From: an uncultured Candidatus Saccharibacteria bacterium
GTDB taxonomy: Bacteria > Patescibacteriota > Minisyncoccia > Phycocordibacterales > UBA918
Reading direction: 5' to 3'
DNA length: 64,000 bases
Assembly: GCA_964593375.1 (NCBI GenBank)
Contig: CAZQIF010000003.1
Span: 11,210-75,209 of the forward strand
Shown here: in pieces, positions 1 to 64,000 of the stretch
How the letters are laid out: the number at the start of each line of letters is the position of its first letter
Numbering within the stretch: position 1 is the stretch's first letter
Position numbers and translations under genes: made by a program
The notes under the pieces: generated by a model
Databases searched by the model: none
What the model was told of the DNA's origin: nothing
What the model saw: the letters and a program-made list of their open reading frames with translations, nothing else

Positions 1-2
1 GC

Positions 3-599
3 GTGCTTTCACTTACGTACGGATTTTTCTTTATGATTGATTTTCTTCCTGAGAAACCAGAACAAAATAATACTGAGTCTGCACTCACGGAGACGAGTAC
101 CATAAACGAAATACAAATGCCTGAAGAAACAGAAACAGCAAAGCCGATTGACCCGCTTCCAATAGCAATTATTTTTGATACCCTCGATGGGCGTGAGGTT
201 ACTATTCTTAATCCAGAGTCTGATACGGTTGCCGAACTTGATAGTGCACTCCTTAAGGGTGTCGTGCGACATCCAGACTCTGCAGACTTTAAGCAAAAAG
301 GAACTATTTTTCTTCTTGGACATTCGAGCTACCTTCCTAACGTGATGAATAAAAACTTCCAAGCGTTCAATGGTATTCAAAAACTTGCGTGGGGAGACAC
401 GATTCGACTTCGCTCAGCGGACACCGAGTATGTGTATCGCGTTGACCGCGTATATGAGGCAAAAGCATCTGATGCGGAAGTAAAAATTTACGAAGGGGAG
501 TCACGTCTCACGCTCGCAACCTGTGATTCATTTGGCACTAAAGATGATCGTTTTGTGGTGGAGGCATCTCTTCTTGAGTCTCATGCGCTTTCACTCTAA
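3..599 (+). CDS. sortase-family transpeptidase (N-terminus may be cut by the window edge)
   Basis: Conserved His in LLGHSSY, catalytic Cys in TLATC (TLxTC motif), Arg in RFVVEA about 10 aa downstream. Confidence 0.55.
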   Translation: MLSLTYGFFFMIDFLPEKPEQNNTESALTETSTINEIQMPEETETAKPIDPLPIAIIFDTLDGREVTILNPESDTVAELDSALLKGVVRHPDSADFKQKGTIFLLGHSSYLPNVMNKNFQAFNGIQKLAWGDTIRLRSADTEYVYRVDRVYEAKASDAEVKIYEGESRLTLATCDSFGTKDDRFVVEASLLESHALSL

Positions 600-642
600 A
601 ATCCTACAAAAAGGCGAAAACACTAGGTTTTGCGTGGTACAT

Positions 643-670
643 TGACAGAAATACGATTTTACGGTAAAAT
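643..670 (+). promoter_or_regulatory. sigma70-like promoter candidate (TTGACA, 16-nt spacer, TAAAAT)
   Basis: Near-consensus -35 and -10 hexamers read directly; about 270 nt upstream of the CDS at 943. Confidence 0.3.
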
Positions 671-942
671 AGTTAATAATAGTTCCTCTCGTATCCGGTA
701 TTTGATATAACGAGTGTTGGTAATTCTTCACTCAAAAGTGTATATACGTCGTAACTGATTTTCATGAAATCTACTGTGCTTATGTAACAAGCACACTATA
801 TTTTCGGCTAAATCTAAGCGATTGTCGTTGGCTTTTTGTTCGAAAGCGTGCTTTTTGCACTCTTGTGTGCAGTAAGTCATCTGCAATTTCGCGGAGGCAC
901 ACTCTTGTGAGTGATGTTCTTTGATTAGATAAGGAGGGCCTC

Positions 943-1482
943 ATGGCCAATGCGCGACGAAGCGATAGTAATAGTTGGTGGGGGGTCCTTTTAATTGGAC
1001 TCCTCATTGGTGCCGTTTTTGGGCACTTTGCCACCAAATACAATTGGCTTCGGCCGATTGGGTTTGGGAGTCTTGTTACATCGACTGCTAATGGGTCGGC
1101 ACCTGCGTTTACGCAGAATCTCTGCCCGGTATGTCCGGTGTGTGAGCCCGCGGTTACCATCACTCAGCCCCTCAAGGCTGAGTGCACGAATTTGCCGACA
1201 CAGGTCACATGCGTGCCGGTAGCAAAAACGGAGTTGTCCTGCAAGGCGCCTCCGGGCTGGCTCAAAAAGCCGGTTCCGAAGAAGCCCGTTGCAAGAGCTA
1301 CTAAACCGCAGGTGCCATCGGCACCTGCGGCGGAAACAAAACCGGCTGCACCGGACTTGGCAACAGCAATTCAAAACGCGCCAGCCGCATCAAAGCGGCC
1401 GGACTCGAAAACCTACGTGAACGAACTTCCGAAAGTCTCGGGGTGCATTCGCCAAAATTCTAAAGGAGAAGTGAAATGCTGA
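943..1482 (+). CDS. hypothetical membrane-anchored protein with a Pro/Lys/Ala-rich C-terminal region
   Basis: ORF with an N-terminal hydrophobic segment (WWGVLLIGLLIGAVFG); stop overlaps the start of the next ORF. Confidence 0.4.
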   Translation: MANARRSDSNSWWGVLLIGLLIGAVFGHFATKYNWLRPIGFGSLVTSTANGSAPAFTQNLCPVCPVCEPAVTITQPLKAECTNLPTQVTCVPVAKTELSCKAPPGWLKKPVPKKPVARATKPQVPSAPAAETKPAAPDLATAIQNAPAASKRPDSKTYVNELPKVSGCIRQNSKGEVKC

Positions 1483-2189
1483 AATTCGTTTCAGTAGTAC
1501 TTGCGGCGTTCGTTGTCGCAGGTTGCGGTTCGGTGCCAATGAAGTCAGCAAACACCACTGACAAGAATATTGAGTCGGTGACGACGTCGGTCAAATGCAC
1601 GAGCTATGGGCAAGCAGATTGCCTGAAGTTCGAGCTCTTGACCTACATCTACAAGTCGGAGCACCCGCTCATGAAGGGGTTGCCGGAACTTGCGGCGGCG
1701 CACGGCCCGGTCAACGAGCTGAAATTTTTAGAAGCTCGGAAGAAGGGTCAACTCCAGGGTGCGCACGGTAAGTTTCGTGCATACTTCTGGAAACTCAACG
1801 GCGCTTCCGCTCAGGGGGCACAAGTGTATCGCCTCAATGGGAACGACAAGTACAAGTCAGTCCCGTTTAAGGATGTGACCAAGTCGGCGTCCTACCCAAA
1901 GACCGACCTCGGTGCACCATCTTTGGTTCTTGAGATCGAAACGGCGGGTGACGATCCAATGGGCGTCATCTTCCAGATTCCGTGGAAGTGGATTGACCCA
2001 AAGGAAACCACGGCTCTCTTCTGTGACCAGGATGAAACGGGCGTGTACCCGATCGGAAAGGTTAACGAGTCGGGGACCCATCAGGGTCATTGGCTCACCA
2101 AGTCGGCATTCAAGCGATTTGCCGACAAGGAAGGAGGTCCCTCGAGGCTCGTGCTTCTCGCGTTCGTGAAGAACGTCAAAGCCGAGTAG
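1476..2189 (+). CDS. putative lipoprotein (hypothetical)
   Basis: Signal peptide ending in a lipobox-like VAGCGS; no recognisable catalytic motifs. Confidence 0.45.
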   Translation: MLKFVSVVLAAFVVAGCGSVPMKSANTTDKNIESVTTSVKCTSYGQADCLKFELLTYIYKSEHPLMKGLPELAAAHGPVNELKFLEARKKGQLQGAHGKFRAYFWKLNGASAQGAQVYRLNGNDKYKSVPFKDVTKSASYPKTDLGAPSLVLEIETAGDDPMGVIFQIPWKWIDPKETTALFCDQDETGVYPIGKVNESGTHQGHWLTKSAFKRFADKEGGPSRLVLLAFVKNVKAE

Positions 2190-2295
2190 GTTGCTCCGGC
2201 AAAAAATGAGTAGCCGAAGCATACAACACCGCCGGCGAAGCCGGTGGTTACCAAGGCCAAAGCACCGGCCTAACCAGTTCTTCAAAACCCGATTG

Positions 2296-2340
2296 CGTGA
2301 CGGACACATAGTATATGTGTCCGTCACAAGATCTTTTTCA
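2296..2340 (+). terminator. hairpin plus T-tract (intrinsic terminator candidate)
   Basis: Perfect 14-bp inverted repeat GTGACGGACACATA/TATGTGTCCGTCAC followed by AAGATCTTTTT, 106 nt after the lipoprotein stop. Confidence 0.45.
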
Positions 2341-2403
2341 AACTTTCGATACTCTCGCGTACAGGGGTGTAGGTGTGAGTATTTAGAAGCAAGAAACATT
2401 AAT

Positions 2404-5400
2404 ATGAAAACAATTACCACAATTATAAAGACAGACGCATTCAAATATGCGATTTTTGCGTTTCTTATCGCAACGGTTGCATTCTTTGCAGTACTCCCAT
2501 TTATTTCAGATATTAATCCACACGTGAGTGGTCCTTCGCTCTCTGCGCTCCTCGTGACCGCCGATGATGGCGGTGGCGATTCAGGGTCTGGAGACTCCGG
2601 TTCAGGTGACAGCGGTACTGGCGACTCAGGTTCAGGAAGCTCAGATGGAGGCGACACCGGCTCAGGTACACCCGGCGATGGTTGCTGTGGTGACGACACC
2701 GGCTCAGGCGAAACTGGTACTGGCGACTCAGGTTCAGGCGAAACTGGAGTTGGCACACCTGGTGACGGCTGTTGTGGTGACGGTGGTAGTGATACTGGCG
2801 GGACACCAACCGATTCAGGAAATTCTGGTGGTGGTGAAGTAGCATGTTCACCCATTTGGAACGGGTGCGGTGGTTACTGGTACCAGAACAGTTGTATCTA
2901 TTCGTGTCCAACAGGGACACATGCAGAAAACGTAAGTGGCGCAAATGATGCTCAGTATTGTGGACTCTCATACAATACTTGTGAACCAAACCCAGTCGAA
3001 GTTGAACCTTCATGTTCAATTTCTGCAAACCCTAACCCCTGTACACTTGGTGCTAATTCACTTTGTGCGAGCTCAATTTCATGGTCGACGGAGAACATGA
3101 GTAACCCTGCAGTTTTCGTGCAGTCAACAGGTCAAAAGTTTGCTGCAGACGATAGTGGAAGTCAGTCGGCTCCATGGATTGATCATGCGGGCGTGACTTT
3201 TGTCGTTAAGGAACAATCTGGTTCTGCTCCAGTCATCTGTTCAGTTTCAGTCTCGGGTGTATGTGCTTCTGGAACGACATGGAATGGCAGTAATTGTGTG
3301 GCACCTACACCTACACCAACCCCAACACCGACACCAACTCCAAGCACACCAACATGTTCTCTTGCTGTGACACAGTCAACGATTACTGCAGGTCAACAGA
3401 CAACGCTTTCATGGTACACAAGTAATTTTCAATCATACAATGTACTCGAGATTGATCGTGGCATAGGTTATGTTACGCCACCACTTAATGGCTCAATGAC
3501 TATTTCGCCGAGCGTGACGACAACCTACACTGGTCATATCATAGATTTCAGTCCGACGAATGTTCGACCATGCTCAGTTACAGTGACGGTTATTCCAGTC
3601 ACTCCAAGTGCACCAACCTGTACACTCACGGCTTCTCCAACTTCAGTAAATCAAGGAAGCGCGTCAACGCTCTCATGGACAACCTCAAACGCCTCAAGTA
3701 TTTCGATTGACCAAGGCGTAGGTGCTGTTGGTGTGAGTGGCTCACAGAGCGTTTCACCAAGCGCAACAAAAACATACACCCTCACCGCAACCGGTGCTGG
3801 GGGTAGTGTGACATGTGCGAAAACGGTAACGGTTATTCCAACACCGAGTGCACCAACCTGTACGCTCACCGCGTCTCCAGCGTCAATCAATCAGGGAAGC
3901 GCGTCGACACTTTCATGGACAACCTCAAATGCGACTTCCGTTTCAATTAACCAAGGCGTAGGTGCTGTTGGTGCGAGTGGCTCAAAGAGTGTTTCTCCAT
4001 CAAACACTACGTCATACACGCTTACTGCGACCGGTGCTGGTGGTACGGTGACCTGTGAAAAGCAGGTGGTTGTAGTAGTACCAAACCCAGCTCCAACCTG
4101 TACGCTTACCGCGTCTCCAACATCAATCAATCAGGGAAGTGCTTCAACACTCAGTTGGACAACAACAAATGCATCGAGTGTGACCCTTAACGAGGGTATT
4201 GGTGCAGTGGCGACGAATGGTTCAAAGAGTGTTTCTCCAAGTGCGACAAAAACGTACACGCTTACAGCTGACGGCGCTGGTGGTACCGTTACGTGTTCAA
4301 AGACCGTGACTGTGGTAGTACCAAATCCTGCACCAACCTGTACGATTACGGTAAATCCTCAGAGTATGACACGTGGTAACTCCGCAATACTTTCATGGAG
4401 CACTACAAATGCGACCGCCGTTGTCATCGACAACAATATCGGCACCGTTTCCCTGAGTGGTACACATACGGTTTCACCAACGGTGACTACTGAATATAAA
4501 CTATCTGCAGTCGGCGCTGGTGGTAGTGTACTCTGCAAAACAACACTTGCGGTGAATGAACCGCCAGTTGCGCCAACGTGTGCGCTTAATGCAAACAAGA
4601 CTGCAATTACCGCTGGTGAAAGTGTTACACTCACCTGGAGTTCAACAAATGCGAACCAAAGTACACTTCAAGGCGTAAATGTCGCGCTCTCAGGAAGTGG
4701 CGTGTACACCCCTGAAACGACAACGACATACACCTATGTGGTAACCGGAGCTGGTGGTTCACAAACCTGCACGAAGACCATTACGGTTACTCCGTATGTT
4801 CCTGTCTCACCAGTATGTTCACTTACGGTAAGTCCAAACAAAATTACAAAGGGAAGTATGGCGACACTCAACTGGACAGTTGGAAATGCGAGTGTGATAT
4901 CAATTGATCAAAACATCGGCACTGTTTCTGCGGTTGATTCTCGTTTAGTGAACCCAATACAAAACACAACCTACACTCTCACGGCTCGCGGTGAAGCAAA
5001 TCAGACCGTGACTTGTGTTGCTTCACTCGTTGTTGAGGAACCGCATGTTGACGATCCGGTGAAGTGCGATGCATTCAGCGCTTCGCCAAGTACGCTTACT
5101 GCTGCTGGCACCACGACACTCACTTGGAATACTTCAAATGCAACGAATGTTTCAATTAACAACGGTGTTGGTACCGTGTCTGAAGATGGCGGAAAAAGTG
5201 TCTTTGTGGAAGCAAATACAACCTACACCCTCACCGCAACCGATGGTGACAAAACAGTAACCTGTCAGACGCAAGTGAACATTGTACCTCCTACGGTGAT
5301 TGTTCCTAAGTGTGACGCGTTCTCGGTCAGTCCATCATCTCTCAATAAGGGTGAAACAGCGACACTTACATGGGCCACCACAAATGCTTCATCAGTTTCG

Positions 5401-6435
5401 ATCAACAATGGTGTTGGTACTGTTGCAGTCGATGGCAATTCATCAGTTACGGTAAATTCTGATACGACCTATACACTCACCGCAACAAATGGAAGTGCAT
5501 CTGATAGTTGCCAAGCGACAGTCACTATTAAATCAAGCGGTGGAGGAGGCGGAGGTGGGTCAAGTTCACCACGCTGTACGCTCACCGCGTCTGATAAGAA
5601 GATTTCGGCAGGTGAACAAGTTACCCTCACGTGGAAGAATACTCGAACAAACGATATCCTGCTCAAGGATAATCGTGGCAACGTGCTCGCTGATTCAAAG
5701 AAGGACAGCAAGATTGATGAAGATGCAGATTCAATCAAGGTAAAGCCAACCAAATCAACGTCATATACGCTTACCGTTATTAAGGGAAGCAAGAAGCGTG
5801 ACTGTACTGTTGATATCAATGTGTCGAATGTGACCGTTTCAAGCAATCGTCCACTCGTTGCGGGTATCTCACTTTCACAGGTTCCGTACACTGGATTTGA
5901 CGCTGGTCCATTCCTTACGACAGTCTTCTATTCACTCATTGTACTTTGGGGACTTGGTATCGCATACGTGCTCGTGCTGAGGGGAAACAAGAATACTCTT
6001 TCTTTGAGTACTCTTACGCCTATTCGGTCAATACCTATGATTAAGGAAGAAGCTCCTGTCCACCGCATTCCGACAATGCTTGTTGCACCAACCGTGACAA
6101 CAGCACCACAAACTTGGAAAGCGGTTAATCCGGTTATTGGGTACGAGTCGCTCTACGCGACTGCACCCGCTTCGGTAATTGAAGAAGAAGTTACTGAGGA
6201 AGCAACCGTTGAACCGCAGGTAGAAGACACCACCGCACTTCTTGAAGGACATGCACATGACGCACATGTGCTCATGTCGAGCGATGCGCTCCGTTTCATT
6301 GCGGGGCAGTCAGCGCTTGTCGAGGAACAGCTTGCAATTCTTGATAAGGTTATTGGTCTTGCAAAGGCGCAGTATCCTTCAGAGAACGGATGGGTCATCG
6401 TCAATAAAGAAAAAACCCTTTCTCTACTCAAATAA
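2404..6435 (+). CDS. giant surface protein with a Gly/Ser/Asp-rich linker, a Cys-rich module, about ten tandem Ig-like repeats, and a C-terminal TM segment followed by an approximately 150-aa tail
   Basis: Start taken at MKTITT (2404) because the 2191 to 2403 extension is Arg-rich junk containing the upstream terminator hairpin. Repeat unit is approximately PTCTLTASPTSxNQGSASTLSWTTSNASS...TYTLTATGAGG.VTC. Hydrophobic segment TTVFYSLIVLWGLGIAYVLVL is preceded by VPYTG. Confidence 0.7.
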   Translation: MKTITTIIKTDAFKYAIFAFLIATVAFFAVLPFISDINPHVSGPSLSALLVTADDGGGDSGSGDSGSGDSGTGDSGSGSSDGGDTGSGTPGDGCCGDDTGSGETGTGDSGSGETGVGTPGDGCCGDGGSDTGGTPTDSGNSGGGEVACSPIWNGCGGYWYQNSCIYSCPTGTHAENVSGANDAQYCGLSYNTCEPNPVEVEPSCSISANPNPCTLGANSLCASSISWSTENMSNPAVFVQSTGQKFAADDSGSQSAPWIDHAGVTFVVKEQSGSAPVICSVSVSGVCASGTTWNGSNCVAPTPTPTPTPTPTPSTPTCSLAVTQSTITAGQQTTLSWYTSNFQSYNVLEIDRGIGYVTPPLNGSMTISPSVTTTYTGHIIDFSPTNVRPCSVTVTVIPVTPSAPTCTLTASPTSVNQGSASTLSWTTSNASSISIDQGVGAVGVSGSQSVSPSATKTYTLTATGAGGSVTCAKTVTVIPTPSAPTCTLTASPASINQGSASTLSWTTSNATSVSINQGVGAVGASGSKSVSPSNTTSYTLTATGAGGTVTCEKQVVVVVPNPAPTCTLTASPTSINQGSASTLSWTTTNASSVTLNEGIGAVATNGSKSVSPSATKTYTLTADGAGGTVTCSKTVTVVVPNPAPTCTITVNPQSMTRGNSAILSWSTTNATAVVIDNNIGTVSLSGTHTVSPTVTTEYKLSAVGAGGSVLCKTTLAVNEPPVAPTCALNANKTAITAGESVTLTWSSTNANQSTLQGVNVALSGSGVYTPETTTTYTYVVTGAGGSQTCTKTITVTPYVPVSPVCSLTVSPNKITKGSMATLNWTVGNASVISIDQNIGTVSAVDSRLVNPIQNTTYTLTARGEANQTVTCVASLVVEEPHVDDPVKCDAFSASPSTLTAAGTTTLTWNTSNATNVSINNGVGTVSEDGGKSVFVEANTTYTLTATDGDKTVTCQTQVNIVPPTVIVPKCDAFSVSPSSLNKGETATLTWATTNASSVSINNGVGTVAVDGNSSVTVNSDTTYTLTATNGSASDSCQATVTIKSSGGGGGGGSSSPRCTLTASDKKISAGEQVTLTWKNTRTNDILLKDNRGNVLADSKKDSKIDEDADSIKVKPTKSTSYTLTVIKGSKKRDCTVDINVSNVTVSSNRPLVAGISLSQVPYTGFDAGPFLTTVFYSLIVLWGLGIAYVLVLRGNKNTLSLSTLTPIRSIPMIKEEAPVHRIPTMLVAPTVTTAPQTWKAVNPVIGYESLYATAPASVIEEEVTEEATVEPQVEDTTALLEGHAHDAHVLMSSDALRFIAGQSALVEEQLAILDKVIGLAKAQYPSENGWVIVNKEKTLSLLK
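3346..5830 (+). repeat. about ten tandem copies of a roughly 240-bp (80-codon) coding repeat
   Basis: Units 3604 to 3843 and 3844 to 4083 are roughly 85 percent identical at the nucleotide level. The antisense 79-aa ORFs at 3651 to 3890 and 3891 to 4130 are shadows of the repeat. Confidence 0.8.
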
Positions 6436-6462
6436 AATAGAGAATAGAAGATAGAAAATATA

Positions 6463-6497
6463 GAAACACCCGCACAGCAAAGCTGTGCGGGTGTTTC
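6463..6497. terminator. bidirectional hairpin between convergent genes
   Basis: GAAACACCCGCACAGC aaa GCTGTGCGGGTGTTTC, a perfect 16-bp stem, between the surface protein (+) and thrS (-), flanked by AT-rich repeats. Confidence 0.55.
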
Positions 6498-6537
6498 TAT
6501 TCTATATTCAATATTTCTATATCCTATATCCTATATT

Positions 6538-8295
6538 CTACAGTGTTTTCGTCTCAACCTCAGTAAGGAGATGATTCCCAAGCTTTGAGACCGACATCTG
6601 CTCTGACGTACCATTTCGTGACTCAAGCGTGACATTTTTCTCAGCAACTTCCTTGTCTCCAACGACAACAAAGTAGGGAAGTTTATCTATTTTTGCATTG
6701 CGGATTTTCTTTCCCATCGATTCGTTACTATCGTCGAGCGTTGCGCGAATACCCACTGCCTTGAGTTCATCAAAGACTGTCTTTGCGTATTCGGTATGGA
6801 TTTCTGAAACCGGAATAATACGTACCTGTTCTGGAGAAAGCCAGAGAGGGAAGTTTCCACCAAGGTGTTCAATAAGTACTGCAGAGAAACGTTCAATCGA
6901 ACCCATGATTGCGCAGTGAATCATTACAATGCGTTCTTTTTCGCCTTGCTCATTGACGCAGGTAAGATCGAAGCGCTCGGGCATGTTCATGTCGAGCTGG
7001 ATGGTTGCAACTTGATGCTCACGTCCGAGAGAATCTTTTGCCATGAAGTCGAGCTTCGGTCCGTACATCGCTGCTTCTCCTTGTGCCTCAAAGTAATCAG
7101 CATTTCGCTCTTTTGCAATTTCTCTGAGTGCATTTTCCGCGTTACTCCAAATTTCTGGTGTACCAAGATACTTTTTGAACTCGAGCGGATCATGGAAGGA
7201 AAGTCGTACGCGAAGTTTGAAGCCGAATGCTCCATAGAAGGTGTCTATGATGTCCCAAATTTTGAAGAATTCTTGCTTCACCTGATTGTGTCTGCAGAAT
7301 ACATGCGAGTCGTCTTGTGTGATTGATAAGACGCGCGTGAGACCGCCAAGCTCGCCCGATTGTTCATCTCGATAGACCATTGTTGTTTCAGCGTATCGTT
7401 GTGGCATGTTGCGGTAACTGTGGGGTTGTCGGTCAAAAATTTGTGTGTGATGAGGGCAGTTCATGGGCTTCAGTGCATACTCTTTTCCTTCACGGGTTGT
7501 AATGCGGAAAAGCTCATCAGCAAATTTATCCCAGTGTCCTGATGTTTCGTAGAGATTCTTTTTTGTGATATGCGGAACGGTCACACGCTCATACCCATGC
7601 TTCAGTCGAAGTTCCCACACAAAGCTATCGAGGAGATGACGAATTTGCGTTCCTTTTGGTGTCCAGAGAGGAAGTCCTGGTCCGACGAGTTCTGAAAATG
7701 TGAAGAGGTCGAGTTCTTTCCCAAGTTTACGATGGTCTCGCTTCTTTGCTTCTTCAATTTGGTTAACGTACGCATCAAGTTCTTCTTTGGTGTCAAACGC
7801 GTACCCATAGATGCGGGTGAGCATCGGATTTTTTTCATCCCCGCGCCAGTACGCACCCGCGACAGCGTGGAGCGTGAACGAATCGCTCCCGATTTCTTCT
7901 GCTGGCTTTTCTGAATGGCCACCACGACAGAGGTCGGTGAATGCTTGGTCGCCTGAGCCGACCGTGTAGAGGGTGATAGTTGCACCTTCTTTTTCGAGGC
8001 CATTGATGAGCTCAGTCTTGAAGACGTTTCCGGCGAAGGCCTCACGGGCTTCGGGGGCCGTGACTTCCTTGTGCGAAAATTCTTTCCAAGAGGGAAGGAT
8101 TCTACGCATCTGCTTCTCAATTCCCTTCAAATCTTCAGTGGTTGGCGCTTCCCCACCGCTAAAATCAAAATCGTAATAGAACCCATTTTCGATTGATGGG
8201 CCTATGGTTGGCTTTGCGTGTGGGTACTGCGTTGTGATGACCTTTGCAAGAAGATGGGCAAGGGTATGTCGTTTTTGGGTGAGCTTGTCTTCCAT
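6538..8295 (-). CDS. thrS: threonyl-tRNA synthetase (lacks the N-terminal TGS domain, editing domain present)
   Basis: Class II motifs including KPMNCPHHTQIF; editing-domain HxxxH (RHTLAHLLA) and CxxxH (LCRGGH); anticodon-binding C-terminus. Confidence 0.9.
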   Translation of the reverse strand: MEDKLTQKRHTLAHLLAKVITTQYPHAKPTIGPSIENGFYYDFDFSGGEAPTTEDLKGIEKQMRRILPSWKEFSHKEVTAPEAREAFAGNVFKTELINGLEKEGATITLYTVGSGDQAFTDLCRGGHSEKPAEEIGSDSFTLHAVAGAYWRGDEKNPMLTRIYGYAFDTKEELDAYVNQIEEAKKRDHRKLGKELDLFTFSELVGPGLPLWTPKGTQIRHLLDSFVWELRLKHGYERVTVPHITKKNLYETSGHWDKFADELFRITTREGKEYALKPMNCPHHTQIFDRQPHSYRNMPQRYAETTMVYRDEQSGELGGLTRVLSITQDDSHVFCRHNQVKQEFFKIWDIIDTFYGAFGFKLRVRLSFHDPLEFKKYLGTPEIWSNAENALREIAKERNADYFEAQGEAAMYGPKLDFMAKDSLGREHQVATIQLDMNMPERFDLTCVNEQGEKERIVMIHCAIMGSIERFSAVLIEHLGGNFPLWLSPEQVRIIPVSEIHTEYAKTVFDELKAVGIRATLDDSNESMGKKIRNAKIDKLPYFVVVGDKEVAEKNVTLESRNGTSEQMSVSKLGNHLLTEVETKTL

Positions 8296-8531
8296 ATGAG
8301 TTTTTATTAAGTATTCTTATAAACTAAAAAACGTCCGAGTAAAAATACGATAATTCGCATTTTTACTCGGACGATCTTTTGACCGCGGTTCCACCGAGCT
8401 TCTGAGGCCGTAAGCCCCAGCACTTTAGGTATCAAATTAGGCACATTAGTGCGTCGCATAGGACTGGTAGTTGGTAGCCACCACAATCTCTGATGTAGCT
8501 GTTATCGTATCGTGTTACTAGGTATTGTCAA
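8296..8531 (-). promoter_or_regulatory. candidate T-box riboswitch leader of thrS (Stem I with AGAGA and ACC codons, T-box sequence, terminator hairpin plus U-tract)
   Basis: On the minus strand: GCUCGGUGGAACCGCGG (T-box-like, UGGA bulge), then hairpin GTCCGAGTAAAAAT...ATTTTTACTCGGAC and GTTTTTT ending 25 nt before the thrS ATG. Upstream, CAUCAGAGAUUG and GGCUACCAACUACCAG. Possible TTGACA -35 at 8531 to 8526. Confidence 0.5.
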
Positions 8532-8602
8532 CAAGTTTGAAGGTGGTACACGAAATTGGAGAAGAGTCGAACTCCAGGTTCTCTAAGTGAGCATACAGCT
8601 AT

Positions 8603-8630
8603 TGACATAATTGCACTATGTTGCTATAAT
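8603..8630 (+). promoter_or_regulatory. consensus sigma70 promoter (TTGACA, 16 nt, TATAAT)
   Basis: Perfect -35 and -10 hexamers; divergent from the thrS leader; drives the small ORF at 8730. Confidence 0.5.
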
Positions 8631-8729
8631 CCTATGCAGTTACAGAGCTCGAAGTACGGGGCATGAAGTGGAGTAAGGTCCTGGCAAGACCTATGATTTC
8701 AAATCACCCTTTTTGAGGAAAATATAAAC

Positions 8730-9029
8730 GTGGAAAAAGTCATTTGCTGGCTTGGTGATAACGAGGTCGCCACGGGTTGCGGAGATACCAAAAAGGCCGC
8801 TCTCGAGGACGCGGTCGGCTGGTGGATCAAGGACAAGTTAACCGAGACGTACAGTCTTTCGTTGGCCGACGTAGACCCTCTTTGCGAGAAAATTCTCGCG
8901 GCAATCGCGGACTCGAAATTCGTGGATGAGGGGGGATATGCCACTTTCGAGCCTGGCGTTCATTACGATCTTTGCTGCGAGATCTACGACGTTGCCGAAA
9001 AGCTCGGCATCAAGAACTTCGGCAAGTAA
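8730..9029 (+). CDS. small hypothetical protein (99 aa, GTG start, 5 Cys)
   Basis: GAGGA Shine-Dalgarno 8 nt before GTG; consensus promoter upstream and a strong terminator downstream; no recognisable domain. Confidence 0.5.
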   Translation: MEKVICWLGDNEVATGCGDTKKAALEDAVGWWIKDKLTETYSLSLADVDPLCEKILAAIADSKFVDEGGYATFEPGVHYDLCCEIYDVAEKLGIKNFGK

Positions 9030-9052
9030 TCCTGTCCTCGTCTCCTGAAATA

Positions 9053-9108
9053 ACCCGCCGTAGTGCAGAGTCGCCCTTTGGGACACTCTCACTACGGCGG
9101 TTTCTGTT
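9053..9108 (+). terminator. intrinsic terminator
   Basis: CCCGCCGTAGTG ... CACTACGGCGG stem followed by TTTCTGTTTG. Confidence 0.55.
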
Positions 9109-9225
9109 TGTTATGAGAGTGCATGAGGGGGGTTAAAACTCCATATCAGCACATCCTTCCGTCCTGAATTTGCACGCTAACTGCACAAGGTGGAAAGGGG
9201 GTCATATGCTAAACTATAAATCACC

Positions 9226-10197
9226 ATGGCCAAGAAAATGAAAGAAAAACAACTCGTTATCTACCAGACAAAGTCGGGTGCTCTTGAGTTGCGTGGTGAT
9301 GTCGAGAAAGAGACTCTGTGGGCAACGCAGACACAGATTGCAGAGGTGTTTCAGTCAGAACGCTCAGTTATTACAAAACATATAAGAAACATTCTAAAGG
9401 ACGGAGAACTTGAGGAAAATTCAGTATGTGCAAATTTTGCACATACTGCCGAGGATGGAAAAGTATACCAAGTAAGGTTCTATAATTTGGATGTAATTCT
9501 TGCGGTTGGTTATAGAACAAATTCAAAAAAAGCTGTTGAATTTCGCCAGTGGGCAACGAAGACACTCCGCGAACACATCACCAAAGGTTATACCATCAAC
9601 CGCAAGCGCATTGCTCAAAATTATGATGCACTCATGAAGGATGTTGAGGGTATACAAAATCTTTTACCTGAACACGTTACACTCGACCCTAAAATAGTCC
9701 TTGAACTCATCAAGGAGTTTGCTTCGACATGGGTGTCGCTCGATGCATACGATAAAGAGTCTCTGGAACTCAAAGGAATTACCAAAAAGCGAGTAACACT
9801 CGTGAGTGCTGATCTTCATACTGCGATTATGGATCTTAAGAAAGAGCTCATGCGAAAGGGCGAGGCAACTGATATGTTTGCGTCCGAGCGTAAGGCAGGG
9901 AACATTGAAGGAATTGTTGGTAACGTGATGCAGTCATTTGGCGGAAAGCCCATGTACGCAACTGTCGAAGAAAAAGCGGCACATCTTCTCTATTTCATGG
10001 TTAAAAATCACCCATTCACTGACGGCAATAAACGTTCAGGTGCTTTTGCGTTTGTGTGGTTCCTCAGAAAAGCCGGCGTGAAGGGAAGTAGAAATATTAA
10101 TCCCGTAGCGCTTACGGCACTCACCCTTCTTATTGCTGAAAGTGACGCACAGAAAAAAGATCAAATGGTTGCACTCATCACGCACATGTTGCGGTAG
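9226..10197 (+). CDS. RhuM-family N-terminal domain fused to a Doc/Fic-family domain
   Basis: N-terminus resembles RhuM (VILAVGYRTNSKKAVEFRQWATKTLREHITKGY). C-terminal HPFTDGNKRSG matches the Doc-type HxFx(D/N)(A/G)NKR Fic motif. Confidence 0.75.
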   Translation: MAKKMKEKQLVIYQTKSGALELRGDVEKETLWATQTQIAEVFQSERSVITKHIRNILKDGELEENSVCANFAHTAEDGKVYQVRFYNLDVILAVGYRTNSKKAVEFRQWATKTLREHITKGYTINRKRIAQNYDALMKDVEGIQNLLPEHVTLDPKIVLELIKEFASTWVSLDAYDKESLELKGITKKRVTLVSADLHTAIMDLKKELMRKGEATDMFASERKAGNIEGIVGNVMQSFGGKPMYATVEEKAAHLLYFMVKNHPFTDGNKRSGAFAFVWFLRKAGVKGSRNINPVALTALTLLIAESDAQKKDQMVALITHMLR

Positions 10198-10216
10198 TTT
10201 TTCGTGGCCTGTTGGA

Positions 10217-13200
10217 TTATTCAGGAGATTTTTCTTCTGTACCACCAAGCGCTTTTACCTTCTCAAGCGCAATTGTTGGCTCTTCATTTCTGATTGAGAG
10301 GCGGCCTTTCACGGCGACGCAGGTGCCGGGGATGAGGAGATTTTGGTGCGCGCGATACGTTTCAGGGAATGCGACGAGTTCAACGGTGTCGGTATAGTCA
10401 CCGAGCTGAACGAAGGCCATTTTCTCTCCCTTTTTTGTGAGTAGCTCACGTACGGTTTCAATCATACCAGCGGTCACAACCGGAATGCCGTTTCGGCTGT
10501 CTCGTTTGATGCTTGTAATCGTTGAGCGTTTTGCAAGTTCTTCTGCATACTCATCGAGCGGGTGTCCGGAAACATATACGCCAAGAAGTTCTTTTTCCCA
10601 CGTGAGTTTTTCGATTTTGGTGGCCAGAGGAGCTTCGGCGAGAGTCACTTCGTGGAATGCGACATCGGGAACAAGTCCAAAGAGTGAGTCTTGAGAGGAT
10701 TCTTTGCTTGATGCGTGTTCTTTGTGGTACGCGAGGAGGACGTCAATATTTGCGAGCATTCTTCCACGATCTTCAAATCGGTCGAAGGCCCCCGACATGA
10801 TGAGTGCCTCGAGTGACTTTTTATTTAAATTTCTATTTGTGATTCTCTTGAGGAAATCTGAGAGCGATGCAAATGGTCCGTTAGTCTTACGCTCTTCGAT
10901 TATGGCTTCGGAAATGCCTTCGCCAAAATTCTTGATTGTGGTCAGCCCAAACCTGATTTTCGCGGGCACGTCGTGCCCCAGGGTACTCTCTCTGCCTTCG
11001 GCATTCACCTTGTCGTGCGCCGGAACAACTGAGAAGGGCCCGAAGCTCTCATTTATGTCAGGTGGTAACACCTCAATCTGCATGTGCTCACACTCGTGAA
11101 TAATTTCCGAAATTTTTTCGGTGTCGCCGGCGTCTGCGGTGAGTACTGCAGACATATACTCGACCGGATAGTTCGCCTTCATGTATGCGGTCTGGTATGC
11201 GACGCGACCATAGCTCGCGGCGTGTGCCTTGTTGAATCCGTAGGCGGCAAATGGCTCGATGAGTTTCCAAAGTTTTTCAGCAAGCATGGGGGAGAGCTTT
11301 CCAAATTCAGTAAAGCCCCTCAGAAGCTTTTCTTTTTCTGCTTCCATAACCGCGGGAATTTTCTTTCCCATTGCTTTGCGGAGCATGTCGGCTTCGAGCC
11401 ATGAGTAGCCCGCGAGCTCGCGCGCAATCATCATGACGTCATCTTGGTATGTGATGACACCATAGGAACGCTCGAGTACTTTTTCAAGGCGTGGATCAAG
11501 ATACGCAATGAGTTTCGCATTGTGTTTGCGTTCAATGTACTGTGGAATCGATTCCATTGGCCCCGGGCGATAGAGGGCCACCATCGCGTTGATGTCGTGA
11601 ATCGAAGTCGGGCGTAGTTGCTTGAGAAATGCGGTCATACCGGAACCGTTCAATTGGAAGAGACCCATGGTTTCGCCGCGTGCGAGCATCTCAAAAGTTT
11701 TTTTATCGTCGAGTGGAATATTTTCAATATCGATTTCAACTTTGTGAATGACACGCACGCGGCGCACTGCCTCTGCAAGAATAGAGAGGTTTTTAATACC
11801 GAGAAAATCGAACTTGAGAAGCCCCACACCGTCTTCACCAACGGAGTGCATTTCATACTGCGTGATGAGTTTGCCGGTTTTCGGGTCGGGCTGGAGTGGT
11901 ACAAACTCCGTGAGTGGTCGCGGTGCAATCACGACACCCGCTGCGTGCACACCCACATGGCGCACACGTCCTTCAATTTGTTTCGCGAGGTCAATGACCT
12001 GCTTGGTGTCAGGATCTTTTTTGTAGAGGTCCATGAGGTCGGGTTCAATATCCATCGCATGCGTGATGGTCATTGGAAATCCTTGGCTTCCCATCGGAAT
12101 GAGTTTTGCAATGCGGTCGCCGGTTGAATATGGATGACCGAGGGCGCGCGCGACGTCACGTACCGCAGCGCGCGCCATCATGGTTCCAAAGGTACCTATT
12201 TGTGCAACATGGTCTTGGCCATATTTCGCGCGCGCATAGTCGATGATTTCGTCACGGCGGTTGTCGGCATAGTCCATGTCGATATCGGGAGCGGATGGTC
12301 GTTCAGGATTAAGAAAACGTTCGAAGGGAAGTTTGTACTCGAGTGGATTTACATTGGTAATACCGAGCACGTAGGTTGTGAGTGAACCCGCGACCGAACC
12401 TCGAATGGTGGTGAGAATTTTTCGTTCGCGTGCTTCACGAATGAGGTCACCCACGACGAGAAAGTATTTTGCATAACCCTTCATCTTGATGACTGAAAGT
12501 TCGTAGTCGAGGCGCTCTTTCACAATAGGGTCTTCGAGCGTGAGACCGCGCCACGCCACACCCTCATACGCAGTATGGTGGAGTTCATCATCAGGTTCAC
12601 GCTTGCTCTCAATTTTGTAGTCGGGGAAATACCAGTTTTTTCCGGGTGACATCGTGACGGTGCATGCTTCGGCAATTCTGACCGTATTTGCGAGAGCCTC
12701 GGGGGTATCTTTAAAAAGTTCTTTGGCAGTTTCCTGTGAAATAAAAGAAAAGTTTGGGGCAAGTTCACCACTATCATCAGTGGTGTCGAGAATACCACCG
12801 TGCTGAATTTTGAGCATTGCTTCACGCGCGAGGTGGTCGGTTTTATTTAGGTAGTAGACATCATGCGCCGCAACAAGTGGTGTTCCTGAACGTTTTCCGA
12901 GCGCAATAATTTTTTCTTGGAGTGCCTCATGTTCCTGAATTTCTGGATGATGGGTGACCTCGAGGTAACAGTGTTCACCAAAAACGCTCTTGTACCAGTC
13001 GAGACTTGCTCCAGCTTTTTCCGCATCTCCGTCTTTGAGTGCAAGCACTGGTTCACCACTAAATGAAGGGATGATGCAGACGAGATTTTTTCCAAATTCT
13101 GCGAGGAGATCATGGTCGATGCGTGGTCGGTAATAGAATCCATTCACGTATGATTCGGTCACCATCTTGATGAGGTTCACGTACCCATCATTATTTTGTG

Positions 13201-13510
13201 CAAGAAGCACGACACGACCACGAGGCTTATCAATACCAGAGTCTTTGTCGTTCCGCGTGCGTGGTGCGAGATATGCATCGATGCCGATGATTGGTTTTAT
13301 ACCTTCCTTGGTGCAGGCTTTATAAAAATCGATGGCACCATAGAGGGCACCGTTATCGGTAAGCGCAAGAGCGGGCATACCAAACTCTTTTGCTTTTTGT
13401 GCAAGTTCTTTTGGCTTAGGAATCGCACTCAGAAGTGAGTAATGCGAATGAGTATGCAAGTGAATAAAATCGGCACTGAGTTCCTGTCTATCTGGCATAG
13501 TAAAATTCAT
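10217..13510 (-). CDS. dnaE: DNA polymerase III alpha subunit
   Basis: PHP domain (FIHLHTHSHYSLL), polymerase core and OB fold; 1097 aa. Confidence 0.92.
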   Translation of the reverse strand: MNFTMPDRQELSADFIHLHTHSHYSLLSAIPKPKELAQKAKEFGMPALALTDNGALYGAIDFYKACTKEGIKPIIGIDAYLAPRTRNDKDSGIDKPRGRVVLLAQNNDGYVNLIKMVTESYVNGFYYRPRIDHDLLAEFGKNLVCIIPSFSGEPVLALKDGDAEKAGASLDWYKSVFGEHCYLEVTHHPEIQEHEALQEKIIALGKRSGTPLVAAHDVYYLNKTDHLAREAMLKIQHGGILDTTDDSGELAPNFSFISQETAKELFKDTPEALANTVRIAEACTVTMSPGKNWYFPDYKIESKREPDDELHHTAYEGVAWRGLTLEDPIVKERLDYELSVIKMKGYAKYFLVVGDLIREARERKILTTIRGSVAGSLTTYVLGITNVNPLEYKLPFERFLNPERPSAPDIDMDYADNRRDEIIDYARAKYGQDHVAQIGTFGTMMARAAVRDVARALGHPYSTGDRIAKLIPMGSQGFPMTITHAMDIEPDLMDLYKKDPDTKQVIDLAKQIEGRVRHVGVHAAGVVIAPRPLTEFVPLQPDPKTGKLITQYEMHSVGEDGVGLLKFDFLGIKNLSILAEAVRRVRVIHKVEIDIENIPLDDKKTFEMLARGETMGLFQLNGSGMTAFLKQLRPTSIHDINAMVALYRPGPMESIPQYIERKHNAKLIAYLDPRLEKVLERSYGVITYQDDVMMIARELAGYSWLEADMLRKAMGKKIPAVMEAEKEKLLRGFTEFGKLSPMLAEKLWKLIEPFAAYGFNKAHAASYGRVAYQTAYMKANYPVEYMSAVLTADAGDTEKISEIIHECEHMQIEVLPPDINESFGPFSVVPAHDKVNAEGRESTLGHDVPAKIRFGLTTIKNFGEGISEAIIEERKTNGPFASLSDFLKRITNRNLNKKSLEALIMSGAFDRFEDRGRMLANIDVLLAYHKEHASSKESSQDSLFGLVPDVAFHEVTLAEAPLATKIEKLTWEKELLGVYVSGHPLDEYAEELAKRSTITSIKRDSRNGIPVVTAGMIETVRELLTKKGEKMAFVQLGDYTDTVELVAFPETYRAHQNLLIPGTCVAVKGRLSIRNEEPTIALEKVKALGGTEEKSPE

Positions 13511-13524
13511 TGTATAGTATGTAG

Positions 13525-14157
13525 GTGAAAAAGAAAATTGACCGAAAAATTACTCATGTCATAGGAATAGATGAGGCAGGCCGAGGCCCATTAGCTGGTC
13601 CTGTTGCGGTCGGTGTCGCCATCGTGCCGGTCGATTTTGACTTTGAACGTATTCCTGGTGTTGGGGATTCGAAGAAGGTATCGGCGAAAAATCGCGAAGC
13701 GATTTTTCGCCGTGCCAAACTCCTCAAAAAACAAGGTGTTTTAGACTACGCAGTTGCACTTATTTCGGCAAAAATAATCGATAATATTGGCATTTCAAAA
13801 GCGGTACAGAAGGGAATTGAGACATGTCTCAGTTCCCTTCGACCAAATCCAAAATTGGTTGAAGTGAAGCTCGATGGACTCCTCAAAGCACCCACTGAAT
13901 TTACGGAGCAAGAGACCATCATTAAAGGTGACGCAAAAGAAAAGGTTATCGGTCTTGCCTCAATTCTGGCGAAAGTGACTCGAGACGCTCACATGTGCAA
14001 AATGGCAGAAAAGTACCCAACATATGCATTTGAGGTCCATAAAGGCTACGGAACAGCCCTCCATAGGGCTAAAATACGCCAAAATGGGCCCTCTAAGGCC
14101 CATCGCAGGTCTTTTGTGAGGAAAGTACTCAAAGGCACAAAGTACGAGGAAAAATAG
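13525..14157 (+). CDS. rnhB: ribonuclease HII
   Basis: GIDEAGRGPLAGPV active-site motif; GTG start; only 14 bp from the divergent dnaE start. Confidence 0.85.
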   Translation: MKKKIDRKITHVIGIDEAGRGPLAGPVAVGVAIVPVDFDFERIPGVGDSKKVSAKNREAIFRRAKLLKKQGVLDYAVALISAKIIDNIGISKAVQKGIETCLSSLRPNPKLVEVKLDGLLKAPTEFTEQETIIKGDAKEKVIGLASILAKVTRDAHMCKMAEKYPTYAFEVHKGYGTALHRAKIRQNGPSKAHRRSFVRKVLKGTKYEEK

Positions 14158-14384
14158 GGGATTTCACTTTTTGACACCATAGGGAGATGTTTTAACTAGT
14201 TTTTGCCACAGAATTTCGTGAATCTTTGATTCACGAAATGAGTGGGGCTTATTTTTTAGCAGGCGCGGAGGCGCCTTCTTTAGCTAGAATAAATCCCTGG
14301 TCCTGTGCTTTTGCACAGGGATTTCTACAAAGAAGATTGCCAATTGCATAAATTCTAGATATTTGCTATAGTTCTGCCCACTAT

Positions 14385-14750
14385 ATGGTTATACGAATGC
14401 GACATACGCGGTCCCACACCGGAAACCGCCGATCACATCACGCGCTCAAGGCGCCAACACTTTCGAAGTGTACACACTGTGGAGCGACTCATCGTCCTCA
14501 TCACATGTGTCTTGAATGTGGTTATTACAATGGACGACAGGTAATGGATTTGACTGCACAGAAAGCCAAGCGCGATGCACGCATCAAAGAAAAGGAGGAG
14601 CGTATCCGCGTCGAATCAACAGGAGGTGCAACCCCAGCACAATCAGCCGAAACTAAGGAAGCGGTCAGTACCGAAAACGAATCAAAGAAAGCAAAAGAAA
14701 AAAACAAGGAGGGGAAGCCGAAGCCAGAACCAAAGTCATCTCAGATTTAG
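14385..14750 (+). CDS. rpmF: 50S ribosomal protein L32 with a long Lys/Glu-rich C-terminal extension
   Basis: RRSHHALKAPTLS and a CxxC...CxxC zinc ribbon; the true start may be the internal Met at 14397. Confidence 0.75.
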   Translation: MVIRMRHTRSHTGNRRSHHALKAPTLSKCTHCGATHRPHHMCLECGYYNGRQVMDLTAQKAKRDARIKEKEERIRVESTGGATPAQSAETKEAVSTENESKKAKEKNKEGKPKPEPKSSQI

Positions 14751-14760
14751 GAATCCACAT

Positions 14761-14790
14761 AGAAATCCCCGCAGAGCGGGGATTTCTCGT
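14761..14790 (+). terminator. hairpin after rpmF
   Basis: AAATCCCCGC agag GCGGGGATTT. Confidence 0.4.
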
Positions 14791-14838
14791 AGTAATTCTG
14801 ATACACTAGACGCAGGACGAAGTTAGTTCATTATTTTC

Positions 14839-15735
14839 ATGGCAAATAGGCATCTATCAAGATCAATTGTTCTTCAATCACTCTTTGAGTGGGATTTAAA
14901 TGGTGTAGAAAAAAGCCAAGTACGTGAAGTACTTGGTAGAAATGTCGATGAGTTCGCGCCCAATAAGGCAGACTCACCGTTCATGGAAAAACTCCTCGAC
15001 GGTATTTTACAAAAACAACCAGAGCTCGACTTAATTATTGAAAAGGCCGCACCTGAGTGGCCGATTGATCGTATCTCACCGGTAGACAGAAATATTCTTC
15101 GTCTCGGGCTTTTTGAGCTTCTTTTTTCAGACCGAAGCGAAGTTCCTGCAAAGGTTGCAATTAACGAAGCAATCGAACTCGCTAAACAGTTTGGTGGAGA
15201 AAATTCAAGTAAATTCATAAATGGTGTCCTTGGCGCAGTCTATAAGGAGATTGGTGAACCGGGGAAGGAAGAAGTTTCGAAGCGAAAGAAAAAAGATGTC
15301 CCGTATGAAGAAATGCCAATCGAGCGCCTCGCAGGTGCGGTAGTGTATGCGGAGCATGAGGGTGATATTTACCTCGCACTCGTGCATGATATTTTTGGTC
15401 ACTGGACGCTTTCAAAAGGTGGCATTGAAGCAACTGAGGAACTGAAAGTGGGCGCCACACGAAAGATAAAAGAGGAAATTGGTCTCGAGATTGTCGTTGA
15501 TGCAGAGCTCGGACAGAATGAGTACATTGCATCACAGCCAGAAGTTGGAAAGGTTCGCAAGCAGGTTTCATATGTACTCGCAAAAGCACCGTTCCAAGAA
15601 CTCACACTCGAGAAAAAAGGTGGTCTCGATGCGGCACAGTGGTTCCGTGTGGCGGATATTTTGGAGTTGAATTTTTATGAAGATATATTACCTATCGTCA
15701 CGAAAGCCGTCACCATGTTAGTTTCAAGGAAATAG
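14839..15735 (+). CDS. nusB: transcription antitermination factor NusB fused to a C-terminal Nudix hydrolase domain
   Basis: The 15-mer VPAKVAINEAIELAK and flanking NusB fold at the N-terminus; K-rich linker; Nudix box GGIEATEELKVGATRKIKEEIGL with RE replaced by RK. Confidence 0.75.
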   Translation: MANRHLSRSIVLQSLFEWDLNGVEKSQVREVLGRNVDEFAPNKADSPFMEKLLDGILQKQPELDLIIEKAAPEWPIDRISPVDRNILRLGLFELLFSDRSEVPAKVAINEAIELAKQFGGENSSKFINGVLGAVYKEIGEPGKEEVSKRKKKDVPYEEMPIERLAGAVVYAEHEGDIYLALVHDIFGHWTLSKGGIEATEELKVGATRKIKEEIGLEIVVDAELGQNEYIASQPEVGKVRKQVSYVLAKAPFQELTLEKKGGLDAAQWFRVADILELNFYEDILPIVTKAVTMLVSRK

Positions 15736-15841
15736 GACAATTACTTTGATCTCTTCTGGTACTCTACGAAGCGTTTGATTATGGCGTCTTCACAAAGCAT
15801 TAGGAAAAGCATTGTGAAGACGGACTCGGAAAATATAATCG
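15736..15841 (-). repeat. intergenic repeat family 1, copy E (hairpin element abutting the nusB-Nudix stop)
   Basis: Reverse complement reads TATATTTTCCGAGTCCGTC, stem GTCTTCACAATGC...GCTTTGTGAAGAC, then GCCATAATCAAACGCTT; collinear with copies A and D. Confidence 0.55.
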
Positions 15842-16078
15842 CTAGCGCTCATTATTTTCCGGCCACGCCTCAGCCTCAGTTCCTCGTGCGCCTCGCATCT
15901 TTCGCAATTCTAGCAATTTTCAAGTATTGCAAGATTGTTTCTACACTTAGTTTCACCTTTTTTATATTCCATAACCTATATTCATTATTCAATATCCCAT
16001 ATCCTATATTCCATATTCAATATCATATATTTTTACCTTTTCATTTTTAATTTTTAAATTTTGTGTTAGTCTAGCGCC

Positions 16079-16789
16079 ATGACCGATATGAGCGACATCG
16101 AACAATCTCTTACAAATCTCCAAAAAAAGCTTGGGGTGACCTTTGTTGACCCTCAGCATCTCCTCACGGCGATTACACACCGTTCCTATTTAAATGAGCA
16201 CCGCGAGGCAAAACAAGACCACAATGAACGTTATGAGTTTTTGGGTGACGCCGTACTTGAACTCGTGGTGACTGATTTCCTTTTTCAAAAATACCCAGAG
16301 AAACCCGAGGGTGAACTCACTGCCGTTCGTGCTGCGCTCGTGAACACTATTTCAATTTCTGAAGCCGGAGTGCGTCTTGGCATCAATGATTTCCTCCTCC
16401 TTTCAAAAGGTGAGGAGCGCGATACGGGACGGGCGCGCCAGTACATTCTCGCAAATGCCTTCGAGGCTATCATCGGAGCAATCTATCTCGATCAGGGATA
16501 CGAATCTGCAAAAAACTTTATTGGCGATGAGCTTTTCGATCTCACCGATACCATTGTTGCAAAGCGCTTGTGGCAAGATGCAAAGAGTCGCTTTCAGGAA
16601 CTTGCGCAAGAGCATACAAATATCACGCCGAGTTACGACATGATAAGTCAGGTTGGCCCCGATCATGACCGTGTCTTCACGGTTGGCGTCTTCTTAGGGA
16701 GTGAAAAAATTGGAGAAGGAAAGGGCCGTTCAAAACAAGAGGCTGAACAAGAGGCAGCCCTGAAAGCAATTGAAGCGAGAAATTGGTGA
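16079..16789 (+). CDS. rnc: ribonuclease III
   Basis: ERYEFLGDAVLELVV signature and dsRBD. Confidence 0.88.
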   Translation: MTDMSDIEQSLTNLQKKLGVTFVDPQHLLTAITHRSYLNEHREAKQDHNERYEFLGDAVLELVVTDFLFQKYPEKPEGELTAVRAALVNTISISEAGVRLGINDFLLLSKGEERDTGRARQYILANAFEAIIGAIYLDQGYESAKNFIGDELFDLTDTIVAKRLWQDAKSRFQELAQEHTNITPSYDMISQVGPDHDRVFTVGVFLGSEKIGEGKGRSKQEAEQEAALKAIEARNW

Positions 16790-16866
16790 CCAGAAATTAA
16801 GGAATGTAATGACTATAATTTCTGAGTCCGTCGACACGTGCTTTCCCTATGCTTCGTGTCGACGCC
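16790..16866 (+). repeat. intergenic repeat family 1, copy A (starts at the base after the rnc stop)
   Basis: CCAGAAATTAAGGAATGTAATGACTATAATTTCTGAGTCCGTC, then stem GTCGACACG...CGTGTCGAC, then GCCGTAGTCAAACGCTT; a partial second copy lies at 16901 to 16934. Confidence 0.6.
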
Positions 16867-16998
16867 GTAGTCAAACGCTTTGTCAGGTAATGATTAGGTG
16901 ATTTCTGAGTCCATGGCCTAGAAGTTAAAGAGCGCAAGCGTAGGCGATTTCACCAGTATAGGGCATCGATGTTTATAGACTCATGGTAAAATACAGCC

Positions 16999-17544
16999 AT
17001 GAGATTTTTTAATAATACACAAAAGCACAAAGGTTTTACGATGATAGAGGTTGTAGTCGCCGTTGCTATTATTGCTCTGCTTGCTTCAGTTGTTATTCTG
17101 AGCATTCAGGAAATTAAAAAGAAGTCTCGTGACGCACAGCGATATTCTGATATGTCTAATATAGAACTTGCCCTTCGGTTATATAAAGATAGTAACGGAG
17201 AGTATCCTACGACGAATAATGAACAAAGGTCTGTCTGCACAAATGGAACGGATCCAACAGCACGAGATATCACAGGTCCTAATGGATATATACCTAATTT
17301 GGCCCCCACGTATCTTCCGGTCCTTCCAGTTGACCCCAGTAATTGCAACGATTCAGGGTCAGTGCATGGATACTTTTACAGATCAAATGGGACAGATTAC
17401 AAATTTGCTATTGATTTTGCTGCAGAGAAAGGTTCTGAATGCGAACCTGGGAAGAAGTTTGATGACCCATACCCAGGTCGTGATGCGGGAACTGGAGAAC
17501 TCTGGTTCTGCTCAATTTTCTCACCAGGTGCGGCAAATTGGTAG
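16999..17544 (+). CDS. type IV pilin / pseudopilin (prepilin-type N-terminal methylation domain)
   Basis: Leader MRFFNNTQKHKG then FTMIEVVVAVAIIALLASVVI. Confidence 0.75.
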   Translation: MRFFNNTQKHKGFTMIEVVVAVAIIALLASVVILSIQEIKKKSRDAQRYSDMSNIELALRLYKDSNGEYPTTNNEQRSVCTNGTDPTARDITGPNGYIPNLAPTYLPVLPVDPSNCNDSGSVHGYFYRSNGTDYKFAIDFAAEKGSECEPGKKFDDPYPGRDAGTGELWFCSIFSPGAANW

Positions 17545-17555
17545 TTTTTATTTCA

Positions 17556-19853
17556 ATGTACCTTAAAGAGCTCACGATTAACGGTTTTAAGTCATTCGCC
17601 AAAAAAGGCGAGCTCGAATTTTCTACTCCCATTACCGCAATTGTAGGACCAAACGGCTCGGGTAAATCAAACGTTGCCGAGGCCTTTCGTTTTGTACTCG
17701 GCGAACAATCTATCAAGTCAATGCGTGGGAAGCGTGGCGAAGACCTCATCTTTAATGGTTCTGAAAGTGTCTCACGTTCAAATCGTGCATCGGTTTCTAT
17801 TACCCTTGAAAACAAAGAGCGGAATGGCAAGAAAGTCTTCCCCATTGATTTTGACCAAATCACTGTTGAGCGCGTAGTGCATCGCGACGGTACGAATGAA
17901 TATTTAATAAATGGTTCTGCAACGCGCCTTCGCGATGTGCAGGAACTCCTCGCGTCGGCAAATATTGGCCCTACAGGCCACCATATTATTTCGCAAGGTG
18001 AGGCAGACCGTATTCTTTCTGCAAGTCCACGTGAGCGAAGAGAAATGATTGAGGACGCACTCGGGCTCAAGGTATATCAATTCAAAAAAGCGGAGAGCGA
18101 ACGTAAGCTCGCAAAGACAAAAGAAAATATCGCGCAAGTTGAATCGCTTCGACGCGAAGTTGCGCCACATCTCAAGTTTCTTGAAAAACAGGTAAAGAAA
18201 CTCGAACGCTCAATTGAGCTCCAAAAAGAACTCACCACACTTTATGCAGAATATTTGCGTCGTGAAGATTCATACATAGCATTCCATACCGACAGACTCA
18301 CTGCGGAAAGGCAGGTTCCAGAATCAAGGCGGAAAGAACTTCTCGAACTTCTCGAATCAGCAAAACAAAAACTAGCAACGAAAGGAAAGGACGAAAAACG
18401 CTCTGAACTCGTCGCACTTGAGAAAAATATTTCACTTGTCCGCTCTAAGCGACAGGAGACAGTTCGTGCACTCGGGCAACTCGAAGGGCAGATTATTTTT
18501 CTCACGCGTCGCATCGAAGACATCAAGAAGCGCGAAGCAATGACGGTGGAGAACCCAATTCCCTTCGATGAATTTAAAAAGGCGACTGATTCAATTGAGA
18601 AGGCAGTGCAACAGGCTTCACAGCATGATGATGTTTCGGTACTCAAGCGAACACTCCGCGATATTTTAAATACACTCGGTGCGCTTCTTCATACTGCGAC
18701 CAAAATTGGGAGTCACAATGGTTCAAAGGAGGAAGAACATGAACTTAAAGAACTTGAGAAGCAAAAGGAACATCACGATACTGAACTCAAAGCGCTCGAA
18801 AAAGAAGAGCATGAGCAGGCAGAGCAGTACGACGCACTGAAGGCCTCAATCGAAGCCGAGCATTCAGAAAACCGTGAAGCTGAGCGCGAGGTGTTCAGTA
18901 TCATGAATGAACAGCGCGAGATAGAGCATAAGCTTGGTAATCTCGATAGAGAACTTGGTGGACTCGAACGCGACCGTGTGGAATTTAAAGATGAACTTCA
19001 GGAAGCCGTCTCACTCCTTGGGCGCTCCGCATCGATGTATTTTGATTACGAAATTATTGGCGAAAACGGAAAGCCACTCAGAGGGGAAGACATTGTCGGT
19101 GAAGAACGAAGCAAACAGCACGAGCGCAGACGAAGTCTTGAGAAGATGAAGATTCGTCTTGAGGAACTCGGTACTGGCTCCAATGATGACGTGCTCAAGG
19201 AATACAAAGACGTGAAAGAGCGTGATGAATTTTTGGTGCACGAAATTGAAGACCTCACCGCATCGGTCGGAAAGCTTGAGGTGCTTATTGCCGACCTCAC
19301 CAAAGAACTTAATGAGCAGTTCGTGAGTGGTATCGATAAGATTGGGGTTGAGTTTAGTAAATTCTTCACACTCATGTTTGGAGGTGGTACGGCGTCACTT
19401 TTGCGTGTAAAGCCAAAGATTCCAAAGAAGGATATTGATGCAGAACTTTTGCCCGAGGAACTCGAATCACTTGAAGTGCCCGAGGAGGAAGAAGTAGAAG
19501 AGGGGATTGAGATTGATGTGAAACTCCCGAATAAGCGCGTGCGTGGACTCGATATGCTTTCAGGCGGTGAGCGAGCGCTTACCTCAATTGCACTTATCTT
19601 TGCAATGAGTCAGGTCAACCCACCACTCTTTGTTATTCTCGATGAGACCGATGCTGCGCTCGATGAGGCGAACTCACGCCGCTACGGCGATATGATTACC
19701 GCACTTTCAGAACGCTCACAACTTATTTTAATTACGCATAACCGCGAGACCATGGGTCGCGCCGGCGTGCTTTACGGCGTCACCATGGCAGGGGACGGAG
19801 TTAGTAAGTTACTCTCCGTTAAGTTTGATGAAGCAGTTGCAGTTGCGAAGTAA
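17556..19853 (+). CDS. smc: SMC-family chromosome segregation ATPase, short form with no recognisable hinge
   Basis: Walker A GPNGSGKSN; coiled coil; C-terminal LSGGERALTSIAL signature and Walker B ILDETDAALD; rnc-smc synteny. Confidence 0.75.
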   Translation: MYLKELTINGFKSFAKKGELEFSTPITAIVGPNGSGKSNVAEAFRFVLGEQSIKSMRGKRGEDLIFNGSESVSRSNRASVSITLENKERNGKKVFPIDFDQITVERVVHRDGTNEYLINGSATRLRDVQELLASANIGPTGHHIISQGEADRILSASPRERREMIEDALGLKVYQFKKAESERKLAKTKENIAQVESLRREVAPHLKFLEKQVKKLERSIELQKELTTLYAEYLRREDSYIAFHTDRLTAERQVPESRRKELLELLESAKQKLATKGKDEKRSELVALEKNISLVRSKRQETVRALGQLEGQIIFLTRRIEDIKKREAMTVENPIPFDEFKKATDSIEKAVQQASQHDDVSVLKRTLRDILNTLGALLHTATKIGSHNGSKEEEHELKELEKQKEHHDTELKALEKEEHEQAEQYDALKASIEAEHSENREAEREVFSIMNEQREIEHKLGNLDRELGGLERDRVEFKDELQEAVSLLGRSASMYFDYEIIGENGKPLRGEDIVGEERSKQHERRRSLEKMKIRLEELGTGSNDDVLKEYKDVKERDEFLVHEIEDLTASVGKLEVLIADLTKELNEQFVSGIDKIGVEFSKFFTLMFGGGTASLLRVKPKIPKKDIDAELLPEELESLEVPEEEEVEEGIEIDVKLPNKRVRGLDMLSGGERALTSIALIFAMSQVNPPLFVILDETDAALDEANSRRYGDMITALSERSQLILITHNRETMGRAGVLYGVTMAGDGVSKLLSVKFDEAVAVAK

Positions 19854-19854
19854 C

Positions 19855-19890
19855 AAATCCCCGCGCCATAGGCGCGGGGATTTCAAATGC
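19855..19890 (+). terminator. hairpin after smc
   Basis: ATCCCCGCGCC atag GCGCGGGGAT. Confidence 0.45.
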
Positions 19891-19977
19891 TAAAAGCTAA
19901 AAGCAAATCACTAAGAGCTAACTCTTAACTCAGATTTGTGCAAGATACGCGACGTGAGAAGCGAATACGTGGAGCTT

Positions 19978-20075
19978 CGCAAGACCTTGAACAGTTTTTG
20001 TGAAAGGTGTACAGCGTCTGTAAGAGGCGAGACACTAAATGCGAGGCGTACAAATCGTACGATGAGATTTTAGTG
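19978..20075. repeat. intergenic repeat modules G1 (19978 to 20026) and H3 (20043 to 20065)
   Basis: G1 is about 90 percent identical to 25836 to 25883. The 23-mer at 20043 to 20065 is the exact reverse complement of 23162 to 23184. Confidence 0.55.
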
Positions 20076-20110
20076 ACGAAGCGCAACAAAGTAGATTGGA
20101 TAAATCTGAT

Positions 20111-22057
20111 TTAAGAGAGTATCTCAAAGTCGAGTTGTCGTTCCTCCATACTAGCTCGTTTGAGCTTGATACGCACCGCTTGCCCGAGTGAATATATTTT
20201 TCCGGTCTTCTGACCTTTGATGCGATACTTCTTTGCTTCGTGAATGAAGAAGTCGCCTTTGATACTTGAGAGACGCACCATGCCTTCAGACTTTGAATTC
20301 TTTTCTTCAACATAGAGACCCCAGTCAGTGACACCGGTGATGAGTCCATCAAATTCTTCACCAACGCGGTCGCACATAAACTCAACTTGCTTGTATTTAA
20401 TGGAATCGCGCTCGGCAGTGACTGCGGTCATTTCGCGCTCTGAGCACTGCACCGAAAGTTTTTCATACTTGGCAAGTTCTTTTCCTGAAATCACTTGACC
20501 GTCTAGGTATCGGCGGAGCATACGATGTGCCATTAAGTCGGGGTAGCGACGAATTGGCGAGGTAAAGTGTGTATAGAATTTAAACGCAAGACCAAAGTGA
20601 CCGATGTTTTTTGTCGTATAGAGCGCTTTCGCCATTGAGCGAATGGTTGCGGTTTTAATGAGATTTTCTTCGGGTGTTCCTTCAATATCTTTGAGGAGCT
20701 TGTTGATGTCGCGTGCATCAACGGTGCCCTTGTGTGTTTTGAATTCGTGACCGAGTGCGTGGAGGAAGATAGCGAGGTCCTCAATTTTTTCTGGATTCGG
20801 AACATCATGCACACGGTAGATGAACGCTGCGTCGCGATTGTTCTTCTTTGCATGTTCGTACACGTATTCCGCGACGCGGCGGTTTGCGAGGAGCATAAAG
20901 TCTTCAATCATGAGCATAGTCTCGGTGCGCACTTTGGTGTATGCACGGATTGGTTTTCCATCCTTATCGATTTCAAATTTTACTTCCGGTTGGTCAAAGG
21001 CAATTGCACCATCTCGGTATCTCTGTTCGCGAAGCTTTCGGCCAATGTTCATGAGAGTGTTGAGTTCCTCGTACATTGGTCCTTGTTTCGTATCGAGTAC
21101 TTCCTGTGCTTCTTCATAGCTGAATCGCTTGTTTGAGTGAATGATGGTTTGTCCAAACCACGAGTTCAATGTTTTTCCGTTTGTATCCATCTCAAAGACT
21201 GCCGAGAATCCGAGGCGGTCTTCATTAGGGCGAAGAGAACAGAGATCGTTACTGAGTACCTCAGGGAGCATCGGAATCACACGGTCAACGAGATAAATCG
21301 ATGTCCCACGTTCGACAGCTTCTTTGTCGATGGGGTCATTCTCACGAACGTAGTGTGAGACGTCGGCAATATGAATACCAATTTCGAAATTTCCATTTTC
21401 GAGCGTGCGAAGGGAAATGGCATCATCAAAATCTTTTGCATCGACAGGGTCGATGGTGCAGGTGGGAACATCGCGCATATCGCGACGTGTTGGGTTTTGA
21501 CCTTGCGTTGCAATGACAGCGTCTTTAAAAATTTGCTCCTTACGTGCGTACAGTTCTTGTCCCGCCTCAGCAATCTTCTCGGGAAAGTTTTCTGAAAATC
21601 CGCCGCCCCGAATAATCGCCTGCATTTCTGTTTCGTGGTCGCCGGCAGGCCCGAGTACCTCAACAATCTCACCAAGTGGTTCTGAAAGCGGGCTCTTCCA
21701 TTCGGTTATACGCGCCACGACCTTCATTCCTTCGTTAGTCTTTGTTGCGTCAGAAAGAAGTATGCGGATGTGGATTCGACGGTTGTCGGGAATGAGGCGA
21801 TAGATTCCCGCCTTCATTTCAACGTTACCAACAAACTCAGCGTTTTTTGGTTCGACAACGCGGAGCACCTTTCCTTCAATGCGCTTTCCGGGGACTTTCT
21901 TAAAAATCTCAATTTCAACGATATCGCCATCAATGGCAAAGGAGAGCGCCTCAGGTGGAATGAGAATATCTTCTTCATACCCCGGTACAGACACAAAACC
22001 CGTGCCTTTGGCGCGAATCATGATGACTCCTTGAAAAGTTGATTGTTTCTGGTTCAT
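20111..22057 (-). CDS. rnr: ribonuclease R (RNB family exoribonuclease)
   Basis: RNB domain including HFGLAFKFYTHFTSPIRRYPDLMAHR; cold-shock and S1 domains. Confidence 0.88.
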   Translation of the reverse strand: MNQKQSTFQGVIMIRAKGTGFVSVPGYEEDILIPPEALSFAIDGDIVEIEIFKKVPGKRIEGKVLRVVEPKNAEFVGNVEMKAGIYRLIPDNRRIHIRILLSDATKTNEGMKVVARITEWKSPLSEPLGEIVEVLGPAGDHETEMQAIIRGGGFSENFPEKIAEAGQELYARKEQIFKDAVIATQGQNPTRRDMRDVPTCTIDPVDAKDFDDAISLRTLENGNFEIGIHIADVSHYVRENDPIDKEAVERGTSIYLVDRVIPMLPEVLSNDLCSLRPNEDRLGFSAVFEMDTNGKTLNSWFGQTIIHSNKRFSYEEAQEVLDTKQGPMYEELNTLMNIGRKLREQRYRDGAIAFDQPEVKFEIDKDGKPIRAYTKVRTETMLMIEDFMLLANRRVAEYVYEHAKKNNRDAAFIYRVHDVPNPEKIEDLAIFLHALGHEFKTHKGTVDARDINKLLKDIEGTPEENLIKTATIRSMAKALYTTKNIGHFGLAFKFYTHFTSPIRRYPDLMAHRMLRRYLDGQVISGKELAKYEKLSVQCSEREMTAVTAERDSIKYKQVEFMCDRVGEEFDGLITGVTDWGLYVEEKNSKSEGMVRLSSIKGDFFIHEAKKYRIKGQKTGKIYSLGQAVRIKLKRASMEERQLDFEILS

Positions 22058-22170
22058 GTGGTCTCGATAGTATCACAATATATGGGTACAAACCATGCTT
22101 TTTATGCAATCCCCAATATATTAGAGAAAGCTTGACCGAATTGGTGACTTCTGGTACTCTTCACGGCACT

Positions 22171-22617
22171 ATGTTAATGATGCGTTTACAACGAATTGGC
22201 CGAAAAAACGACCCCTCATACCGAGTGGTTGTTGTTGATTCCCGCCAAGGTCCGAAGAGTGGAAAGCACCTTGATCTCCTTGGTACTTTTAGTCCAAAGC
22301 TCAATCGTGTAGTTATTGATGGAGAGCGAGCAAAGAAGTGGATTAAGAACGGAACTCAGGTTTCAGGAACAGTTCACAATCTTCTCATTTCACAAAAGAT
22401 TATTGAGGGTAAGAAAATTAACGTTCTTCCTAAGAAATCTCCCGTTATCGACGAAGCGAAGATAAAGGCGGAAGCAGAGGCGAAGGCTAAAGCAGAAGCG
22501 GCAGAAAAGGCAGCAAAGGAGGCAGAAGCAGCGAAAGCAGCTGAGGCGGTAGTAGAGCCAGAAGTTGAGGCTCCGGTTGCAGAAGTTGCTCCAACCGAGG
22601 AAGCAAAGGCAGAATAA
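22171..22617 (+). CDS. rpsP: 30S ribosomal protein S16 with a Lys/Ala/Glu-rich C-terminal tail
   Basis: RIGRKNDPSYRVVVVDSR...LLGTF; start moved past the end of rnr. Confidence 0.85.
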   Translation: MLMMRLQRIGRKNDPSYRVVVVDSRQGPKSGKHLDLLGTFSPKLNRVVIDGERAKKWIKNGTQVSGTVHNLLISQKIIEGKKINVLPKKSPVIDEAKIKAEAEAKAKAEAAEKAAKEAEAAKAAEAVVEPEVEAPVAEVAPTEEAKAE

Positions 22618-22630
22618 TTTGAATTTCAAA

Positions 22631-22670
22631 ACAACACGCGCTTGGGGCAGAGCCCCAAGCGCGTGTTGAC
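22631..22670. other. long perfect stem-loop 15 nt after rpsP
   Basis: AACACGCGCTTGGGGC aga GCCCCAAGCGCGTGTT; A-tract on the 5' side and no U-tract on the 3' side on the plus strand. Confidence 0.35.
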
Positions 22671-22758
22671 GTATTGGTTCAAACTGTTACCATTCTATGA
22701 GCACGTTTCGGAAAGGATGAAACGGCAGTTATCAGATTAGTTCTCTAATATAATTCGT

Positions 22759-23115
22759 ATGGAATTAGACCAGCAGTTTCTCGAGCAGCTTGTAACAGCG
22801 CTTGTAGACCATCCAGAATCAGTGAAGATTAACCGAACGGTAGACGAGATGGGCGTACTCCTTACACTCGATGTACATGCTGCAGATATGGGCAAAATCA
22901 TCGGTCGTTCAGGAAACACCGCAAAGGCGATTCGTACACTGCTCCGCGTTGTTGGAATGAAGAACGAAGCTCGTGTAAATCTTAAGATTAACGAACCAGA
23001 AGGAGGAACTCGTTCAGCAGCATCAGCAGATGCAAGCTCAGATGTGACGAGTGTTGATGAGACTCCGGATGCTCCAAAATCACTGGACGAAGCTATCGAC
23101 GGTTTGCGCATATAA
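22759..23115 (+). CDS. KH-domain RNA-binding protein (YlqC-like)
   Basis: GKIIGRSGNTAKAIRTLL KH motif; conserved position after rpsP. Confidence 0.7.
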   Translation: MELDQQFLEQLVTALVDHPESVKINRTVDEMGVLLTLDVHAADMGKIIGRSGNTAKAIRTLLRVVGMKNEARVNLKINEPEGGTRSAASADASSDVTSVDETPDAPKSLDEAIDGLRI

Positions 23116-23130
23116 ATTGTACTGTCGGCG

Positions 23131-23215
23131 AATTTCTTTGTCAGGACGGCAAAAATAATTTTCATCGTACGATTTGTACGCCTCAAACTATTTCCTTGTC
23201 CTTCCTCGAACTTCG
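23131..23215 (+). repeat. intergenic repeat family 3, copy H1 (15 nt after the KH-protein stop)
   Basis: Collinear and about 70 percent identical with 33044 to 33127; contains TCATCGTACGATTTGTACGCCTC. Confidence 0.55.
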
Positions 23216-23257
23216 CCCGACATTCCAATTTCTATGCAGCAAACAAGTTGAAAATAA

Positions 23258-23295
23258 AACAAACACAAAACCCCGCCGGCTGCGCCGCGGGGTTT
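23258..23295 (+). terminator. intrinsic terminator
   Basis: AAAACCCCGCcggctgcgccGCGGGGTTTTGTG. Confidence 0.5.
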
Positions 23296-23312
23296 TGTGA
23301 TATCATCTCCAC

Positions 23313-23753
23313 ATGGAAAAGGGAAAGGACTATATTGGCATTGCAATATGTTTCTATTGTCATGATGGACAGGGGAACTTCGTTTTAAATAAACGCAATC
23401 AAAATTGTCGTGACGAACATGGACGTTGGGATTTTGGCGGTGGTGGGCTTAAATTTGGAGAAACTTTTCAGGAATGTTTGGCAAGAGAAGTCAAAGAAGA
23501 ATATGGAACTGAGATAGTAAAATGTGAGTTCATCGGATTTGACGAGGTTTTCAGGAATCAAGATGGGGTTGAGACACATTGGGTAGATATCCGATACAAA
23601 GTGCAGCTCGATAGAAATAAAGTTATTAATGCTGAGCCACATAAACACGATGAAATTGGATGGTTTACCTTAGACAATCTTCCGTCCCCACTTCATTCTC
23701 AGTTGCCACACGAGCTCATAAGGTACCGTTCAATTCTGGAAACAATTGGTTGA
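23313..23753 (+). CDS. Nudix hydrolase
   Basis: Perfect Nudix box GGLKFGETFQECLAREVKEEYG. Confidence 0.75.
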   Translation: MEKGKDYIGIAICFYCHDGQGNFVLNKRNQNCRDEHGRWDFGGGGLKFGETFQECLAREVKEEYGTEIVKCEFIGFDEVFRNQDGVETHWVDIRYKVQLDRNKVINAEPHKHDEIGWFTLDNLPSPLHSQLPHELIRYRSILETIG

Positions 23754-23903
23754 AGGAAATATAAATTCGTGCAACACTAAAGTTTCAATATAAAGCACCA
23801 GATACGCGAAGTGACTGAACGAGAACGTGAGGCGTATATACATACGATGAATGTTTGAGTGAGGGAAACGACAAAGTAGATGGTGCTTTAGATTGGGACT
23901 TTT

Positions 23904-24596
23904 ATGAAATTCCACATAATTACACTCTTCCCTGAAATCTGTCAGACATACACGGATGCCTCGGTTCTTGGTCGTGCCCAGAAGACAGAGAAGGGAAAGG
24001 GAGCAAAGCAAAAGGGAAAGCAGATTGAGGTGAAATACTACAATCCCCGAACCTTCACGACTGATAAGCATCACAAGACCGATGACCGACCATATGGTGG
24101 TGGGCCTGGCATGGTGATGTACGCACTTCCGATTGTGAAAGCGGTTGAAAAAGCTCTTGGCAAAAAAGACCGAAAGAAAGTTAAGGTACTTATTATGTCG
24201 CCACGTGGAAAGAAATTTGATCAGGTGATGGCGAAAAAATTTGCAAAGAATTATACCAACCTCGTGCTCATCTCCGGTCGATACGAAGGTATCGATAGTC
24301 GAGCGAAAAAGATTTTGCGCGCTGAAGAAGTTTCAACAGGGGAGTACGTGCTTACGGGGGGCGAACTTCCTGCGCTCACGATTGTCGACGCGGTCTCACG
24401 AAATATTCCCGGCGTCCTTGGTACCTTTGAATCCCTTGAAGACGAGCGAGTCTCAACGGGGGAAATGTACACACGCCCAGAATCATTTGAATATAAGAAG
24501 AAGAACTACAAAGTACCGAAGGTCCTTATGGGGGGAAACCATAAGGAGATTGAGGAATGGAAGAAAAGTAAGGAAACTCAATCTGCTCTCAAGTAA
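23904..24596 (+). CDS. trmD: tRNA (guanine37-N1)-methyltransferase
   Basis: SPOUT/TrmD motifs (RYEGIDSRA, GEYVLTGGELPALTIVDAVSR) with a Lys-rich insertion. Confidence 0.88.
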   Translation: MKFHIITLFPEICQTYTDASVLGRAQKTEKGKGAKQKGKQIEVKYYNPRTFTTDKHHKTDDRPYGGGPGMVMYALPIVKAVEKALGKKDRKKVKVLIMSPRGKKFDQVMAKKFAKNYTNLVLISGRYEGIDSRAKKILRAEEVSTGEYVLTGGELPALTIVDAVSRNIPGVLGTFESLEDERVSTGEMYTRPESFEYKKKNYKVPKVLMGGNHKEIEEWKKSKETQSALK

Positions 24597-24613
24597 TTGG
24601 TATCATTCTGCAT

Positions 24614-25561
24614 ATGGAAGAATTTCGAATCAACAACGAGAGCAAAAATGAAACACAAGAAGCATTGCTCAGAGAAAAGTTTGATGAACAATTTTCTCAT
24701 TTCGAAACAATTCCATGGGGGGAGTCGAGTATAGAAGTGATTGACCTTACCCCAGATGAAATTACCGAAGCGGTCCCCGTGTTATTTGTGCCTGGTTTTG
24801 GAAAAACACCACGTTCTTATAAAGAGGCGCTGTTTGAGATATACAAATCGGGTCGACGAGTACTTTCTTTGACTGCACCCACAGATAAGGTTGAACTCAC
24901 TAGAGAAGAAAAGAAAAATATTCCGACTGCACAAGCAGAACGTGCATATGCAATACTTCATGTGCTTCAAGAGAAGCGTGTTGGAGAAGTTGACGTCGTG
25001 AGTCACTCCGAAGGTGGAATGAATGCAACCATTGCGGCATCATTGGCACCTGAACTGTTTCGACATTTTGTTTTTGTTGCTATACCGGGAGTCACAGGTA
25101 CACAATCATTTCTCGAAATTGCTAAACGCGGAATCCAGAATCAAATGCAGATTAATCAAGAGATGAGTGAAGCGGACAGAGAAGCAAAAGAACGCTACGA
25201 ACGTTCGAATAACGATATTAAATCTTGGGTGAAGGAACGGGGTATGCTCAAAGGAGCTATTGAAGCAACAAATCCTGGGAGATATGAAATTAGTGATGAA
25301 GTCAGAAAACTCCACAATTCAGGACACGGCATCAGTATTATTTCGGGAGTCGAAGACAAGATGCTTCCTATGGAGGAATATCAAAGAGATGAGACAGGCA
25401 CGCCGAGAAGTGCAGACGACCTGGGTGTCGATGGATTTTATTCCATTAAGAAGGGTCATGGGGAACTGGAAGTGAATGAAAAAGTGGGAATGCTCGCTAT
25501 CCATGCGATTGAGGCTCTCGCACAGAAATACTCCCAAAAAGACAATACCTCTGCGGTGTAA
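24614..25561 (+). CDS. alpha/beta-hydrolase fold protein
   Basis: VSHSEGG nucleophile elbow (GxSxG type). Confidence 0.5.
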   Translation: MEEFRINNESKNETQEALLREKFDEQFSHFETIPWGESSIEVIDLTPDEITEAVPVLFVPGFGKTPRSYKEALFEIYKSGRRVLSLTAPTDKVELTREEKKNIPTAQAERAYAILHVLQEKRVGEVDVVSHSEGGMNATIAASLAPELFRHFVFVAIPGVTGTQSFLEIAKRGIQNQMQINQEMSEADREAKERYERSNNDIKSWVKERGMLKGAIEATNPGRYEISDEVRKLHNSGHGISIISGVEDKMLPMEEYQRDETGTPRSADDLGVDGFYSIKKGHGELEVNEKVGMLAIHAIEALAQKYSQKDNTSAV

Positions 25562-25604
25562 TGGTTTTAGGGTAAAATATCCATGAAATACCACAGGTAA
25601 GCCA

Positions 25605-25633
25605 TTGACTTCTTTTCCTAACTCTGTTAGACT
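25605..25633 (+). promoter_or_regulatory. sigma70-like promoter candidate (TTGACT, 17 nt, TAGACT)
   Basis: Read directly; lies at the start of the 570-bp non-coding region upstream of rpoB. Confidence 0.3.
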
Positions 25634-25835
25634 CCTCGCCATACGCTATTCGGTCTCGAATGAGTTTCGGTTGTGAGATTTTCATACGCGGAGAATAAAG
25701 AGACAGTCTTTGTCTCGAGCACACAAACGTGATGCACCAATTACAAGCCGAGTAAAAAGGGTGTACGAACTGTACGCGCACTGAGCGCGGATTTTGGCGT
25801 GAAGTTAAAGAGTGAGTTGCGAGGAATCGCAGCAA

Positions 25836-25883
25836 CGCAAGACCTTGAGCAGTTTCTGCGAAAGGTGTACAGCATCTGTAAGA
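25836..25883 (+). repeat. intergenic repeat module G2
   Basis: GCAAGACCTTGAGCAGTTTCTGCGAAAGGTGTACAGCATCTGTAAGA, about 90 percent identical to 19978 to 20026; preceded by GAAGTTAAAGAG, which is shared with 16921. Confidence 0.55.
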
Positions 25884-25891
25884 TGTAGCGA

Positions 25892-25943
25892 CTATAACTT
25901 CAGGTCTGTCACCTTTTCTTTTTCGTTAAAGAAAAGGTGACGC
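25892..25943 (+). repeat. intergenic repeat family 1, copy F
   Basis: CTATAACTTCAGGTCTGTC, then stem GTCACCTTTTCTTT...AAAGAAAAGGTGAC, then GCG. Confidence 0.55.
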
Positions 25944-26131
25944 GTGTTCCTTTTTTCTACTCACATTATTCACAAGGGTGAATGTACACGGCATACACCC
26001 ATGAGAGTTGAGGGGTATTAATAATCTGCATAGTGATTTTAGAGTTAGTTCGTCTTTTCAAAGCATTAGGAACAGCAATGAAAAGACGGCCAAGATTCTC
26101 TAATTCGCTACGCTCATAACAGAATCTAGGC

Positions 26132-29100
26132 ATGACTCACAACACACGAAAAGACAGAGAGATTTCTGTTGGCATGCTTCCAAAGAAGCACTTCCAGCAC
26201 TATCGTGATGCGCGCGTATCACTTCCTGACCTCGTCCAGCCACAGCGAGAATCATTCAAGTGGTTTGTTGAAACCGGTCTCAAAGAAGTATTCAAAGAGT
26301 TTTCACCAATTGGTGACTATTCTGAAAAGAAGTTTGAACTCGTTTTCAAGAAGTATGAACTGGGGAATCCAAAGACGACTCCTCAGTACGCAAAGGAAAA
26401 CAAGCTCACCTACGAAGCGCCACTTCGCGCGCAAGTAGTATTGCGCAACAAGACGTTTGCAGGAGAGAAAGAACAGGAAATCTTCATGGCAGACATTCCA
26501 GTCATGACTGAAAACGGAACCTTCATTGTGAACGGTGTTGAGCGCGTTATTGTGCCACAGCTCGCACGCTCATACGGAATCTTTTTCACTACAAGTGAAA
26601 CCAAGGGGCGAACCTACTTTGGTGCGAAGATAATTCCAGCGCGTGGTGCGTGGGTTGAAATTGAATCTGAAGCCGATGGTGCCATCTACGTAAAGATTGA
26701 CCGAAAGCGAAAGTTCCCGGTCTCATCACTGTTCCGTGTACTTGGTGCAAAAGATGAAAAAGCGGTCGCAGCGCTCTTCAAGGGAGTTCCATTTGCTGAG
26801 GAATTTCTTAAGGCAACATTCCTTAAAGATCCTGCAAAGACTGTTGATGACTCATACATCGAAATTTATCGTCGCCTCCGCGATGGTGACCTTGCGACCG
26901 TAGAAAACGCGCGCGAGTTTGTGAACTCAATCTTTGCTCCTGAGCGATACGACCTTTCAGAAATTGGACGACATCATTTTAACCAACGTTTCGGACTTCC
27001 TGTTGATGCGAAAGCGACTGCAGTCCGCACCGTCGGTCTAGAAGACATTGTGACGATTCTCAAAAACATCATCACGCAGAATCACACCCCCGGAGCAATT
27101 GCTGACGATATCGACCACCTCGGTTTCCGTCGTGTGCGCTACTTTGGAGAACTTCTCCAACAGCGTATCCGTGTTGGTATGACTCGTGTCAAGCGAAACG
27201 TACAAGACCGTATGTCAACGATTGAAGCTGAGACATCACTTCCAATTCAACTCGTGAACCCACGTCCACTTCAAGCAGCGATTAAGGAATTTTTCACCAC
27301 CAACCAGCTTTCACAGTTCATGCCACAGCAGAACATGCTCGCAGAACTCGAAGGTCTCCGTACGCTCTCAGCACTCGGTCCGGGTGGACTCACTCGTGAG
27401 CGCGCTGGCTTTGAGGTGCGTGACGTACACACGAGTCACTACGGCCGACTCTGTCCGATTCACACACCTGAAGGTCCAAACATTGGTCTCATTCTCCGTC
27501 TCTCAATGTACGCTCGCGTAAACCGATTCGGTATCATCGAGACACCATATGCAAAGGTGCATAAAGGAATCGTGACTGACGAGATTGTGTACCTTAATGC
27601 CCATGAAGAAGAGCACTACAACATCGCACACGCTGCGGTAGAAGTTGATGAAAAGGGAAAGATTAAGTCAGAAAACGTTGAGGCTCGCTACAATGGTGAC
27701 CCACGTGTTGTTCTCCCAAATGAAGTTGACTTCATCGACATTGCAACCAATCAGGCATTCTCTGTTGCAACCTCAATGATTCCATTCATTAACCACGACG
27801 ACGCCAACCGCGCACTCATGGGTTCAAATATGCAGAAGCAGGCTACGCCTTGTATCGTGCCTGAAGCACCACTCGTCGCAACGGGCGTTGAGGAAATGGC
27901 TGCTAGGGACACCGGACGCATGATTGTTGCGCATGAAGCAGGAGAAGTTATTGAAGCTGATGCAAAGCATGTCGTCCTCAAAGACAAAGACGGAAAGAAG
28001 CATGAATATGCACTCACGACATTCCAGCGCACCAACGACTTCTCTGCGTTCTACCACCGCACATCAGTTACGGTTGGCGATAAGGTAAAGCGTGGCGACG
28101 TACTCGCAAACACCTCTTCAACCGAAGCGGGTCAAATCGCACTTGGACAAAACGCACTCGTTGCCTTCATGAGTTGGAGCGGTGCAAACTATGAGGACGC
28201 CATCATTATTTCTGAGCGTCTCGTAAAGGATAGTAAGTTTGCAACGATTCACCTCGATGAACTCGAAGTGGCAGTTCGCGACACCAAGCTTGGGCCTGAA
28301 GTTACTACCCCAGACATTCCAAACGTTTCAGAGCAAAAGCTTCGCAACCTCGATGAAGAAGGAATCATTCGCGTTGGTGCAGAAGTGCGCCCAGGCGATA
28401 TTCTTGTCGGTAAAGTTACACCAAAGGGAGAGACACAGCTCACTCCTGAGGAACGACTTCTCCGTTCAATCTTCGGTGAGAAGGCAAAGGATGTGAAGGA
28501 CACTTCACTTCGTCTCGAAGCAGGAAAGCGCGGTCGCATTATCGGCGTGAAAGTATTCTCACGCGAGCAGGGTGACCAACTCGAATCGGGTGTCATCAAG
28601 CGCATTCACATTACCGTTGCACAGGTTCGTAACGTATCAGTGGGTGATAAGCTCGCAGGACGACACGGAAACAAGGGTGTTATCTCACGTATTCTTCCTG
28701 AGGAAGATATGCCGTACACAGAAGATGGAAAGCCGGTTGATGTGATTCTCACACCGCTCGGCGTTCCAAGCCGTATGAACCTCGGACAGATTCTTGAACT
28801 TCACCTTGGTATGGCGGCAAATACACTCGGCTACCAAGCAATCGTTCCTCCATTTGCAGGAGCATCAGAAACTGATGTGAAGGCAGAACTCGCGGCAGCA
28901 GGTTTGCCAACCGATGGAAAGATTCCACTTCGCGATGGACGAACCGGTGAAGCATTCGCACAGCGCATCTCAGTCGGGTACATGTACATTCTTAAACTTC
29001 ATCACATGGTTGAAGACAAGATTCACATGCGCTCAATTGGGCCGTACTCCCTCATTACGCAACAGCCACTCGGCGGAAAGGCACAGGTGGGAGGACAGCG

Positions 29101-29341
29101 ATTTGGAGAAATGGAAGTCTGGGCGCTTCTCGGATACGGTGCTGCATACACGCTCCGTGAAATGCTCACGATTAAGTCAGACGATATTGTTGGTCGTTCA
29201 GCCGCTTTTGACGCCATTGTGCGTGGAGAGCGTATTAGTCACCCACATACACCTGCAGCGTTTAACGTGCTCGTCAATCAACTCCGCGGTCTTTCACTCG
29301 ATGTTGATTTGAAGCGAGAAGGTGGTGTCGATAGAAATTAA
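26132..29341 (+). CDS. rpoB: DNA-directed RNA polymerase subunit beta
   Basis: Full-length RpoB conserved blocks (for example GRHGNKGVISRI and MEVWALLGYGAAYTL). Confidence 0.95.
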   Translation: MTHNTRKDREISVGMLPKKHFQHYRDARVSLPDLVQPQRESFKWFVETGLKEVFKEFSPIGDYSEKKFELVFKKYELGNPKTTPQYAKENKLTYEAPLRAQVVLRNKTFAGEKEQEIFMADIPVMTENGTFIVNGVERVIVPQLARSYGIFFTTSETKGRTYFGAKIIPARGAWVEIESEADGAIYVKIDRKRKFPVSSLFRVLGAKDEKAVAALFKGVPFAEEFLKATFLKDPAKTVDDSYIEIYRRLRDGDLATVENAREFVNSIFAPERYDLSEIGRHHFNQRFGLPVDAKATAVRTVGLEDIVTILKNIITQNHTPGAIADDIDHLGFRRVRYFGELLQQRIRVGMTRVKRNVQDRMSTIEAETSLPIQLVNPRPLQAAIKEFFTTNQLSQFMPQQNMLAELEGLRTLSALGPGGLTRERAGFEVRDVHTSHYGRLCPIHTPEGPNIGLILRLSMYARVNRFGIIETPYAKVHKGIVTDEIVYLNAHEEEHYNIAHAAVEVDEKGKIKSENVEARYNGDPRVVLPNEVDFIDIATNQAFSVATSMIPFINHDDANRALMGSNMQKQATPCIVPEAPLVATGVEEMAARDTGRMIVAHEAGEVIEADAKHVVLKDKDGKKHEYALTTFQRTNDFSAFYHRTSVTVGDKVKRGDVLANTSSTEAGQIALGQNALVAFMSWSGANYEDAIIISERLVKDSKFATIHLDELEVAVRDTKLGPEVTTPDIPNVSEQKLRNLDEEGIIRVGAEVRPGDILVGKVTPKGETQLTPEERLLRSIFGEKAKDVKDTSLRLEAGKRGRIIGVKVFSREQGDQLESGVIKRIHITVAQVRNVSVGDKLAGRHGNKGVISRILPEEDMPYTEDGKPVDVILTPLGVPSRMNLGQILELHLGMAANTLGYQAIVPPFAGASETDVKAELAAAGLPTDGKIPLRDGRTGEAFAQRISVGYMYILKLHHMVEDKIHMRSIGPYSLITQQPLGGKAQVGGQRFGEMEVWALLGYGAAYTLREMLTIKSDDIVGRSAAFDAIVRGERISHPHTPAAFNVLVNQLRGLSLDVDLKREGGVDRN

Positions 29342-29357
29342 TTAATAGTCACTAACT

Positions 29358-32300
29358 TTGTATAACAATATGAGAAATCAAGCACCACAATTGTTCAGCG
29401 AAGTGAGCCTCAAGCTCGCATCTCCTGAGCGAATCCTCGAATGGTCAAAGGGTGAAGTCACAAAGCCAGAGACTATTAACTACCGCACACAGCGTCCTGA
29501 AAAGCACGGTCTCTTTGATGAAAGGATATTCGGTCCGGTTGAGGACTACGAGTGTTCTTGCAAGAAGTATCGTGGCATCCGCTACAAGGGAATTACCTGT
29601 GAGAAGTGTGGTGTTGAAATCACCCGCTCAATCGTACGACGCGAACGCATGGGGCACATTGAGCTCTGCGTGCCCGTCTCACACATTTGGTTCCTTCGTG
29701 GTGTTCCATCACGTATTGCGCTTATTTTAGGAACATCAGCAGCGTCAATTGAAAAAGTTGTGTACTTCGCAGGATACATCGTCACGAAAGTGAGTGAAGA
29801 AGAACGAACTCGACTCCTTCGCGAGCTTGATACTGAATACAAGACGAAGCACAAGGAACTCACGAGCGACCTCGCACGTGAAGAACTCAAGAATCGCATG
29901 GAAGAGATGAAGAAGGAGATTCAGGGTATTACCCAAGGAGCTATCCTTGACGAGATGCACTTCCACAAATTCTCAATGAAGTACAGCGTACTCTTTGAGG
30001 CAGAGATTGGTGCTGAGGCAATATTTCAACTCTTCAAGAAGCTTGACCTTGTCTTGCTCCGCGAGCGACTCGAAAAGGAGCGCGAGACTGCGGGCGCTGC
30101 AGAGCGTACCAAGCTCGACAAGCGACTTTCACTCATTCGCGGCATGATTCATGCGGGCGTCAGGCCTGAGTGGATGTTCCTCACCCGTATTCCGGTTATC
30201 CCACCAGCGCTTCGTCCTATGGTTGCGCTCGAAGGAGGACGTCATGCGTCATCAGACCTTAACGACCTCTATAGGCGTGTTATTAACCGAAACAATCGCT
30301 TGAAGAAACTCATCGACATCATGGCGCCAGACGTTATTCTTCGTAACGAAAAGCGTATTCTTCAAGAAGCGGTAGACGCACTCATCGACAACTCAATTCG
30401 TCACGGCAACACTGCATACTCAGCAATGAGTCAGGCACAGCGCCGACCACTTAAGTCACTCGCCGATTACCTCAAGAGCAAGCAAGGTTATTTCCGTCAG
30501 AACTTGCTCGGTAAGCGCGTCGACTATTCAGGACGTTCGGTGATTGTTATTGGACCAGACCTCGCACTCGACCAGTGTGGTCTGCCAAAGCACATGGCAC
30601 TTGAGCTTTTCCGCCCATTCGTCATTTCAGAACTCTTAAAGCAAGAACTTGCATACAACATTCGTGGTGCAGGACGCTTGATTGAAGACGGAGTGCCAGA
30701 AGTCTGGGCAATTCTTGAAAATGTGATTCGTGATCGACACGTACTTCTTAACCGCGCACCGACACTGCACCGTCAGGGTATTCAGGCGTTCCGCCCAGTG
30801 CTCATTGAAGGTAACGCGATTCAGGTTCACCCACTCGTTTGTCGTGCGTTCAACGCCGACTTCGACGGAGACCAGATGGCGGTACACGTACCACTTTCAG
30901 TGGAGGCACAGCTCGAAGCACGAGAAATTATTTCTGCAAACAAGAACATCCTAAAGCCTGGATCTGCTGAACCAGTCGTTTCTGAAAAACTTCTCGATAT
31001 GGCACTTGGTGCATTCTGGATGACCAAGATTGTCGAAAATGCAAAAGGTGAAGGAAAGTTCTTCCAGTCACCAAACGCTGCGATTCTCGCCTTTGACTTC
31101 GGTGTTATCGACATTCGCGCAAAGGTAAAGGTACTCGCAACGAGTACACCGAAATACGCGCAGTTTGAAGAAAAACTTTTTGAGACAACGGTTGGACGAC
31201 TCCTCTTCAACTCAGTACTTCCAAGCGAACACCCATTCATTAACGATGTGATTACTCAGCGCGCACTCTTTGGCATCGTCGTTGATATTATTGACGATGA
31301 AGGAATTGGTGCGGTGCCAAAGATTGTTGACCGCATGAAGCGATTCGGATTCGAGTACGCGACAAAGTCAGGAACGACATGGGGAATTGACGACGTGGTC
31401 GTGCCAGAAGAAAAGAAAGGCATAATCGCAAAGGCACGCGCATCAGAAAAAACGATTCTCGAACATTTCGACGAAGGTCTCCTCTCACGAGAAGAACGAC
31501 GACGCCTCATCATTGGTATTTGGCACAAGGCGAAGACCGAGATTGAGGAAATCCTCCCAAGTACACTCGACAAGAACGGCTCAGTCTACGATATGTGGAA
31601 GTCTGGCGCCCGCGGTTCTATGGGACAGATTGCACAGATGGCCGGTATGAAGGGTCTCATCATCAACACAAGGGGGGAGACACTCGAGTTCCCAATTCTT
31701 TCATCAATGAAGGAAGGTATGAGCCCGATTGAATACTTCATTACGACACACGGTTCACGAAAAGGTCTCGCCGACACCGCGCTTCAAACCGCGAAGGCTG
31801 GATACCTCACTCGTCGTCTCTTTGTGGTTGCCCAAGACGCAATCGTGACTGAAGATAACTGTAAGACAAAGGAGGGTGTGACGATTGGTCGCACGAGTTC
31901 TTCAGGAATTCAGATTGCATTCAGTAAGGCGACACGTGGTCGTATTCTCGCTGAAGATGCAGTACTCCCTGACGGGACTGTACTTTTCAAGAAAGGACAC
32001 CTCCTTTCACGACTCGATTCACTTACTGTCGAAGAAAGTAAGGTTGAATCAGTTGTCGTGCGTTCACCGATGACCTGTAAGACACTCCAAGGAGTATGTC
32101 AGCAGTGTTACGGAATCGACCTCACGACAAACAAACTCGTTGATATTGGAGAGGCGGTAGGAACCGTTGCCGCACAGGCGATTGGTGAACCAGGAACACA
32201 GCTCACCATGAACACGAAGCACGCCGGAGGAGCTGCGTCAGTCGGTGGAGACGTGACCCAGGGTCTCCCTCGCGTTGAAGAAGTATTCGAAAAGCGTCTT

Positions 32301-33023
32301 CCCAAGATTCCTGCAATTATTTCGCACACCGATGGTGTCGTCACTGACATTCGTACTGAAGGACGCGAAAAGATTATTGTGGTTGCACCAACACTCGGCT
32401 CTAAGTACGCAACAAAGAAGAACGACAACATTGAGTACCCAGTACACTTCCGTCGCGTCGTGGCGGTCATTGTTGGGGAGGCAGTAAAGCAGGGACAATT
32501 CCTCACGGATGGTTCTGCAAGTCTTCCTGAACTCTTCAAGTACGCAGGCGAGCAAGCAACACAGGAATACATCATTAACGAAACAAACAAGATTTACGAA
32601 CTCCAGGGTGTGACGATTTCACGCAAGCACATTGAGCTCATCGTAAAGCAGATGCTTTCACGCGTGAAGATTACGAACAGTGGGGACAGTCACTTCACGA
32701 CAGGGGATGTTGTCGAGGAATGGAACTTTGTTCGCATCAACAACGAAATCAAGGAGAAGGGAGGAGAGCCAGCAAAGGCTGACAAGCTTATTCTCGGAAT
32801 CACTGAGACCTCACTCTCACGAAAGAGTTTTCTCTCAGCAGCTTCATTCCAAAACACCACACGCGTTCTCATCAACGCAGCGGTGCGCGGAAGTGAAGAC
32901 AAGCTCACCGGACTCATGGAGAACGTCATTATTGGTCGACTCATTCCTGCAGGAACGGGCTTCAAGGGAAGTAAGAAGTTTGATTTGATTCAGACTGTGG
33001 CAGAGAAAGACGGCGACGAGTAA
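29358..33023 (+). CDS. rpoC: DNA-directed RNA polymerase subunit beta prime
   Basis: Zinc-binding CxC...CxxC and NADFDGD catalytic motif. Confidence 0.95.
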   Translation: MYNNMRNQAPQLFSEVSLKLASPERILEWSKGEVTKPETINYRTQRPEKHGLFDERIFGPVEDYECSCKKYRGIRYKGITCEKCGVEITRSIVRRERMGHIELCVPVSHIWFLRGVPSRIALILGTSAASIEKVVYFAGYIVTKVSEEERTRLLRELDTEYKTKHKELTSDLAREELKNRMEEMKKEIQGITQGAILDEMHFHKFSMKYSVLFEAEIGAEAIFQLFKKLDLVLLRERLEKERETAGAAERTKLDKRLSLIRGMIHAGVRPEWMFLTRIPVIPPALRPMVALEGGRHASSDLNDLYRRVINRNNRLKKLIDIMAPDVILRNEKRILQEAVDALIDNSIRHGNTAYSAMSQAQRRPLKSLADYLKSKQGYFRQNLLGKRVDYSGRSVIVIGPDLALDQCGLPKHMALELFRPFVISELLKQELAYNIRGAGRLIEDGVPEVWAILENVIRDRHVLLNRAPTLHRQGIQAFRPVLIEGNAIQVHPLVCRAFNADFDGDQMAVHVPLSVEAQLEAREIISANKNILKPGSAEPVVSEKLLDMALGAFWMTKIVENAKGEGKFFQSPNAAILAFDFGVIDIRAKVKVLATSTPKYAQFEEKLFETTVGRLLFNSVLPSEHPFINDVITQRALFGIVVDIIDDEGIGAVPKIVDRMKRFGFEYATKSGTTWGIDDVVVPEEKKGIIAKARASEKTILEHFDEGLLSREERRRLIIGIWHKAKTEIEEILPSTLDKNGSVYDMWKSGARGSMGQIAQMAGMKGLIINTRGETLEFPILSSMKEGMSPIEYFITTHGSRKGLADTALQTAKAGYLTRRLFVVAQDAIVTEDNCKTKEGVTIGRTSSSGIQIAFSKATRGRILAEDAVLPDGTVLFKKGHLLSRLDSLTVEESKVESVVVRSPMTCKTLQGVCQQCYGIDLTTNKLVDIGEAVGTVAAQAIGEPGTQLTMNTKHAGGAASVGGDVTQGLPRVEEVFEKRLPKIPAIISHTDGVVTDIRTEGREKIIVVAPTLGSKYATKKNDNIEYPVHFRRVVAVIVGEAVKQGQFLTDGSASLPELFKYAGEQATQEYIINETNKIYELQGVTISRKHIELIVKQMLSRVKITNSGDSHFTTGDVVEEWNFVRINNEIKEKGGEPAKADKLILGITETSLSRKSFLSAASFQNTTRVLINAAVRGSEDKLTGLMENVIIGRLIPAGTGFKGSKKFDLIQTVAEKDGDE

Positions 33024-33043
33024 TAGAACTTACGGAAACAGCG

Positions 33044-33127
33044 CATTTCTTTGTCGCACATCACAAAATAATTCTCATCGTATATCTTTATACGCCTCGA
33101 ATTATTTTGTTTGTGCTTCTCGAACTG
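33044..33127 (+). repeat. intergenic repeat family 3, copy H2 (about 20 nt after the rpoC stop)
   Basis: Collinear with H1: ATTTCTTTGTC...AAAATAATTCTCATCGTATA...TACGCCTCGAAT...TTCTCGAACT. Confidence 0.55.
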
Positions 33128-33203
33128 CATCTGTGTCCGTAAGTTCTAGAGTGACGAGGTCTGGAACATTTTGAGACAAGTTTAGGATGTGGTAAATGAA
33201 AAC

Positions 33204-33246
33204 AAACAACTGCCGGATGCCTTTGGCATCCGGCAGTTGTTTCGTC
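33204..33246 (+). terminator. strong intrinsic terminator after rpoC
   Basis: AACAACTGCCGGATGCC ttt GGCATCCGGCAGTTGTT then TCG; a perfect TATAAT at 33300 to 33305 follows, upstream of dnaG. Confidence 0.6.
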
Positions 33247-33314
33247 TCGCGACAAAATTCCACTAACGTCAACACCTCACCCTAAGCACAAAAATCCCGT
33301 ATAATACACGCATT

Positions 33315-35030
33315 ATGGCGAGAACCCTGGTAGAAGAAATTAAGGAACGACTCTCAATTCTTGATGTCGTGGGTATGTACGTTGAACTCCAAAAGGCAGG
33401 GAAGAGCTACAAAGGAAAGTCCCCGTTTACGACTGAAAAAACACCGTCATTCTTCGTCTCTCCCGACCGTGGTGTCTACTTTTGTTTCTCGTCCCAAAAA
33501 GGAGGCGACATGTTCACCTTCATTGAAGAGATGGAAGGTGTTGATTTTAAGGGTGCCCTCAAAATTCTTGCGGATAAAGCCGGCGTTGAACTCGTCCCCG
33601 AAGATCCAAAAACGCGCGATGAGCGCGAGACCGAGTATGCACTCCTCGAAGAAGCAACACAATTTTTTTTCAAACAGCGTGAGGTGCACCCTCATGTGGA
33701 TGAATATATCGCTGACCGTGGAGTGAGTGGAACGACCATCTACGCATGGCGCATTGGCTACGCACCCGACGAGTGGCGCGCACTCAAAGCACACCTCACC
33801 GAAAAAAAGTTTACCGAGGCGCAGATGCTCCACGCTGGCCTCATCAAGAAAACTGACCCCAATAAAGAATCGTACGACGTCTTCCGCGACCGCGTCATGT
33901 TTCCGATTCGTGATGTCTCTGGGCGCGTCGTTGCATTCTCAGGACGCACGCTCAAGAAAGAAGACGGTATCCCGAAGTACGTGAACTCACCCGAAACTGA
34001 CCTCTTCAAAAAGTCTGAAATCCTCTACGGCTACGACATCGCGAAGCAGGGCATCCGCCATATGGACTTCTCGCTCATTGTCGAAGGGCAGTTTGATATT
34101 GTGCTCGCGCACCAAGCCGGGTACTCAAATACCGTGGCAGTCTCAGGCACTGCATTTACTCAGCATCACATCATGCTCCTCCAGCGTCTCTCAAATCGTG
34201 CGGTCCTCGCACTCGATTCAGATAGGGCCGGTATCGCCGCGGTGAAGCGCTCCGCGGGGCTTATGCTCGAGCGTGGAATGGATGTGAAAGTAGCACGCAT
34301 GGAAGGTGGAAAGGATCCGGCAGACATCATCAAAGCAGACCCAAAGGAATTTAAAAAGTTCATCGGCAACGCAGTACACGTCGTCGACTTTCTCCTCGGG
34401 GTTCTCAAAGAGGGAATGAAAGACGAGCGTACGTACAAGCTTCGCGTGCGTGAAGAAATTCTTCCGCTCCTCCTTGTGATGCCAAACCACATTGACCGCG
34501 AGCATTTCGAAGGAGTGGTTGCTGACGCTATTGGGACGCGCAAAAATGCCATTCACTACGAAATGGAGCGCCTCGCCGAAAAGCATGTTCGCGAACTACG
34601 GCCAGACGACAGTGTAGTGCGCCCACCGGTAAAGACCGCGGTGAAGCGAAGTGTTGAGCTCACCTCATACCTCCGCGCGATTGCAGTCATTGAAGAAGGG
34701 GAGCGCCCAGCGCTTGCGCGCCAAATTGAAGAACGACTCGTCATACTTTTCGACGCCGACATACTCAAAACCCTTCCCGAGGAGAAGACACTTTTTGTCG
34801 TTGAAAAGCACTTCGAAGGATTGACCGAAAAGAACATTCTCGAGGAGGTAAATGATGTCCTCAAACAGCTCACCGAACTCATAGCCAAAGAGCGACTTTC
34901 AAAATTGCGCGAGGATATCCGCCGTGCCGAGGAGGCAGGGGACGAAAGTCTCGTTATGCGCTTTGTTGAGGAAACAAAAAAGGCAGAAACGTGGTTACAA
35001 AAAGCAACTCCGGTCACTTTGCCAGAGTAG
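33315..35030 (+). CDS. dnaG: DNA primase
   Basis: CHC2 zinc-finger region and Toprim (EGQFDIVLAHQAGYSNTVAVSGTAFT). Confidence 0.9.
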   Translation: MARTLVEEIKERLSILDVVGMYVELQKAGKSYKGKSPFTTEKTPSFFVSPDRGVYFCFSSQKGGDMFTFIEEMEGVDFKGALKILADKAGVELVPEDPKTRDERETEYALLEEATQFFFKQREVHPHVDEYIADRGVSGTTIYAWRIGYAPDEWRALKAHLTEKKFTEAQMLHAGLIKKTDPNKESYDVFRDRVMFPIRDVSGRVVAFSGRTLKKEDGIPKYVNSPETDLFKKSEILYGYDIAKQGIRHMDFSLIVEGQFDIVLAHQAGYSNTVAVSGTAFTQHHIMLLQRLSNRAVLALDSDRAGIAAVKRSAGLMLERGMDVKVARMEGGKDPADIIKADPKEFKKFIGNAVHVVDFLLGVLKEGMKDERTYKLRVREEILPLLLVMPNHIDREHFEGVVADAIGTRKNAIHYEMERLAEKHVRELRPDDSVVRPPVKTAVKRSVELTSYLRAIAVIEEGERPALARQIEERLVILFDADILKTLPEEKTLFVVEKHFEGLTEKNILEEVNDVLKQLTELIAKERLSKLREDIRRAEEAGDESLVMRFVEETKKAETWLQKATPVTLPE

Positions 35031-35091
35031 GTGGAACCCACCTCACATTGAAAGAAAAACCGTGGACAAACGTATAATATAATGTATAGTT

Positions 35092-36432
35092 GTGGACATT
35101 ATGGCTCTGAAAAAGACCAAGAAACAGAATACAAAAGGAAAAAAGCCGGCTCCAAAAAAGCCGGTCAAGAAGTCTATAAAAGCAAAAAAGTCTGCACCGA
35201 AAACAAAAAAGGTGTCAGCAAAAAAAGGAGCCAAGAAAGTAACACCAAAAAAGAAAGTTACAAAGAAGGTAGTTAAGGCAAAGAAGGTTGCTCCGAAAAA
35301 AGTCGCAAAGAAAGCGGTTGTTAAAAAACCAGCAAAGCCAGTAAAGCTCACGAAGGCAGAATTGCTCCTCGAGAGTAAGGCAGCAGTACTTCTTACCGCA
35401 GGACGCACACGCGGATACATTACGTATGACGAAATTCTCAAGGAATTTCCTGAGATTGAAAACAACGTCAACTTTCTCGAGACACTCTACGAACGTCTAG
35501 CGACGGCGAGTATTGATGTGCTCGGCTCAGGTGGTATGCTCGGCAACGACGAGAACGAAGACCTGCTCGACAAGCGCAATGTATATCGCCGAAACGAAAG
35601 TAGCGGATACGATTCTATTCAGATGTACCTACGTGAAATCGGCCAGTACCCACTTCTTACCGCACACGAAGAGCGCACACTCGCGAAGCGTATTGTGGAC
35701 GGTGATGCAGAGGCACGTAATCTCCTCGCACGCGCAAACCTCCGCCTCGTTGTTTCTATTGCAAAGAAGTACGTAGGACGAAGCCCTGACCTCACACTCC
35801 TCGACCTTATTCAGGAAGGAAACCTCGGTCTCTTTAAAGCGGTTGATAAGTTCGACTTCACGAAAGGATTCAAGTTTTCTACGTATGCAACGTGGTGGAT
35901 TCGTCAGGCAATTACCCGTGCACTCGCCGACCAGTCACGCACCATTCGTATTCCGGTACACATGGTTGAAACAATGGCAAAGTACAAGCAGGTCTCACGA
36001 CGCTTGGCACAAGACTTAGGCCGTGACCCAATGGCAGAAGAGATTGCGACCGAGATGGGTGTTGAAGTAGAAAAAATTTACCAGATTGAAAAAATCAGTC
36101 AGGATACTATTTCACTTGAACTTCCAATCGGCGACGACGATGATCGCTCACGACTTTCAGACTTTATTTCAGACGACAAGATTATGGCGCCAGACCAAGA
36201 GGTTGCACATCGCATTCTCGCCGACCAGATGCAAGAAATTCTTGATACGCTTTCAGAAAAGGAACGCAAGATTCTCGAAATGCGTCACGGACTTCTCGAT
36301 GGTACGTACCACACACTCGAAGAGGTGGGGAAGGAGTTTGGGGTTACCCGCGAGCGTATTCGCCAAATCGAAGCAAAGGCTCTCGAGAAGATTAGACAGC
36401 ACGAGAAGGCTAGACGTTTAAAGAGCTACTAA
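35092..36432 (+). CDS. rpoD: RNA polymerase sigma factor RpoD with a histone-like Lys/Ala/Pro-rich N-terminal tail
   Basis: Regions 2 to 4 ([30 protein letters not shown], region 4 helix-turn-helix); about 80 aa K-rich N-terminus. Confidence 0.9.
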
Positions 36433-36577
36433 CAGCATGAGGCAAGACGCTAAAACGCCTGCTCCCCGTGTGGTCGCAGGCGTTAAGCGTTTGCATAAGC
36501 AAATCATAGTCACACTACGTGCTCCTTGATTTCCTAAAAAGCTAGAAGGCTCAAAAGCTATTAAATTTTAAAACCAT

Positions 36578-36613
36578 CAAAAATCCCTGAACGTCTGTTC
36601 AGGGATTTTTGTT
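36578..36613 (+). terminator. intrinsic terminator
   Basis: AAAAATCCCTGAA cgtctg TTCAGGGATTTTTGTT; the same stem recurs at 39078 to 39113. Confidence 0.55.
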
Positions 36614-36673
36614 AAACAGCCCACTTACAAATTGATTCTATCTTGGCACGACGCTTTGCGTTGGGGTTTTCGC

Positions 36674-36717
36674 GTATATCACAGCTTTGTTGTCGAACGA
36701 CAACAAAGCTGTGATAT
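36674..36717. promoter_or_regulatory. perfect 21-bp-arm palindrome (operator or hairpin candidate)
   Basis: TATATCACAGCTTTGTTGTCG aa CGACAACAAAGCTGTGATATA, 20 nt upstream of the regulator start. Confidence 0.5.
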
Positions 36718-36736
36718 ATTTAAAGTACACTTCTGT

Positions 36737-37324
36737 ATGAGTAATTTTTCTTCTAAAAAATTCAATCATATCGATTTACTCCGCAAACAATCGCGTTCAT
36801 ATCGAGTACTGCAGGAGATTTCAGCAGGCGATATGTTTGTTGGATTTCTTCTTTCTGCTCGGAGTACCAAACTTATGTACCAAGTTGCGCGACGACGCGC
36901 TCAAGAGCGATATCAAAACAAGAAAACAATTTTGGAGCTTAAGGCATCGGGATATGTGACCGAAAGGGAGGTCTCGGGTCAACCATCATTTTTCATTACC
37001 AAAGCGGGAAAACAGGCTTTGCGGGAAGTGTATCGAAAAGCGCATGCTCAGCACACAAAACCGGCCTCATGGGATGGTTTATGGCGAGTGGTTTCGTATG
37101 ATTTCCCTGAAGGTGAAAGGAGTGTTCGTAACTCTCTGCGGTATGTGCTTGAAAAAGCTCAGTTTTTGCAAATTCAAAAAAGCGTTTGGCTTTCGCCGTT
37201 TGACTCACAAGAACTTGAAAAGGTAATTGCGAGTCATACAGTGGCCAAAAATCATGTTGTCGTAATGGTTGTTCGCTCTATTTCTGAAGAAGAACGATAC
37301 AAGAAGCATTTTCGACTCAAGTAA
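36737..37324 (+). CDS. PaaX-like transcriptional regulator (start uncertain; the ORF is open back to 36632)
   Basis: C-terminal WDGLWRVVSYDFPEGERSVRNSLRYVLEKAQFLQIQKSVWLSP resembles the PaaX C-terminal WDGxW region. Low confidence because the call is by recollection only. Confidence 0.45.
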   Translation: MSNFSSKKFNHIDLLRKQSRSYRVLQEISAGDMFVGFLLSARSTKLMYQVARRRAQERYQNKKTILELKASGYVTEREVSGQPSFFITKAGKQALREVYRKAHAQHTKPASWDGLWRVVSYDFPEGERSVRNSLRYVLEKAQFLQIQKSVWLSPFDSQELEKVIASHTVAKNHVVVMVVRSISEEERYKKHFRLK

Positions 37325-37338
37325 TACCATCCACAACG

Positions 37339-37380
37339 GTATCACGCCTTTGTTGTCGTTCGACAACAAAGGCGTGATAC
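37339..37380. promoter_or_regulatory. second perfect palindrome, near-identical to 36674 to 36717
   Basis: GTATCACGCCTTTGTTGTCG tt CGACAACAAAGGCGTGATAC; differs from the first at two positions, mirrored in both arms. Confidence 0.5.
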
Positions 37381-37598
37381 ATTTTGGATCACATTTCGTT
37401 TCAGAGTCCGAAGGTTTGGAAATTTTAGGGTGGAGTGTAATGCAAGTGGGGTATAAACGGCTGGATTGTAGGATTGGGAGACGCCCATAAGGTGTGCGTG
37501 TTCTCCTAGCTTCGAGCTCCGGAGGTGGAAACCAAGCAGCGAAGTATGTAATTGGTAACCACTTTTATTAACCCCGAAAAGGAGTAGAATTTAAGTAT

Positions 37599-38495
37599 AT
37601 GAAACCTCTTTATCTGCCACATTCCCAAGGCACGTTCCTCGGAATAGTTGGCGTCGCTTTGTTATTATTCATACAATTCATTCCACAGATAGCTGACGCA
37701 GCGTCAGTGTGTTCATTCTATCGTGACCTCCGTATGGGAAATTCAGGTGAAGATGTACGCTGTCTTCAACAGTACCTCAATGAAGAGTACCTTGCGGGTA
37801 TTGGCTATACGCTCGGGACACCGAGTGGCGTATATGATGGCTACACACAGCAGGCAGTACAGTGGTGGCAACAAGCAAATAAGGTCAGTCCAGTAACAGG
37901 TAGTTTTGGTCCACTCTCACGAAGTCGCTACCATGCGCTCCCACATAACGGGCTTGTCATATACGATTCTGACGAAAATGATAGGTTCACGACAGGTGAT
38001 GAAGCAAATGCACAAAATGCGATTGAAGACGCTTTTGACGAGATTGAGAATGCAAAGGACGAGATAGATGATGCAAACAGTGGTGCGAACATTAGTCGAG
38101 CAGAAGACCTGCTTTGGGACGCATATGAAGAACTTCTTGATGCACTCCTCGCATATTTTGATATGGATTTTAACGACGCAGAAGATTTTGCAGATGATGC
38201 ACAGAATAGTGCGGAAGATGCATTCGATGAAGCAGAGGGGGACTCAAACAACCGCAATGACGACGTTGATGAACAGCTCGACGACGCATGGGATGAGTGG
38301 AACGACGCATGGGATGAATTCAGTGATGCGGAGGATGACGACGAAGACACAAATGATGCAGAAGACCTCCTTGAAGATGCAGAAGACCTCCTCAATGATG
38401 CTGAAGATGAACTCGATGATGATAATGAAGACGATGCGGAAGACCTTATCGAAGACGCGCTCGACCTCATAGACGAAGCATTGGATGAGTTTTAG
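37599..38495 (+). CDS. secreted peptidoglycan-binding-domain protein with an extremely acidic Asp/Glu/Ala-rich C-terminal half
   Basis: Signal peptide; PG_binding_1-like block (GNSGEDVRCLQQYLN...GIGY...DGYTQQAVQWWQ); about 180 aa of DAEDxL / DDAWDEW repeats. Confidence 0.6.
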   Translation: MKPLYLPHSQGTFLGIVGVALLLFIQFIPQIADAASVCSFYRDLRMGNSGEDVRCLQQYLNEEYLAGIGYTLGTPSGVYDGYTQQAVQWWQQANKVSPVTGSFGPLSRSRYHALPHNGLVIYDSDENDRFTTGDEANAQNAIEDAFDEIENAKDEIDDANSGANISRAEDLLWDAYEELLDALLAYFDMDFNDAEDFADDAQNSAEDAFDEAEGDSNNRNDDVDEQLDDAWDEWNDAWDEFSDAEDDDEDTNDAEDLLEDAEDLLNDAEDELDDDNEDDAEDLIEDALDLIDEALDEF

Positions 38496-38528
38496 TCAGT
38501 AGTAATATGTTGCGGTAGCCATTATTAA

Positions 38529-38587
38529 CTCTACTTGAAATTCCCGAGGCCTTGCCTCGGGAATTTAAGAAACGGCTGCTCGATGGG
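38529..38587. terminator. two tandem hairpins between convergent genes
   Basis: AATTCCCGAGGC cttg CCTCGGGAATT and ACGGCTGCTC gatg GGAGCAGCCGT. Confidence 0.45.
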
Positions 38588-38616
38588 AGCAGCCGTGTGG
38601 GAGGGGTGATTTTGAT

Positions 38617-38982
38617 CTAGTGTCGACGTTTAAAATCAAGAACAACACTGTTGTTTTTGTTTTTGGTCAGGGCCTCCTCGGATTGAAATTCTTTCTGAGG
38701 CTTTAAGTCGGCTAATGTATTGTAGATTAGAATCTCCTCGCACCGCCAGCAGTAGTGCACCGCCTCGCCATCTTCGGTGATACCAATACGGTTTGGCGTT
38801 CTGCAAAAGAGATGAGCCAGACCAGTAACTGTGCCACCTGAATGAATTGTTTTCTGAACTTCGCCCTTATCTCGGAGATGTAGCCGTTTTGCGGCTTGGC
38901 GGATTTGAAAGAAATTGGACGGTATTAAGACACCAAGACCCAATCCAATCAGAACAAAAAGCAGAATACTGTAAAAGAGCAC
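38617..38982 (-). CDS. hypothetical membrane-anchored Cys-rich protein
   Basis: N-terminal TM helix; FCRTP...YCWRCEE Cys pairs. Confidence 0.4.
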   Translation of the reverse strand: MLFYSILLFVLIGLGLGVLIPSNFFQIRQAAKRLHLRDKGEVQKTIHSGGTVTGLAHLFCRTPNRIGITEDGEAVHYCWRCEEILIYNTLADLKPQKEFQSEEALTKNKNNSVVLDFKRRH

Positions 38983-39077
38983 GTTTTTCTCCTTGTTAGA
39001 AGCAATGTATTTAAACCCTCAAACCTACAAGTTTCTACTTTAAATATGCTCCTAAGTTCATATTCAGTCAATTTGCT

Positions 39078-39113
39078 CAAAAAATCCCTGAATGGATATT
39101 CAGGGATTTTTTG
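39078..39113 (-). terminator. bidirectional-type terminator after the antiporter gene
   Basis: AAAAAATCCCTGAA tggata TTCAGGGATTTTTT. Confidence 0.5.
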
Positions 39114-39135
39114 TAGACAGGAGAGTGAGGACAAC

Positions 39136-41241
39136 TTATGAAGTCACGCGGGCATTGTCGCGTTCAAAGTGGTCAGTGAGTGCGATGGAAACTTTTGAAG
39201 TTACCATGTTGCGGTCACGGAGTTTCGCAAGGAGAATCGTCTCATTTTTGTAGAGAGAGAGTCGCGCGAGCGATTCATCGAGCTGACTAAACATAACGGG
39301 ATTCTCTTCACGGAGCGCTTCCATCTTTGAAAGAGAACCTTCGCGATAGTGCTCATAGAGCGCAATGGTCTCACGGATGATTTCATGGGGAAGGGTGAAG
39401 TCTGGAGTGAAACAGTCTTCAAGTTGCTTGAGTTCTTTTGTTACTTTGCGAGAAACAATTGCAAGGGCTCGATAGTAGAGGTACTTATTACGTGAAAGGT
39501 CGACTTCGGCTGGCTTTGGCTTCGTGAAATTGCGTAAGCCCTGCGCGAGAATCTCAAACACATCAAGTGAGCGACCGTACTCGTATTCATTTTCTTCATA
39601 TTGACCGTGTTCAATTGCTTGTGTCTGGTACTCGAGTTTTGACATGACACGCTTGATAATATCCTCAGTGATTTCGTTATATGCGAAAAGTTCATTTACG
39701 TATTTTCGCTCGATACCTATAGCGTGGAGTTTAATTACCTTGCGTAATGTCTCTGGCTCCTTCGTATGGAGCTTGAGGTCACCGAGCGCAAGTCGAATGC
39801 GCGTATGCTGCTCCTCGGTTAGTTCCTTGAACGCAGCCTCATTGACATAGCCTTTCTTGAAGGAATCCTCGAGTTTTTTTATGGTCGTGTTGTATACGTA
39901 CACAATCATCTCGCGGAAGTTAATCTCCTCAAGGAGTGTGAGCGTATCGAGCTTGAGTTTCTTCATAAAGAACCCAATCGTAGTCGCCTTGATGAAGAGC
40001 GTTGCAAAGACACAGCTAATGGTGAGGGTAAGAATGAGTTCTTTCGGAGTGAGCTCGAAAGTCCATCCGGGGAAAGTGAGTGTGTCTGGAATCATGAGTA
40101 CCATCGTGACCGCGAGTGCACCTCGGAGACTCCCCCAAGAGAGTACGTGTTGCCATGAGGTTGGAATTTTTCGTGCATCAGTTGTAAAGAAATTAAACGC
40201 TCGGACAACAGGGTAAATAGAGAGCGCACGTGAACCTGCAACTATGAGAATGGTCATGACAATTACTGGGATGAGTGCAATTGCCTCACGCGGAAGTTGA
40301 ATCGCGAGCATCCCGATGAGAATAAAAATGAGTGAGTTGGCAAGGAACGCGAACTGACTCCAGTACTTTTCAACGAATTCAGTTGCATGTGCGGGGAGCT
40401 TGTATCGTCCATAATTTCCCATGAGGAGGGAAGCAACCGCCGTCGCAATAATGGGTGAGAGGTGGATGGCCATACCACCAATCACGAGGTGTTGTGAGAG
40501 GAGGTCGGTACAAATAAACGTGAGGTGCGCGAGCACAATCGTGAGTGTCACTGCAGCATATTCGTTTGAGCGTGTGTAGCCAACGAGCTTCGCAAAGATT
40601 CCACCCGAAACAAGTCCGAAGATAATACCGCCAATAACCATGAAAATAAATGAGAGTGTGCCGTGTGCGATGTCGCTTACGCCATAGAGGCCTGATTCAG
40701 CAATGGCGAGGACAACGAGAAAGAGCGCAACACCCGTTCCATCGTTAAAAATACTTTCTCCTTCAAAAATAAGTGAGAGTCTGCGTGGAGCACCATATTC
40801 TTTAAAGAGTGCGAGTACTGCGACTGGGTCGGTTGCGGAGATGATTGACCCAAAGAGGAGTGAGAAGATAAATGGAATGTCGAGGTGCATGAGTCCAAAC
40901 GCAATATCAAGACCAAACGCAATCGCGACTGCCGAAACGAGGAGGCTTATGACCGAGAGTACGCTGATGATGACCGCATCGTCCGTGAGGCGCTTGATGT
41001 GAATGCTGAACGCCGACTCAAATATGAGTGTCGGAAGGAAGATATAAAAGAGAAGTTCCGGGGTGAGCGTGAGGTCATCAATAAATCCAAACTTTGAGGT
41101 GAATGAGAGTGCTCCAAGAAACACACCAATGAGCACAAGAATCACTGTGTGGGGGATTTTTGCACGCTGGGCAAGGAATAATGAAATACTCGAAATCGCG
41201 AGCATGATGAACATCGCGAGTGCTGATTCTACAGTAAGCAT
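39136..41241 (-). CDS. Na+/H+ antiporter (CPA1/NhaP type) with a large C-terminal cytoplasmic domain
   Basis: About 12 TM helices in the first 420 aa; about 280-aa soluble C-terminal domain. Confidence 0.75.
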   Translation of the reverse strand: MLTVESALAMFIMLAISSISLFLAQRAKIPHTVILVLIGVFLGALSFTSKFGFIDDLTLTPELLFYIFLPTLIFESAFSIHIKRLTDDAVIISVLSVISLLVSAVAIAFGLDIAFGLMHLDIPFIFSLLFGSIISATDPVAVLALFKEYGAPRRLSLIFEGESIFNDGTGVALFLVVLAIAESGLYGVSDIAHGTLSFIFMVIGGIIFGLVSGGIFAKLVGYTRSNEYAAVTLTIVLAHLTFICTDLLSQHLVIGGMAIHLSPIIATAVASLLMGNYGRYKLPAHATEFVEKYWSQFAFLANSLIFILIGMLAIQLPREAIALIPVIVMTILIVAGSRALSIYPVVRAFNFFTTDARKIPTSWQHVLSWGSLRGALAVTMVLMIPDTLTFPGWTFELTPKELILTLTISCVFATLFIKATTIGFFMKKLKLDTLTLLEEINFREMIVYVYNTTIKKLEDSFKKGYVNEAAFKELTEEQHTRIRLALGDLKLHTKEPETLRKVIKLHAIGIERKYVNELFAYNEITEDIIKRVMSKLEYQTQAIEHGQYEENEYEYGRSLDVFEILAQGLRNFTKPKPAEVDLSRNKYLYYRALAIVSRKVTKELKQLEDCFTPDFTLPHEIIRETIALYEHYREGSLSKMEALREENPVMFSQLDESLARLSLYKNETILLAKLRDRNMVTSKVSIALTDHFERDNARVTS

Positions 41242-41284
41242 AAGAATTAATTTGGTGTTAAAAATGTTGAGCTAATAAAATAAA

Positions 41285-41310
41285 AAACAAAAAAAAGCGT
41301 ATAACGCTTA
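41285..41310 (-). terminator. hairpin plus U-tract after the CBS gene
   Basis: Minus strand reads CACTTAAGCGTTATACGCTTTTTTTTG. Confidence 0.4.
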
Positions 41311-41336
41311 AGTGTCCCCAGAGAGATACGGAGAAC

Positions 41337-41795
41337 CTATGCAGTATCTCTGATGTTGAGGAATTTTGCAAGAATATGCTTGAGACCTCGTCGTGAGACG
41401 AATCCAATTGGGCGATCATCATGGTCAACGATTGGAATATGAGCCGTCTGATTTGCAATGGCAGTCGCAGCAATACTCATGAGACTATCATCAACATGAA
41501 TGGGTTGAATATCGACGGTCATAAAATCCGCGACAGTCTTTTCAGATGCGTTTTTGACTGCTTCCTTGAAGGCTTCTTCGGTTGAGAATTCTTCCATAAT
41601 ACTGTCGCCGTCGAGGTATTCGGGAACAATGGCATCGAGGAGATCAGATACATTTACTTCTCCGGTGAGTATACCTTCATCATTAACCACAAGGAGAGAG
41701 TTGGTCTGCTTTTTGACCATGGTAGAAATCGCATCATGAAAGGTTGCATTTTCACTGATGACGACAGCCTCTTTTGCAATATCCTTTATCTGCAT
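41337..41795 (-). CDS. tandem CBS-domain protein
   Basis: Two CBS repeats; start set at MQIKDIAK to avoid overlapping the divergent helicase gene. Confidence 0.65.
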   Translation of the reverse strand: MQIKDIAKEAVVISENATFHDAISTMVKKQTNSLLVVNDEGILTGEVNVSDLLDAIVPEYLDGDSIMEEFSTEEAFKEAVKNASEKTVADFMTVDIQPIHVDDSLMSIAATAIANQTAHIPIVDHDDRPIGFVSRRGLKHILAKFLNIRDTA

Positions 41796-41852
41796 ACCCC
41801 TTAATGATACTCCGGTCGTGGAGAAAGTAAATATCTTCTGTATAATGCCTAC

Positions 41853-44843
41853 ATGCAAAACTCACTCTTTGATGAGGCATATAAACGGCTTAATCCAGCC
41901 CAAAAAGAGGCTGTAGACACCATAGAAGGGCCAGTAATGGTCATAGCGGGGCCGGGGACAGGGAAGACGCAGATTCTCACCCTCCGCATTGCAAACATAC
42001 TCCTTAAGACGGATACACGCCCTGAGAATATTTTGGCGCTCACCTTCACCGAATCAGGCGCTCGCGCGATGCGCGAGCGCCTGGCATCCTACATTGGTGC
42101 GCCTGCATACCGTGTTCCGATATACACATTCCATGAATTTGCCGGAATCCTCATTCGTACCTACCCCGAAGCCTATGAGCGAGCGGTGGGCGGAAAGCCG
42201 ATTACTGACCTTGAGAAAATCACGCTCATTGAGTCGCTCCTTGCATCGCCTGATGTTAAGCAACTTCGCCCCCACGGAAATCACGAATTTTATGTAAAGC
42301 CAATCATGAGCGCACTCTCGCTCATGAAGCGTGAGTACATTACGCCTGACCGTTTAGCGGAAATTATTGTCGAGCAAGAAGCAGTACTTAACGAGACACC
42401 AAAGATTCATGAAAAAGGTGTACATAAAGGAAAGGTCCGTAGCGAGTACATCGACCGTGAAAAGCATCTACTCAAAAATCGTGAACTACTTTTTATCTAT
42501 CGTGCGTATGAGTCAGCGCTTCAAGGAGAAGGGCAATACGATTTTGAGGACATGATTTTTGAGACGGTGAAAGCGATGGAGGGAAGTGAGGACATGCTAC
42601 GTTCACTCCAAGAAACGTACCAGTACATTTTGGCCGATGAACACCAAGACGTGAACGGAAGTCAAAACCGCATTCTCGAACTCCTCGCGTCATTCCATGA
42701 GAACCCCAATATGTTTGTCGTAGGGGACGAAAAACAAGCAATCTATCGATTTCAGGGAGCCTCACTCGAAAACTTTTTATACTTTGAAGAAAAATTCCCG
42801 AACACCAAAACAATTGCACTCACCGCTAATTATCGTTCCGCACAGAATATTCTCGACCTTTCACATGAGCTTATTGTCGTCGATGCAGGTTCTGCTTCAG
42901 AACTTCGTGTTCCGCTTACCGCAATAAAGAAAGAGACAGGAGTCATCGAACGACGCGCGTTTAGTCATGAAGCAGTTGAACATGAGTATGTGATTAGTGC
43001 AGTAGAAAAGCTCATTGCGGATAGTACGCCACTCGAGGAAATTGCGATTATACTGCGAACAAACCGTGAGGTTGAAGAGTTTGCAACACTTCTTAGAAAG
43101 CGCGGTATTTCGGCGGAGGCTTCGGCTGATGGTGATATTCTCTATCATCCGATTACCACTTCAGTGCGTGAACTCATTGATGCAGTTATTCATCCAGAAG
43201 ACGAGCGAGCGCTCGCGGGAGTACTCATGAGTGGGTATAGTGGCATCGCGGTTCAGGATATTGTGCGCATCATGCGTGCGCGCACATACAGTCGACCACT
43301 CACTGCAATTGTTGCTGATACCGAAGGAATGCAGGAACTTGGTGTGACCGACGCTCCACGTGTGAGTCATCTTGTGGAGGTTCTAATGGAAGCACGTAAG
43401 CGTATGTCGCTTGAGGCACCACATCGCGTGCTTGAGTATATGCTCCGAGAAACAGGGCTTCTTGACCATGCAATTGCCTATGACCCGTACGATGGCGGGC
43501 GCGTGATTCGTCGACTCTACGATGAAGTTGAAGAAATGGTTCGCCACGAAGAAGTACAAACGCTCGCGGATATTGGTATGATGTTTAAGCTCCGCATTCT
43601 CCACGGATTGCCACTTAACGCACCGTACATTCGTGCCAATCGCCATGCGGTGCAGGTCATGACAGCACATAAAGCAAAAGGACTCGAGTTTCTCCATGTA
43701 TTTATTCCACACCTCACTGATTCACGGTGGGGCGGAAAAACACGCACTGAATATTTCCGTATCCCGATTACGCACCATAAGGGCGCTGAGGAGCATGACC
43801 AAAATGATGATGAGCGAAAGCTTCTCTATGTTGCACAGACGCGCGCAAAAATCGGTCTCTATATGAGTTCGAGTGAAACGAGCGCTGAGGGTCGCACGCT
43901 TCTTCCGACGCGACTTCTTGAAGATGTTGGTGCATCGACCATCGGTGAAGTTGATGTCTCACCACTTGAAAGTGCCTTTAATCCAACTGACTCTGTGGTG
44001 CACAAAGACACGCGCATGCCGATTGATGCAACGCTCCTTAAAACCGTACTTCACGAGCGTGGGCTTTCTGCAACGGCACTCAATAACTATTTGCGTGACC
44101 CGTGGAATTATTTCTTTCGCAACGTACTGCATATTCCCGAAGTACAGGAGGAGAGCGCACAGTTTGGTACTGCCCTCCATGATACGCTCCGTGCAGTGAT
44201 GCACTACAGACGTGAACATGGTGAACTTCCGAACACTACAACACTCAAGACTTTTCTTGAGCGAGAACTTAAAAAGCTTCCGATTACCCACACCGAGTAT
44301 GTGCGACACCATGAGCGTGGACTGGTTGCCCTTACGACGTACCTCGGGTATGTAGAAAACGCACTTCCTCACGAAACGAAAGAAGAATATGGTATCGAAT
44401 CAGTGCTCCAAACGGGTGATACAGAAATTCCTGAAGTGCGTCTTACGGGAAAACTCGACCGTCTCGATTTTGATACCGCAGGGCGCATAGTGCGCGTTGT
44501 AGACTACAAATCAGGGAAACCTAAGACACGTGGATACATCGAGGGAACGACAAAAGATTCAACCGGTGACTACAAGCGCCAACTCACATTTTATGCATTT
44601 ATGCTCTCACTCCAGAGTGATGAGCGACTTGTGTGTCGTGATGGCCTCCTCTCATTTGTTGAAGCGGATGAAAAGGGAAAGATTCACGAAGAAGCTTTTA
44701 CCATAACGGATGAGGAAATTGAAACACTTAAAGCGGAAGTTATTCGAATCGCCCTAGAAATCGGAAAAGGCGCGTTTTTAGACGCGCCTTGTGATCCTCT
44801 CATGTGTACCTATTGTGATTTGGTAGCACGGCTTCGAAAATAA
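41853..44843 (+). CDS. UvrD/PcrA-family helicase fused to a C-terminal RecB-like PD-(D/E)xK nuclease with a Cys cluster
   Basis: Walker A AGPGTGKT and DEHQD; C-terminal VRVVDYKSGK, QLTFYAFML and CDPLMCTYCDL. Confidence 0.8.
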   Translation: MQNSLFDEAYKRLNPAQKEAVDTIEGPVMVIAGPGTGKTQILTLRIANILLKTDTRPENILALTFTESGARAMRERLASYIGAPAYRVPIYTFHEFAGILIRTYPEAYERAVGGKPITDLEKITLIESLLASPDVKQLRPHGNHEFYVKPIMSALSLMKREYITPDRLAEIIVEQEAVLNETPKIHEKGVHKGKVRSEYIDREKHLLKNRELLFIYRAYESALQGEGQYDFEDMIFETVKAMEGSEDMLRSLQETYQYILADEHQDVNGSQNRILELLASFHENPNMFVVGDEKQAIYRFQGASLENFLYFEEKFPNTKTIALTANYRSAQNILDLSHELIVVDAGSASELRVPLTAIKKETGVIERRAFSHEAVEHEYVISAVEKLIADSTPLEEIAIILRTNREVEEFATLLRKRGISAEASADGDILYHPITTSVRELIDAVIHPEDERALAGVLMSGYSGIAVQDIVRIMRARTYSRPLTAIVADTEGMQELGVTDAPRVSHLVEVLMEARKRMSLEAPHRVLEYMLRETGLLDHAIAYDPYDGGRVIRRLYDEVEEMVRHEEVQTLADIGMMFKLRILHGLPLNAPYIRANRHAVQVMTAHKAKGLEFLHVFIPHLTDSRWGGKTRTEYFRIPITHHKGAEEHDQNDDERKLLYVAQTRAKIGLYMSSSETSAEGRTLLPTRLLEDVGASTIGEVDVSPLESAFNPTDSVVHKDTRMPIDATLLKTVLHERGLSATALNNYLRDPWNYFFRNVLHIPEVQEESAQFGTALHDTLRAVMHYRREHGELPNTTTLKTFLERELKKLPITHTEYVRHHERGLVALTTYLGYVENALPHETKEEYGIESVLQTGDTEIPEVRLTGKLDRLDFDTAGRIVRVVDYKSGKPKTRGYIEGTTKDSTGDYKRQLTFYAFMLSLQSDERLVCRDGLLSFVEADEKGKIHEEAFTITDEEIETLKAEVIRIALEIGKGAFLDAPCDPLMCTYCDLVARLRK

Positions 44844-44850
44844 TCAGAAA

Positions 44851-45624
44851 TTATTTTATTGCATTATTAATGATTTGCTTTACCGTTTCGTAGGGCTGGG
44901 CTCCATTTATCGGCACTCGTTCATTTCCTACAATGAGATATGAGAACGGCGTTCCTTGCGCACCTGCTGCTGTCGCTGCGGCAATGTCCGACTGAATTTT
45001 TTCAGCATACTTATCGCTATTGAGGCAGAGCTCGAATTTGCCCTTATCGACACCTGCGGTTGTTGCAAACTCTGAGAGACGAGTTACGTTTGTTGGTTCA
45101 ACACTTTTGAGTGAACCGTTTGCATCGTACTCGACTTTCCGTGAGGCATTGAGAGCATCGAGGAATTTCCAAAAGGATTCATTTCCGCCAAGTTCACTCA
45201 CACACTCAGATGCCATGGCGATTTTAGGGGCGTCTGGGTGAAGTTGTACAATCGGGAATTGACGAAAAACCCACGCAACTTTTCCATCAGAACCAAAATC
45301 AGCCATAATCTTATTCATGGTGTCATGAAAGAGGCGACAGAATGGACAATCAATATCTGAATACTCAACAATCATGATTGGTGCGTTTGGATTGCCACGG
45401 ATGTGATCAGCTTCGGTAACGGGTGCAACATCAACCTCTGGAGTAACTTGTTGTGCAGGGTCATTTCCTGTTCCGCCAACTTTCACCACATCTTTTGATG
45501 TTTGTTGTACGCCACTCATGTAGATTGCTCCCGCGATAAGCGCAGCGGCAATCACGATGGCGACTGGAATTCCGAGATTGTTTGCTCTCGATGCAACTGC
45601 TGATGTGTTTTGTGTTTCTTCCAT
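44851..45624 (-). CDS. DsbA-like thiol:disulfide oxidoreductase (membrane-anchored thioredoxin fold)
   Basis: N-terminal TM; CPFC active site. Confidence 0.6.
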   Translation of the reverse strand: MEETQNTSAVASRANNLGIPVAIVIAAALIAGAIYMSGVQQTSKDVVKVGGTGNDPAQQVTPEVDVAPVTEADHIRGNPNAPIMIVEYSDIDCPFCRLFHDTMNKIMADFGSDGKVAWVFRQFPIVQLHPDAPKIAMASECVSELGGNESFWKFLDALNASRKVEYDANGSLKSVEPTNVTRLSEFATTAGVDKGKFELCLNSDKYAEKIQSDIAAATAAGAQGTPFSYLIVGNERVPINGAQPYETVKQIINNAIK

Positions 45625-45687
45625 GCTTGCTTAGAATGCTTAGATTTTATTAATGATTGTAATGAATTTAGAAAATCTTAGCTGTGG

Positions 45688-45772
45688 CCAGAAATTAAGG
45701 AATGAAATGACTATAATTTCTGAGTCTGTCGATTTTTCTTCTTCATTGAAGAAAAATCGACCATACCCTTTC
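45688..45772 (+). repeat. intergenic repeat family 1, copy C
   Basis: CCAGAAATTAAGGAATGAAATGACTATAATTTCTGAGTCTGTC, then stem GTCGATTTTTCTTC...GAAGAAAAATCGAC; 47 of 50 nt identical to copy A in the 5' part. Confidence 0.6.
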
Positions 45773-45892
45773 CATAATGTTTTCTGGTGACGAACGAACT
45801 CTAGTTTCACTACTTTCGGTCTTTACTTGTAAACTATTTTGTATCGACAAGTATACCATACACACTCATTTTGACATGCTATACTGCTTGGG

Positions 45893-46702
45893 ATGGATAT
45901 ACTTTCTGCCATTATTTTGGGTTGTGTTCAGGGAATCACTGAATTTCTGCCCGTTTCCTCAACCGGTCATCTTGTGCTCATGCATGAGGTGCTTGGTATA
46001 GAAGACGCGAACTCACTCGCTTTTGATGCACTCCTACACCTTGCAACCGCAGGTGCAGTGATTGTCTATTATTTTGATGAAATACTGATACTGGTACAAA
46101 CGGTCCTCCGTAAGCTCGGCAGACTTCCGGTGAATGAAAAAGATTTGACTATCGTTAAAGCAATCGCTGCGGCTACTGTTCCAGCGGTCATTCTCGGATT
46201 ACTGCTTGAGTCATATATGGAAACGGTCTTTCGTCATCCAATACTCGTAGCAATCGTGCTTGTGATTGGTTCAGTATTCTTCATGTACGTTGAGTATCAA
46301 TACCAGAACACTCCTGCTGGTCGCGATATCGATGCGGGGATGGGACTCAAAATTGGTTTCTTTCAGTCACTCGCGCTCATTCCTGGATTTTCTCGCTCGG
46401 GTGCTTCAATTGCGGGAGGTATGCTCCTTGGACTCACGCGCGCGGAAGCGGCGCGTTTTGCATTCCTTATTTCGGTTCCAGTAATTCTCGGGGCAGGGGT
46501 TAAGAAACTTATTGAACTCATTTCATCCGATGTTGCAGTTGCGTGGCTTCCCATTAGCATGGGAGCACTCTGCGCTTTTATCGTAGGACTTCTCGCAATT
46601 CACTTTATGATTTCGTTCGTGAAGAAATATACTTTGTGGCCGTTTATTTGGTATAGGATTATTCTTGCATCCTTTATCATATTCGTATTCATTTTCAACT
46701 GA
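45893..46702 (+). CDS. uppP: undecaprenyl-diphosphatase
   Basis: BacA/UppP motifs (GITEFLPVSSTGHL, SRSGASI). Confidence 0.88.
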   Translation: MDILSAIILGCVQGITEFLPVSSTGHLVLMHEVLGIEDANSLAFDALLHLATAGAVIVYYFDEILILVQTVLRKLGRLPVNEKDLTIVKAIAAATVPAVILGLLLESYMETVFRHPILVAIVLVIGSVFFMYVEYQYQNTPAGRDIDAGMGLKIGFFQSLALIPGFSRSGASIAGGMLLGLTRAEAARFAFLISVPVILGAGVKKLIELISSDVAVAWLPISMGALCAFIVGLLAIHFMISFVKKYTLWPFIWYRIILASFIIFVFIFN

Positions 46703-46727
46703 CCCGAAAATAATGAGCCGAAGGCGA

Positions 46728-46800
46728 CTATATTTTCGGAGTCCGTCGACACAATGCTTTTCGTAATGCTTTGTGTCGACGCCCTACTCAAACATCCGAT
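46728..46800 (+). repeat. intergenic repeat family 1, copy D (25 nt after the uppP stop)
   Basis: CTATATTTTCGGAGTCCGTC, then stem GTCGACACAATGC...GCTTTGTGTCGAC, then GCCCTACTCAAACA. Confidence 0.55.
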
Positions 46801-46899
46801 TTAGAAATAAGCACGTCAAAGCAAGCTCATTCCTCGAACTTTGCTCAGCCAAATGCTTTTTAGTTCTGAATATTTAAATTTGCTATTTGAATAGGGAAG

Positions 46900-46940
46900 T
46901 CATGCAAAAGAAAAACCCGGCGAACTTGCGTTTGCCGGGC
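46900..46940 (-). terminator. intrinsic terminator after the small ORF
   Basis: Minus strand reads CCCGGCAAACGCAAGTTCGCCGGG then TTTTTCTTTTGC. Confidence 0.45.
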
Positions 46941-46967
46941 CATTAAATATGGTACCAGTCATTCCAA

Positions 46968-47180
46968 TCAAACTACCTCAATGCAATAGTAATCAACATG
47001 ATAAGAGCAGGCTTCACCCATTCTAAGCTTGGTCATGTTTTTCTCCCAAACACTTCTGCCTGCATTTTTACATGCTTCTTGGGTCGAGAAACCTTTGATT
47101 TTTGTTATGTTTAATGATTTCCCTGTAACTCCTTTTTCTTGGTTTCGTTCATGAAAGACCAACACAAGCGTCCAACTCAT
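46968..47180 (-). CDS. small hypothetical protein (70 aa)
   Basis: Only ORF in a 630-bp gap; has its own downstream terminator; no recognisable domain. Confidence 0.35.
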   Translation of the reverse strand: MSWTLVLVFHERNQEKGVTGKSLNITKIKGFSTQEACKNAGRSVWEKNMTKLRMGEACSYHVDYYCIEVV

Positions 47181-47331
47181 TATGAGACCCTTTCTTACAG
47201 GTGACGGAACAACCTGTTTAGATTATACCACAAATTAGCATAAAATCAAATAACATTAATATATCTCAATAGAGTCATGAAATCCGTTTTTCCAAAGCTA
47301 ACAGCTAAGTGCTAAAAGCTAATCGCTAATT

Positions 47332-47907
47332 TTAAAATGGCAACGAATGCGTCATTTTTTGGTCCTCGTGGGGGAACCAGTGTGACGTGTCGAGTGGGAT
47401 TTCTTTTTTGCGGGCACCATCTTTGAAAAGAACCTTCTTGTTCAGGAGGGCATATTCAAAAATTCCTTTTGTGACTTTCACATCTTGCTTGCAGTATTTC
47501 TTGATGTCTTCAATATTTCCTTCGCGCCACCACTTGATAGCCTGAAGTCCATTCGCACTCTTCTTTGCACCAATTGTTGCTTGCGCTACTGAGTCGAGAC
47601 GAAGTCGTCGCCCGAGCGAGATACGAATGTCTTCGAGGAGGTCGATGCTTTTAATTTGCGTGAGGTCACCGGGGTAGTATTTGTTGAGGAGTGGAATATC
47701 AAAGTGATTGCTGTTGTAGCCAACGAGTACTTCTGCAGTTTCAAAAATTGGCCAAAGTTTATGAAGCTCGTCGATGGAGACGGTCGTGTAGGTATCAGTG
47801 AGTGAATCGTATGCGCACCCTACAGAAATATCGAGGTCGACAGGGTCATTGCTGCCCGCATCCTGAAATGTATTTTGCGTCTCCAAATCAAACACTACAT
47901 ATCGCAT
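47332..47907 (-). CDS. DEDD-family 3'-5' exonuclease
   Basis: Exo I VVFDLET, Exo II YNSNHFDIPLL, Exo III YCKQDV. Confidence 0.65.
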   Translation of the reverse strand: MRYVVFDLETQNTFQDAGSNDPVDLDISVGCAYDSLTDTYTTVSIDELHKLWPIFETAEVLVGYNSNHFDIPLLNKYYPGDLTQIKSIDLLEDIRISLGRRLRLDSVAQATIGAKKSANGLQAIKWWREGNIEDIKKYCKQDVKVTKGIFEYALLNKKVLFKDGARKKEIPLDTSHWFPHEDQKMTHSLPF

Positions 47908-47978
47908 AAAACTTTCACAATTGGTTAATTTCTTTGTTAAAACGGCAAGTTTTTCTTCACCGTACGTCCATGTACGGC

Positions 47979-49253
47979 TTATTCAAAACTTGCCGTTTTG
48001 CCTCGAAATTCACTCAATTCTGAAAGTTTTGTTAGTTCCGAGACTGAACCTTTGGTTTCAGACTTATCTGAAAGTTTTTTGAGTGTATACGACTGTGATG
48101 TAACTTCATTTTCACCAACAACAAGAATGTACCGCGAACCCGCGTCGCTCGCAGAACTAATTTTTTTGGCGAGTTTTTTGGTGCCAAAAGCAGTTGCTGT
48201 GGTTACTCCTGATTTTCTGAACGCATCGGCAATCTTAAGTGCTTCAGTATTCTGTGCTTCTTCGGCAGGAATAACGACGAGTGTTGGAGCGGTCACATGA
48301 ATATTTTTTGGAAGGAGCTTGTGAGTCTCTAAAAAGTCGCGCATGATGACATCTCCCATACCAAAGCCAATACCAGAAATTGGGTCGCCACCGAAAAGAC
48401 TCGTGAGATTGTCATAGCGTCCTCCGCCGAGCATCGAACGATTGTTGTCACCAGATTTGTCAAAGATTTCAAAGACTGTGCCCGTGTAGTAGTTGAAACC
48501 ACGAACAGTTGTAGGTGAAAATCCTACATTTGAAATGCCTAATTCTAAGAGTCCACCAATAACTTTCGATAGATTACTTTCCTCTGGGACTTCCGATGGA
48601 ATAGTAAAGGCTTTTTCGGTAATCTTTTTAACTTCCTCATCAAAATTATTGATTTTTTCTTTACGATCAAGAAGTGCAAGCAGAGATTTGCACTCAGTAT
48701 CGTCGAAACCAAAATCCCTTAAATATTGATTCAGGTGGGAGCGGTTATTAATCCGAATTTCAAACATTTCGGGAGTCGCTCCAAAATCAATAAGCACGTT
48801 GTATGCAAGTGCAATCATTTCAATATCAGCAGAAATGTCGTTTGAGCCGAAGAGGTCACAGTTAAACTGCCAGTGTTCGCGGAGGCGACCACGCTGTGGG
48901 CGTTCATAGCGGAAAAGATTTGGGATTGAGTACCAGCGCACAGGGAAACTGAGTTCACGACGCTTGCCTGCAATCATACGTGCAACGGTTGGGGTCATCT
49001 CGGGGCGTATGGTAACTTCACGGTCGCCACGGTCAATGAAGGTGTATGTTTGTTCGTTTACAAGCTCCTCATTTTCAGCACCCTTACTCTTATAGAGTTC
49101 AGAAGGTTCAAGGACCGATGCGTCATACCGTTCGTAGCCAAAGGACTCTGCGGTCTTTGCCCAGGTGTCAAAAATATAGCGTTGTATCGCCATGTCTTCG
49201 GGATAGAAGTCACGGGTTCCTTTATAGGGCTCAGTTCCAAGGATTTTTGACAT
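47979..49253 (-). CDS. hisS: histidyl-tRNA synthetase
   Basis: Class II motifs and HisRS-specific blocks (GTRDFYPEDMA, GGGRYDNL). Confidence 0.9.
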   Translation of the reverse strand: MSKILGTEPYKGTRDFYPEDMAIQRYIFDTWAKTAESFGYERYDASVLEPSELYKSKGAENEELVNEQTYTFIDRGDREVTIRPEMTPTVARMIAGKRRELSFPVRWYSIPNLFRYERPQRGRLREHWQFNCDLFGSNDISADIEMIALAYNVLIDFGATPEMFEIRINNRSHLNQYLRDFGFDDTECKSLLALLDRKEKINNFDEEVKKITEKAFTIPSEVPEESNLSKVIGGLLELGISNVGFSPTTVRGFNYYTGTVFEIFDKSGDNNRSMLGGGRYDNLTSLFGGDPISGIGFGMGDVIMRDFLETHKLLPKNIHVTAPTLVVIPAEEAQNTEALKIADAFRKSGVTTATAFGTKKLAKKISSASDAGSRYILVVGENEVTSQSYTLKKLSDKSETKGSVSELTKLSELSEFRGKTASFE

Positions 49254-49311
49254 AAGAAAAATGATGAGTAGATTCTATAATACCGTATTGTGAATGTATG
49301 CGAAAGTGGAG

Positions 49312-49881
49312 TTAGACCTCCATTTTTCGCTCATCATTTGAGTTACTCCTATCCATGAGTGTGTCGGAATTTTGTAGTATGAGTGCCTTAAGTTCACGAG
49401 GATGAGGAAGTCCGGTGGCGATAAATTCATTCCCATCACCGCCAGCCGTTTGTGCACGGAGTGAACCGTAGTCGAGGAGTGTTGCGAGGAGACCGTTGAT
49501 TTCTACCGTCATGTCTTGGAGACGTTCAAGGCGAAAACTTGAAACACGACGTCGAAAGAGACCGCGCTGGTCGATTGCAATGAGACGTTTTGTGGTAATT
49601 ACCCACAAGTCGAGATAATAATTTGTCCAAATATTAAAGAGTACCATCCACATGATGAGAAGCCACATGGCACTCAGTGCGACAAGGAGTGATGTATGAA
49701 TATTGAGTTTCACCGCAAGTTCGTGAGTAGAGTCAATGTTAAAGAAGACTAGTACAATGATGAAGGGGAAGAAGGCCGAAACCACAATAGCAAAGACTTC
49801 AACTGCGAGAATAAACCAATGCTTGCGCACCTGACTGACTACCACTTCATCTTGCTCAAGTTGTATTTTTTCGAGAAGCAT
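49312..49881 (-). CDS. membrane protein with a bacterial PH (YdbS/YdbT-like) domain
   Basis: Two TM helices followed by a PH-like beta region; start at MLLEKIQ. Confidence 0.45.
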   Translation of the reverse strand: MLLEKIQLEQDEVVVSQVRKHWFILAVEVFAIVVSAFFPFIIVLVFFNIDSTHELAVKLNIHTSLLVALSAMWLLIMWMVLFNIWTNYYLDLWVITTKRLIAIDQRGLFRRRVSSFRLERLQDMTVEINGLLATLLDYGSLRAQTAGGDGNEFIATGLPHPRELKALILQNSDTLMDRSNSNDERKMEV

Positions 49882-49885
49882 ATAG

Positions 49886-50101
49886 TTACATGAAAAAGAG
49901 AGTACTTGAAATGGTAATGAGGAGAAGTGCACCGCCAGTGAGATAGGTTGCGAGTGCAGTGACTGCCACACTACGCTTCTCACCATAACTTAACCAATGA
50001 AAGCCGAGTACAATTGCATGTACTGAAAAGGCGATAACGAGCACATAAAAAACTCCTTCAACACCTATACTGAGTAACGCTTGCGGGTCGATGGTTTTCA
50101 T
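49886..50101 (-). CDS. small hydrophobic membrane protein (hypothetical)
   Basis: 71-aa ORF with two predicted TM helices, directly upstream of the PH-domain protein. Confidence 0.3.
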   Translation of the reverse strand: MKTIDPQALLSIGVEGVFYVLVIAFSVHAIVLGFHWLSYGEKRSVAVTALATYLTGGALLLITISSTLFFM

Positions 50102-50124
50102 AGACTCTTTTATTTTCGCACCTT

Positions 50125-50904
50125 TTAGTCGCCTGTGCGAGTGAGACGTGTGTAGCGCCGTATACCGAATTGGTCCATTCTGGTTTCTGTAGCAAAGCCG
50201 TTTTGGGCACCGAGCTTGGCTATTGCTTCTGATTGTTCTGGTTCGTGCTCGATATAGAGGACACTATGCGCACACATATGTAGGTGTGCGTGTTCAATAA
50301 TATTTAAAATGAGCTCGAGACCGTCTTTTCCACCATAGAGCGCAAGGTGTGGCTCGTGAGTATGGACACTTTGCTCGGTGCGATTTAATACTGGGTCGAT
50401 ATAGGGTGGATTCGACAGGATGTAATCGTAGGTACCGGTGATAGTTTCAAAGAGGTTGCCACCATATATATGCATGCGTGACGTATCGATACTGTTTTCA
50501 CGAACGTTTTTTTCGATGAGTGGATGCAGGCGCGCGTCGATTTCTCCGAAATCAACGCGCGCGTTAGGAATCGCGGTAAGTACGGCAATACCAATGCATC
50601 CTGAGCCCGCACAGAGGTCGAGCACCCTCAGGTCTCTTTTTTCACGTGCCTGCATTTCGGCGATTACTTTCTCCACCCAGTATTCAGTCTCGACTCGTGG
50701 TATGAGGGGTCGAACACCAGTTTCGTCTTCAGTGGGAGCGAGAAAAATTTTTGTGTCGAGGAAAGGAATGTGACCAATGACATAGGCGAGCGGTTCACCG
50801 TTCTTTAAACGAACGCAGTCGGCGAAAAAACCTTCGGTTTTTTCGCCGTTATATTTTTCCTTGAGTAGCCAAGATTCATCTTGTGTCATAGGTATAGCGT
50901 ACAA
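50125..50904 (-). CDS. prmC: release-factor glutamine N5-methyltransferase (HemK/PrmC family)
   Basis: NPPY motif (ILSNPPYID); SAM-binding LDLCAGSGCIG. Confidence 0.8.
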   Translation of the reverse strand: MYAIPMTQDESWLLKEKYNGEKTEGFFADCVRLKNGEPLAYVIGHIPFLDTKIFLAPTEDETGVRPLIPRVETEYWVEKVIAEMQAREKRDLRVLDLCAGSGCIGIAVLTAIPNARVDFGEIDARLHPLIEKNVRENSIDTSRMHIYGGNLFETITGTYDYILSNPPYIDPVLNRTEQSVHTHEPHLALYGGKDGLELILNIIEHAHLHMCAHSVLYIEHEPEQSEAIAKLGAQNGFATETRMDQFGIRRYTRLTRTGD

Positions 50905-51058
50905 TCAAAATCCAATAGATACGAGGCGTCGAGGAACAATGACGTAAAACGTACAGATGCTACGGTGAACGTCGGTGTGACGATGACAACGAAGTAGGTA
51001 TGGATTTTGGTTGTACGCAACGGACTATACGCGTTGTTTATGATAAACTCAATATCTC

Positions 51059-51793
51059 ATGCAACCAGATAACATCTTAGTCATCGACCATCTCGTTAAG
51101 AAATACGATGACAAAATAGCGGTAAACGATGTCTCGCTCACCATAACGCGCGGTGATTTTTTTGGGTTTCTTGGTCCCAATGGTGCAGGGAAGTCGAGTA
51201 CGATTGGATGTATTACCGGTGTGAATCGCATTACGTCGGGCACCATATTGGTCGGAGGTCATGATGTTGTAGAGGAGTATAAAGAGGCGCGAAAGCATAT
51301 TGGCGTTTCGGCGCAGGAATTTAATGTTGATTTTTTCGCACCTGTCGAACAGCTTATGGATTTTATGGGAGGGTATTACGGTATTCCAAATCCACTTCGA
51401 AAAGAGCGTGTGGAAATGCTCATTGAACGTTTTCATCTTGGGGAACATCGTAAGAAGCCATTTCGAGAACTTTCGGGTGGACTAAAGCGTCGCATGATTC
51501 TTGCGCGCGCACTCGTGCATGACCCTGAACTCCTTATCCTGGATGAACCGACTGCTGGTGTTGATGTTGAGCAACGACATGAGCTCTGGCGATATTTGCG
51601 CGAACTGAGTGCTGAAGGAAAGACAATTATACTTACATCCCACTATTTGGAGGAAATTGAACTGCTTTGCAAAAATATCGCCATTATCAATAATGGAAAA
51701 ATTGCTGCGGAAGGAACGAAAGAAGAATTTCTCAAAGATGGAAAGTCTCTCGAACAGCGTTACTTAGAAATAACGAAAGGTGAGACGTTTTAA
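51059..51793 (+). CDS. ABC transporter ATP-binding protein
   Basis: Walker A GPNGAGKSS, signature LSGGLKRR, Walker B LILDEPT. Confidence 0.85.
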   Translation: MQPDNILVIDHLVKKYDDKIAVNDVSLTITRGDFFGFLGPNGAGKSSTIGCITGVNRITSGTILVGGHDVVEEYKEARKHIGVSAQEFNVDFFAPVEQLMDFMGGYYGIPNPLRKERVEMLIERFHLGEHRKKPFRELSGGLKRRMILARALVHDPELLILDEPTAGVDVEQRHELWRYLRELSAEGKTIILTSHYLEEIELLCKNIAIINNGKIAAEGTKEEFLKDGKSLEQRYLEITKGETF

Positions 51794-51829
51794 GGCTTAG
51801 CGGAAATGTATTAAAATTATTGATTTTAT

Positions 51830-52591
51830 ATGAATTGGATTGGCATATACACGTTTATCCGTCGCGAAATAATGCGCATGTCACGCGTGCTTATTCAAAC
51901 GGTAGTGTCTCCACTTATTTCAGCAACGCTCTACATCTTTATTTTTGGATTCGTCGTTGGCTCAAAAATTGATCTCATTGCGGGAGTTAAATACATCACC
52001 TTCGTGTTCCCGGGCATTCTCATGCTTAACATCATCGCCTCTGCGTTTGCACATAGCTCAAGTTCAGTTTATTTTGCTCGCTTTATAAAAAGTATCGAGG
52101 AGATTCTTATTGCACCGTTTTCGTATTTTGAAATTGTCTTTAGTTACACATTTTCTGCTGTCATTCGTGCGGTCATTGTTGCGGTCGGGATACTCTTCAT
52201 TGGTCTCATCTTCAAAGCGGTCACCATTACCTCACCATTCCTGTTCCTATTTTATGTCGTGAGTATCTCAACTATTTTTGCACTCCTCGGGATTCTCGTT
52301 GGACTCTGGGCAAAAAACTTTGAGCAACTTTCGGTCCTCAACACATTTATTATCACGCCGTTCACGTATCTGGGGGGCATTTTCTATTCGATTTCCATGC
52401 TTCCCGACAACATAGCTTTTCTCACACAACTGAATCCATTCTTCTACTTTGTCGATGGTATTCGGTACTCCATGATTGGTTTTTCTGAAGCACAGGCGGG
52501 TGTTGGCCTCGCGGTCATCATTGGGCTCATTCTCGTCTTGGGCTCACTCACCATGTATCTCTTTAAAATCGGTTGGCGGATTAGAGCATAA
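51830..52591 (+). CDS. ABC-2 type transporter permease
   Basis: Six TM helices; downstream of the ATPase. Confidence 0.7.
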   Translation: MNWIGIYTFIRREIMRMSRVLIQTVVSPLISATLYIFIFGFVVGSKIDLIAGVKYITFVFPGILMLNIIASAFAHSSSSVYFARFIKSIEEILIAPFSYFEIVFSYTFSAVIRAVIVAVGILFIGLIFKAVTITSPFLFLFYVVSISTIFALLGILVGLWAKNFEQLSVLNTFIITPFTYLGGIFYSISMLPDNIAFLTQLNPFFYFVDGIRYSMIGFSEAQAGVGLAVIIGLILVLGSLTMYLFKIGWRIRA

Positions 52592-52767
52592 AACACAATT
52601 TAAAAACTAAAATCTAAAAACTAAAACTAGAAGCAAGAACGGAATGATGAGTAGTGAATTTAGACGACGCATTTCTGAAAATACAAGAAACAACACCACT
52701 TAGTTTCTCCACTTTTAAATTTTCACTTTTAAATTTTCACTTTTCTCCCGTGCTACACTTTACGCAT

Positions 52768-53778
52768 ATGCGTGATAATAGCGATCTCTATAAAATTGTA
52801 GCGGGGCTCATGCAGCCCGGAAAAGGAATTTTAGCAGCTGACGAGAGCGATTCGACGGCAGGAAAGCGTCTTCTGATTGCCCATCTTCCTAACCAAGAGG
52901 GAAACCGACAGGACTTCCGTGAAATCATGTTTACGGCGCCAGGGATTGAGGAGTACCTTTCAGGGGTAATTCTCTACGACTCAACGCTCCGCGAAACAAC
53001 CGACCAAGGTGTGCCATTTGCCGATGTGCTCGCAGCCCGCGGTATTATTCCCGGCATTAAAGTTGACCAAGGTGTGGTATCACTCCCAAATTTCGAAGGA
53101 GAAGTAGTGACGCAGGGACTCGATAAGCTCGGTGAGCGTCTCAGTGAGTACTATAAAATGGGTGCACGATTTACCAAGTGGCGCGCGGTCATTACGATTG
53201 GAGAAAGTATTCCATCGATTGAATGTCTTGAGCTCAATGCGTCTGTGTTTGCACAGTATGCGCTCCTCGCGCAGGCTAATGGATTTGTTCCGATTGTTGA
53301 GCCAGAGGTAATTTTTGCCGGAAAGCACTCAATAAAGCGTGCGGAGGAAGTCACTACAAAGACGATTCAAATACTGTTTGCTGCGCTTGCAAAATACCGT
53401 GTTGACCTTAAGGCGGTCATTCTTAAATCGAGTATGGTACTCGCGGGGGATGCATTTAACCCACCTTCAAAGCCAAGTGAGGTTGCGAGTGCAACACTCC
53501 GCACCTTCCAACTCTCGGTACCACCAGAAGTTGGAGGTATTGTATTCCTCTCGGGCGGACAGACCCCAAAGCGCGCCACCGAGAATCTCCAAGCAATCGC
53601 CCAATTCGGGGCACAGCCGTGGCCGATTACATTCTCTTATTCACGTGCAATTGAAGAGCCATTCCTCGTTGCATGGCAGGGAAAGATGGAGAATATTCAA
53701 GTTGCACAGAAAACTCTCCTCAATTACTGCAGAATGAATGCGTTTGCACAGCAGGGTAAATACGAACCTGCAAAATAA
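52768..53778 (+). CDS. fructose-bisphosphate aldolase, class I (eukaryote-like)
   Basis: GKGILAADES, IIPGIKVD, PIVEPE blocks align with the muscle-type class I aldolase family; start set at MRDNSDLYK. Confidence 0.85.
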   Translation: MRDNSDLYKIVAGLMQPGKGILAADESDSTAGKRLLIAHLPNQEGNRQDFREIMFTAPGIEEYLSGVILYDSTLRETTDQGVPFADVLAARGIIPGIKVDQGVVSLPNFEGEVVTQGLDKLGERLSEYYKMGARFTKWRAVITIGESIPSIECLELNASVFAQYALLAQANGFVPIVEPEVIFAGKHSIKRAEEVTTKTIQILFAALAKYRVDLKAVILKSSMVLAGDAFNPPSKPSEVASATLRTFQLSVPPEVGGIVFLSGGQTPKRATENLQAIAQFGAQPWPITFSYSRAIEEPFLVAWQGKMENIQVAQKTLLNYCRMNAFAQQGKYEPAK

Positions 53779-53790
53779 GGCCCTAAATAT

Positions 53791-53823
53791 CAAAAATTCC
53801 CGCCAGCAGGCGGGAATTTTTGT
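53791..53823. terminator. bidirectional terminator between the aldolase gene and rpmG
   Basis: AAAAATTCCCGCC agca GGCGGGAATTTTTG. Confidence 0.5.
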
Positions 53824-53996
53824 TACTTTTTCTCTTTATAGACGGTATGCTTCTGGGCGACTGGATTGAACTTCTTAAATTCAAATTTCTTATCCGCGAG
53901 CTTTCGTTTATTCTTGCGGGTGTAGTAAACATGGCCTTTGCCGACACCTTTTGAGTCGCCAACTGATACCAATTTTATGAGTTTATCTTGTGACAT
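53823..53996 (-). CDS. rpmG: 50S ribosomal protein L33 (57 aa; below the ORF-track length cutoff)
   Basis: Hand translation [57 protein letters not shown] matches the L33 pattern (GxGxFYTTxKNKR...KKxDPVxxKHxxxKE). Confidence 0.75.
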
Positions 53997-54205
53997 AGCA
54001 GGGCGATATTACCAGATTTACGGGGGAAGGTCAACCCAAGCCGGATTTGGAAGAAAGAGCTGATATATAGACGATTATCTATGACTTATGCACCATAAAG
54101 GTGTTGATTCCTCGGGCTTAAAGAGTCCTATTCATGATACGATATACCTAACTGTATTTTCACCGAGAATTCTCTGGAACAAAGAATACAGTGTTTTATG
54201 CATAC

Positions 54206-55426
54206 ATGCGAGTATTGACGTTTGGGTGGGATTATCCACCCATGAAAAACGGTGGGCTCGGAGTTGCGTGTCATGGCCTGACCGAGGAACTCATAGATGC
54301 AGGTCTTGAGATTGTTTTCGTGTTACCACGTGAACAGCCAACCATTGGCAGTCAAAAATTTGTTTTTGCAAACCAGGTGCCACCCACAAAGACGTATGCG
54401 TTTGAGTCGTCTCTCTTGCCATATCAGCATGCACAGTCACTCATCGAATATTTCACACCCGGAGGAAAGCGGGTACGAGCCTCACACCGCATCATTGATG
54501 AGGTGTATCGCTATGCAGAAGCAGCGCGTGAAATTGCACTTCGTGAAAACTTTGATCTTATCCATGCACACGACTGGACATCATATATGGCGGGCGTTGC
54601 GGCTAAACTCGCAAGTCAAAAACCGCTCGTCCTTCATGTACATGCAACCTCCTTTGATCAGGCAGCAAGTTCCAATGTAGACCCGTCAATTTATGAGATT
54701 GAGCACCGAGCGTTTCATACCGCAGACTCAGTCGTTGCAATTAGCAACTTCACGAAAAATATTGTTGTTGATAAATTTGGAATTAATGCAAACAAGGTGA
54801 CGGTTGTGCACAATGGCATCAAGCCCCTCACGCCACCACGACTTCCGCCGGTGCTTCGTGAACTCAAGATGCAGGGAAAGAAAATTGTTTTTTACAACGG
54901 ACGCATCACGATTCAAAAAGGTGTCGACTATTTCATTAGGGCTGCGCGCCGAGTGGTAGACATTGATCCGAACGTCGTGTTCGTTATTTCTGGCTGGGGA
55001 GACATGGAGCACCAAATTATGCACCTCGTGGGTTCACTTGGACTTTCTAACAATGTCATCTTTGCGGGTGCACTCTGGGATGATGATCGTGACCGCATGT
55101 ATCAAGCGGCAGACCTTCTCGTGATGCCTTCTGTTTCTGAGCCGTTTGGTCTTGTTCCACTTGAGGCAATTCAGCATGGTACCCCAGCACTCGTGTCAAA
55201 GCAGTCAGGAGTATCTGAGGTGCTCACGCATGTGCTCAAGGTTGATTTCTGGGATATCGATGAGATGTCGAATAAGATTCTTGCCGCGCTTCGCTATGGC
55301 ACCATGAATCGACAACTTGTTGAAGAGAGTCAAAAAGAGCTGAGGCGACTCACGTGGCGTGTTGCAGCACATAAGGTTATAGCACTGTATAGGCGGTTAC
55401 TGGATTGGGTCTCATCGAAAAGGTAG
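54206..55426 (+). CDS. GT-B glycosyltransferase, glycogen/alpha-glucan synthase-like
   Basis: N-terminal KNGGLG (KxGGL-like) and C-terminal EPFGLVPLEA (E-x7-E type GT1/GT4/GT5 motif); lies in an alpha-glucan gene cluster. Confidence 0.65.
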   Translation: MRVLTFGWDYPPMKNGGLGVACHGLTEELIDAGLEIVFVLPREQPTIGSQKFVFANQVPPTKTYAFESSLLPYQHAQSLIEYFTPGGKRVRASHRIIDEVYRYAEAAREIALRENFDLIHAHDWTSYMAGVAAKLASQKPLVLHVHATSFDQAASSNVDPSIYEIEHRAFHTADSVVAISNFTKNIVVDKFGINANKVTVVHNGIKPLTPPRLPPVLRELKMQGKKIVFYNGRITIQKGVDYFIRAARRVVDIDPNVVFVISGWGDMEHQIMHLVGSLGLSNNVIFAGALWDDDRDRMYQAADLLVMPSVSEPFGLVPLEAIQHGTPALVSKQSGVSEVLTHVLKVDFWDIDEMSNKILAALRYGTMNRQLVEESQKELRRLTWRVAAHKVIALYRRLLDWVSSKR

Positions 55427-55435
55427 AATACTGTC

Positions 55436-56767
55436 ATGTTAACTGTTTGCCCATATTTTCACGTTCACCAACCGCATCGTATCAAGCGATACAAAGTTTT
55501 TGATATTGGCAACGATAGTGAGTATTTTAATGCGAGTGATCACACTGACCTCAACAACGCAAAAGTACTCCGCAAAGTTGCAGAGAAGTCGTATATCCCA
55601 ACGACGCGTGTACTTGGTGAACTACTTGCAAAACATCCAGAGTTTCGCTTTGCGTTTTCTTTTTCTGGTACGGTACTCGATCAGTTTGAAGCGTACGCAC
55701 CTCATGTCCTTAAAGCATTCCAAGACTTGGTTAAAACGGGTCGTGTAGAAATTCTTGCTGATACCTATTTTCACTCACTCGCGTTCTTTTACTCGAAACC
55801 GGAATTTGAACGGCAAGTCTCGATGCACCAGAAGAAAATTTTTGAGCTCTTCGGTGTGACACCAAAAGTATTTCGTAACACTGAACTTTCATACACAAAC
55901 GATCTTGCGAAGTGGTGTGATGAACACGGCTACCTCGGCATCATGGCAGAAGGATGGGACCCCGTCCTCGGGTGGCGTAGTCCAAACTATGTGTACCAGC
56001 CAGTTGGGTGTCAGAACATCAAGGTACTCCTCAAGAACTACAAACTCTCTGACGACATTGCCTTTCGCTTTGGCAACCAAGGATGGGCAAGTTGGCCACT
56101 CAGTGCAGAGACCTATGCAAAGTGGGTACATGCGCACCATGGCGACGGACACACCATCAATCTCTTTATGGACTTTGAGACGTTTGGTGAGCACCAGTGG
56201 GAAGATACCGGCATCTTCAATTTTCTTCGCGCACTTCCAGAAAAATTACTTGCACATGGCGACACGAGTTTTAAAACACCAACTGAAACGATTCAGTCCT
56301 ACCCATCGGTGGGAGAAATTGATGTACCACACATTCTCACGTGGGCTGATACCGATCGAGATCTTACCGCATGGGTGGGAAATGATATTCAGCGAGATGC
56401 GATTGCGACCATTTATGGAATGGAACATGACGTCATGGCTACCAAAGATGCAGACCTCATCATGACATGGAGAAAGCTTCAGACATCCGATCACTTCTAC
56501 TATATGTGCACGAAGTGGTTTCAAGATGGTGACGTGCACGCATACTTCAGTCCGTACGAATCCCCATATGATGCGTATATCGCTTTCATGAATGCGATAA
56601 GTGATTTACAATTAAGGGTGCAGGAAGTACTGAGGATGGAACGCACAAGCGTGCAAGTTCGAATTGGTTTTTGGTCTCGTGTATGGGCATTCATCCGTGC
56701 ATGGTTCAAAAAACTTTTCGTTCGTGTACCTTTTATTAATAGACGTTTGAAAGTTCGAGCGTCGTAA
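55436..56767 (+). CDS. glycoside hydrolase family 57-like protein (alpha-amylase or branching-enzyme type)
   Basis: N-terminal CPYFHVHQP block and an overall GH57-like layout; family assignment is by recollection, not by alignment. Confidence 0.5.
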   Translation: MLTVCPYFHVHQPHRIKRYKVFDIGNDSEYFNASDHTDLNNAKVLRKVAEKSYIPTTRVLGELLAKHPEFRFAFSFSGTVLDQFEAYAPHVLKAFQDLVKTGRVEILADTYFHSLAFFYSKPEFERQVSMHQKKIFELFGVTPKVFRNTELSYTNDLAKWCDEHGYLGIMAEGWDPVLGWRSPNYVYQPVGCQNIKVLLKNYKLSDDIAFRFGNQGWASWPLSAETYAKWVHAHHGDGHTINLFMDFETFGEHQWEDTGIFNFLRALPEKLLAHGDTSFKTPTETIQSYPSVGEIDVPHILTWADTDRDLTAWVGNDIQRDAIATIYGMEHDVMATKDADLIMTWRKLQTSDHFYYMCTKWFQDGDVHAYFSPYESPYDAYIAFMNAISDLQLRVQEVLRMERTSVQVRIGFWSRVWAFIRAWFKKLFVRVPFINRRLKVRAS

Positions 56768-56785
56768 ATTGTTCATTTAGTTCTT

Positions 56786-57118
56786 ATGCCAACAAAAAAA
56801 GTGGCCGTTAAAAAAGTAGGAGGAGCGAAGCCAGCAGCAAAAAAGGGAAAGAAGAGTTTAGTCAGTGCTCCAAGCGAGCAGTGTTTCTGGACTACTGATG
56901 GCAGGGTGCTCGCAAACCTTGTCGAGCTCCGTGATGCCCTTAAGAGTATGGATGAAGCGGTGTTTTCACACCATGTCGCAAAGGGTAAAAATGACTTTGC
57001 AGATTGGATTCAGTACGTGCTTCAGGATGCAGAACTTGCATCAGCATTTCGAAAGTCAAAGAAGCCTAATACTGCTCGCGAGGTAGTAGTGAGCCGACTC
57101 CGTATCTACAGCATTTAA
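56786..57118 (+). CDS. hypothetical protein with a Lys-rich N-terminus
   Basis: 110-aa ORF embedded between GH57 and GH15; no recognisable motif. Confidence 0.4.
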   Translation: MPTKKVAVKKVGGAKPAAKKGKKSLVSAPSEQCFWTTDGRVLANLVELRDALKSMDEAVFSHHVAKGKNDFADWIQYVLQDAELASAFRKSKKPNTAREVVVSRLRIYSI

Positions 57119-57123
57119 TAATC

Positions 57124-59088
57124 ATGTCCCGCGCGATTACGTTAGGGAATGGCAATCTTTTGGTGGGCCTGGATCACCGCGGTCAGGTTCGTGATTTCTA
57201 TTTTCCATTTGTTGGGCACTCAAACCATGTAAGTGGTGCGAGTGGTTCGTATGTTCATCGAGTTGGCGTGTGGATAGACGGAACACTCAAATGGCTCTCC
57301 GATGAATCGTGGGATATCAAAATTGAGTATACCGAATTTACCGGCACAAGTGATATTCATGCGCGCAATAAGGATCTTGGCGTCGAACTACATATTACCG
57401 ACGCGGTGCACAACGAGCGTAATATTTTTATTCGGCGAGTGCGCGTCACAAACAGTCGTGACCACACACGGGAAATAAAAGTATTTTTTGGACAAGAATT
57501 TCGCATTTCTGAATCAAGGCGTGGCGACACTGCTTTTTATGATCCGCGCGTGCGCGCCATTGTGCATTACAAAGGGCATAATGCGTTTCTCGTTCATGCT
57601 GTTGTGAACGACGCACCATTTGTCGATTACTGCGTTGGACTTTTTAATATCGAAGGGAAGCAGGGAACGTACACCGATGCAGAAGATGGCATTCTTTCTC
57701 GAAATCCGATTGAACACGGTTCGGTTGATTCTGTGCTCGGAGTCACGTTCGAGGCTCAGCCGAAAGAAAGCATTGATGTATATTATTGGGTTGTGGTTGG
57801 AAAATCTATTAGTGAGACACACAAACTCCACCACCATATTCAGGATGAAAAACCTGAGACAATCATCACCTCAACCGAGCGCTATTGGCAAGCGTGGACA
57901 GAAAAAGAATCCCGAGACTTGTCACATCTTGAGAAACATCTTCAGCATCTCTACAAGCGATCCCTTGCCATCATTCGTGTACACACGGACAATCGCGGTG
58001 GCATTATTGCTTCCTCTGATTCGGATATGTTGAATCAAGGGCGAGACACCTACAGCTACGTGTGGCCACGCGACGCCGCGCTTACCGCAAATGCACTTGA
58101 TAGAGCGGGGCATATCGATGTGACGCAACGCTTCTTTACCTTTATGGCCGAACGACTTGAACCAGATGGATACCTCATGCATAAGTACCGTGTCGATGGG
58201 GTACTCGGAAGCTCGTGGCATCCCTGGGTACAAAATGGTGTTTTTAAATTGCCCATTCAAGAAGATGAAACCGCTTCTGTTCTCTACATGCTCGCGCAGC
58301 ATTACCACTACGCGAAAGACCTCGAGCTCATCGAATCACTCTATAACTCCTTCATTGAACCCGCTGCCGATTTTATGTGCGGGTACATCGAACCAGAAAC
58401 TGGCCTTCCGGTCGATTCGTATGATCTTTGGGAAGAAAAATATGGCTCTTCGACATACACGGCGGCTTCGGTCTATGGTGCGCTTAACTCCGCAGCAGAG
58501 CTTTCGGCAACACTCGGTAAGCGTGAGAATGCGAAAAAGTATCGTGATCGCGCGGAGCTCGTAAAAAGTGCGATTCTTACGCATCTCTATGATGTTTCCT
58601 CTGGAATGTTTGTGAAACTTGTACGTCACGAACGCGGAGGTCTCACATATGATAAAACAGCCGACATGAGTAGTTTCTTCGGCATTGTGGCGTTTGGTGT
58701 TCTCGATTCTTTTGATAAGCGAGTACAGAGTGCATTTAAAGTAGTACAGGAAAAGCTCAAGGTACCTACTTCATTCGGTGGTTACATGCGCTATGAGGGT
58801 GATAGGTATTACAAAACAGGAAATGATGCACCCCCAAACGCATGGTGTATTACCACCTTGTGGGTAGCACAGTACCACATCATGTGTGCGAAAAATAAAA
58901 AAGACCTGGAGAAAGCTCACGATATCATGAAGTGGGTATATGATCGTGCTACAAAGAGTGGAATTTTACCCGAGCAGATTCACCCGTACACTGGCGAACA
59001 CCTCTCGACTGCGCCACTCGTTTGGAGTCATTCCGAGTTTGTGATTACGGTAGATGAGTATCTCAAGAAACTTGCAACCTTCAAATAA
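57124..59088 (+). CDS. glucoamylase / glucodextranase (GH15) with an N-terminal beta-sandwich domain
   Basis: Catalytic region SYDLWEEKYGSSTYTAASVYGAL (LWEE general acid) and an (alpha/alpha)6 barrel layout. Confidence 0.8.
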   Translation: MSRAITLGNGNLLVGLDHRGQVRDFYFPFVGHSNHVSGASGSYVHRVGVWIDGTLKWLSDESWDIKIEYTEFTGTSDIHARNKDLGVELHITDAVHNERNIFIRRVRVTNSRDHTREIKVFFGQEFRISESRRGDTAFYDPRVRAIVHYKGHNAFLVHAVVNDAPFVDYCVGLFNIEGKQGTYTDAEDGILSRNPIEHGSVDSVLGVTFEAQPKESIDVYYWVVVGKSISETHKLHHHIQDEKPETIITSTERYWQAWTEKESRDLSHLEKHLQHLYKRSLAIIRVHTDNRGGIIASSDSDMLNQGRDTYSYVWPRDAALTANALDRAGHIDVTQRFFTFMAERLEPDGYLMHKYRVDGVLGSSWHPWVQNGVFKLPIQEDETASVLYMLAQHYHYAKDLELIESLYNSFIEPAADFMCGYIEPETGLPVDSYDLWEEKYGSSTYTAASVYGALNSAAELSATLGKRENAKKYRDRAELVKSAILTHLYDVSSGMFVKLVRHERGGLTYDKTADMSSFFGIVAFGVLDSFDKRVQSAFKVVQEKLKVPTSFGGYMRYEGDRYYKTGNDAPPNAWCITTLWVAQYHIMCAKNKKDLEKAHDIMKWVYDRATKSGILPEQIHPYTGEHLSTAPLVWSHSEFVITVDEYLKKLATFK

Positions 59089-59258
59089 ATCTTGCTGAGG
59101 CAAGCGCAGAACGGCGCGGATAGCACGCGGATTTATGCAGAAACAAATCGTTTGTCTTTCGTAAACTGTTAACCGTTAACCGATTACTGATAACTAACCT
59201 AATACTTCTTAATCGAAGTTGCTCAAGTCAGACCAGCTCAAGAAGATATACTATTTCA

Positions 59259-59300
59259 AATTTATATTATGATGTCCACGTGGACATCATAATATAAATT
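59259..59300. other. perfect 42-bp palindrome with a CACGTG core
   Basis: AATTTATATTATGATGTCCAC|GTGGACATCATAATATAAATT, 9 nt downstream of the truB stop. Confidence 0.5.
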
Positions 59301-59308
59301 AAAATCTC

Positions 59309-60121
59309 TCAGAATCTCCGGAGCCAAAAACCAAAATGCTTTCCGAGAGGAAAGTACTTGCCGATTGTGGTGCGGTGAATTGAGTATGCAAGGCCACACG
59401 TGCCAAATTTTTTCCCAATAACTTCTGCGAGCGAGCGCATGTAGGTCCCAGATGAAGCGACACAGGTAATGTTCGCTATGTAATATGCGGTGTTGTTGTC
59501 GGGTGATCTTTCCAAATCATTCCAACATTTTCGTACCTCAGTTCGGCGGAAATCTCGTCCGAGTACCTTTCGTTCATCGGTTACTGTAGGAATTGTTTCT
59601 ATTTTTTCGAGTACATTTTTGCAAAGCTCACTACGTGTAATCGTTCGAAGACTATTAAGCACAATTTTGTAAATACGTGATTCTTTCACTGGGATTTCGA
59701 TTTCATCAAGCCTCTTTTCAAGTGTCCACATGTGGAGTGGTTTCCCCCCTACGGTTTTTGCAGAGAAGTGTGGATAGGGAAGGGTAATATTTCCAATAAA
59801 CCTCAGAAGCACATCCTGAACTTGTTCCTCGTCAATCGCTTTGGTGTCACAGGTCTCTATAATACCAAGCACATCACCGGTATCAGAGTGTACTCCGAAG
59901 AGGACTTCAAATATGTACTCTTTATCGAGCGAATGGTATTTTTCTTGCCGTTTACATTCGTCGCCCACAAGAATAAGGAGTTTTCCTGAAGCCATTGGGT
60001 CGAGCCTTCCTGCATATGCAAGTGGAATACTTGAATTCAGTTTATGAAGCTCACGCAAACGGAGCGTCGCCTGAAGCGGAGTTTCACCAACTTTTTTTTC
60101 TATGGTGAAATATTTTCGCAC
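59309..60121 (-). CDS. truB: tRNA pseudouridine55 synthase
   Basis: GRLDPMASGKLLILVGDECK (TruB motif II with catalytic Asp). Confidence 0.85.
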   Translation of the reverse strand: MRKYFTIEKKVGETPLQATLRLRELHKLNSSIPLAYAGRLDPMASGKLLILVGDECKRQEKYHSLDKEYIFEVLFGVHSDTGDVLGIIETCDTKAIDEEQVQDVLLRFIGNITLPYPHFSAKTVGGKPLHMWTLEKRLDEIEIPVKESRIYKIVLNSLRTITRSELCKNVLEKIETIPTVTDERKVLGRDFRRTEVRKCWNDLERSPDNNTAYYIANITCVASSGTYMRSLAEVIGKKFGTCGLAYSIHRTTIGKYFPLGKHFGFWLRRF

Positions 60122-60144
60122 GCTTGTTTATTTAGGGTTGCTCT

Positions 60145-63039
60145 CTACCGACTTGCAACATCACCCAACCAATGTAACATTTTTTGGAGTGAACCGAGCA
60201 TTCGCCCGACTATACTCGGAGCATTTTTTTCTTGCGTCGTTGTTTGAGTGCTCCCCAGTGCAATAAGCGGAATACGCTCATTCAATACTACCGGTTCAAG
60301 GGTTGAACCAATTGATACATTTGGTTCAGATTGCTGCGTTTCCCCAAAGAGTGGAACAGGATCAGTTGACGAATCATTGTACCCATTCATAAAATTCCTG
60401 AAGCGAAGTATTTCGTCGCCCTGCGTGGCATTGAGTGGAAATACTACGCGGTAGTCACACTCAATTTCATTAATTTTCTTTTGTGTCGTGTAGTACACAA
60501 ATCCAGAATCACGCTTGAGACCCCACGGATAGAGTACCTCATCAGCGTATCGCTTCTGGAAGTCACGGACACCAATTTCAGTGAGAAGGTCAAATGTTCC
60601 GTTTATGGGGACATTGCTTCCCATGTGTCGCTTGAGGAACTGTTGTAGTTTTAAGACTTCCGCAGGGTCATTTTGGATGCCGTACCGCATGTATGTTTTG
60701 AGGTAAGGTTCACACATCGTTGCCTCGGCCCCAAGAACTTCTGGGGTTATATCGCCAATGGTGAGTGTATGGGTTGCCTTTGGAGATTCGTAGTATTTAC
60801 CTGTCTTTTCTGTTTTTGACTGGTGGAGACCAAAAATGTCAGCAGTATTTGTATACGTACCATATGTGGCGTCCTCAGCGAACTGCATGGTGTAGGTAAC
60901 CGAGAGCGTCTCTTTTGATTTAATGGTTCCTAAGTCCCAGTATTGTTCACTGGTGGTTGCACCATTTTCATTTTTGAGCACATCACGAAGCATTGACTTC
61001 AAGATGGGGCCACCATTATTCGTGACGGTAATCGTATAGTCGACTGAGCCACCTGGTTCTACAGTTGCAACATTTGCAGACTTCGATATAACCACTTCGG
61101 CAGGTTGGGTTGACTTACTACGATGGCTACTGCCGCGATTTTTTCCTGAGTAAATGCTTAGGTATTCGGTGTTATCGCTCGTATCTGCATCAGGTTCAAG
61201 TGCAGTAACCGTCGCTTCGGTGACAATTTCGCGCATCGATGTTGGGAGGCCACGGTGTATCATTGTTGTAAAGGAAACCTCTTTTGTTGCATGAGGTGCA
61301 ATGTCACCGAGTGACCACACACCATGCGCACCACGGCTGTCGTGTTCAACTTGTGTAACACCTTGTACAGACACCAACTCGCCCTCATTGAAGTGATTGT
61401 CGAGTTTAACATTAGTTGCTGTTGCGTCTCCGTTGTTTACTACAGTATACGTGTAGGTCACTTCCGTCCCTGGCATGATCGGACTCGCATGTGGTGTCGC
61501 CTTTCCACCAATCCAAAGATCTGGCTTTCCGAATGCGAGGTTACCACTCCAGTTACCGAAAATATCAAAGATGAGAAGTGCCCAGTTTTGTCCAAGGATA
61601 TTTGTATTTGTGACATTGGTGACGTTTGCGGACGCATAGGCATCCCCAGTGCTGACTGCTCCGTCATCTCCAACTTTGTTATCTCCCGTGAGTGCGTACA
61701 CTGAGACATTGTTCTGTATATTCGCGATATTTGCGTTTGTGGAAGAAATATTACCTATAGCCCCACTGCCTTGCGCTCCGCTCGTGTTATAGAGGACGAT
61801 GCCGTTTTCTGTTTCTTGCCACGCCATGCCAAGAGGGAGCCCAAAGACGTCACCATTCCAATCTCCATGAATGCGAAGGACGAGCAAAAAATCACTGCCA
61901 CCAAACAGATTCGTGTTTACGATATTCTGAATTGAGCTATCGGCATACGCCTCTCCAGTCGCTATAATTCCACTTGATGCAGTGTTGCCTCCTGTTTCGG
62001 CATTTGTTACGAGGTTATTTCCAATTGTTGCAGTATTTGTATTGTCTGAGTCTGCTGAACCGACGGGCACTCCCCCTGCGTTAAAGAGAGAACTGAGCGC
62101 ATCAGCTCCAGGGAGCACAATATCGGCCGCATAATCGCCAAAATTATTGAATGCAATGAGGAGGTAGTTTGAATCAACAATGTTGGTATTTGCGACATTA
62201 AAGATATTTGCTGCGGCAAACGCATCGCCAGTTCCAATCAGACTCCCACTCCCACCTGTGTTACCTCCACTTTGTGCGTTTACCGTTACATCATTAGTAA
62301 TCGTTGCAGTATTTGTTGCGTTCAGGGTGAATGTTGATGCTCCGCTACCACACACTGAAAGAGAACAGGGAAGTGTTGATACGGATGTGTCTATGGTGTC
62401 AAAAATACTGAATGCATCACGTAGGTCAAAGGGATCGACCCCGAGTACTTCGTTGAAGAAGCCAATCAGGCCGTCTGAATTGAAAATATTAGTGTTCGCG
62501 ATATTGACGATGTTTGCATACGCGATTGCATCGCCGGTTAAGATGAGGGAATTATCTCCCAGTGCCGTGTTATCACCGGTTTCGGCAGTAATAACCGTAC
62601 TATTTGTGATGGTCGCTTCATTAGTTGTTGAAGCAATGACGGGTGAGGTATTGCCCCCTACATCCTCTGTGTCTTCAGGCGCAATCTCTTGTGAGAGTTC
62701 GAGAATTTCTTCGGTAGGACTGTCGGTTATTTGTGACGATGCTTCTTCGGATTTTTCTGTTTCTTCAGAATCGACTTGAGAAGCAGTATCAGCTCCAGTT
62801 TCCGTATCGTTTAGATTTACAATGTTCAAAGTCTCGAGCCCTGCGGTCGCATCCCCGGTGACGATTTCCGCTGGCACTTCCGGCAAAAGAGGAGAGGGCT
62901 CACTCATCACGGCGAGCATCTCTTCTGCATACACCAATGCAGGTAAAAGTGGTGCAGAGAGAAGTGATACCACCACAAGCATTGAAAGCGCTCCGTGGGC
63001 AACTCTACGCGTATTACTTTGTATTAAGTAGTGATACAT
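60145..63039 (-). CDS. large secreted surface protein with four beta-helix-like TGDAxAxANIxNVxNTNI repeats, DUF11-like repeat domains and a C-terminal peptidoglycan-binding-like domain
   Basis: Signal peptide (start set at MYHYLIQ...ALVYA). Repeats LTGDAIAYANIVNIANTNIF, GTGDAFAAANIFNVANTNIV, ATGEAYADSSIQNIVNTNLF and STGDAYASANVTNVTNTNIL. VTYTYTVVNNGDATATNV (DUF11-like). C-terminal LKLQQFLKRHMG...GVRDFQKRY. Confidence 0.65.
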   Translation of the reverse strand: MYHYLIQSNTRRVAHGALSMLVVVSLLSAPLLPALVYAEEMLAVMSEPSPLLPEVPAEIVTGDATAGLETLNIVNLNDTETGADTASQVDSEETEKSEEASSQITDSPTEEILELSQEIAPEDTEDVGGNTSPVIASTTNEATITNSTVITAETGDNTALGDNSLILTGDAIAYANIVNIANTNIFNSDGLIGFFNEVLGVDPFDLRDAFSIFDTIDTSVSTLPCSLSVCGSGASTFTLNATNTATITNDVTVNAQSGGNTGGSGSLIGTGDAFAAANIFNVANTNIVDSNYLLIAFNNFGDYAADIVLPGADALSSLFNAGGVPVGSADSDNTNTATIGNNLVTNAETGGNTASSGIIATGEAYADSSIQNIVNTNLFGGSDFLLVLRIHGDWNGDVFGLPLGMAWQETENGIVLYNTSGAQGSGAIGNISSTNANIANIQNNVSVYALTGDNKVGDDGAVSTGDAYASANVTNVTNTNILGQNWALLIFDIFGNWSGNLAFGKPDLWIGGKATPHASPIMPGTEVTYTYTVVNNGDATATNVKLDNHFNEGELVSVQGVTQVEHDSRGAHGVWSLGDIAPHATKEVSFTTMIHRGLPTSMREIVTEATVTALEPDADTSDNTEYLSIYSGKNRGSSHRSKSTQPAEVVISKSANVATVEPGGSVDYTITVTNNGGPILKSMLRDVLKNENGATTSEQYWDLGTIKSKETLSVTYTMQFAEDATYGTYTNTADIFGLHQSKTEKTGKYYESPKATHTLTIGDITPEVLGAEATMCEPYLKTYMRYGIQNDPAEVLKLQQFLKRHMGSNVPINGTFDLLTEIGVRDFQKRYADEVLYPWGLKRDSGFVYYTTQKKINEIECDYRVVFPLNATQGDEILRFRNFMNGYNDSSTDPVPLFGETQQSEPNVSIGSTLEPVVLNERIPLIALGSTQTTTQEKNAPSIVGRMLGSLQKMLHWLGDVASR

Positions 63040-63391
63040 AGTATTGAATGAGTACCTTAAGTTGCTGAATAAGCATGAGAAGCTGTGCATCTCGACTTTG
63101 CGCTTCTCCTGTCGTCGCTTCAACTGATGTTGTTACACCATTTTGGGTAATGACGCTCATATATGTTCCTGTTTCGTTCGTTGTACTGTCCTCGACTGTT
63201 ACTCCATTAATGATCGTTTTAGTTTTCGTGTGGGCTGTTCCAGTCCCATCACTTGATACAGAAACTGAGTTTATGATGGATGATGTATCGGCATGTACCG
63301 CGAGGGGGAAGATGAAAACACTGAGCAGTATGGCAACCGCCACAATACTCCCTCGTGCACTTTTTTTATGTATAAAAATGTGTTCTTTCAT
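63014..63391 (-). CDS. small secreted Thr/Ser-rich protein (hypothetical)
   Basis: Signal peptide AVAILLSVFIFPLAVHA; low-complexity T/S-rich body. Confidence 0.35.
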   Translation of the reverse strand: MKEHIFIHKKSARGSIVAVAILLSVFIFPLAVHADTSSIINSVSVSSDGTGTAHTKTKTIINGVTVEDSTTNETGTYMSVITQNGVTTSVEATTGEAQSRDAQLLMLIQQLKVLIQYYVSLLNTK

Positions 63392-63470
63392 ATCCTTCTC
63401 TAAAGTCTCAAACGTATGTTTAAGACTTTATTCGAAGGGGGGATAGTATATCCCCGACCTTCAAGGTGCG

Positions 63471-64000
63471 TTAGCGAGTAACGCGAGTAATGTTTCGGTT
63501 TACCACATTGACCACTTCAGAACCTGAAGTAGCTTTCCCTGTGTAGATTTCACCACCAACACCACCATTGCCACCCGTACCACCATTTCCTCCGACGTTG
63601 TTATCTGATGACCAGAATGAGAAGAATGGCATCATCATGCGTGAGCTTCGATTTCCTTCATTCTCAGCGTCACCACCGTTTCCACCCTCTTCACCATCAC
63701 CACCGTCAGCTTCATTGTCTCCAGTCTCAGCTTCAACCTCAACGTCGTTCATGACATTTGCGCTATTTGAAACGCGAACACGAATGTCATTGTCATCACC
63801 TCCGTTGTCTCGAGATTGTCTGTTGAAGGAGAAAGGCATCCAACCATCTTCCTCTTCATCACATCCACATGAATCAGTTACAACAGTTTCATTGTAATTT
63901 ACATCATTCATGACTGAAGAGAATGCAACTGCATCTCCTGTCTGGATGAGTCCACCAAGTGCACCACTGCCTCCATTTCCTCCATTTCCGCCAGTGTTAT
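63471..64000 (-). CDS. Gly/Asn/Asp-rich secreted protein, paralogous to the TGDA-repeat surface protein (5' end beyond the window)
   Basis: The reading frame continues open to the window edge; upstream in-frame TGDAVAFSSVMNDVNYNE matches the TGDAxAxxN repeat; GGNGGTGGNGG runs. Confidence 0.45.
   Translation of the reverse strand, partial: NTGGNGGNGGSGALGGLIQTGDAVAFSSVMNDVNYNETVVTDSCGCDEEEDGWMPFSFNRQSRDNGGDDNDIRVRVSNSANVMNDVEVEAETGDNEADGGDGEEGGNGGDAENEGNRSSRMMMPFFSFWSSDNNVGGNGGTGGNGGVGGEIYTGKATSGSEVVNVVNRNITRVTR

Follow-up and report, generated by a model that had tools for sequence, protein, structure and literature searches.

A probable miniature inverted-repeat transposable element of Patescibacteria that forms long hairpins and often ends on stop codons

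The intergenic repeats in the 64-kb stretch of DNA analysed here (64,000 nucleotides, hereafter the window) belong, with a probability that we put at roughly 70%, to a single family of miniature inverted-repeat transposable element (MITE), present as copies, variants and fragments. The element is widespread in Patescibacteria and the family is apparently undescribed, no account of it appearing in the full-text literature searched. Its folded form has internal loops that are conserved across the phylum, which is unusual for a MITE, and some copies have probably been co-opted by their hosts.

Results

Copies of the element in the window

A covariance model of the element, R1, recovers six copies in the window, a density of about one 125-bp repeat per 10 kb, and these show no consistent absolute orientation. 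Together with two shorter pieces they are as follows.

33024..33148, plus strand: complete copy of 125 nt (R1 118.7 bits, E 3e-27; RNA fold -53.3 kcal/mol, z -10.8)
23113..23233, plus strand: complete copy that folds, with the stop codon of the KH (KhpA-like) gene, 23113-23115, inside its base (R1 102 bits)
47906..48032, plus strand: complete copy (R1 match 47902-48047, 102.9 bits)
23763..23907, minus strand: diverged complete copy filling the NUDIX-TrmD spacer (R1 79 bits, E 3.6e-17)
50880..51024, minus strand: diverged copy (R1 64.9 bits, E 1.3e-13)
20024..20110, minus strand: partial copy with 5' arm, inner stem and tip (R1 partial, model positions 32-102, 41 bits)
46826..46850, plus strand: solo fragment like a 3' arm (…CATTCCTCGAACTTTGCTCAG…), 3' of the BacA gene (by eye, resembling 23198-23222)
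16921..16934, minus strand: short remnant, CGCTCTTTAACTTC (weak, one 14-nt match)

The rpoC copy begins directly after the rpoC stop codon (33021-33023), with the terminator of that gene downstream at 33204-33242, and its flanks (GAGTAA, element, GAGTGA; 5 of 6 positions matching) may be a target duplication, now decayed, to which the stop codon belongs. At the KH site the stem extends to about 23096-23251, some 14 nt into coding sequence, and a terminator follows at about 23270-23296. The copy at 47906-48032, antisense to the genes on both sides, lies between HisRS and the start codon (47907, minus strand) of an RNase H-like gene. It contains the last 17 HisRS codons with their stop (48031-47979), and its folding energy is -50 kcal/mol for the plus strand and -55 kcal/mol for the minus strand (z about -10.5). 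The two diverged copies fold better on the plus strand (-45.3 against -25.3 kcal/mol for 23763-23907, and -50 against -36.9 for 50880-51024); in the former, CTTTGT reads antisense to the genes and the copy overlaps the TrmD start codon (23904) at one end, and the latter occupies the divergent spacer between a methyltransferase gene (50125-50904, minus) and a gene starting at 51059 (plus). The partial copy begins at the RNase R stop codon (20111-20113, minus). The remnant at 16921-16934 may, weakly, be the same decayed 3'-arm variant as 25801-25814.

All the sequence matches on which the original prediction was built are present in the window, and its picture of interspersed, modular, palindromic intergenic repeats with nested pieces holds, their nearest known kind being the bacterial repetitive palindromic elements. 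The modules themselves turn out to be parts of a larger element with six copies in the window rather than three, those at 47902-48047, 23763-23907 and 50880-51024 having come to light only with the covariance model. The 47-mers quoted for 19978-20026 and 25836-25883, said to be about 90% identical, differ at four positions by reading (about 91% identity), and their similarity reaches further, with 81% over 72 nt (19954-20025 against 25812-25883). The pair behind the KH and rpoC stops is collinear as described, with an identity of 78% over 88 nt (23128-23212 against 33041-33126) instead of the stated figure of about 70%, and this "85-nt module" is only the middle of the hairpin. The 23-mer at 23162-23184 is indeed the exact reverse complement of 20043-20065 in the RNase R copy; it forms the hairpin tip, and the arms around it (20043-20070 and 23157-23184) are 93% complementary over 28 nt. 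GAAGTTAAAGAGYG stands at both 16921 and 25801 against a chance expectation of 0, and the second site of TTCCTCGAACT, whose other copy is at 23202, starts at 46830 and not at 46829.

Anatomy and fold of the element

The basic element measures 116-127 bp, nearly all of it self-complementary, and about 217 nt when an internal module is present. In full it forms an imperfect hairpin of about 125 nt, whose outer stem, paired across 66 copies, is the terminal inverted repeat (TAGAACTTACGG…CCGTAAGTTCTA in an example from the window, CA(G/T)GACTTACGCG…CGCGTAAGTCATG in the Kaiserbacteria MAG SKGH01). Further in lie a conserved internal loop in which CTTTGT faces GCCTCGAA, a conserved 4x4 loop and the tip, TCAYCGTAY-loop-RTACGSCTC, while the inner stems are variable. 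The pattern CTTTGT-N18-22-TCAYCGTAY-N5-7-RTACGSC has four matches in the window (one of them at 20045-20091, minus strand, in the RNase R copy) compared with none in 100 shuffles, an excess beyond chance.

Compensatory changes are found at 32 of 36 stem pairs among the 66 non-redundant copies, and the window hairpins at 33024-33148, 23113-23233 and 47906-48032 have folding z-scores of -5 to -11. In 64 of the 66 copies the reverse complement of the usual mRNA strand folds better, the mean advantage being 11.7 kcal/mol irrespective of orientation; this preference does not fit simple selection as an mRNA hairpin. Short runs of A and U occur at both ends of many copies. No conserved ORF was seen on inspection of the KH and rpoC copies.

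Accessory module 2

Some copies carry an extra internal module, and the 48-nt module of the original prediction is part of one of these. It is intelligible on the minus strand, as a piece joined to the 3' half of the copy behind RNase R. This module 2 is a separate accessory piece of about 75-100 nt, present at seven or more other loci, and has the form CTTACAG-nnn-CTGTACAC, hairpin P1 (which covaries among nine sequences), GTCTTGC, hairpin P2, CTCAC. The window holds two copies.

19945..20026, minus strand: module 2, including the 48-nt module (P1 covariation, nine sequences)
25803..25884, minus strand: module 2 in the long spacer upstream of rpoB (sequence, P1 covariation)

In the first, module 2 replaces the usual 3' arm of the RNase R copy, a composite that recurs in loci L005 and L009. 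The second is preceded by an unrelated hairpin (25908-25941) and followed by a decayed 3'-arm remnant, CTCTTTAACTTCAC (25798-25814). Locus L009 equals locus L073 with a 101-nt insertion of module 2; the module is an insertion polymorphism inside the element.

Distribution in Patescibacteria

The degenerate pattern matches at least 117 stretches in public genomes, nearly all of them Patescibacteria MAGs, compared with none in shuffled windows, and almost all of these stretches give the same hairpin. Matches fall on more than 20 contigs of SKGH01, and many copies lie at contig ends of MAGs; tandem arrays and fragments also occur. The covariance model finds 115 copies in the fetched loci together with the window (775 kb) and, in syntenic relatives, 52 copies over 692 kb. 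The proteins encoded in the window are nearest to those of Kaiserbacteria and Paceibacteria MAGs.

The copies match no Rfam family and no tRNA. Rfam gave no match in the whole window, and a permissive search of 33000-33260 returned weak matches only, far below the gathering score of each family. Plasmid and phage searches gave no match to the element.

Evidence for mobility

We assign the family to the MITEs because 13 of the 17 near-identical complete copies in SKGH01 lie between exact 5-bp direct repeats, with a 6-bp repeat at one more, compared with 3 of 272 in the control. These flanks point clearly to transposition through a 5-bp staggered cut into AT-rich DNA. The clean duplications come from this one genome; a scan of 101 copies outside it gave four matches, against one or two in controls. 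Relatives differ in whether the sites behind KH, rpoC, RNase R, NusB and TrmD are occupied, and the C-terminus of the protein is unchanged between the filled and the empty state. The KH-site copy has orthologues in about 35 related loci. Copies also decay into fragments. The element is shorter than about 300 bp and non-coding, has terminal inverted repeats, occupies many non-homologous sites, is polymorphic for presence and, in the SKGH01 copies, makes a target-site duplication of fixed length, as expected of a MITE. The fetched loci yielded no transposase or autonomous element with matching ends, and no neighbouring gene recurred across 117 loci (partial genomes).

Position at stop codons and constraint

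Recent and older copies are placed differently. In the recent SKGH01 burst the two orientations stand at 13:8 and the distance from the stop codon to CTTTGT ranges from 32 to 179 nt; among older copies the ratio is 61:16, and in 43 of 61 that distance is 20-29 nt, meaning that the element ends on the stop codon. Fresh insertions thus lie near gene ends in either orientation, whereas persistent copies place one particular strand in the mRNA, end on or next to the stop and lie upstream of the terminator of the gene. Both the KH and rpoC copies and their orthologues have a canonical terminator downstream. The stem of persistent copies is often lengthened so as to pair with the stop and last codons, with every base of the stop codon paired in 15 of the 31 anchored cases. 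Between the window and locus L189, a third-position codon change (CGC to CGT) is accompanied by a compensating change in the distal arm (by reading the sequences).

The KH-site copy matches those of loci L189 and L129 at 86-90% identity, while four-fold degenerate sites are only 34-43% identical, and it evolves much more slowly than synonymous sites. Therefore, some copies have probably been co-opted by the host. Same-site retention extends to relatives with just 64-78% TrmD identity, in streamlined genomes.

Discussion

Two readings compete most directly with a mobile element of which some copies were co-opted. The first is a never-mobile host family of cis-acting structured RNAs, placed in 3' UTRs or between cistrons as a signal for processing, stability or translation termination, and it would account well for the strong stem covariation, the loops conserved in many lineages, the fixed stop-codon position with its orientation bias, the constraint on the KH site and the pairing that runs into coding sequence. 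We nevertheless consider it improbable: 5-bp duplications surround near-identical copies at unrelated sites, the SKGH01 burst has random orientation and variable stop distance, orthologous sites are both filled and empty, arrays and fragments occur, and the mRNA strand is usually the worse-folding one; covariation of inverted repeats, moreover, is equally expected of two transposon ends. Target duplications, decayed fragments and the lack of a consistent absolute orientation in the window would equally suit a purely selfish MITE, whose position and orientation at stop codons merely reflect where a compact genome tolerates insertions. This is unlikely in view of a KH-site copy so well preserved while synonymous sites near saturation, the retention of the element at the same site among these relatives and the compensated change involving a codon position.

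The more specific identities fare less well. Elements of the REP/BIME or REPIN type, moved by a RAYT (IS200/IS605-like) transposase, are likewise palindromic, intergenic, close to gene 3' ends and mosaic in arrangement, and a single better-folding strand would be expected of elements handled as single-stranded DNA. REP units, however, are 20-40 nt long with a conserved 5' tetranucleotide (the GTAG head), depend on RAYT and make no target duplication, whereas the present units of 116-127 nt have terminal inverted repeats, lack that head and are flanked by 5-bp duplications that RAYT/IS200-type transposition does not produce; with no RAYT gene seen in the partial genomes and no recurrent neighbour gene in the 117 loci, we reject the REP/BIME label of the original prediction and regard this origin as highly improbable. 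Its other suggestion, modular small RNAs, does not hold up any better, for the copies lack a promoter of their own and any Rfam match and sit in either orientation between a stop codon and a terminator or between cistrons. Small-RNA genes in their own right, or bidirectional intrinsic terminators of unusual length, could draw on the very stable hairpins and the A and U runs at both ends, but are very improbable, as no conserved promoter is present, no proper U-tract follows the hairpins, the KH and rpoC copies are succeeded by separate canonical terminators, and copies also occur between divergent start codons and within the end of an ORF. Folded recombination sites like integron attC are barely credible, although they too are imperfect palindromes of about this size, begin at the upstream stop codon or overlap it, conserve structure above sequence and favour one strand. 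An attC site has R''/L'' and L'/R' boxes (RYYYAAC…GTTRRRY) at its base and stands in a cassette context with an integrase; here conservation of sequence is internal, the boxes are absent by inspection (ends of the form TAR-AAC…GTT-YTA, lacking the purine run), the genes alongside belong to the core set (rpoC, S7, KH and NusB among them), the insertions have target duplications, and no integrase is nearby.

As a MITE, the element most resembles Correia of Neisseria, ERIC/IRU of enterobacteria, RUP of Streptococcus pneumoniae and Nezha of cyanobacteria, which are also non-coding, mostly self-complementary and about 100-160 bp long, with many gene-adjacent intergenic copies that are co-transcribed with their neighbours (as the present copies presumably are), a target-site duplication and filled or empty sites. 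It differs in having no sequence similarity to any of them: ERIC has a consensus of about 127 bp present in E. coli, and the rpoC copy had no match in 5,426 ERIC-carrying E. coli genomes (blastn, word size 11). Correia, ERIC and RUP duplicate TA instead of 5 bp, and the known hairpin MITEs differ further in their hosts, in lacking stems that vary around loops conserved phylum-wide, long-lived copies that end exactly on the stop codon, and nested accessory modules. Hairpins of this kind can influence mRNA; those of Correia are cut by RNase III, ERIC acts on mRNA in an orientation-dependent manner, and REPs stabilise upstream mRNA and, within about 15 nt of the stop, lower translation by ribosome stalling. 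A functional analogy only is offered by the RNase III hairpins of phage T7 early mRNA, which are long, have internal loops and occupy intercistronic positions or the stretch behind the last gene. The T7 hairpins fix and protect the 3' ends of the mRNA, a role that is predicted for the element, and are neither repeated mobile DNA nor related to it in sequence.

We tentatively propose how co-option might work. Persistent copies would be co-transcribed into the 3' UTR or intercistronic RNA and there serve as an RNA hairpin of about 55 bp, most likely as a barrier to 3' exonucleases and/or a site of double-strand-specific (RNase III-type) processing, which would set the mRNA end directly after the stop codon; alternatively, another sequence-specific host factor may bind the conserved loops. 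Co-option as an mRNA hairpin has, on the patterns of position and constraint, somewhat less than an even chance of being right. A bolder version, which we regard as rather doubtful, would make the long-lived copies a phylum-wide, co-opted signal in organisms with few regulators. The stop codon would be held in the paired base of the hairpin, and a factor conserved in Patescibacteria, either an RNA-binding protein (of the RNase III type or another) or a DNA-binding protein, would recognise the two conserved internal loops and the tip, so that the signal sets mRNA 3' ends or couples translation termination to mRNA fate. Alternatively, the one-strand folding preference could point to single-stranded DNA or an element-specific transcript as the active form, which, if true, would be a mode of propagation unexpected for an element that duplicates 5 bp.

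Patescibacteria are ultra-small bacteria with genomes among the smallest and most compact known, yet the window has a copy of the repeat about every 10 kb, and the covariance model can be used to annotate the family elsewhere. If the element is as widespread as the scan suggests, it would constitute a major, apparently undescribed part of Patescibacteria genomes, would probably break MAG assemblies, would offer a useful marker of insertion polymorphism, and would provide a natural experiment on the fixation of mobile hairpins at the stop codons of core genes.

A hairpin repeat in the window

The sequence matches listed in the original prediction were all found in the window. The two 48-nt stretches share about 91% identity (4 differences in 47 positions, counted manually), the stretches that follow the KH-protein and rpoC stop codons are collinear and 78% identical across 88 nt, and the 23-mer that had been taken to link these two modules is an exact inverted match. 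The window contains four instances of a pattern that combines three conserved pieces, CTTTGT-N18-22-TCAYCGTAY-N5-7-RTACGSC, and 100 shuffles contain none; the module matches are not a product of chance. RNA folding reveals that the post-stop module, described as about 85 nt, is the middle portion of an imperfect hairpin of ~125 nt (the element), while the 23-mer forms the hairpin tip, CGTAC-loop-GTACG. The tip of the rpoC copy reads CGTATA…TATACG, a compensated change. A covariance model of the element, R1, finds six copies in the window, one of them partial. These are given below with the two copies of module 2, a ~75-100-nt accessory piece of which the 48-nt module is a part.

Copies of the element and of module 2 in the window
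23106-23249, + strand, R1 match; KH copy, hairpin 23113-23233, -31 kcal/mol, z -5.2
33019-33164, + strand, R1 match; rpoC copy, hairpin 33024-33148, -53 kcal/mol, z -10.8
47902-48047, + strand, R1 match; HisRS-side copy, hairpin 47906-48032, -50 to -55 kcal/mol, z about -10.5
23763-23907, - strand, R1 match
50880-51024, - strand, R1 match
20024-20090, - strand, R1 match, partial copy
19945-20110, composite in which module 2 is preceded by the tip and 5' arm of the element copy starting at the RNase R stop codon
25803-25884, module 2, beside a decayed 3'-arm remnant
16921 and 46830, short matches noted in the original prediction; remnants of the element

The genes of the window include those for RNase III, an SMC-like protein, RNase R, S16, the KH protein, NUDIX, TrmD, rpoB, rpoC, dnaG, rpoD and HisRS, and the encoded proteins most closely resemble proteins from Kaiserbacteria and Paceibacteria MAGs. 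Canonical terminators lie downstream of both the KH and the rpoC copies. No Rfam family was found across the whole window at gathering thresholds or permissively around the rpoC copy, and genes for tRNA and tmRNA are absent from the window. The copy at 47906-48032 contains the final 17 codons and the stop of the HisRS ORF (47979-48031, minus strand), and the C terminus of HisRS seems to have been replaced or extended by this insertion.

Several other features were observed in the window. A second repeat family (“family 1”), unrelated to the element, is found at 15773-15865, 16786-16883, 26051-26117, 45684-45732 and 46700-46795; its units of ~95 nt are partly self-complementary, lie just upstream or downstream of genes, in some cases with a GACTATAAT-like motif, and may be another MITE or a shared promoter or leader. 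Near-perfect palindromes of ~42-44 nt at 36675-36718 and 37339-37380 (TATATCACAGCTTTGTTGTCG / CGACAACAAAGCTGTGATATA) bracket a PaaX_M/Cas2-like gene (36632-37324) and look like putative operator sites for that regulator. The window also contains a perfect 42-nt AT-rich palindrome (59259-59300), a 1414-aa ORF with 240-nt tandem domain repeats (2191-6435) and a fused NusB-NUDIX gene (14839-15735).

Distribution and conservation of the fold

A pattern scan of species-representative genomes returned at least 117 stretches. Among the matches listed, nearly all are from Patescibacteria MAGs, with hosts that include Kaiserbacteria, Paceibacteria, Nomurabacteria, Azambacteria and the complete Campbellbacteria genome CP011215, and a small number of contigs carry a Nitrospira, Smithella or Bacillota label. 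The source genome of the window is not represented among the matches listed. Almost all pattern matches adopt the same hairpin fold. Aligning 66 non-redundant copies shows pair-preserving changes on both sides at 32 of the 36 predicted pairs, with loop sequences and a tip that are near-invariant. R1 finds 115 copies in 775 kb comprising the fetched loci and the window, and none on the four viral contigs that match the pattern, such that these four pattern matches are unconfirmed. The element has no blastn match in plasmids, phages or E. coli genomes.

Head-to-tail tandem arrays with a period of ~131 nt are present in a 65% GC MAG labelled Bacillota (L082 33-292, L086 1-231), and further copies occur on a Smithella contig (L095) and on a Nitrospira contig of 519 kb (L052); the copies under these three labels could reflect either spread beyond Patescibacteria or mis-binning. 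At the KH site, in some orthologous copies (L137, L138, L140, L153, L157, L162), an alternative tip, CTCSCTGGAC-loop-GTCCCRSTCG, replaces CTCACCGTAC-loop-GTACGGCTCG with the arms unchanged, which suggests a lineage-specific change in whatever reads the tip.

Module 2 is nested within the element

Read on the minus strand, module 2 consists of CTTACAG-nnn-CTGTMCAC, a hairpin P1, GTCTTGC, a hairpin P2 and CTCAC. Besides its two window copies it occurs in no fewer than seven further loci (L005, L009, L017, L037, L094, L131, L158), with covariation in P1 (CCUUU/AAGG, UCAUUGG/CAAUGA, CAUG/CAUG), and its pattern has no matches in viral contigs. L009 and L073, two related MAGs, share a copy of the element at one site and match at 98 of its first 99 nt. 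The L009 copy has an additional 101 nt of module 2, placed between GCCCG and CTCGTATC within the 3' strand of the conserved loop. Module 2 is thus a discrete indel of the element, and this accounts for the modules having appeared to interlock.

Terminal repeats and target duplications

The clearest view of mobility comes from SKGH01, a Kaiserbacteria MAG that holds many near-identical copies, frequently at contig ends. Its 17 complete copies end in CA(G/T)GACTTACGCG…CGCGTAAGTCATG (an example of an element-end sequence is CAKGACTTACGCG…). Exact, AT-rich 5-bp direct repeats flank 13 of the 17 and a 6-bp repeat flanks one more, compared with 3 of 272 mismatched flank pairs used as a control. Both the 116-127-nt form and the ~217-nt form, which has an internal ~100-nt module, are flanked by such duplications. 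The SKGH01 scan used explicit borders; a scan requiring perfectly complementary ends does not detect these duplications. Outside SKGH01, a generic 5-bp scan found duplications at 4 of 101 copies versus 1-2 in controls. The window rpoC copy has ends (TAGAACTTACGG…) related to those of SKGH01 and flanks GAGTAA | … | GAGTGA, a sequence arrangement that is only suggestive but may be a decayed duplication that held the stop codon.

No cognate transposase was found among the recurrent families when 813 ORFs from 117 loci were clustered; the recurrent neighbours were EF-G, S7, S12, a pilin-like protein, LeuRS, RNase J and similar families. Nor was an autonomous partner element found in the fetched loci by ORF clustering or by a distant-pair search for SKGH01 ends. 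A 1.4-kb pair of SKGH01-type ends in L093 was rejected as a candidate, since it encloses host membrane-protein genes and represents two half-elements. A different insert of ~90 nt at L003 1186-1275 has SKGH01-element ends (CATGACTTACGCG…AGTCATG) and an unrelated interior, and several kinds of short element may be moved by the same transposition machinery.

Placement at stop codons and occupancy of orthologous sites

In SKGH01, which represents a recent burst of insertion, orientations with respect to the adjacent gene divide 13:8, the distance from the stop codon to CTTTGT, the conserved internal-loop motif, is 32-179 nt, and the element itself is 7-150 nt away from that codon. Across all the remaining genomes the ratio is 61:16 and the stop-to-CTTTGT distance is 20-29 nt in 43 of 61. 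As 20-29 nt is the length of the outer arm, the first bases of the element abut or are the stop codon. In 15 of the 31 anchorable cases the hairpin's far end pairs with all three bases of the stop codon, and in 11 of these 15 the pairing extends into coding sequence; the stem of the KH copy reaches ~14 nt into the gene. Reading the window against L189, a related locus, a third-position change of CGC to CGT is accompanied by G to A at the paired position, and pairing with TGG-TAA is seen for three of the four copies at the S7 site. A model in which the element inserts into, and duplicates, the TA of the stop codon is not supported: only in 9 of 19 cases does A or G follow the 3'-terminal TA.

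We compared the window with eighty metagenomic loci encoding a relative of TrmD (52-79% identity). As the comparison with related genomes proposed in the original prediction allowed us to see, gene order is kept (NusB, RNase III, pilin, SMC, RNase R on the opposite strand, S16, KH, (NUDIX), TrmD, rpoB, rpoC, dnaG) and occupancy of the sites is polymorphic. R1 finds 52 copies in these loci, 48 of them on the gene strand.

Occupancy of orthologous sites in the eighty TrmD-relative loci
Downstream of KH: element present in ~35 loci, absent in ~17
Downstream of rpoC: present in six, absent in most
Downstream of RNase R: present in three
Downstream of NusB: present in two
Downstream of TrmD: present in one

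The KH C terminus reads …DDLKI* or …GLRI* whether the site is filled or empty, and in relatives the element at this site starts at the stop codon, with the gene's own terminator further downstream. The window KH copy shares 86% identity with its L189 counterpart and 90% with the L129 one, whereas four-fold degenerate sites of KH, TrmD, rpoB and rpoC in the same genomes, compared in protein-guided codon alignments, are 34-43% identical (ungapped comparison of the last 50 KH codons is unreliable owing to indels). The KH copy therefore evolves far more slowly than neutral sites, and at least one copy is under strong constraint. The KH-site copy of L144 is only 58% identical, indicating that turnover or conversion occurs too. 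Two copies in one MAG, L035 and L089, have cores identical at 98 of 99 positions and outer stems that differ at four compensated pairs, a pattern that fits conversion between copies.

Strand preference

Among the 66 non-redundant copies (from the window and fetched loci L002-L118), RNA parameters predict a more stable fold for the complementary strand than for the CTTTGT strand in 64, with a mean difference of 11.7 kcal/mol, and DNA parameters do so in all 66. Isolated transition mismatches in the stem favour A·C over G·T on the CTTTGT strand (37:13 overall; 42:8 and 6:0 when split by gene-relative orientation). The preference persists whatever the gene orientation and is therefore a property of the element rather than of transcription; the better-folding strand is usually not the mRNA strand. 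On the better-folding strand the conserved loops are purine-rich, GAGG and GGUGA, form tandem G·A pairs and resemble Shine-Dalgarno motifs.

Discussion

The original observation of repeated, interlocking modules is confirmed and extended, and the repeats constitute a MITE family with nested accessory modules, given their terminal inverted repeats, fixed-length target duplication, small size and many copies. The interpretation first given of them was right in part. Composite REP/BIME elements are ruled out by the size of the unit and the target duplications, and the element is neither a small-RNA gene nor a member of an Rfam family; nor is it a terminator. An attC reading is excluded by absent boxes, the core-gene context and, again, the duplications. 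The reverse-complemented tip (GAGCCGUAC…GUACGGUGA) has some likeness to group II intron domain 5, but that reading was rejected for want of an upper helix, a bulge and AGC triad pairing, and K-turn, SRP-like and bridge-RNA readings do not fit in loop geometry or context.

The closest known kind is that of the hairpin-forming bacterial MITEs Correia, ERIC, RUP and Nezha, which the element resembles in size, fold, genomic context and polymorphism. It differs from them in sequence, 5-bp duplication, host range, phylum-wide conserved loops and stop-codon placement. Full-text searches found no description of the element and, to the extent of the literature searched, this is a previously undescribed hairpin MITE family.

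We tentatively propose the following account of how such a family might come to serve its hosts. Insertions would land in AT-rich DNA near gene ends in either orientation, and in these compact genomes a copy would survive if it spares the ORF and puts one particular strand into the mRNA. Co-option of some survivors could then have followed. Copies between a stop codon and a terminator would, by virtue of that position, be transcribed into the 3' UTR as a hairpin of ~55 bp, for which the most likely putative role is protection from 3' exonucleases and/or double-strand-specific processing. Genes for RNase III, RNase R and RNase J are present in the window or among the neighbouring ORFs. Co-option of element copies by the host is thus a possibility, one that the strand preference does not fit neatly.

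Follow-up and report, generated by a model that had tools for sequence, protein, structure and literature searches.

The CPR bacteria (Patescibacteria) have tiny genomes with very few recognisable regulators, and we know of almost no experimental genetics in these organisms. In a 64-kb stretch of DNA from one such uncultured bacterium, here called the window, the gene of a 195-aa protein lies between two long perfect palindromes, P1 and P2, and has rpoD and a gene for a PG_binding_1 protein as its neighbours. This layout raises the question of why a small gene should be bracketed by two nearly identical palindromes, and whether the protein that it encodes is the factor that reads them. The answer that we favour, with moderate confidence and on the grounds of comparative sequence analysis, is that P1 and P2 are putative cognate sites of an autoregulated wHTH-Cas2-like protein and that the same site would also be a palindromic element that duplicates.

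Anatomy of the locus and the encoded protein

Both palindromes (Table 1) were recovered by direct reading and, independently, by a repeat finder. An earlier note on this DNA had P2 in the right place (37339-37380) and P1 one base too low (36674-36717 instead of 36675-36718); the perfect symmetry that it described, with arms of 20-21 nt, was borne out, both palindromes being 100% complementary. P1 combines GTTGTCG-NN-CGACAAC, its conserved centre, with TATCAC/GTGATA, an outer block that is conserved too, and the sequence type for sites like P1 and P2 is CTTTGTTGTCGNNCGACAACAAAG. When the arms are aligned, P1 is separated from P2 by three mirrored substitutions, AG against GC in the mid-arm plus a third towards the outer end, and by a single unmirrored one at the outermost position; the earlier note had counted two differences, each present in both arms. 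Since the spacer is AA in P1 and TT in P2, each site has the orientation of the other's reverse complement. P1 ends 18 nt before the ATG and P2 begins 14 nt after the stop codon, rather than the 20 and 15 nt given previously.

The 19-nt half-site TATCACNNCTTTGTTGTCG has four exact occurrences in the window, which are the four arms of P1 and P2, and one more, at 6663, when up to three mismatches are allowed; shuffled windows contained a mean of 0.24 half-site matches and none out of 100 attained five. Whichever strand is folded, P1 yields a perfect hairpin (z scores between -8 and -9). Another perfect palindrome is present in the window at 59259-59300, and a six-frame profile search of the window, which found only the 195-aa gene, placed no paralog beside it.

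Table 1. Coordinates, within the window, of the palindromes, the gene between them and the associated features
Feature	Position	Strand	Remarks
Palindrome P1	36675-36718	.	TATATCACAGCTTTGTTGTCG-AA-CGACAACAAAGCTGTGATATA; 21-nt arms, 100% complementary; 2-nt AA spacer
Candidate -10 elements of the 195-aa gene	36712-36731	+	Predicted by reading the sequence
Gene for the 195-aa wHTH-like and Cas2-like protein	36737-37324	+	ATG at 36737; stop ends at 37324
Palindrome P2	37339-37380	.	GTATCACGCCTTTGTTGTCG-TT-CGACAACAAAGGCGTGATAC; 20-nt arms, 100% complementary; followed by ATTTTGG
Extended -10-like TG-A-TACATT	37373-37381	+	Right end of P2; weak
Gene with PG_binding_1 domain (E 3.5e-9)	37599-38495		Downstream of P2; C-terminal half very acidic

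The assignment of the gene as a PaaX-like regulator, as made earlier, was upheld by profile as well as fold searches. Residues 110-185 of the 195-aa protein match the Pfam domain PaaX_M (PF20803) with an E-value of 3.3e-17 and a score of 62.8 bits, the cut-off being 24, and the homologs bear the same precomputed domain. Hmmscan (E ≤ 0.01) returned no match to the N-terminal PaaX domain (PF07848); the sole N-terminal match was to the winged-helix DUF6293_C, weak and below its cut-off, with no Pfam HTH above threshold. The PaaX_C domain gave no match, and the protein stops right after its Cas2-like domain. In the AF2 model (pLDDT 78; N-terminal domain of moderate confidence, pLDDT 50-86), helices and a beta-hairpin wing are followed by a ferredoxin-like domain with the order beta-alpha-beta-beta-alpha-beta. 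A Foldseek search against the PDB returned E. coli PaaX (8a39) and Rv0674 (3kfw) as top matches, followed by many Cas2 proteins; the alignment to 8a39 spans 135 columns with a TM of 0.37. Compared by fold, with the sequence family PF07848 unmatched, a resemblance of the modelled N-terminal part to PaaX is plausible. Sequence matches in the PDB to the centromere-binding wHTH proteins AspA and TubR are not significant (E ~0.5).

The Cas2 profile TIGR01573 scored 24.9 bits (cut-off 24.5) and Pfam CRISPR_Cas2 20.3 (cut-off 23.8), and many Cas2 structures match the protein at E 0.008-0.1; the protein is a carrier of a Cas2-like domain and no stand-alone Cas2. The Cas2-like motifs YD(F)PE and QKSVW are conserved in the family, and the Asp at the Cas2 catalytic position (D122 in YDFPE) as well as E125 are invariant across it and absent from Rv0674. 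Conservation of these motifs would be compatible with a catalytic role, a point against the preferred reading. The domains detected were PaaX_M and Cas2-like only, so no HUH/Y1 or other known transposase fold was found. A phage or defence origin was also considered and rejected, as IMG/VR holds no homologs of the protein, PADLOC gave only weak Cas2 models and PHROG returned one weak 'transcriptional regulator' match. At E ≤ 1e-3 the family amounts to 2685 clusters (50% identity), and relatives are encoded on 361 stretches in GTDB species genomes, with several paralogs in some MAGs. It is a family of small, CPR-specific PaaX relatives found in hundreds of species.

Conservation, symmetry and promoter overlap of the flanking sites

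Ten orthologous loci were compared (44-67% identity; L001-L006, L081-L083 and L084). A site homologous to P1, with the core GTTGTCG-NN-CGACAAC, lies upstream of the gene in all ten, and a site homologous to P2 lies just 3' of the gene in the nine for which that flank was analysed (all except L084), being degenerate in L002 and severed by the contig end in L005. The core is kept at both flanks although the neighbouring genes differ (helicase, ABC ATPase, rsmA-like and DUF1761 genes). Synteny is partial, with the order uvrD-X-rsmA in L003 and L004 and ABC ATPase-X in L002, L006 and L101; the gene appears to be stable and vertically inherited, which speaks against the mobile gene cassette that had been suggested for it.

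The same layout recurs across the family. Among 80 homologous loci from many CPR phyla, long tight palindromes occupy 54 of 153 gene-flanking intergenic regions compared with 9 of 275 other regions (odds ratio 16, p 9e-19), and 21 loci have palindromes at both flanks under strict criteria. The family sites are perfect palindromes of 40-56 bp with arms of 20-28 nt, and in many the two arms meet at a fully symmetric, spacer-free centre. Copies that share a locus are near-identical, those of different subfamilies are unrelated, and the similarity of the palindrome centres climbs with that of the proteins, from 0.27 to 0.62 (Spearman 0.35). Every subfamily is paired with a palindrome of its own, and palindrome and protein diverge together.

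The symmetry of the arms was followed across 19 sites, in which 90.5% of the cells are paired (30-49% in slid controls) and double-sided changes affect 14 of the 21 pairs. Double-change cells number 80, against 23.6 in shuffles, none of which (0/500) attained 80. Mismatches are divided almost evenly between G:T (11) and A:C (13) and therefore give no sign of strand-specific wobble tolerance, which points to DNA rather than to sense-strand RNA; a sense-strand RNA structure was ruled out on this lack of a wobble signal. A known RNA family was rejected as well: on the palindromes Rfam reported no more than miRNA-hairpin noise below threshold, and no match in the entire window attained gathering level. 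The variable mid-arm stays symmetric, although a genome's two sites do not agree in its sequence. Usual operators are much shorter than arms of 20-28 nt, and recognition by a dimer alone leaves both the mid-arm symmetry and the arm length unexplained. The symmetry at positions seemingly unread by the protein is maintained at the DNA level, probably by hairpin- or cruciform-templated correction (template switching).

Two candidate -10 elements precede the gene, namely an extended TG-A-TATATT (36712-36720) that straddles the right end of P1, and TACACT (36726-36731), 5 nt ahead of the ATG. As no Shine-Dalgarno sequence is present before the gene, its mRNA is likely to be leaderless or to have a very short leader; the genes of the window are generally SD-less, with a -10 a few nt ahead of the ATG. 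In six orthologs the outer right arm contains a -10-like hexamer (TATAGT, TATCAT or GATACT, each after TGn), always at exactly 6 nt ahead of the ATG. The motif TGnTAnnnT is found in 10 of 25 gene-proximal arms of upstream palindromes against 4.5% of shuffled arms, and elsewhere in 1 of 25 distal arms and 5 of 68 arms of downstream sites. By motif, the upstream palindrome overlaps the predicted promoter of its own gene, less cleanly in the window because P1 lies ~12 bp farther from the ATG than do the upstream sites of the L001-L006 orthologs. The earlier proposal of an operator for autoregulation fits this overlap, the family-wide motif enrichment and the co-divergence of palindrome and protein.

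Its companion, the control of the downstream secreted protein, found no such agreement. The downstream neighbour varies among orthologs and is convergent in 16 of 32 loci, so that in this half of the loci it is hard to name a regulatory target for the downstream copy, and downstream palindromes have no family-wide enrichment of the promoter motif; an operator of a conserved target was rejected for these reasons. In the window, the TG-A-TACATT at the end of P2 faces the PG_binding_1 gene from a distance of 218 nt and would be a possible promoter for it. P2 passes a consensus terminator scan, with the tail ATTTTGGATC, whereas P1 fails it; most downstream palindromes of the family are without T tracts.

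A mechanism may be proposed as follows. The winged-helix-like N-terminal part would bind DNA and the C-terminal Cas2-like domain probably dimerises, with a dimer, or a pair of dimers, placed on the symmetric site. The protein would read the centre GTTGTCG-NN-CGACAAC and the outer TATCAC/GTGATA, while the 4-6 nt between these blocks may vary freely. Binding at the promoter-overlapping upstream site would lead to autoregulation, most likely repression; binding, the sign of regulation and stoichiometry are what we infer here. The downstream copy is probably a strong 3' hairpin or terminator, a second operator (acting by a loop or as a roadblock), or both, and P2 might also influence the PG-binding gene in the window. 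Template switching at the hairpin or cruciform of the long palindrome probably keeps the arms symmetric, and the site would duplicate to new places, sometimes in frame inside housekeeping genes.

Solo copies of the palindrome and alternative explanations

A metagenome scan returned 13 solo long palindromes, all of them built on the same 20-nt core and out of reach of any such gene; they represent about 12 distinct loci, as L099 and L117 share one sequence, and just one match was gene-associated. An identical 40-bp unit is present at two different loci from one groundwater sample (L089 and L116). Related copies form in-frame insertions of 10-17 aa in enzyme loops, namely in a RluA-type pseudouridine synthase, in RNase HII, where the copy is an extra loop, and in a methyltransferase. 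The rluA palindrome of L116 is missing from the syntenic, 96%-identical L119, with a clear indel of +30 nt; the same rluA loop contains degenerate palindromes in other lineages, and the direction, insertion or deletion, is therefore ambiguous. The Lloydbacteria methyltransferase is a cleaner insertion case than rluA, as its 17-aa insertion (52 bp) is absent from 8 homologs. No target-site duplication was evident around the solo copies. Additional copies were absent from the 64-kb window, the 17-kb L119 and the rest of L126, and judged from these three the copy number looks low. The search for further copies, a check named in the earlier note, had a divided outcome: the window holds 0 extra copies, but related metagenomic contigs hold gene-less solo copies, some of them intragenic. 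The palindrome is thus more than a private operator, and the intragenic solo copies are contrary to the prediction of a simple regulon. On this comparison the palindrome family appears able to duplicate to new places; the way in which its copies spread is again something that we infer.

The same copies argue for a REP/RAYT-like explanation, which we regard as rather unlikely. It holds that the palindrome would be a selfish or domesticated duplicating element with the wHTH-Cas2-like protein as its nuclease or DNA-handling factor, which would recognise it, probably in hairpin or cruciform form, and propagate or maintain it, the flanking pair marking the master locus. The 13 solo palindromes with their single gene-associated match, the unit shared by L089 and L116 and the in-frame insertions in rluA, the Lloydbacteria methyltransferase and RNase HII are all consistent with such an element, as are the two cognate flanking palindromes found family-wide around a single-copy, stably inherited gene, the inverted orientation of the flanking copies in 6 of 9 informative loci (L083, too, has opposite spacers, TT and AA) and the invariant D122 and E125 that Rv0674 lacks. 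However, the copy number is low, as seen in the window, L119 and the rest of L126, the solo copies show no visible target-site duplication, the direction of the rluA polymorphism is ambiguous and the protein has no known transposase fold. Even CRISPR adaptation can do without the nuclease activity of Cas2, which also counts against this explanation. A consistently inverted pair of sites, of the kind expected of transposon-like TIRs or an invertible segment, was rejected, the tally of 6 inverted and 3 direct pairs, with the rest uninformative, not being decisive.

A further reading, which we hold to be unlikely, would make the wHTH-Cas2-like proteins of CPR bacteria the active partners of a hitherto unrecognised class of short perfect-palindromic duplicating elements. 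The protein would then recognise and cut or process its own 40-56 bp palindrome by way of the Cas2-like domain, probably as an extruded hairpin, and this processing would prevent the arms from drifting apart and give rise to new copies, among them the in-frame intragenic ones. Such a system would be a non-HUH analogue of REPIN-RAYT and a free-living relative of the Cas2 of CRISPR adaptation that acts on 'palindromic repeats'.

It is quite improbable that the palindromes are hairpins only, that is, terminators, insulators or mRNA-stabilising stem-loops against read-through that the protein does not specifically recognise. Such a role would agree with their predicted stability (-32 to -38 kcal/mol), the terminator-like P2 with its ATTTT tail, the T runs after the downstream copies in L001, L004 and L006 and the compensatory changes in the symmetry, but a generic terminator would neither keep a 16-bp core at ~50% protein identity nor co-diverge with the protein. 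Most downstream copies of the family are without T tracts, transcription probably does not include the upstream copy, which overlaps the promoter, and G:T and A:C mismatches are equally frequent. The ordinary terminators of the window also differ in having a GC stem between A and T runs, an example being that at 36578-36611, directly upstream of P1.

Site-specific recombination, in which the palindromes would be crossover sites of the hix, lox or dif type, each with a 2-bp core between two inverted binding elements, at which the gene segment would be inverted or excised, is highly improbable: opposite 2-nt spacers (AA/TT here, TT/AA in L001 and L083, GT/AC in L066, AC/GT in L050) and upstream sites resembling hybrids of two arm types (L002, L004, L006) would suit it, but no recombinase is encoded in or beside the module, many sites have a fully symmetric, spacer-less centre, direct orientation occurs too (L004, L074, L076), the hybrids are unlike the product expected of one inversion and the gene keeps a constant orientation relative to conserved neighbours where synteny exists.

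Comparison with known systems

Literature on PaaX together with Cas2, palindromes or CPR contained nothing relevant, and the layout appears undescribed in the searchable literature. We return to the preferred reading, an autoregulated protein with cognate sites that would also duplicate. If every family member is bracketed by its own site, the specificity of hundreds of uncultured regulators would be readable from sequence and their regulons could be predicted by searching for solo copies. Long perfect palindromes and in-frame insertions in housekeeping genes are both unusual and would suggest that in these genomes palindromes arise and are homogenised by some mechanism acting on DNA.

PaaX is the repressor of phenylacetate catabolism, responds to phenylacetyl-CoA and binds palindromic operators. 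The best structural matches, PaaX (8a39) and Rv0674 (3kfw), likewise have a central Cas2-like domain (PF20803) and the same order of parts, an N-terminal helical or winged DNA-binding part being followed by the Cas2-like domain. PaaX is, however, ~300 aa long compared with 195 aa here, where its C-terminal domain, the part for effector binding or dimerisation, is lacking and its N-terminal Pfam domain is undetected. It is associated with paa genes, whereas none lie nearby in the window or in the orthologs, and it contrasts with the present family, in which perfect palindromes of 40-56 bp lie on both sides of the gene. Rv0674 is without the Cas2-like YDFPE and QKSVW motifs that are kept here.

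REP pairs flank RAYT genes, the RAYT being the REP-associated tyrosine transposase. With the REP/REPIN-RAYT system the present one shares a single-copy, vertically inherited gene between two copies of its cognate palindromic repeat, gene subfamilies that are paired with different repeats and, to judge from the solo copies in related metagenomic contigs, probably further dispersed copies. The RAYT is an HUH/Y1 (IS200/IS605-like) transposase, whereas the protein described here is not. REPs have a GTAG head and many dispersed copies; the repeats here are longer, perfect palindromes without GTAG, none occurs beyond the pair in 64 kb, and mobilisation by the protein is putative.

Rickettsia palindromic elements (RPE) and similar small palindromes enter genes without breaking the reading frame, as do the related palindromic copies found here in conserved enzymes. 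The RPE are ~100-150 bp in length compared with 40-52 bp here, where the copies are perfectly palindromic and tied to a dedicated protein gene.

With Cas2, finally, the protein shares the ferredoxin-like fold, the YD of beta1 and the QKSVW/F motif, with profile scores at or near threshold. The 64-kb window has no cas1, other cas gene or CRISPR array. Unlike the Cas2 of CRISPR adaptation, the domain is here fused to a DNA-binding domain and the two 'repeats' bracket the gene itself. The Cas2-like domain suggests a possible evolutionary link between a family of DNA-binding regulators and the CRISPR adaptation module.

The palindrome pair and the protein between the copies

The PaaX-like gene, a single ORF running from an ATG at 36737 to a stop ending at 37324, lies between two perfect palindromes, P1 upstream and P2 downstream, which were confirmed both in the sequence and by a repeat finder. 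An earlier note, read from the sequence alone, had placed P1 one base too low and had described the differences between the copies as mirrored in both arms, which holds at three positions and fails at one outermost position. The half-site occurs exactly four times in the 64 kb against 0.24 expected, even with three mismatches allowed, and a hairpin of -32 to -38 kcal/mol is predicted from either strand of P1 and P2. No copies of the palindrome were found in the 64-kb window beyond this pair, so the copy number per genome seems low.

Positions of the palindromes and associated features (window coordinates unless a contig is named)
Feature	Position	Strand	Details
rpoC, dnaG, rpoD, then ordinary terminator	36578-36611 (terminator)		upstream of P1
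P1	36675-36718		TATATCACAGCTTTGTTGTCG-AA-CGACAACAAAGCTGTGATATA; arms 21 nt, 100% complementary; spacer 2 nt (repeat finder)
Candidate -10, TG-A-TATATT	36712-36720		straddles P1 end
Candidate -10, TACACT	36726-36731
P2	37339-37380		GTATCACGCCTTTGTTGTCG-TT-CGACAACAAAGGCGTGATAC; arms 20 nt, 100% complementary; spacer 2 nt (repeat finder)
Acidic PG_binding_1 protein gene			downstream of P2, after 218-nt gap
Palindrome without nearby PaaX-like gene	59259-59300		AATTTATATTATGATGTCCAC|GTGGACATCATAATATAAATT; perfect, 42 bp, no spacer
Repeated-module copies	16786-16880, 45684-45765, 46726-46795	+
Repeated-module copies	15783-15845, 26051-26110	inverted
Palindrome copies, contig L050	2821-2854, 3717-3752, 4387-4422
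Palindrome copies, contig L039	3743-3776, 4385-4424, 4463-4498

The sole Pfam match of the protein is the PaaX central Cas2-like domain (PF20803, E 3e-17, residues 110-185), and the scores of Cas2 profiles are close to threshold. In an AlphaFold model made from 25 homologs (pLDDT 78), a C-terminal ferredoxin-like domain is predicted confidently and an N-terminal part of long helices and a beta-hairpin with moderate confidence; the PDB entries ranked highest by Foldseek were E. coli PaaX (8a39) and Rv0674 (3kfw), ahead of about 30 Cas2 chains and VapD. The designation "PaaX-like regulator" is thus sound at the domain level and does not extend to PaaX proper, as the PaaX C-terminal domain is absent and the N-terminal PaaX domain has no Pfam match in the protein. 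Residues W112, D113, W116, D122, E125, R131, R135, Q147, S149 and W151 are invariant across the family and form a YDFPE...QKSVW pattern resembling that of Cas2, whereas Rv0674 is without its D and E. Homologs are almost all from CPR/Patescibacteria, with 361 stretches encoding relatives among GTDB species genomes and 2685 clusters (50% identity, E<=1e-3), nearly all of 180-200 aa, and none were found in IMG/VR. The protein is a truncated, CPR-specific relative of PaaX.

Conservation and co-divergence of the palindromes

The ten closest fetchable loci were compared (L001-L006 at 46-51% identity, L081-L083 at 60-67%, and L084). In all ten, a 16-bp core, GTTGTCG-NN-CGACAAC, precedes the gene by no more than a few tens of nt, and it recurs 5-30 nt downstream in all nine loci whose downstream flank was analysed (L001-L006 and L081-L083). 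The arms extend over 18-29 nt and have the centre and an outer block, TAT(C/A)(C/A)C, in common; between these lie 4-8 nt that vary from site to site, even between the two sites of one genome, and are nonetheless mirrored inside each site. When 19 sites were aligned without gaps, 90.5% of cells were paired and 14 of the 21 pairs had changed on both sides, with 80 double-change cells against 23.6 in shuffles (reached by 0/500) and pairing of only 30-49% in slid controls. Since the sites were selected by a 14-nt core only, the outer-arm pairing is an independent observation. The palindromes travel with the gene and not with any neighbour, because the adjoining genes (rpoD, UvrD-like helicase, ABC ATPase, RsmA-like, DUF1761 and others) differ among loci, with partial synteny kept within sublineages.

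In a set of 80 loci (Saccharibacteria, Gottesman-, Giovannoni-, Staskawicz-, Lloydbacteria and others), the gene is directly adjoined by long near-perfect palindromes with arms of up to 28 nt, mostly with a spacer of 0 or 2 nt. Within the intergenic regions of these loci, a palindrome was present in 54/153 flanking the gene against 9/275 others (odds ratio 16, p 9e-19), and strict criteria left 21 loci with one on either side of the gene. Within a locus the two copies have almost the same sequence; palindromes of different subfamilies are unrelated (e.g. ...GCACGTGC..., ...ACGCCATGGCGT..., ...GCTATAGC..., ...GACGATCGTC... and ...GGACGGTCGTCC...). In several MAGs there are two or three paralogs, with a separate palindrome for each. 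The more alike the proteins are, the more alike are their palindrome centres (mean similarity rising from 0.27 to 0.62, Spearman 0.35), and this co-divergence is the strongest argument that the protein would recognise the palindrome. Two distant family members, L050 and L039, have three cognate copies near the gene, not two; the upstream copy in L050 is imperfect, and its exact reverse complement forms the downstream copy.

Probable promoter overlap upstream and the copy at the 3' end

With either candidate -10, P1 spans the core promoter region, from about -62 to -19 counted from the ATG. The upstream palindrome would therefore be promoter-overlapping DNA, matching the expectation for an autoregulatory operator, and is probably not transcribed. 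Six orthologs, none with a Shine-Dalgarno sequence, have TGn-TATAGT, TGn-TATCAT or TGn-GATACT at the outer end of the arm nearest the gene, exactly 6 nt ahead of the ATG. Family-wide, TGnTAnnnT occurs in 10/25 gene-proximal arms of upstream sites and 1/25 distal arms, compared with 5/68 arms of downstream sites and 4.5% of shuffled arms. A -10 box a few nt ahead of the ATG, without a Shine-Dalgarno sequence, is typical of genes in the window, so leaderless or near-leaderless transcription is the local norm. Nine of ten window genes sampled (33285-33314, 45863-45892 and others) were without a Shine-Dalgarno sequence, several with a -10-like box 6-9 nt before the ATG, e.g. TATAAT (dnaG) and TATACT (UppP-like gene), which suggests widespread leaderless mRNAs in this genome.

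A terminator scan accepts P2 and some of its orthologous counterparts, each trailed by a short T run, which is not so for most downstream palindromes of the wider family. Sense-strand mismatches in the palindromes (11 G:T, 13 A:C) reveal no wobble tolerance of the kind found in transcribed hairpins. A role of the palindromes purely as hairpins, for termination or insulation, is in our view less likely than one as a protein-binding site. Control of the PG-binding gene by P2, proposed in the earlier note, may hold here because a weak TG-A-TACATT faces that gene, but it cannot be the general reason for a second copy, since the next gene differs among orthologs and is as often convergent as co-directional (16 loci each), and downstream palindromes have no family-wide enrichment of promoter motifs. 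In our reading the second copy is part of the gene's 3' end, where it could form a 3' hairpin or terminator out of operator sequence, could provide another operator for a repression loop or roadblock, or could do both. The non-coding gap after P2 (37381-37598) has no Rfam match and ends in AAAGGAG, among the few clear Shine-Dalgarno sequences in the window.

Solo copies and comparison with known systems

A scan of a metagenome collection for TTGTTGTCGNNCGACAACAA returned 35 loci, of which about 20 were bare, chance-like matches with 9-12-nt arms and 14 were long palindromes (arms 15-28 nt). A homolog of the gene adjoins one of the 14 (L101), with a second copy on its other side; no PaaX-like gene is within reach of the other 13 (about 12 loci, two being the same sequence). 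Several of these solo copies share the outer block of gene-flanking sites; L104 and L114 (TATCCC[C/A]ACC...), for example, are similar to the site that follows the gene in L082. Some are flanked by convergent genes (L085, L104, L109), and others lie in frame inside coding sequences. An RNase HII (L087) has, compared with solved structures, an extra loop of about 10 aa encoded by the palindrome, and in a UbiE-like methyltransferase of a Lloydbacteria MAG a 17-aa insertion, absent from eight homologs compared, is a perfect 52-bp palindrome. A 40-bp unit in an RluA-type synthase of L116 is missing from the syntenic, 96%-identical L119 (net difference +30 nt), readable as gain or loss because degenerate palindromes occupy this loop in other rluA lineages; the identical unit recurs at a second locus of the same groundwater sample (L089). 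No target-site duplications were visible around solo copies. Together, the solo and in-frame copies on these metagenomic contigs show that the site can apparently also spread.

In mnmA of the same two groundwater contigs (L116 4298-4335, L119 about 11600-11660), in a region otherwise 98% identical, one allele holds a perfect 17-nt-arm palindrome (TTCATTCCAACATTCTG|CAGAATGTTGGAATGAA) and the other a different, imperfect one at that place; the site is a hypervariable palindromic patch inside a coding gene. The 59259-59300 palindrome, in the family style with a CACGTG-type centre and outward CATAAT, lies between the convergent 3' ends of a GH15-like gene (57124-59088, +) and a TruB-like gene (59309-60121, -), and may either belong, as a solo site, to a paralog encoded elsewhere or act as a bidirectional terminator. 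A further repeated module, with no Rfam match, consists of promoter-like GACTATAAT, then TTCTGAGTCCGTC and a hairpin of the type GTCGACAC...GTGTCGAC; at least one copy is upstream of a pilin-like gene (16999-17544), and it may be a conserved promoter with a 5' stem-loop, or a small RNA. The window also holds a perfect 19-nt-arm hairpin (6460-6500) within AT-rich 7-mer repeats TATAGAA/TATTCTA (6436-6540), a similar 7/14-mer tract (15963-16031), a 240-nt unit repeated in tandem about three times (75-78% identity) within a long coding region (3586-4349), probably of a repeat-domain surface protein, and a Lys/Ala-rich N-terminal extension of about 90 aa (KKxxKK repeats) preceding region 1.1 of the RpoD homolog (35092-36432).

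The best-supported model is a cognate protein-site pair, predicted from sequence. The wHTH-Cas2-like dimer would bind a long symmetric site overlapping its own promoter, giving autoregulation, with a second copy of the site placed at the 3' end of the gene. Apparently unread positions may be kept symmetric by DNA-level homogenisation through template switching on extruded hairpins, a process known for quasi-palindromes. Palindromes enclosing the gene might also be read as sites for site-specific inversion or excision, which we regard as less likely than the cognate pair. A full-text literature search on PaaX with Cas2, palindromes or CPR names gave nothing relevant, and we know of no description of this palindrome-gene-palindrome module. 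Specialists would not expect family-wide bracketing by 40-56 bp perfect palindromes or in-frame copies inside enzymes, and the bracketing palindromes would make CPR regulons directly predictable.

Because the solo and in-frame copies point to spread of the site, the overall architecture of gene, flanking palindromes and dispersed copies resembles REP/RAYT, but the HUH transposase that defines that system is missing here. A REP/RAYT-like partnership, in which the Cas2-like domain may have a catalytic part in palindrome spread, is a less likely reading than the cognate pair. We rate the module as a putative autoregulated repressor and its palindromic operator, with REP/RAYT-like features.
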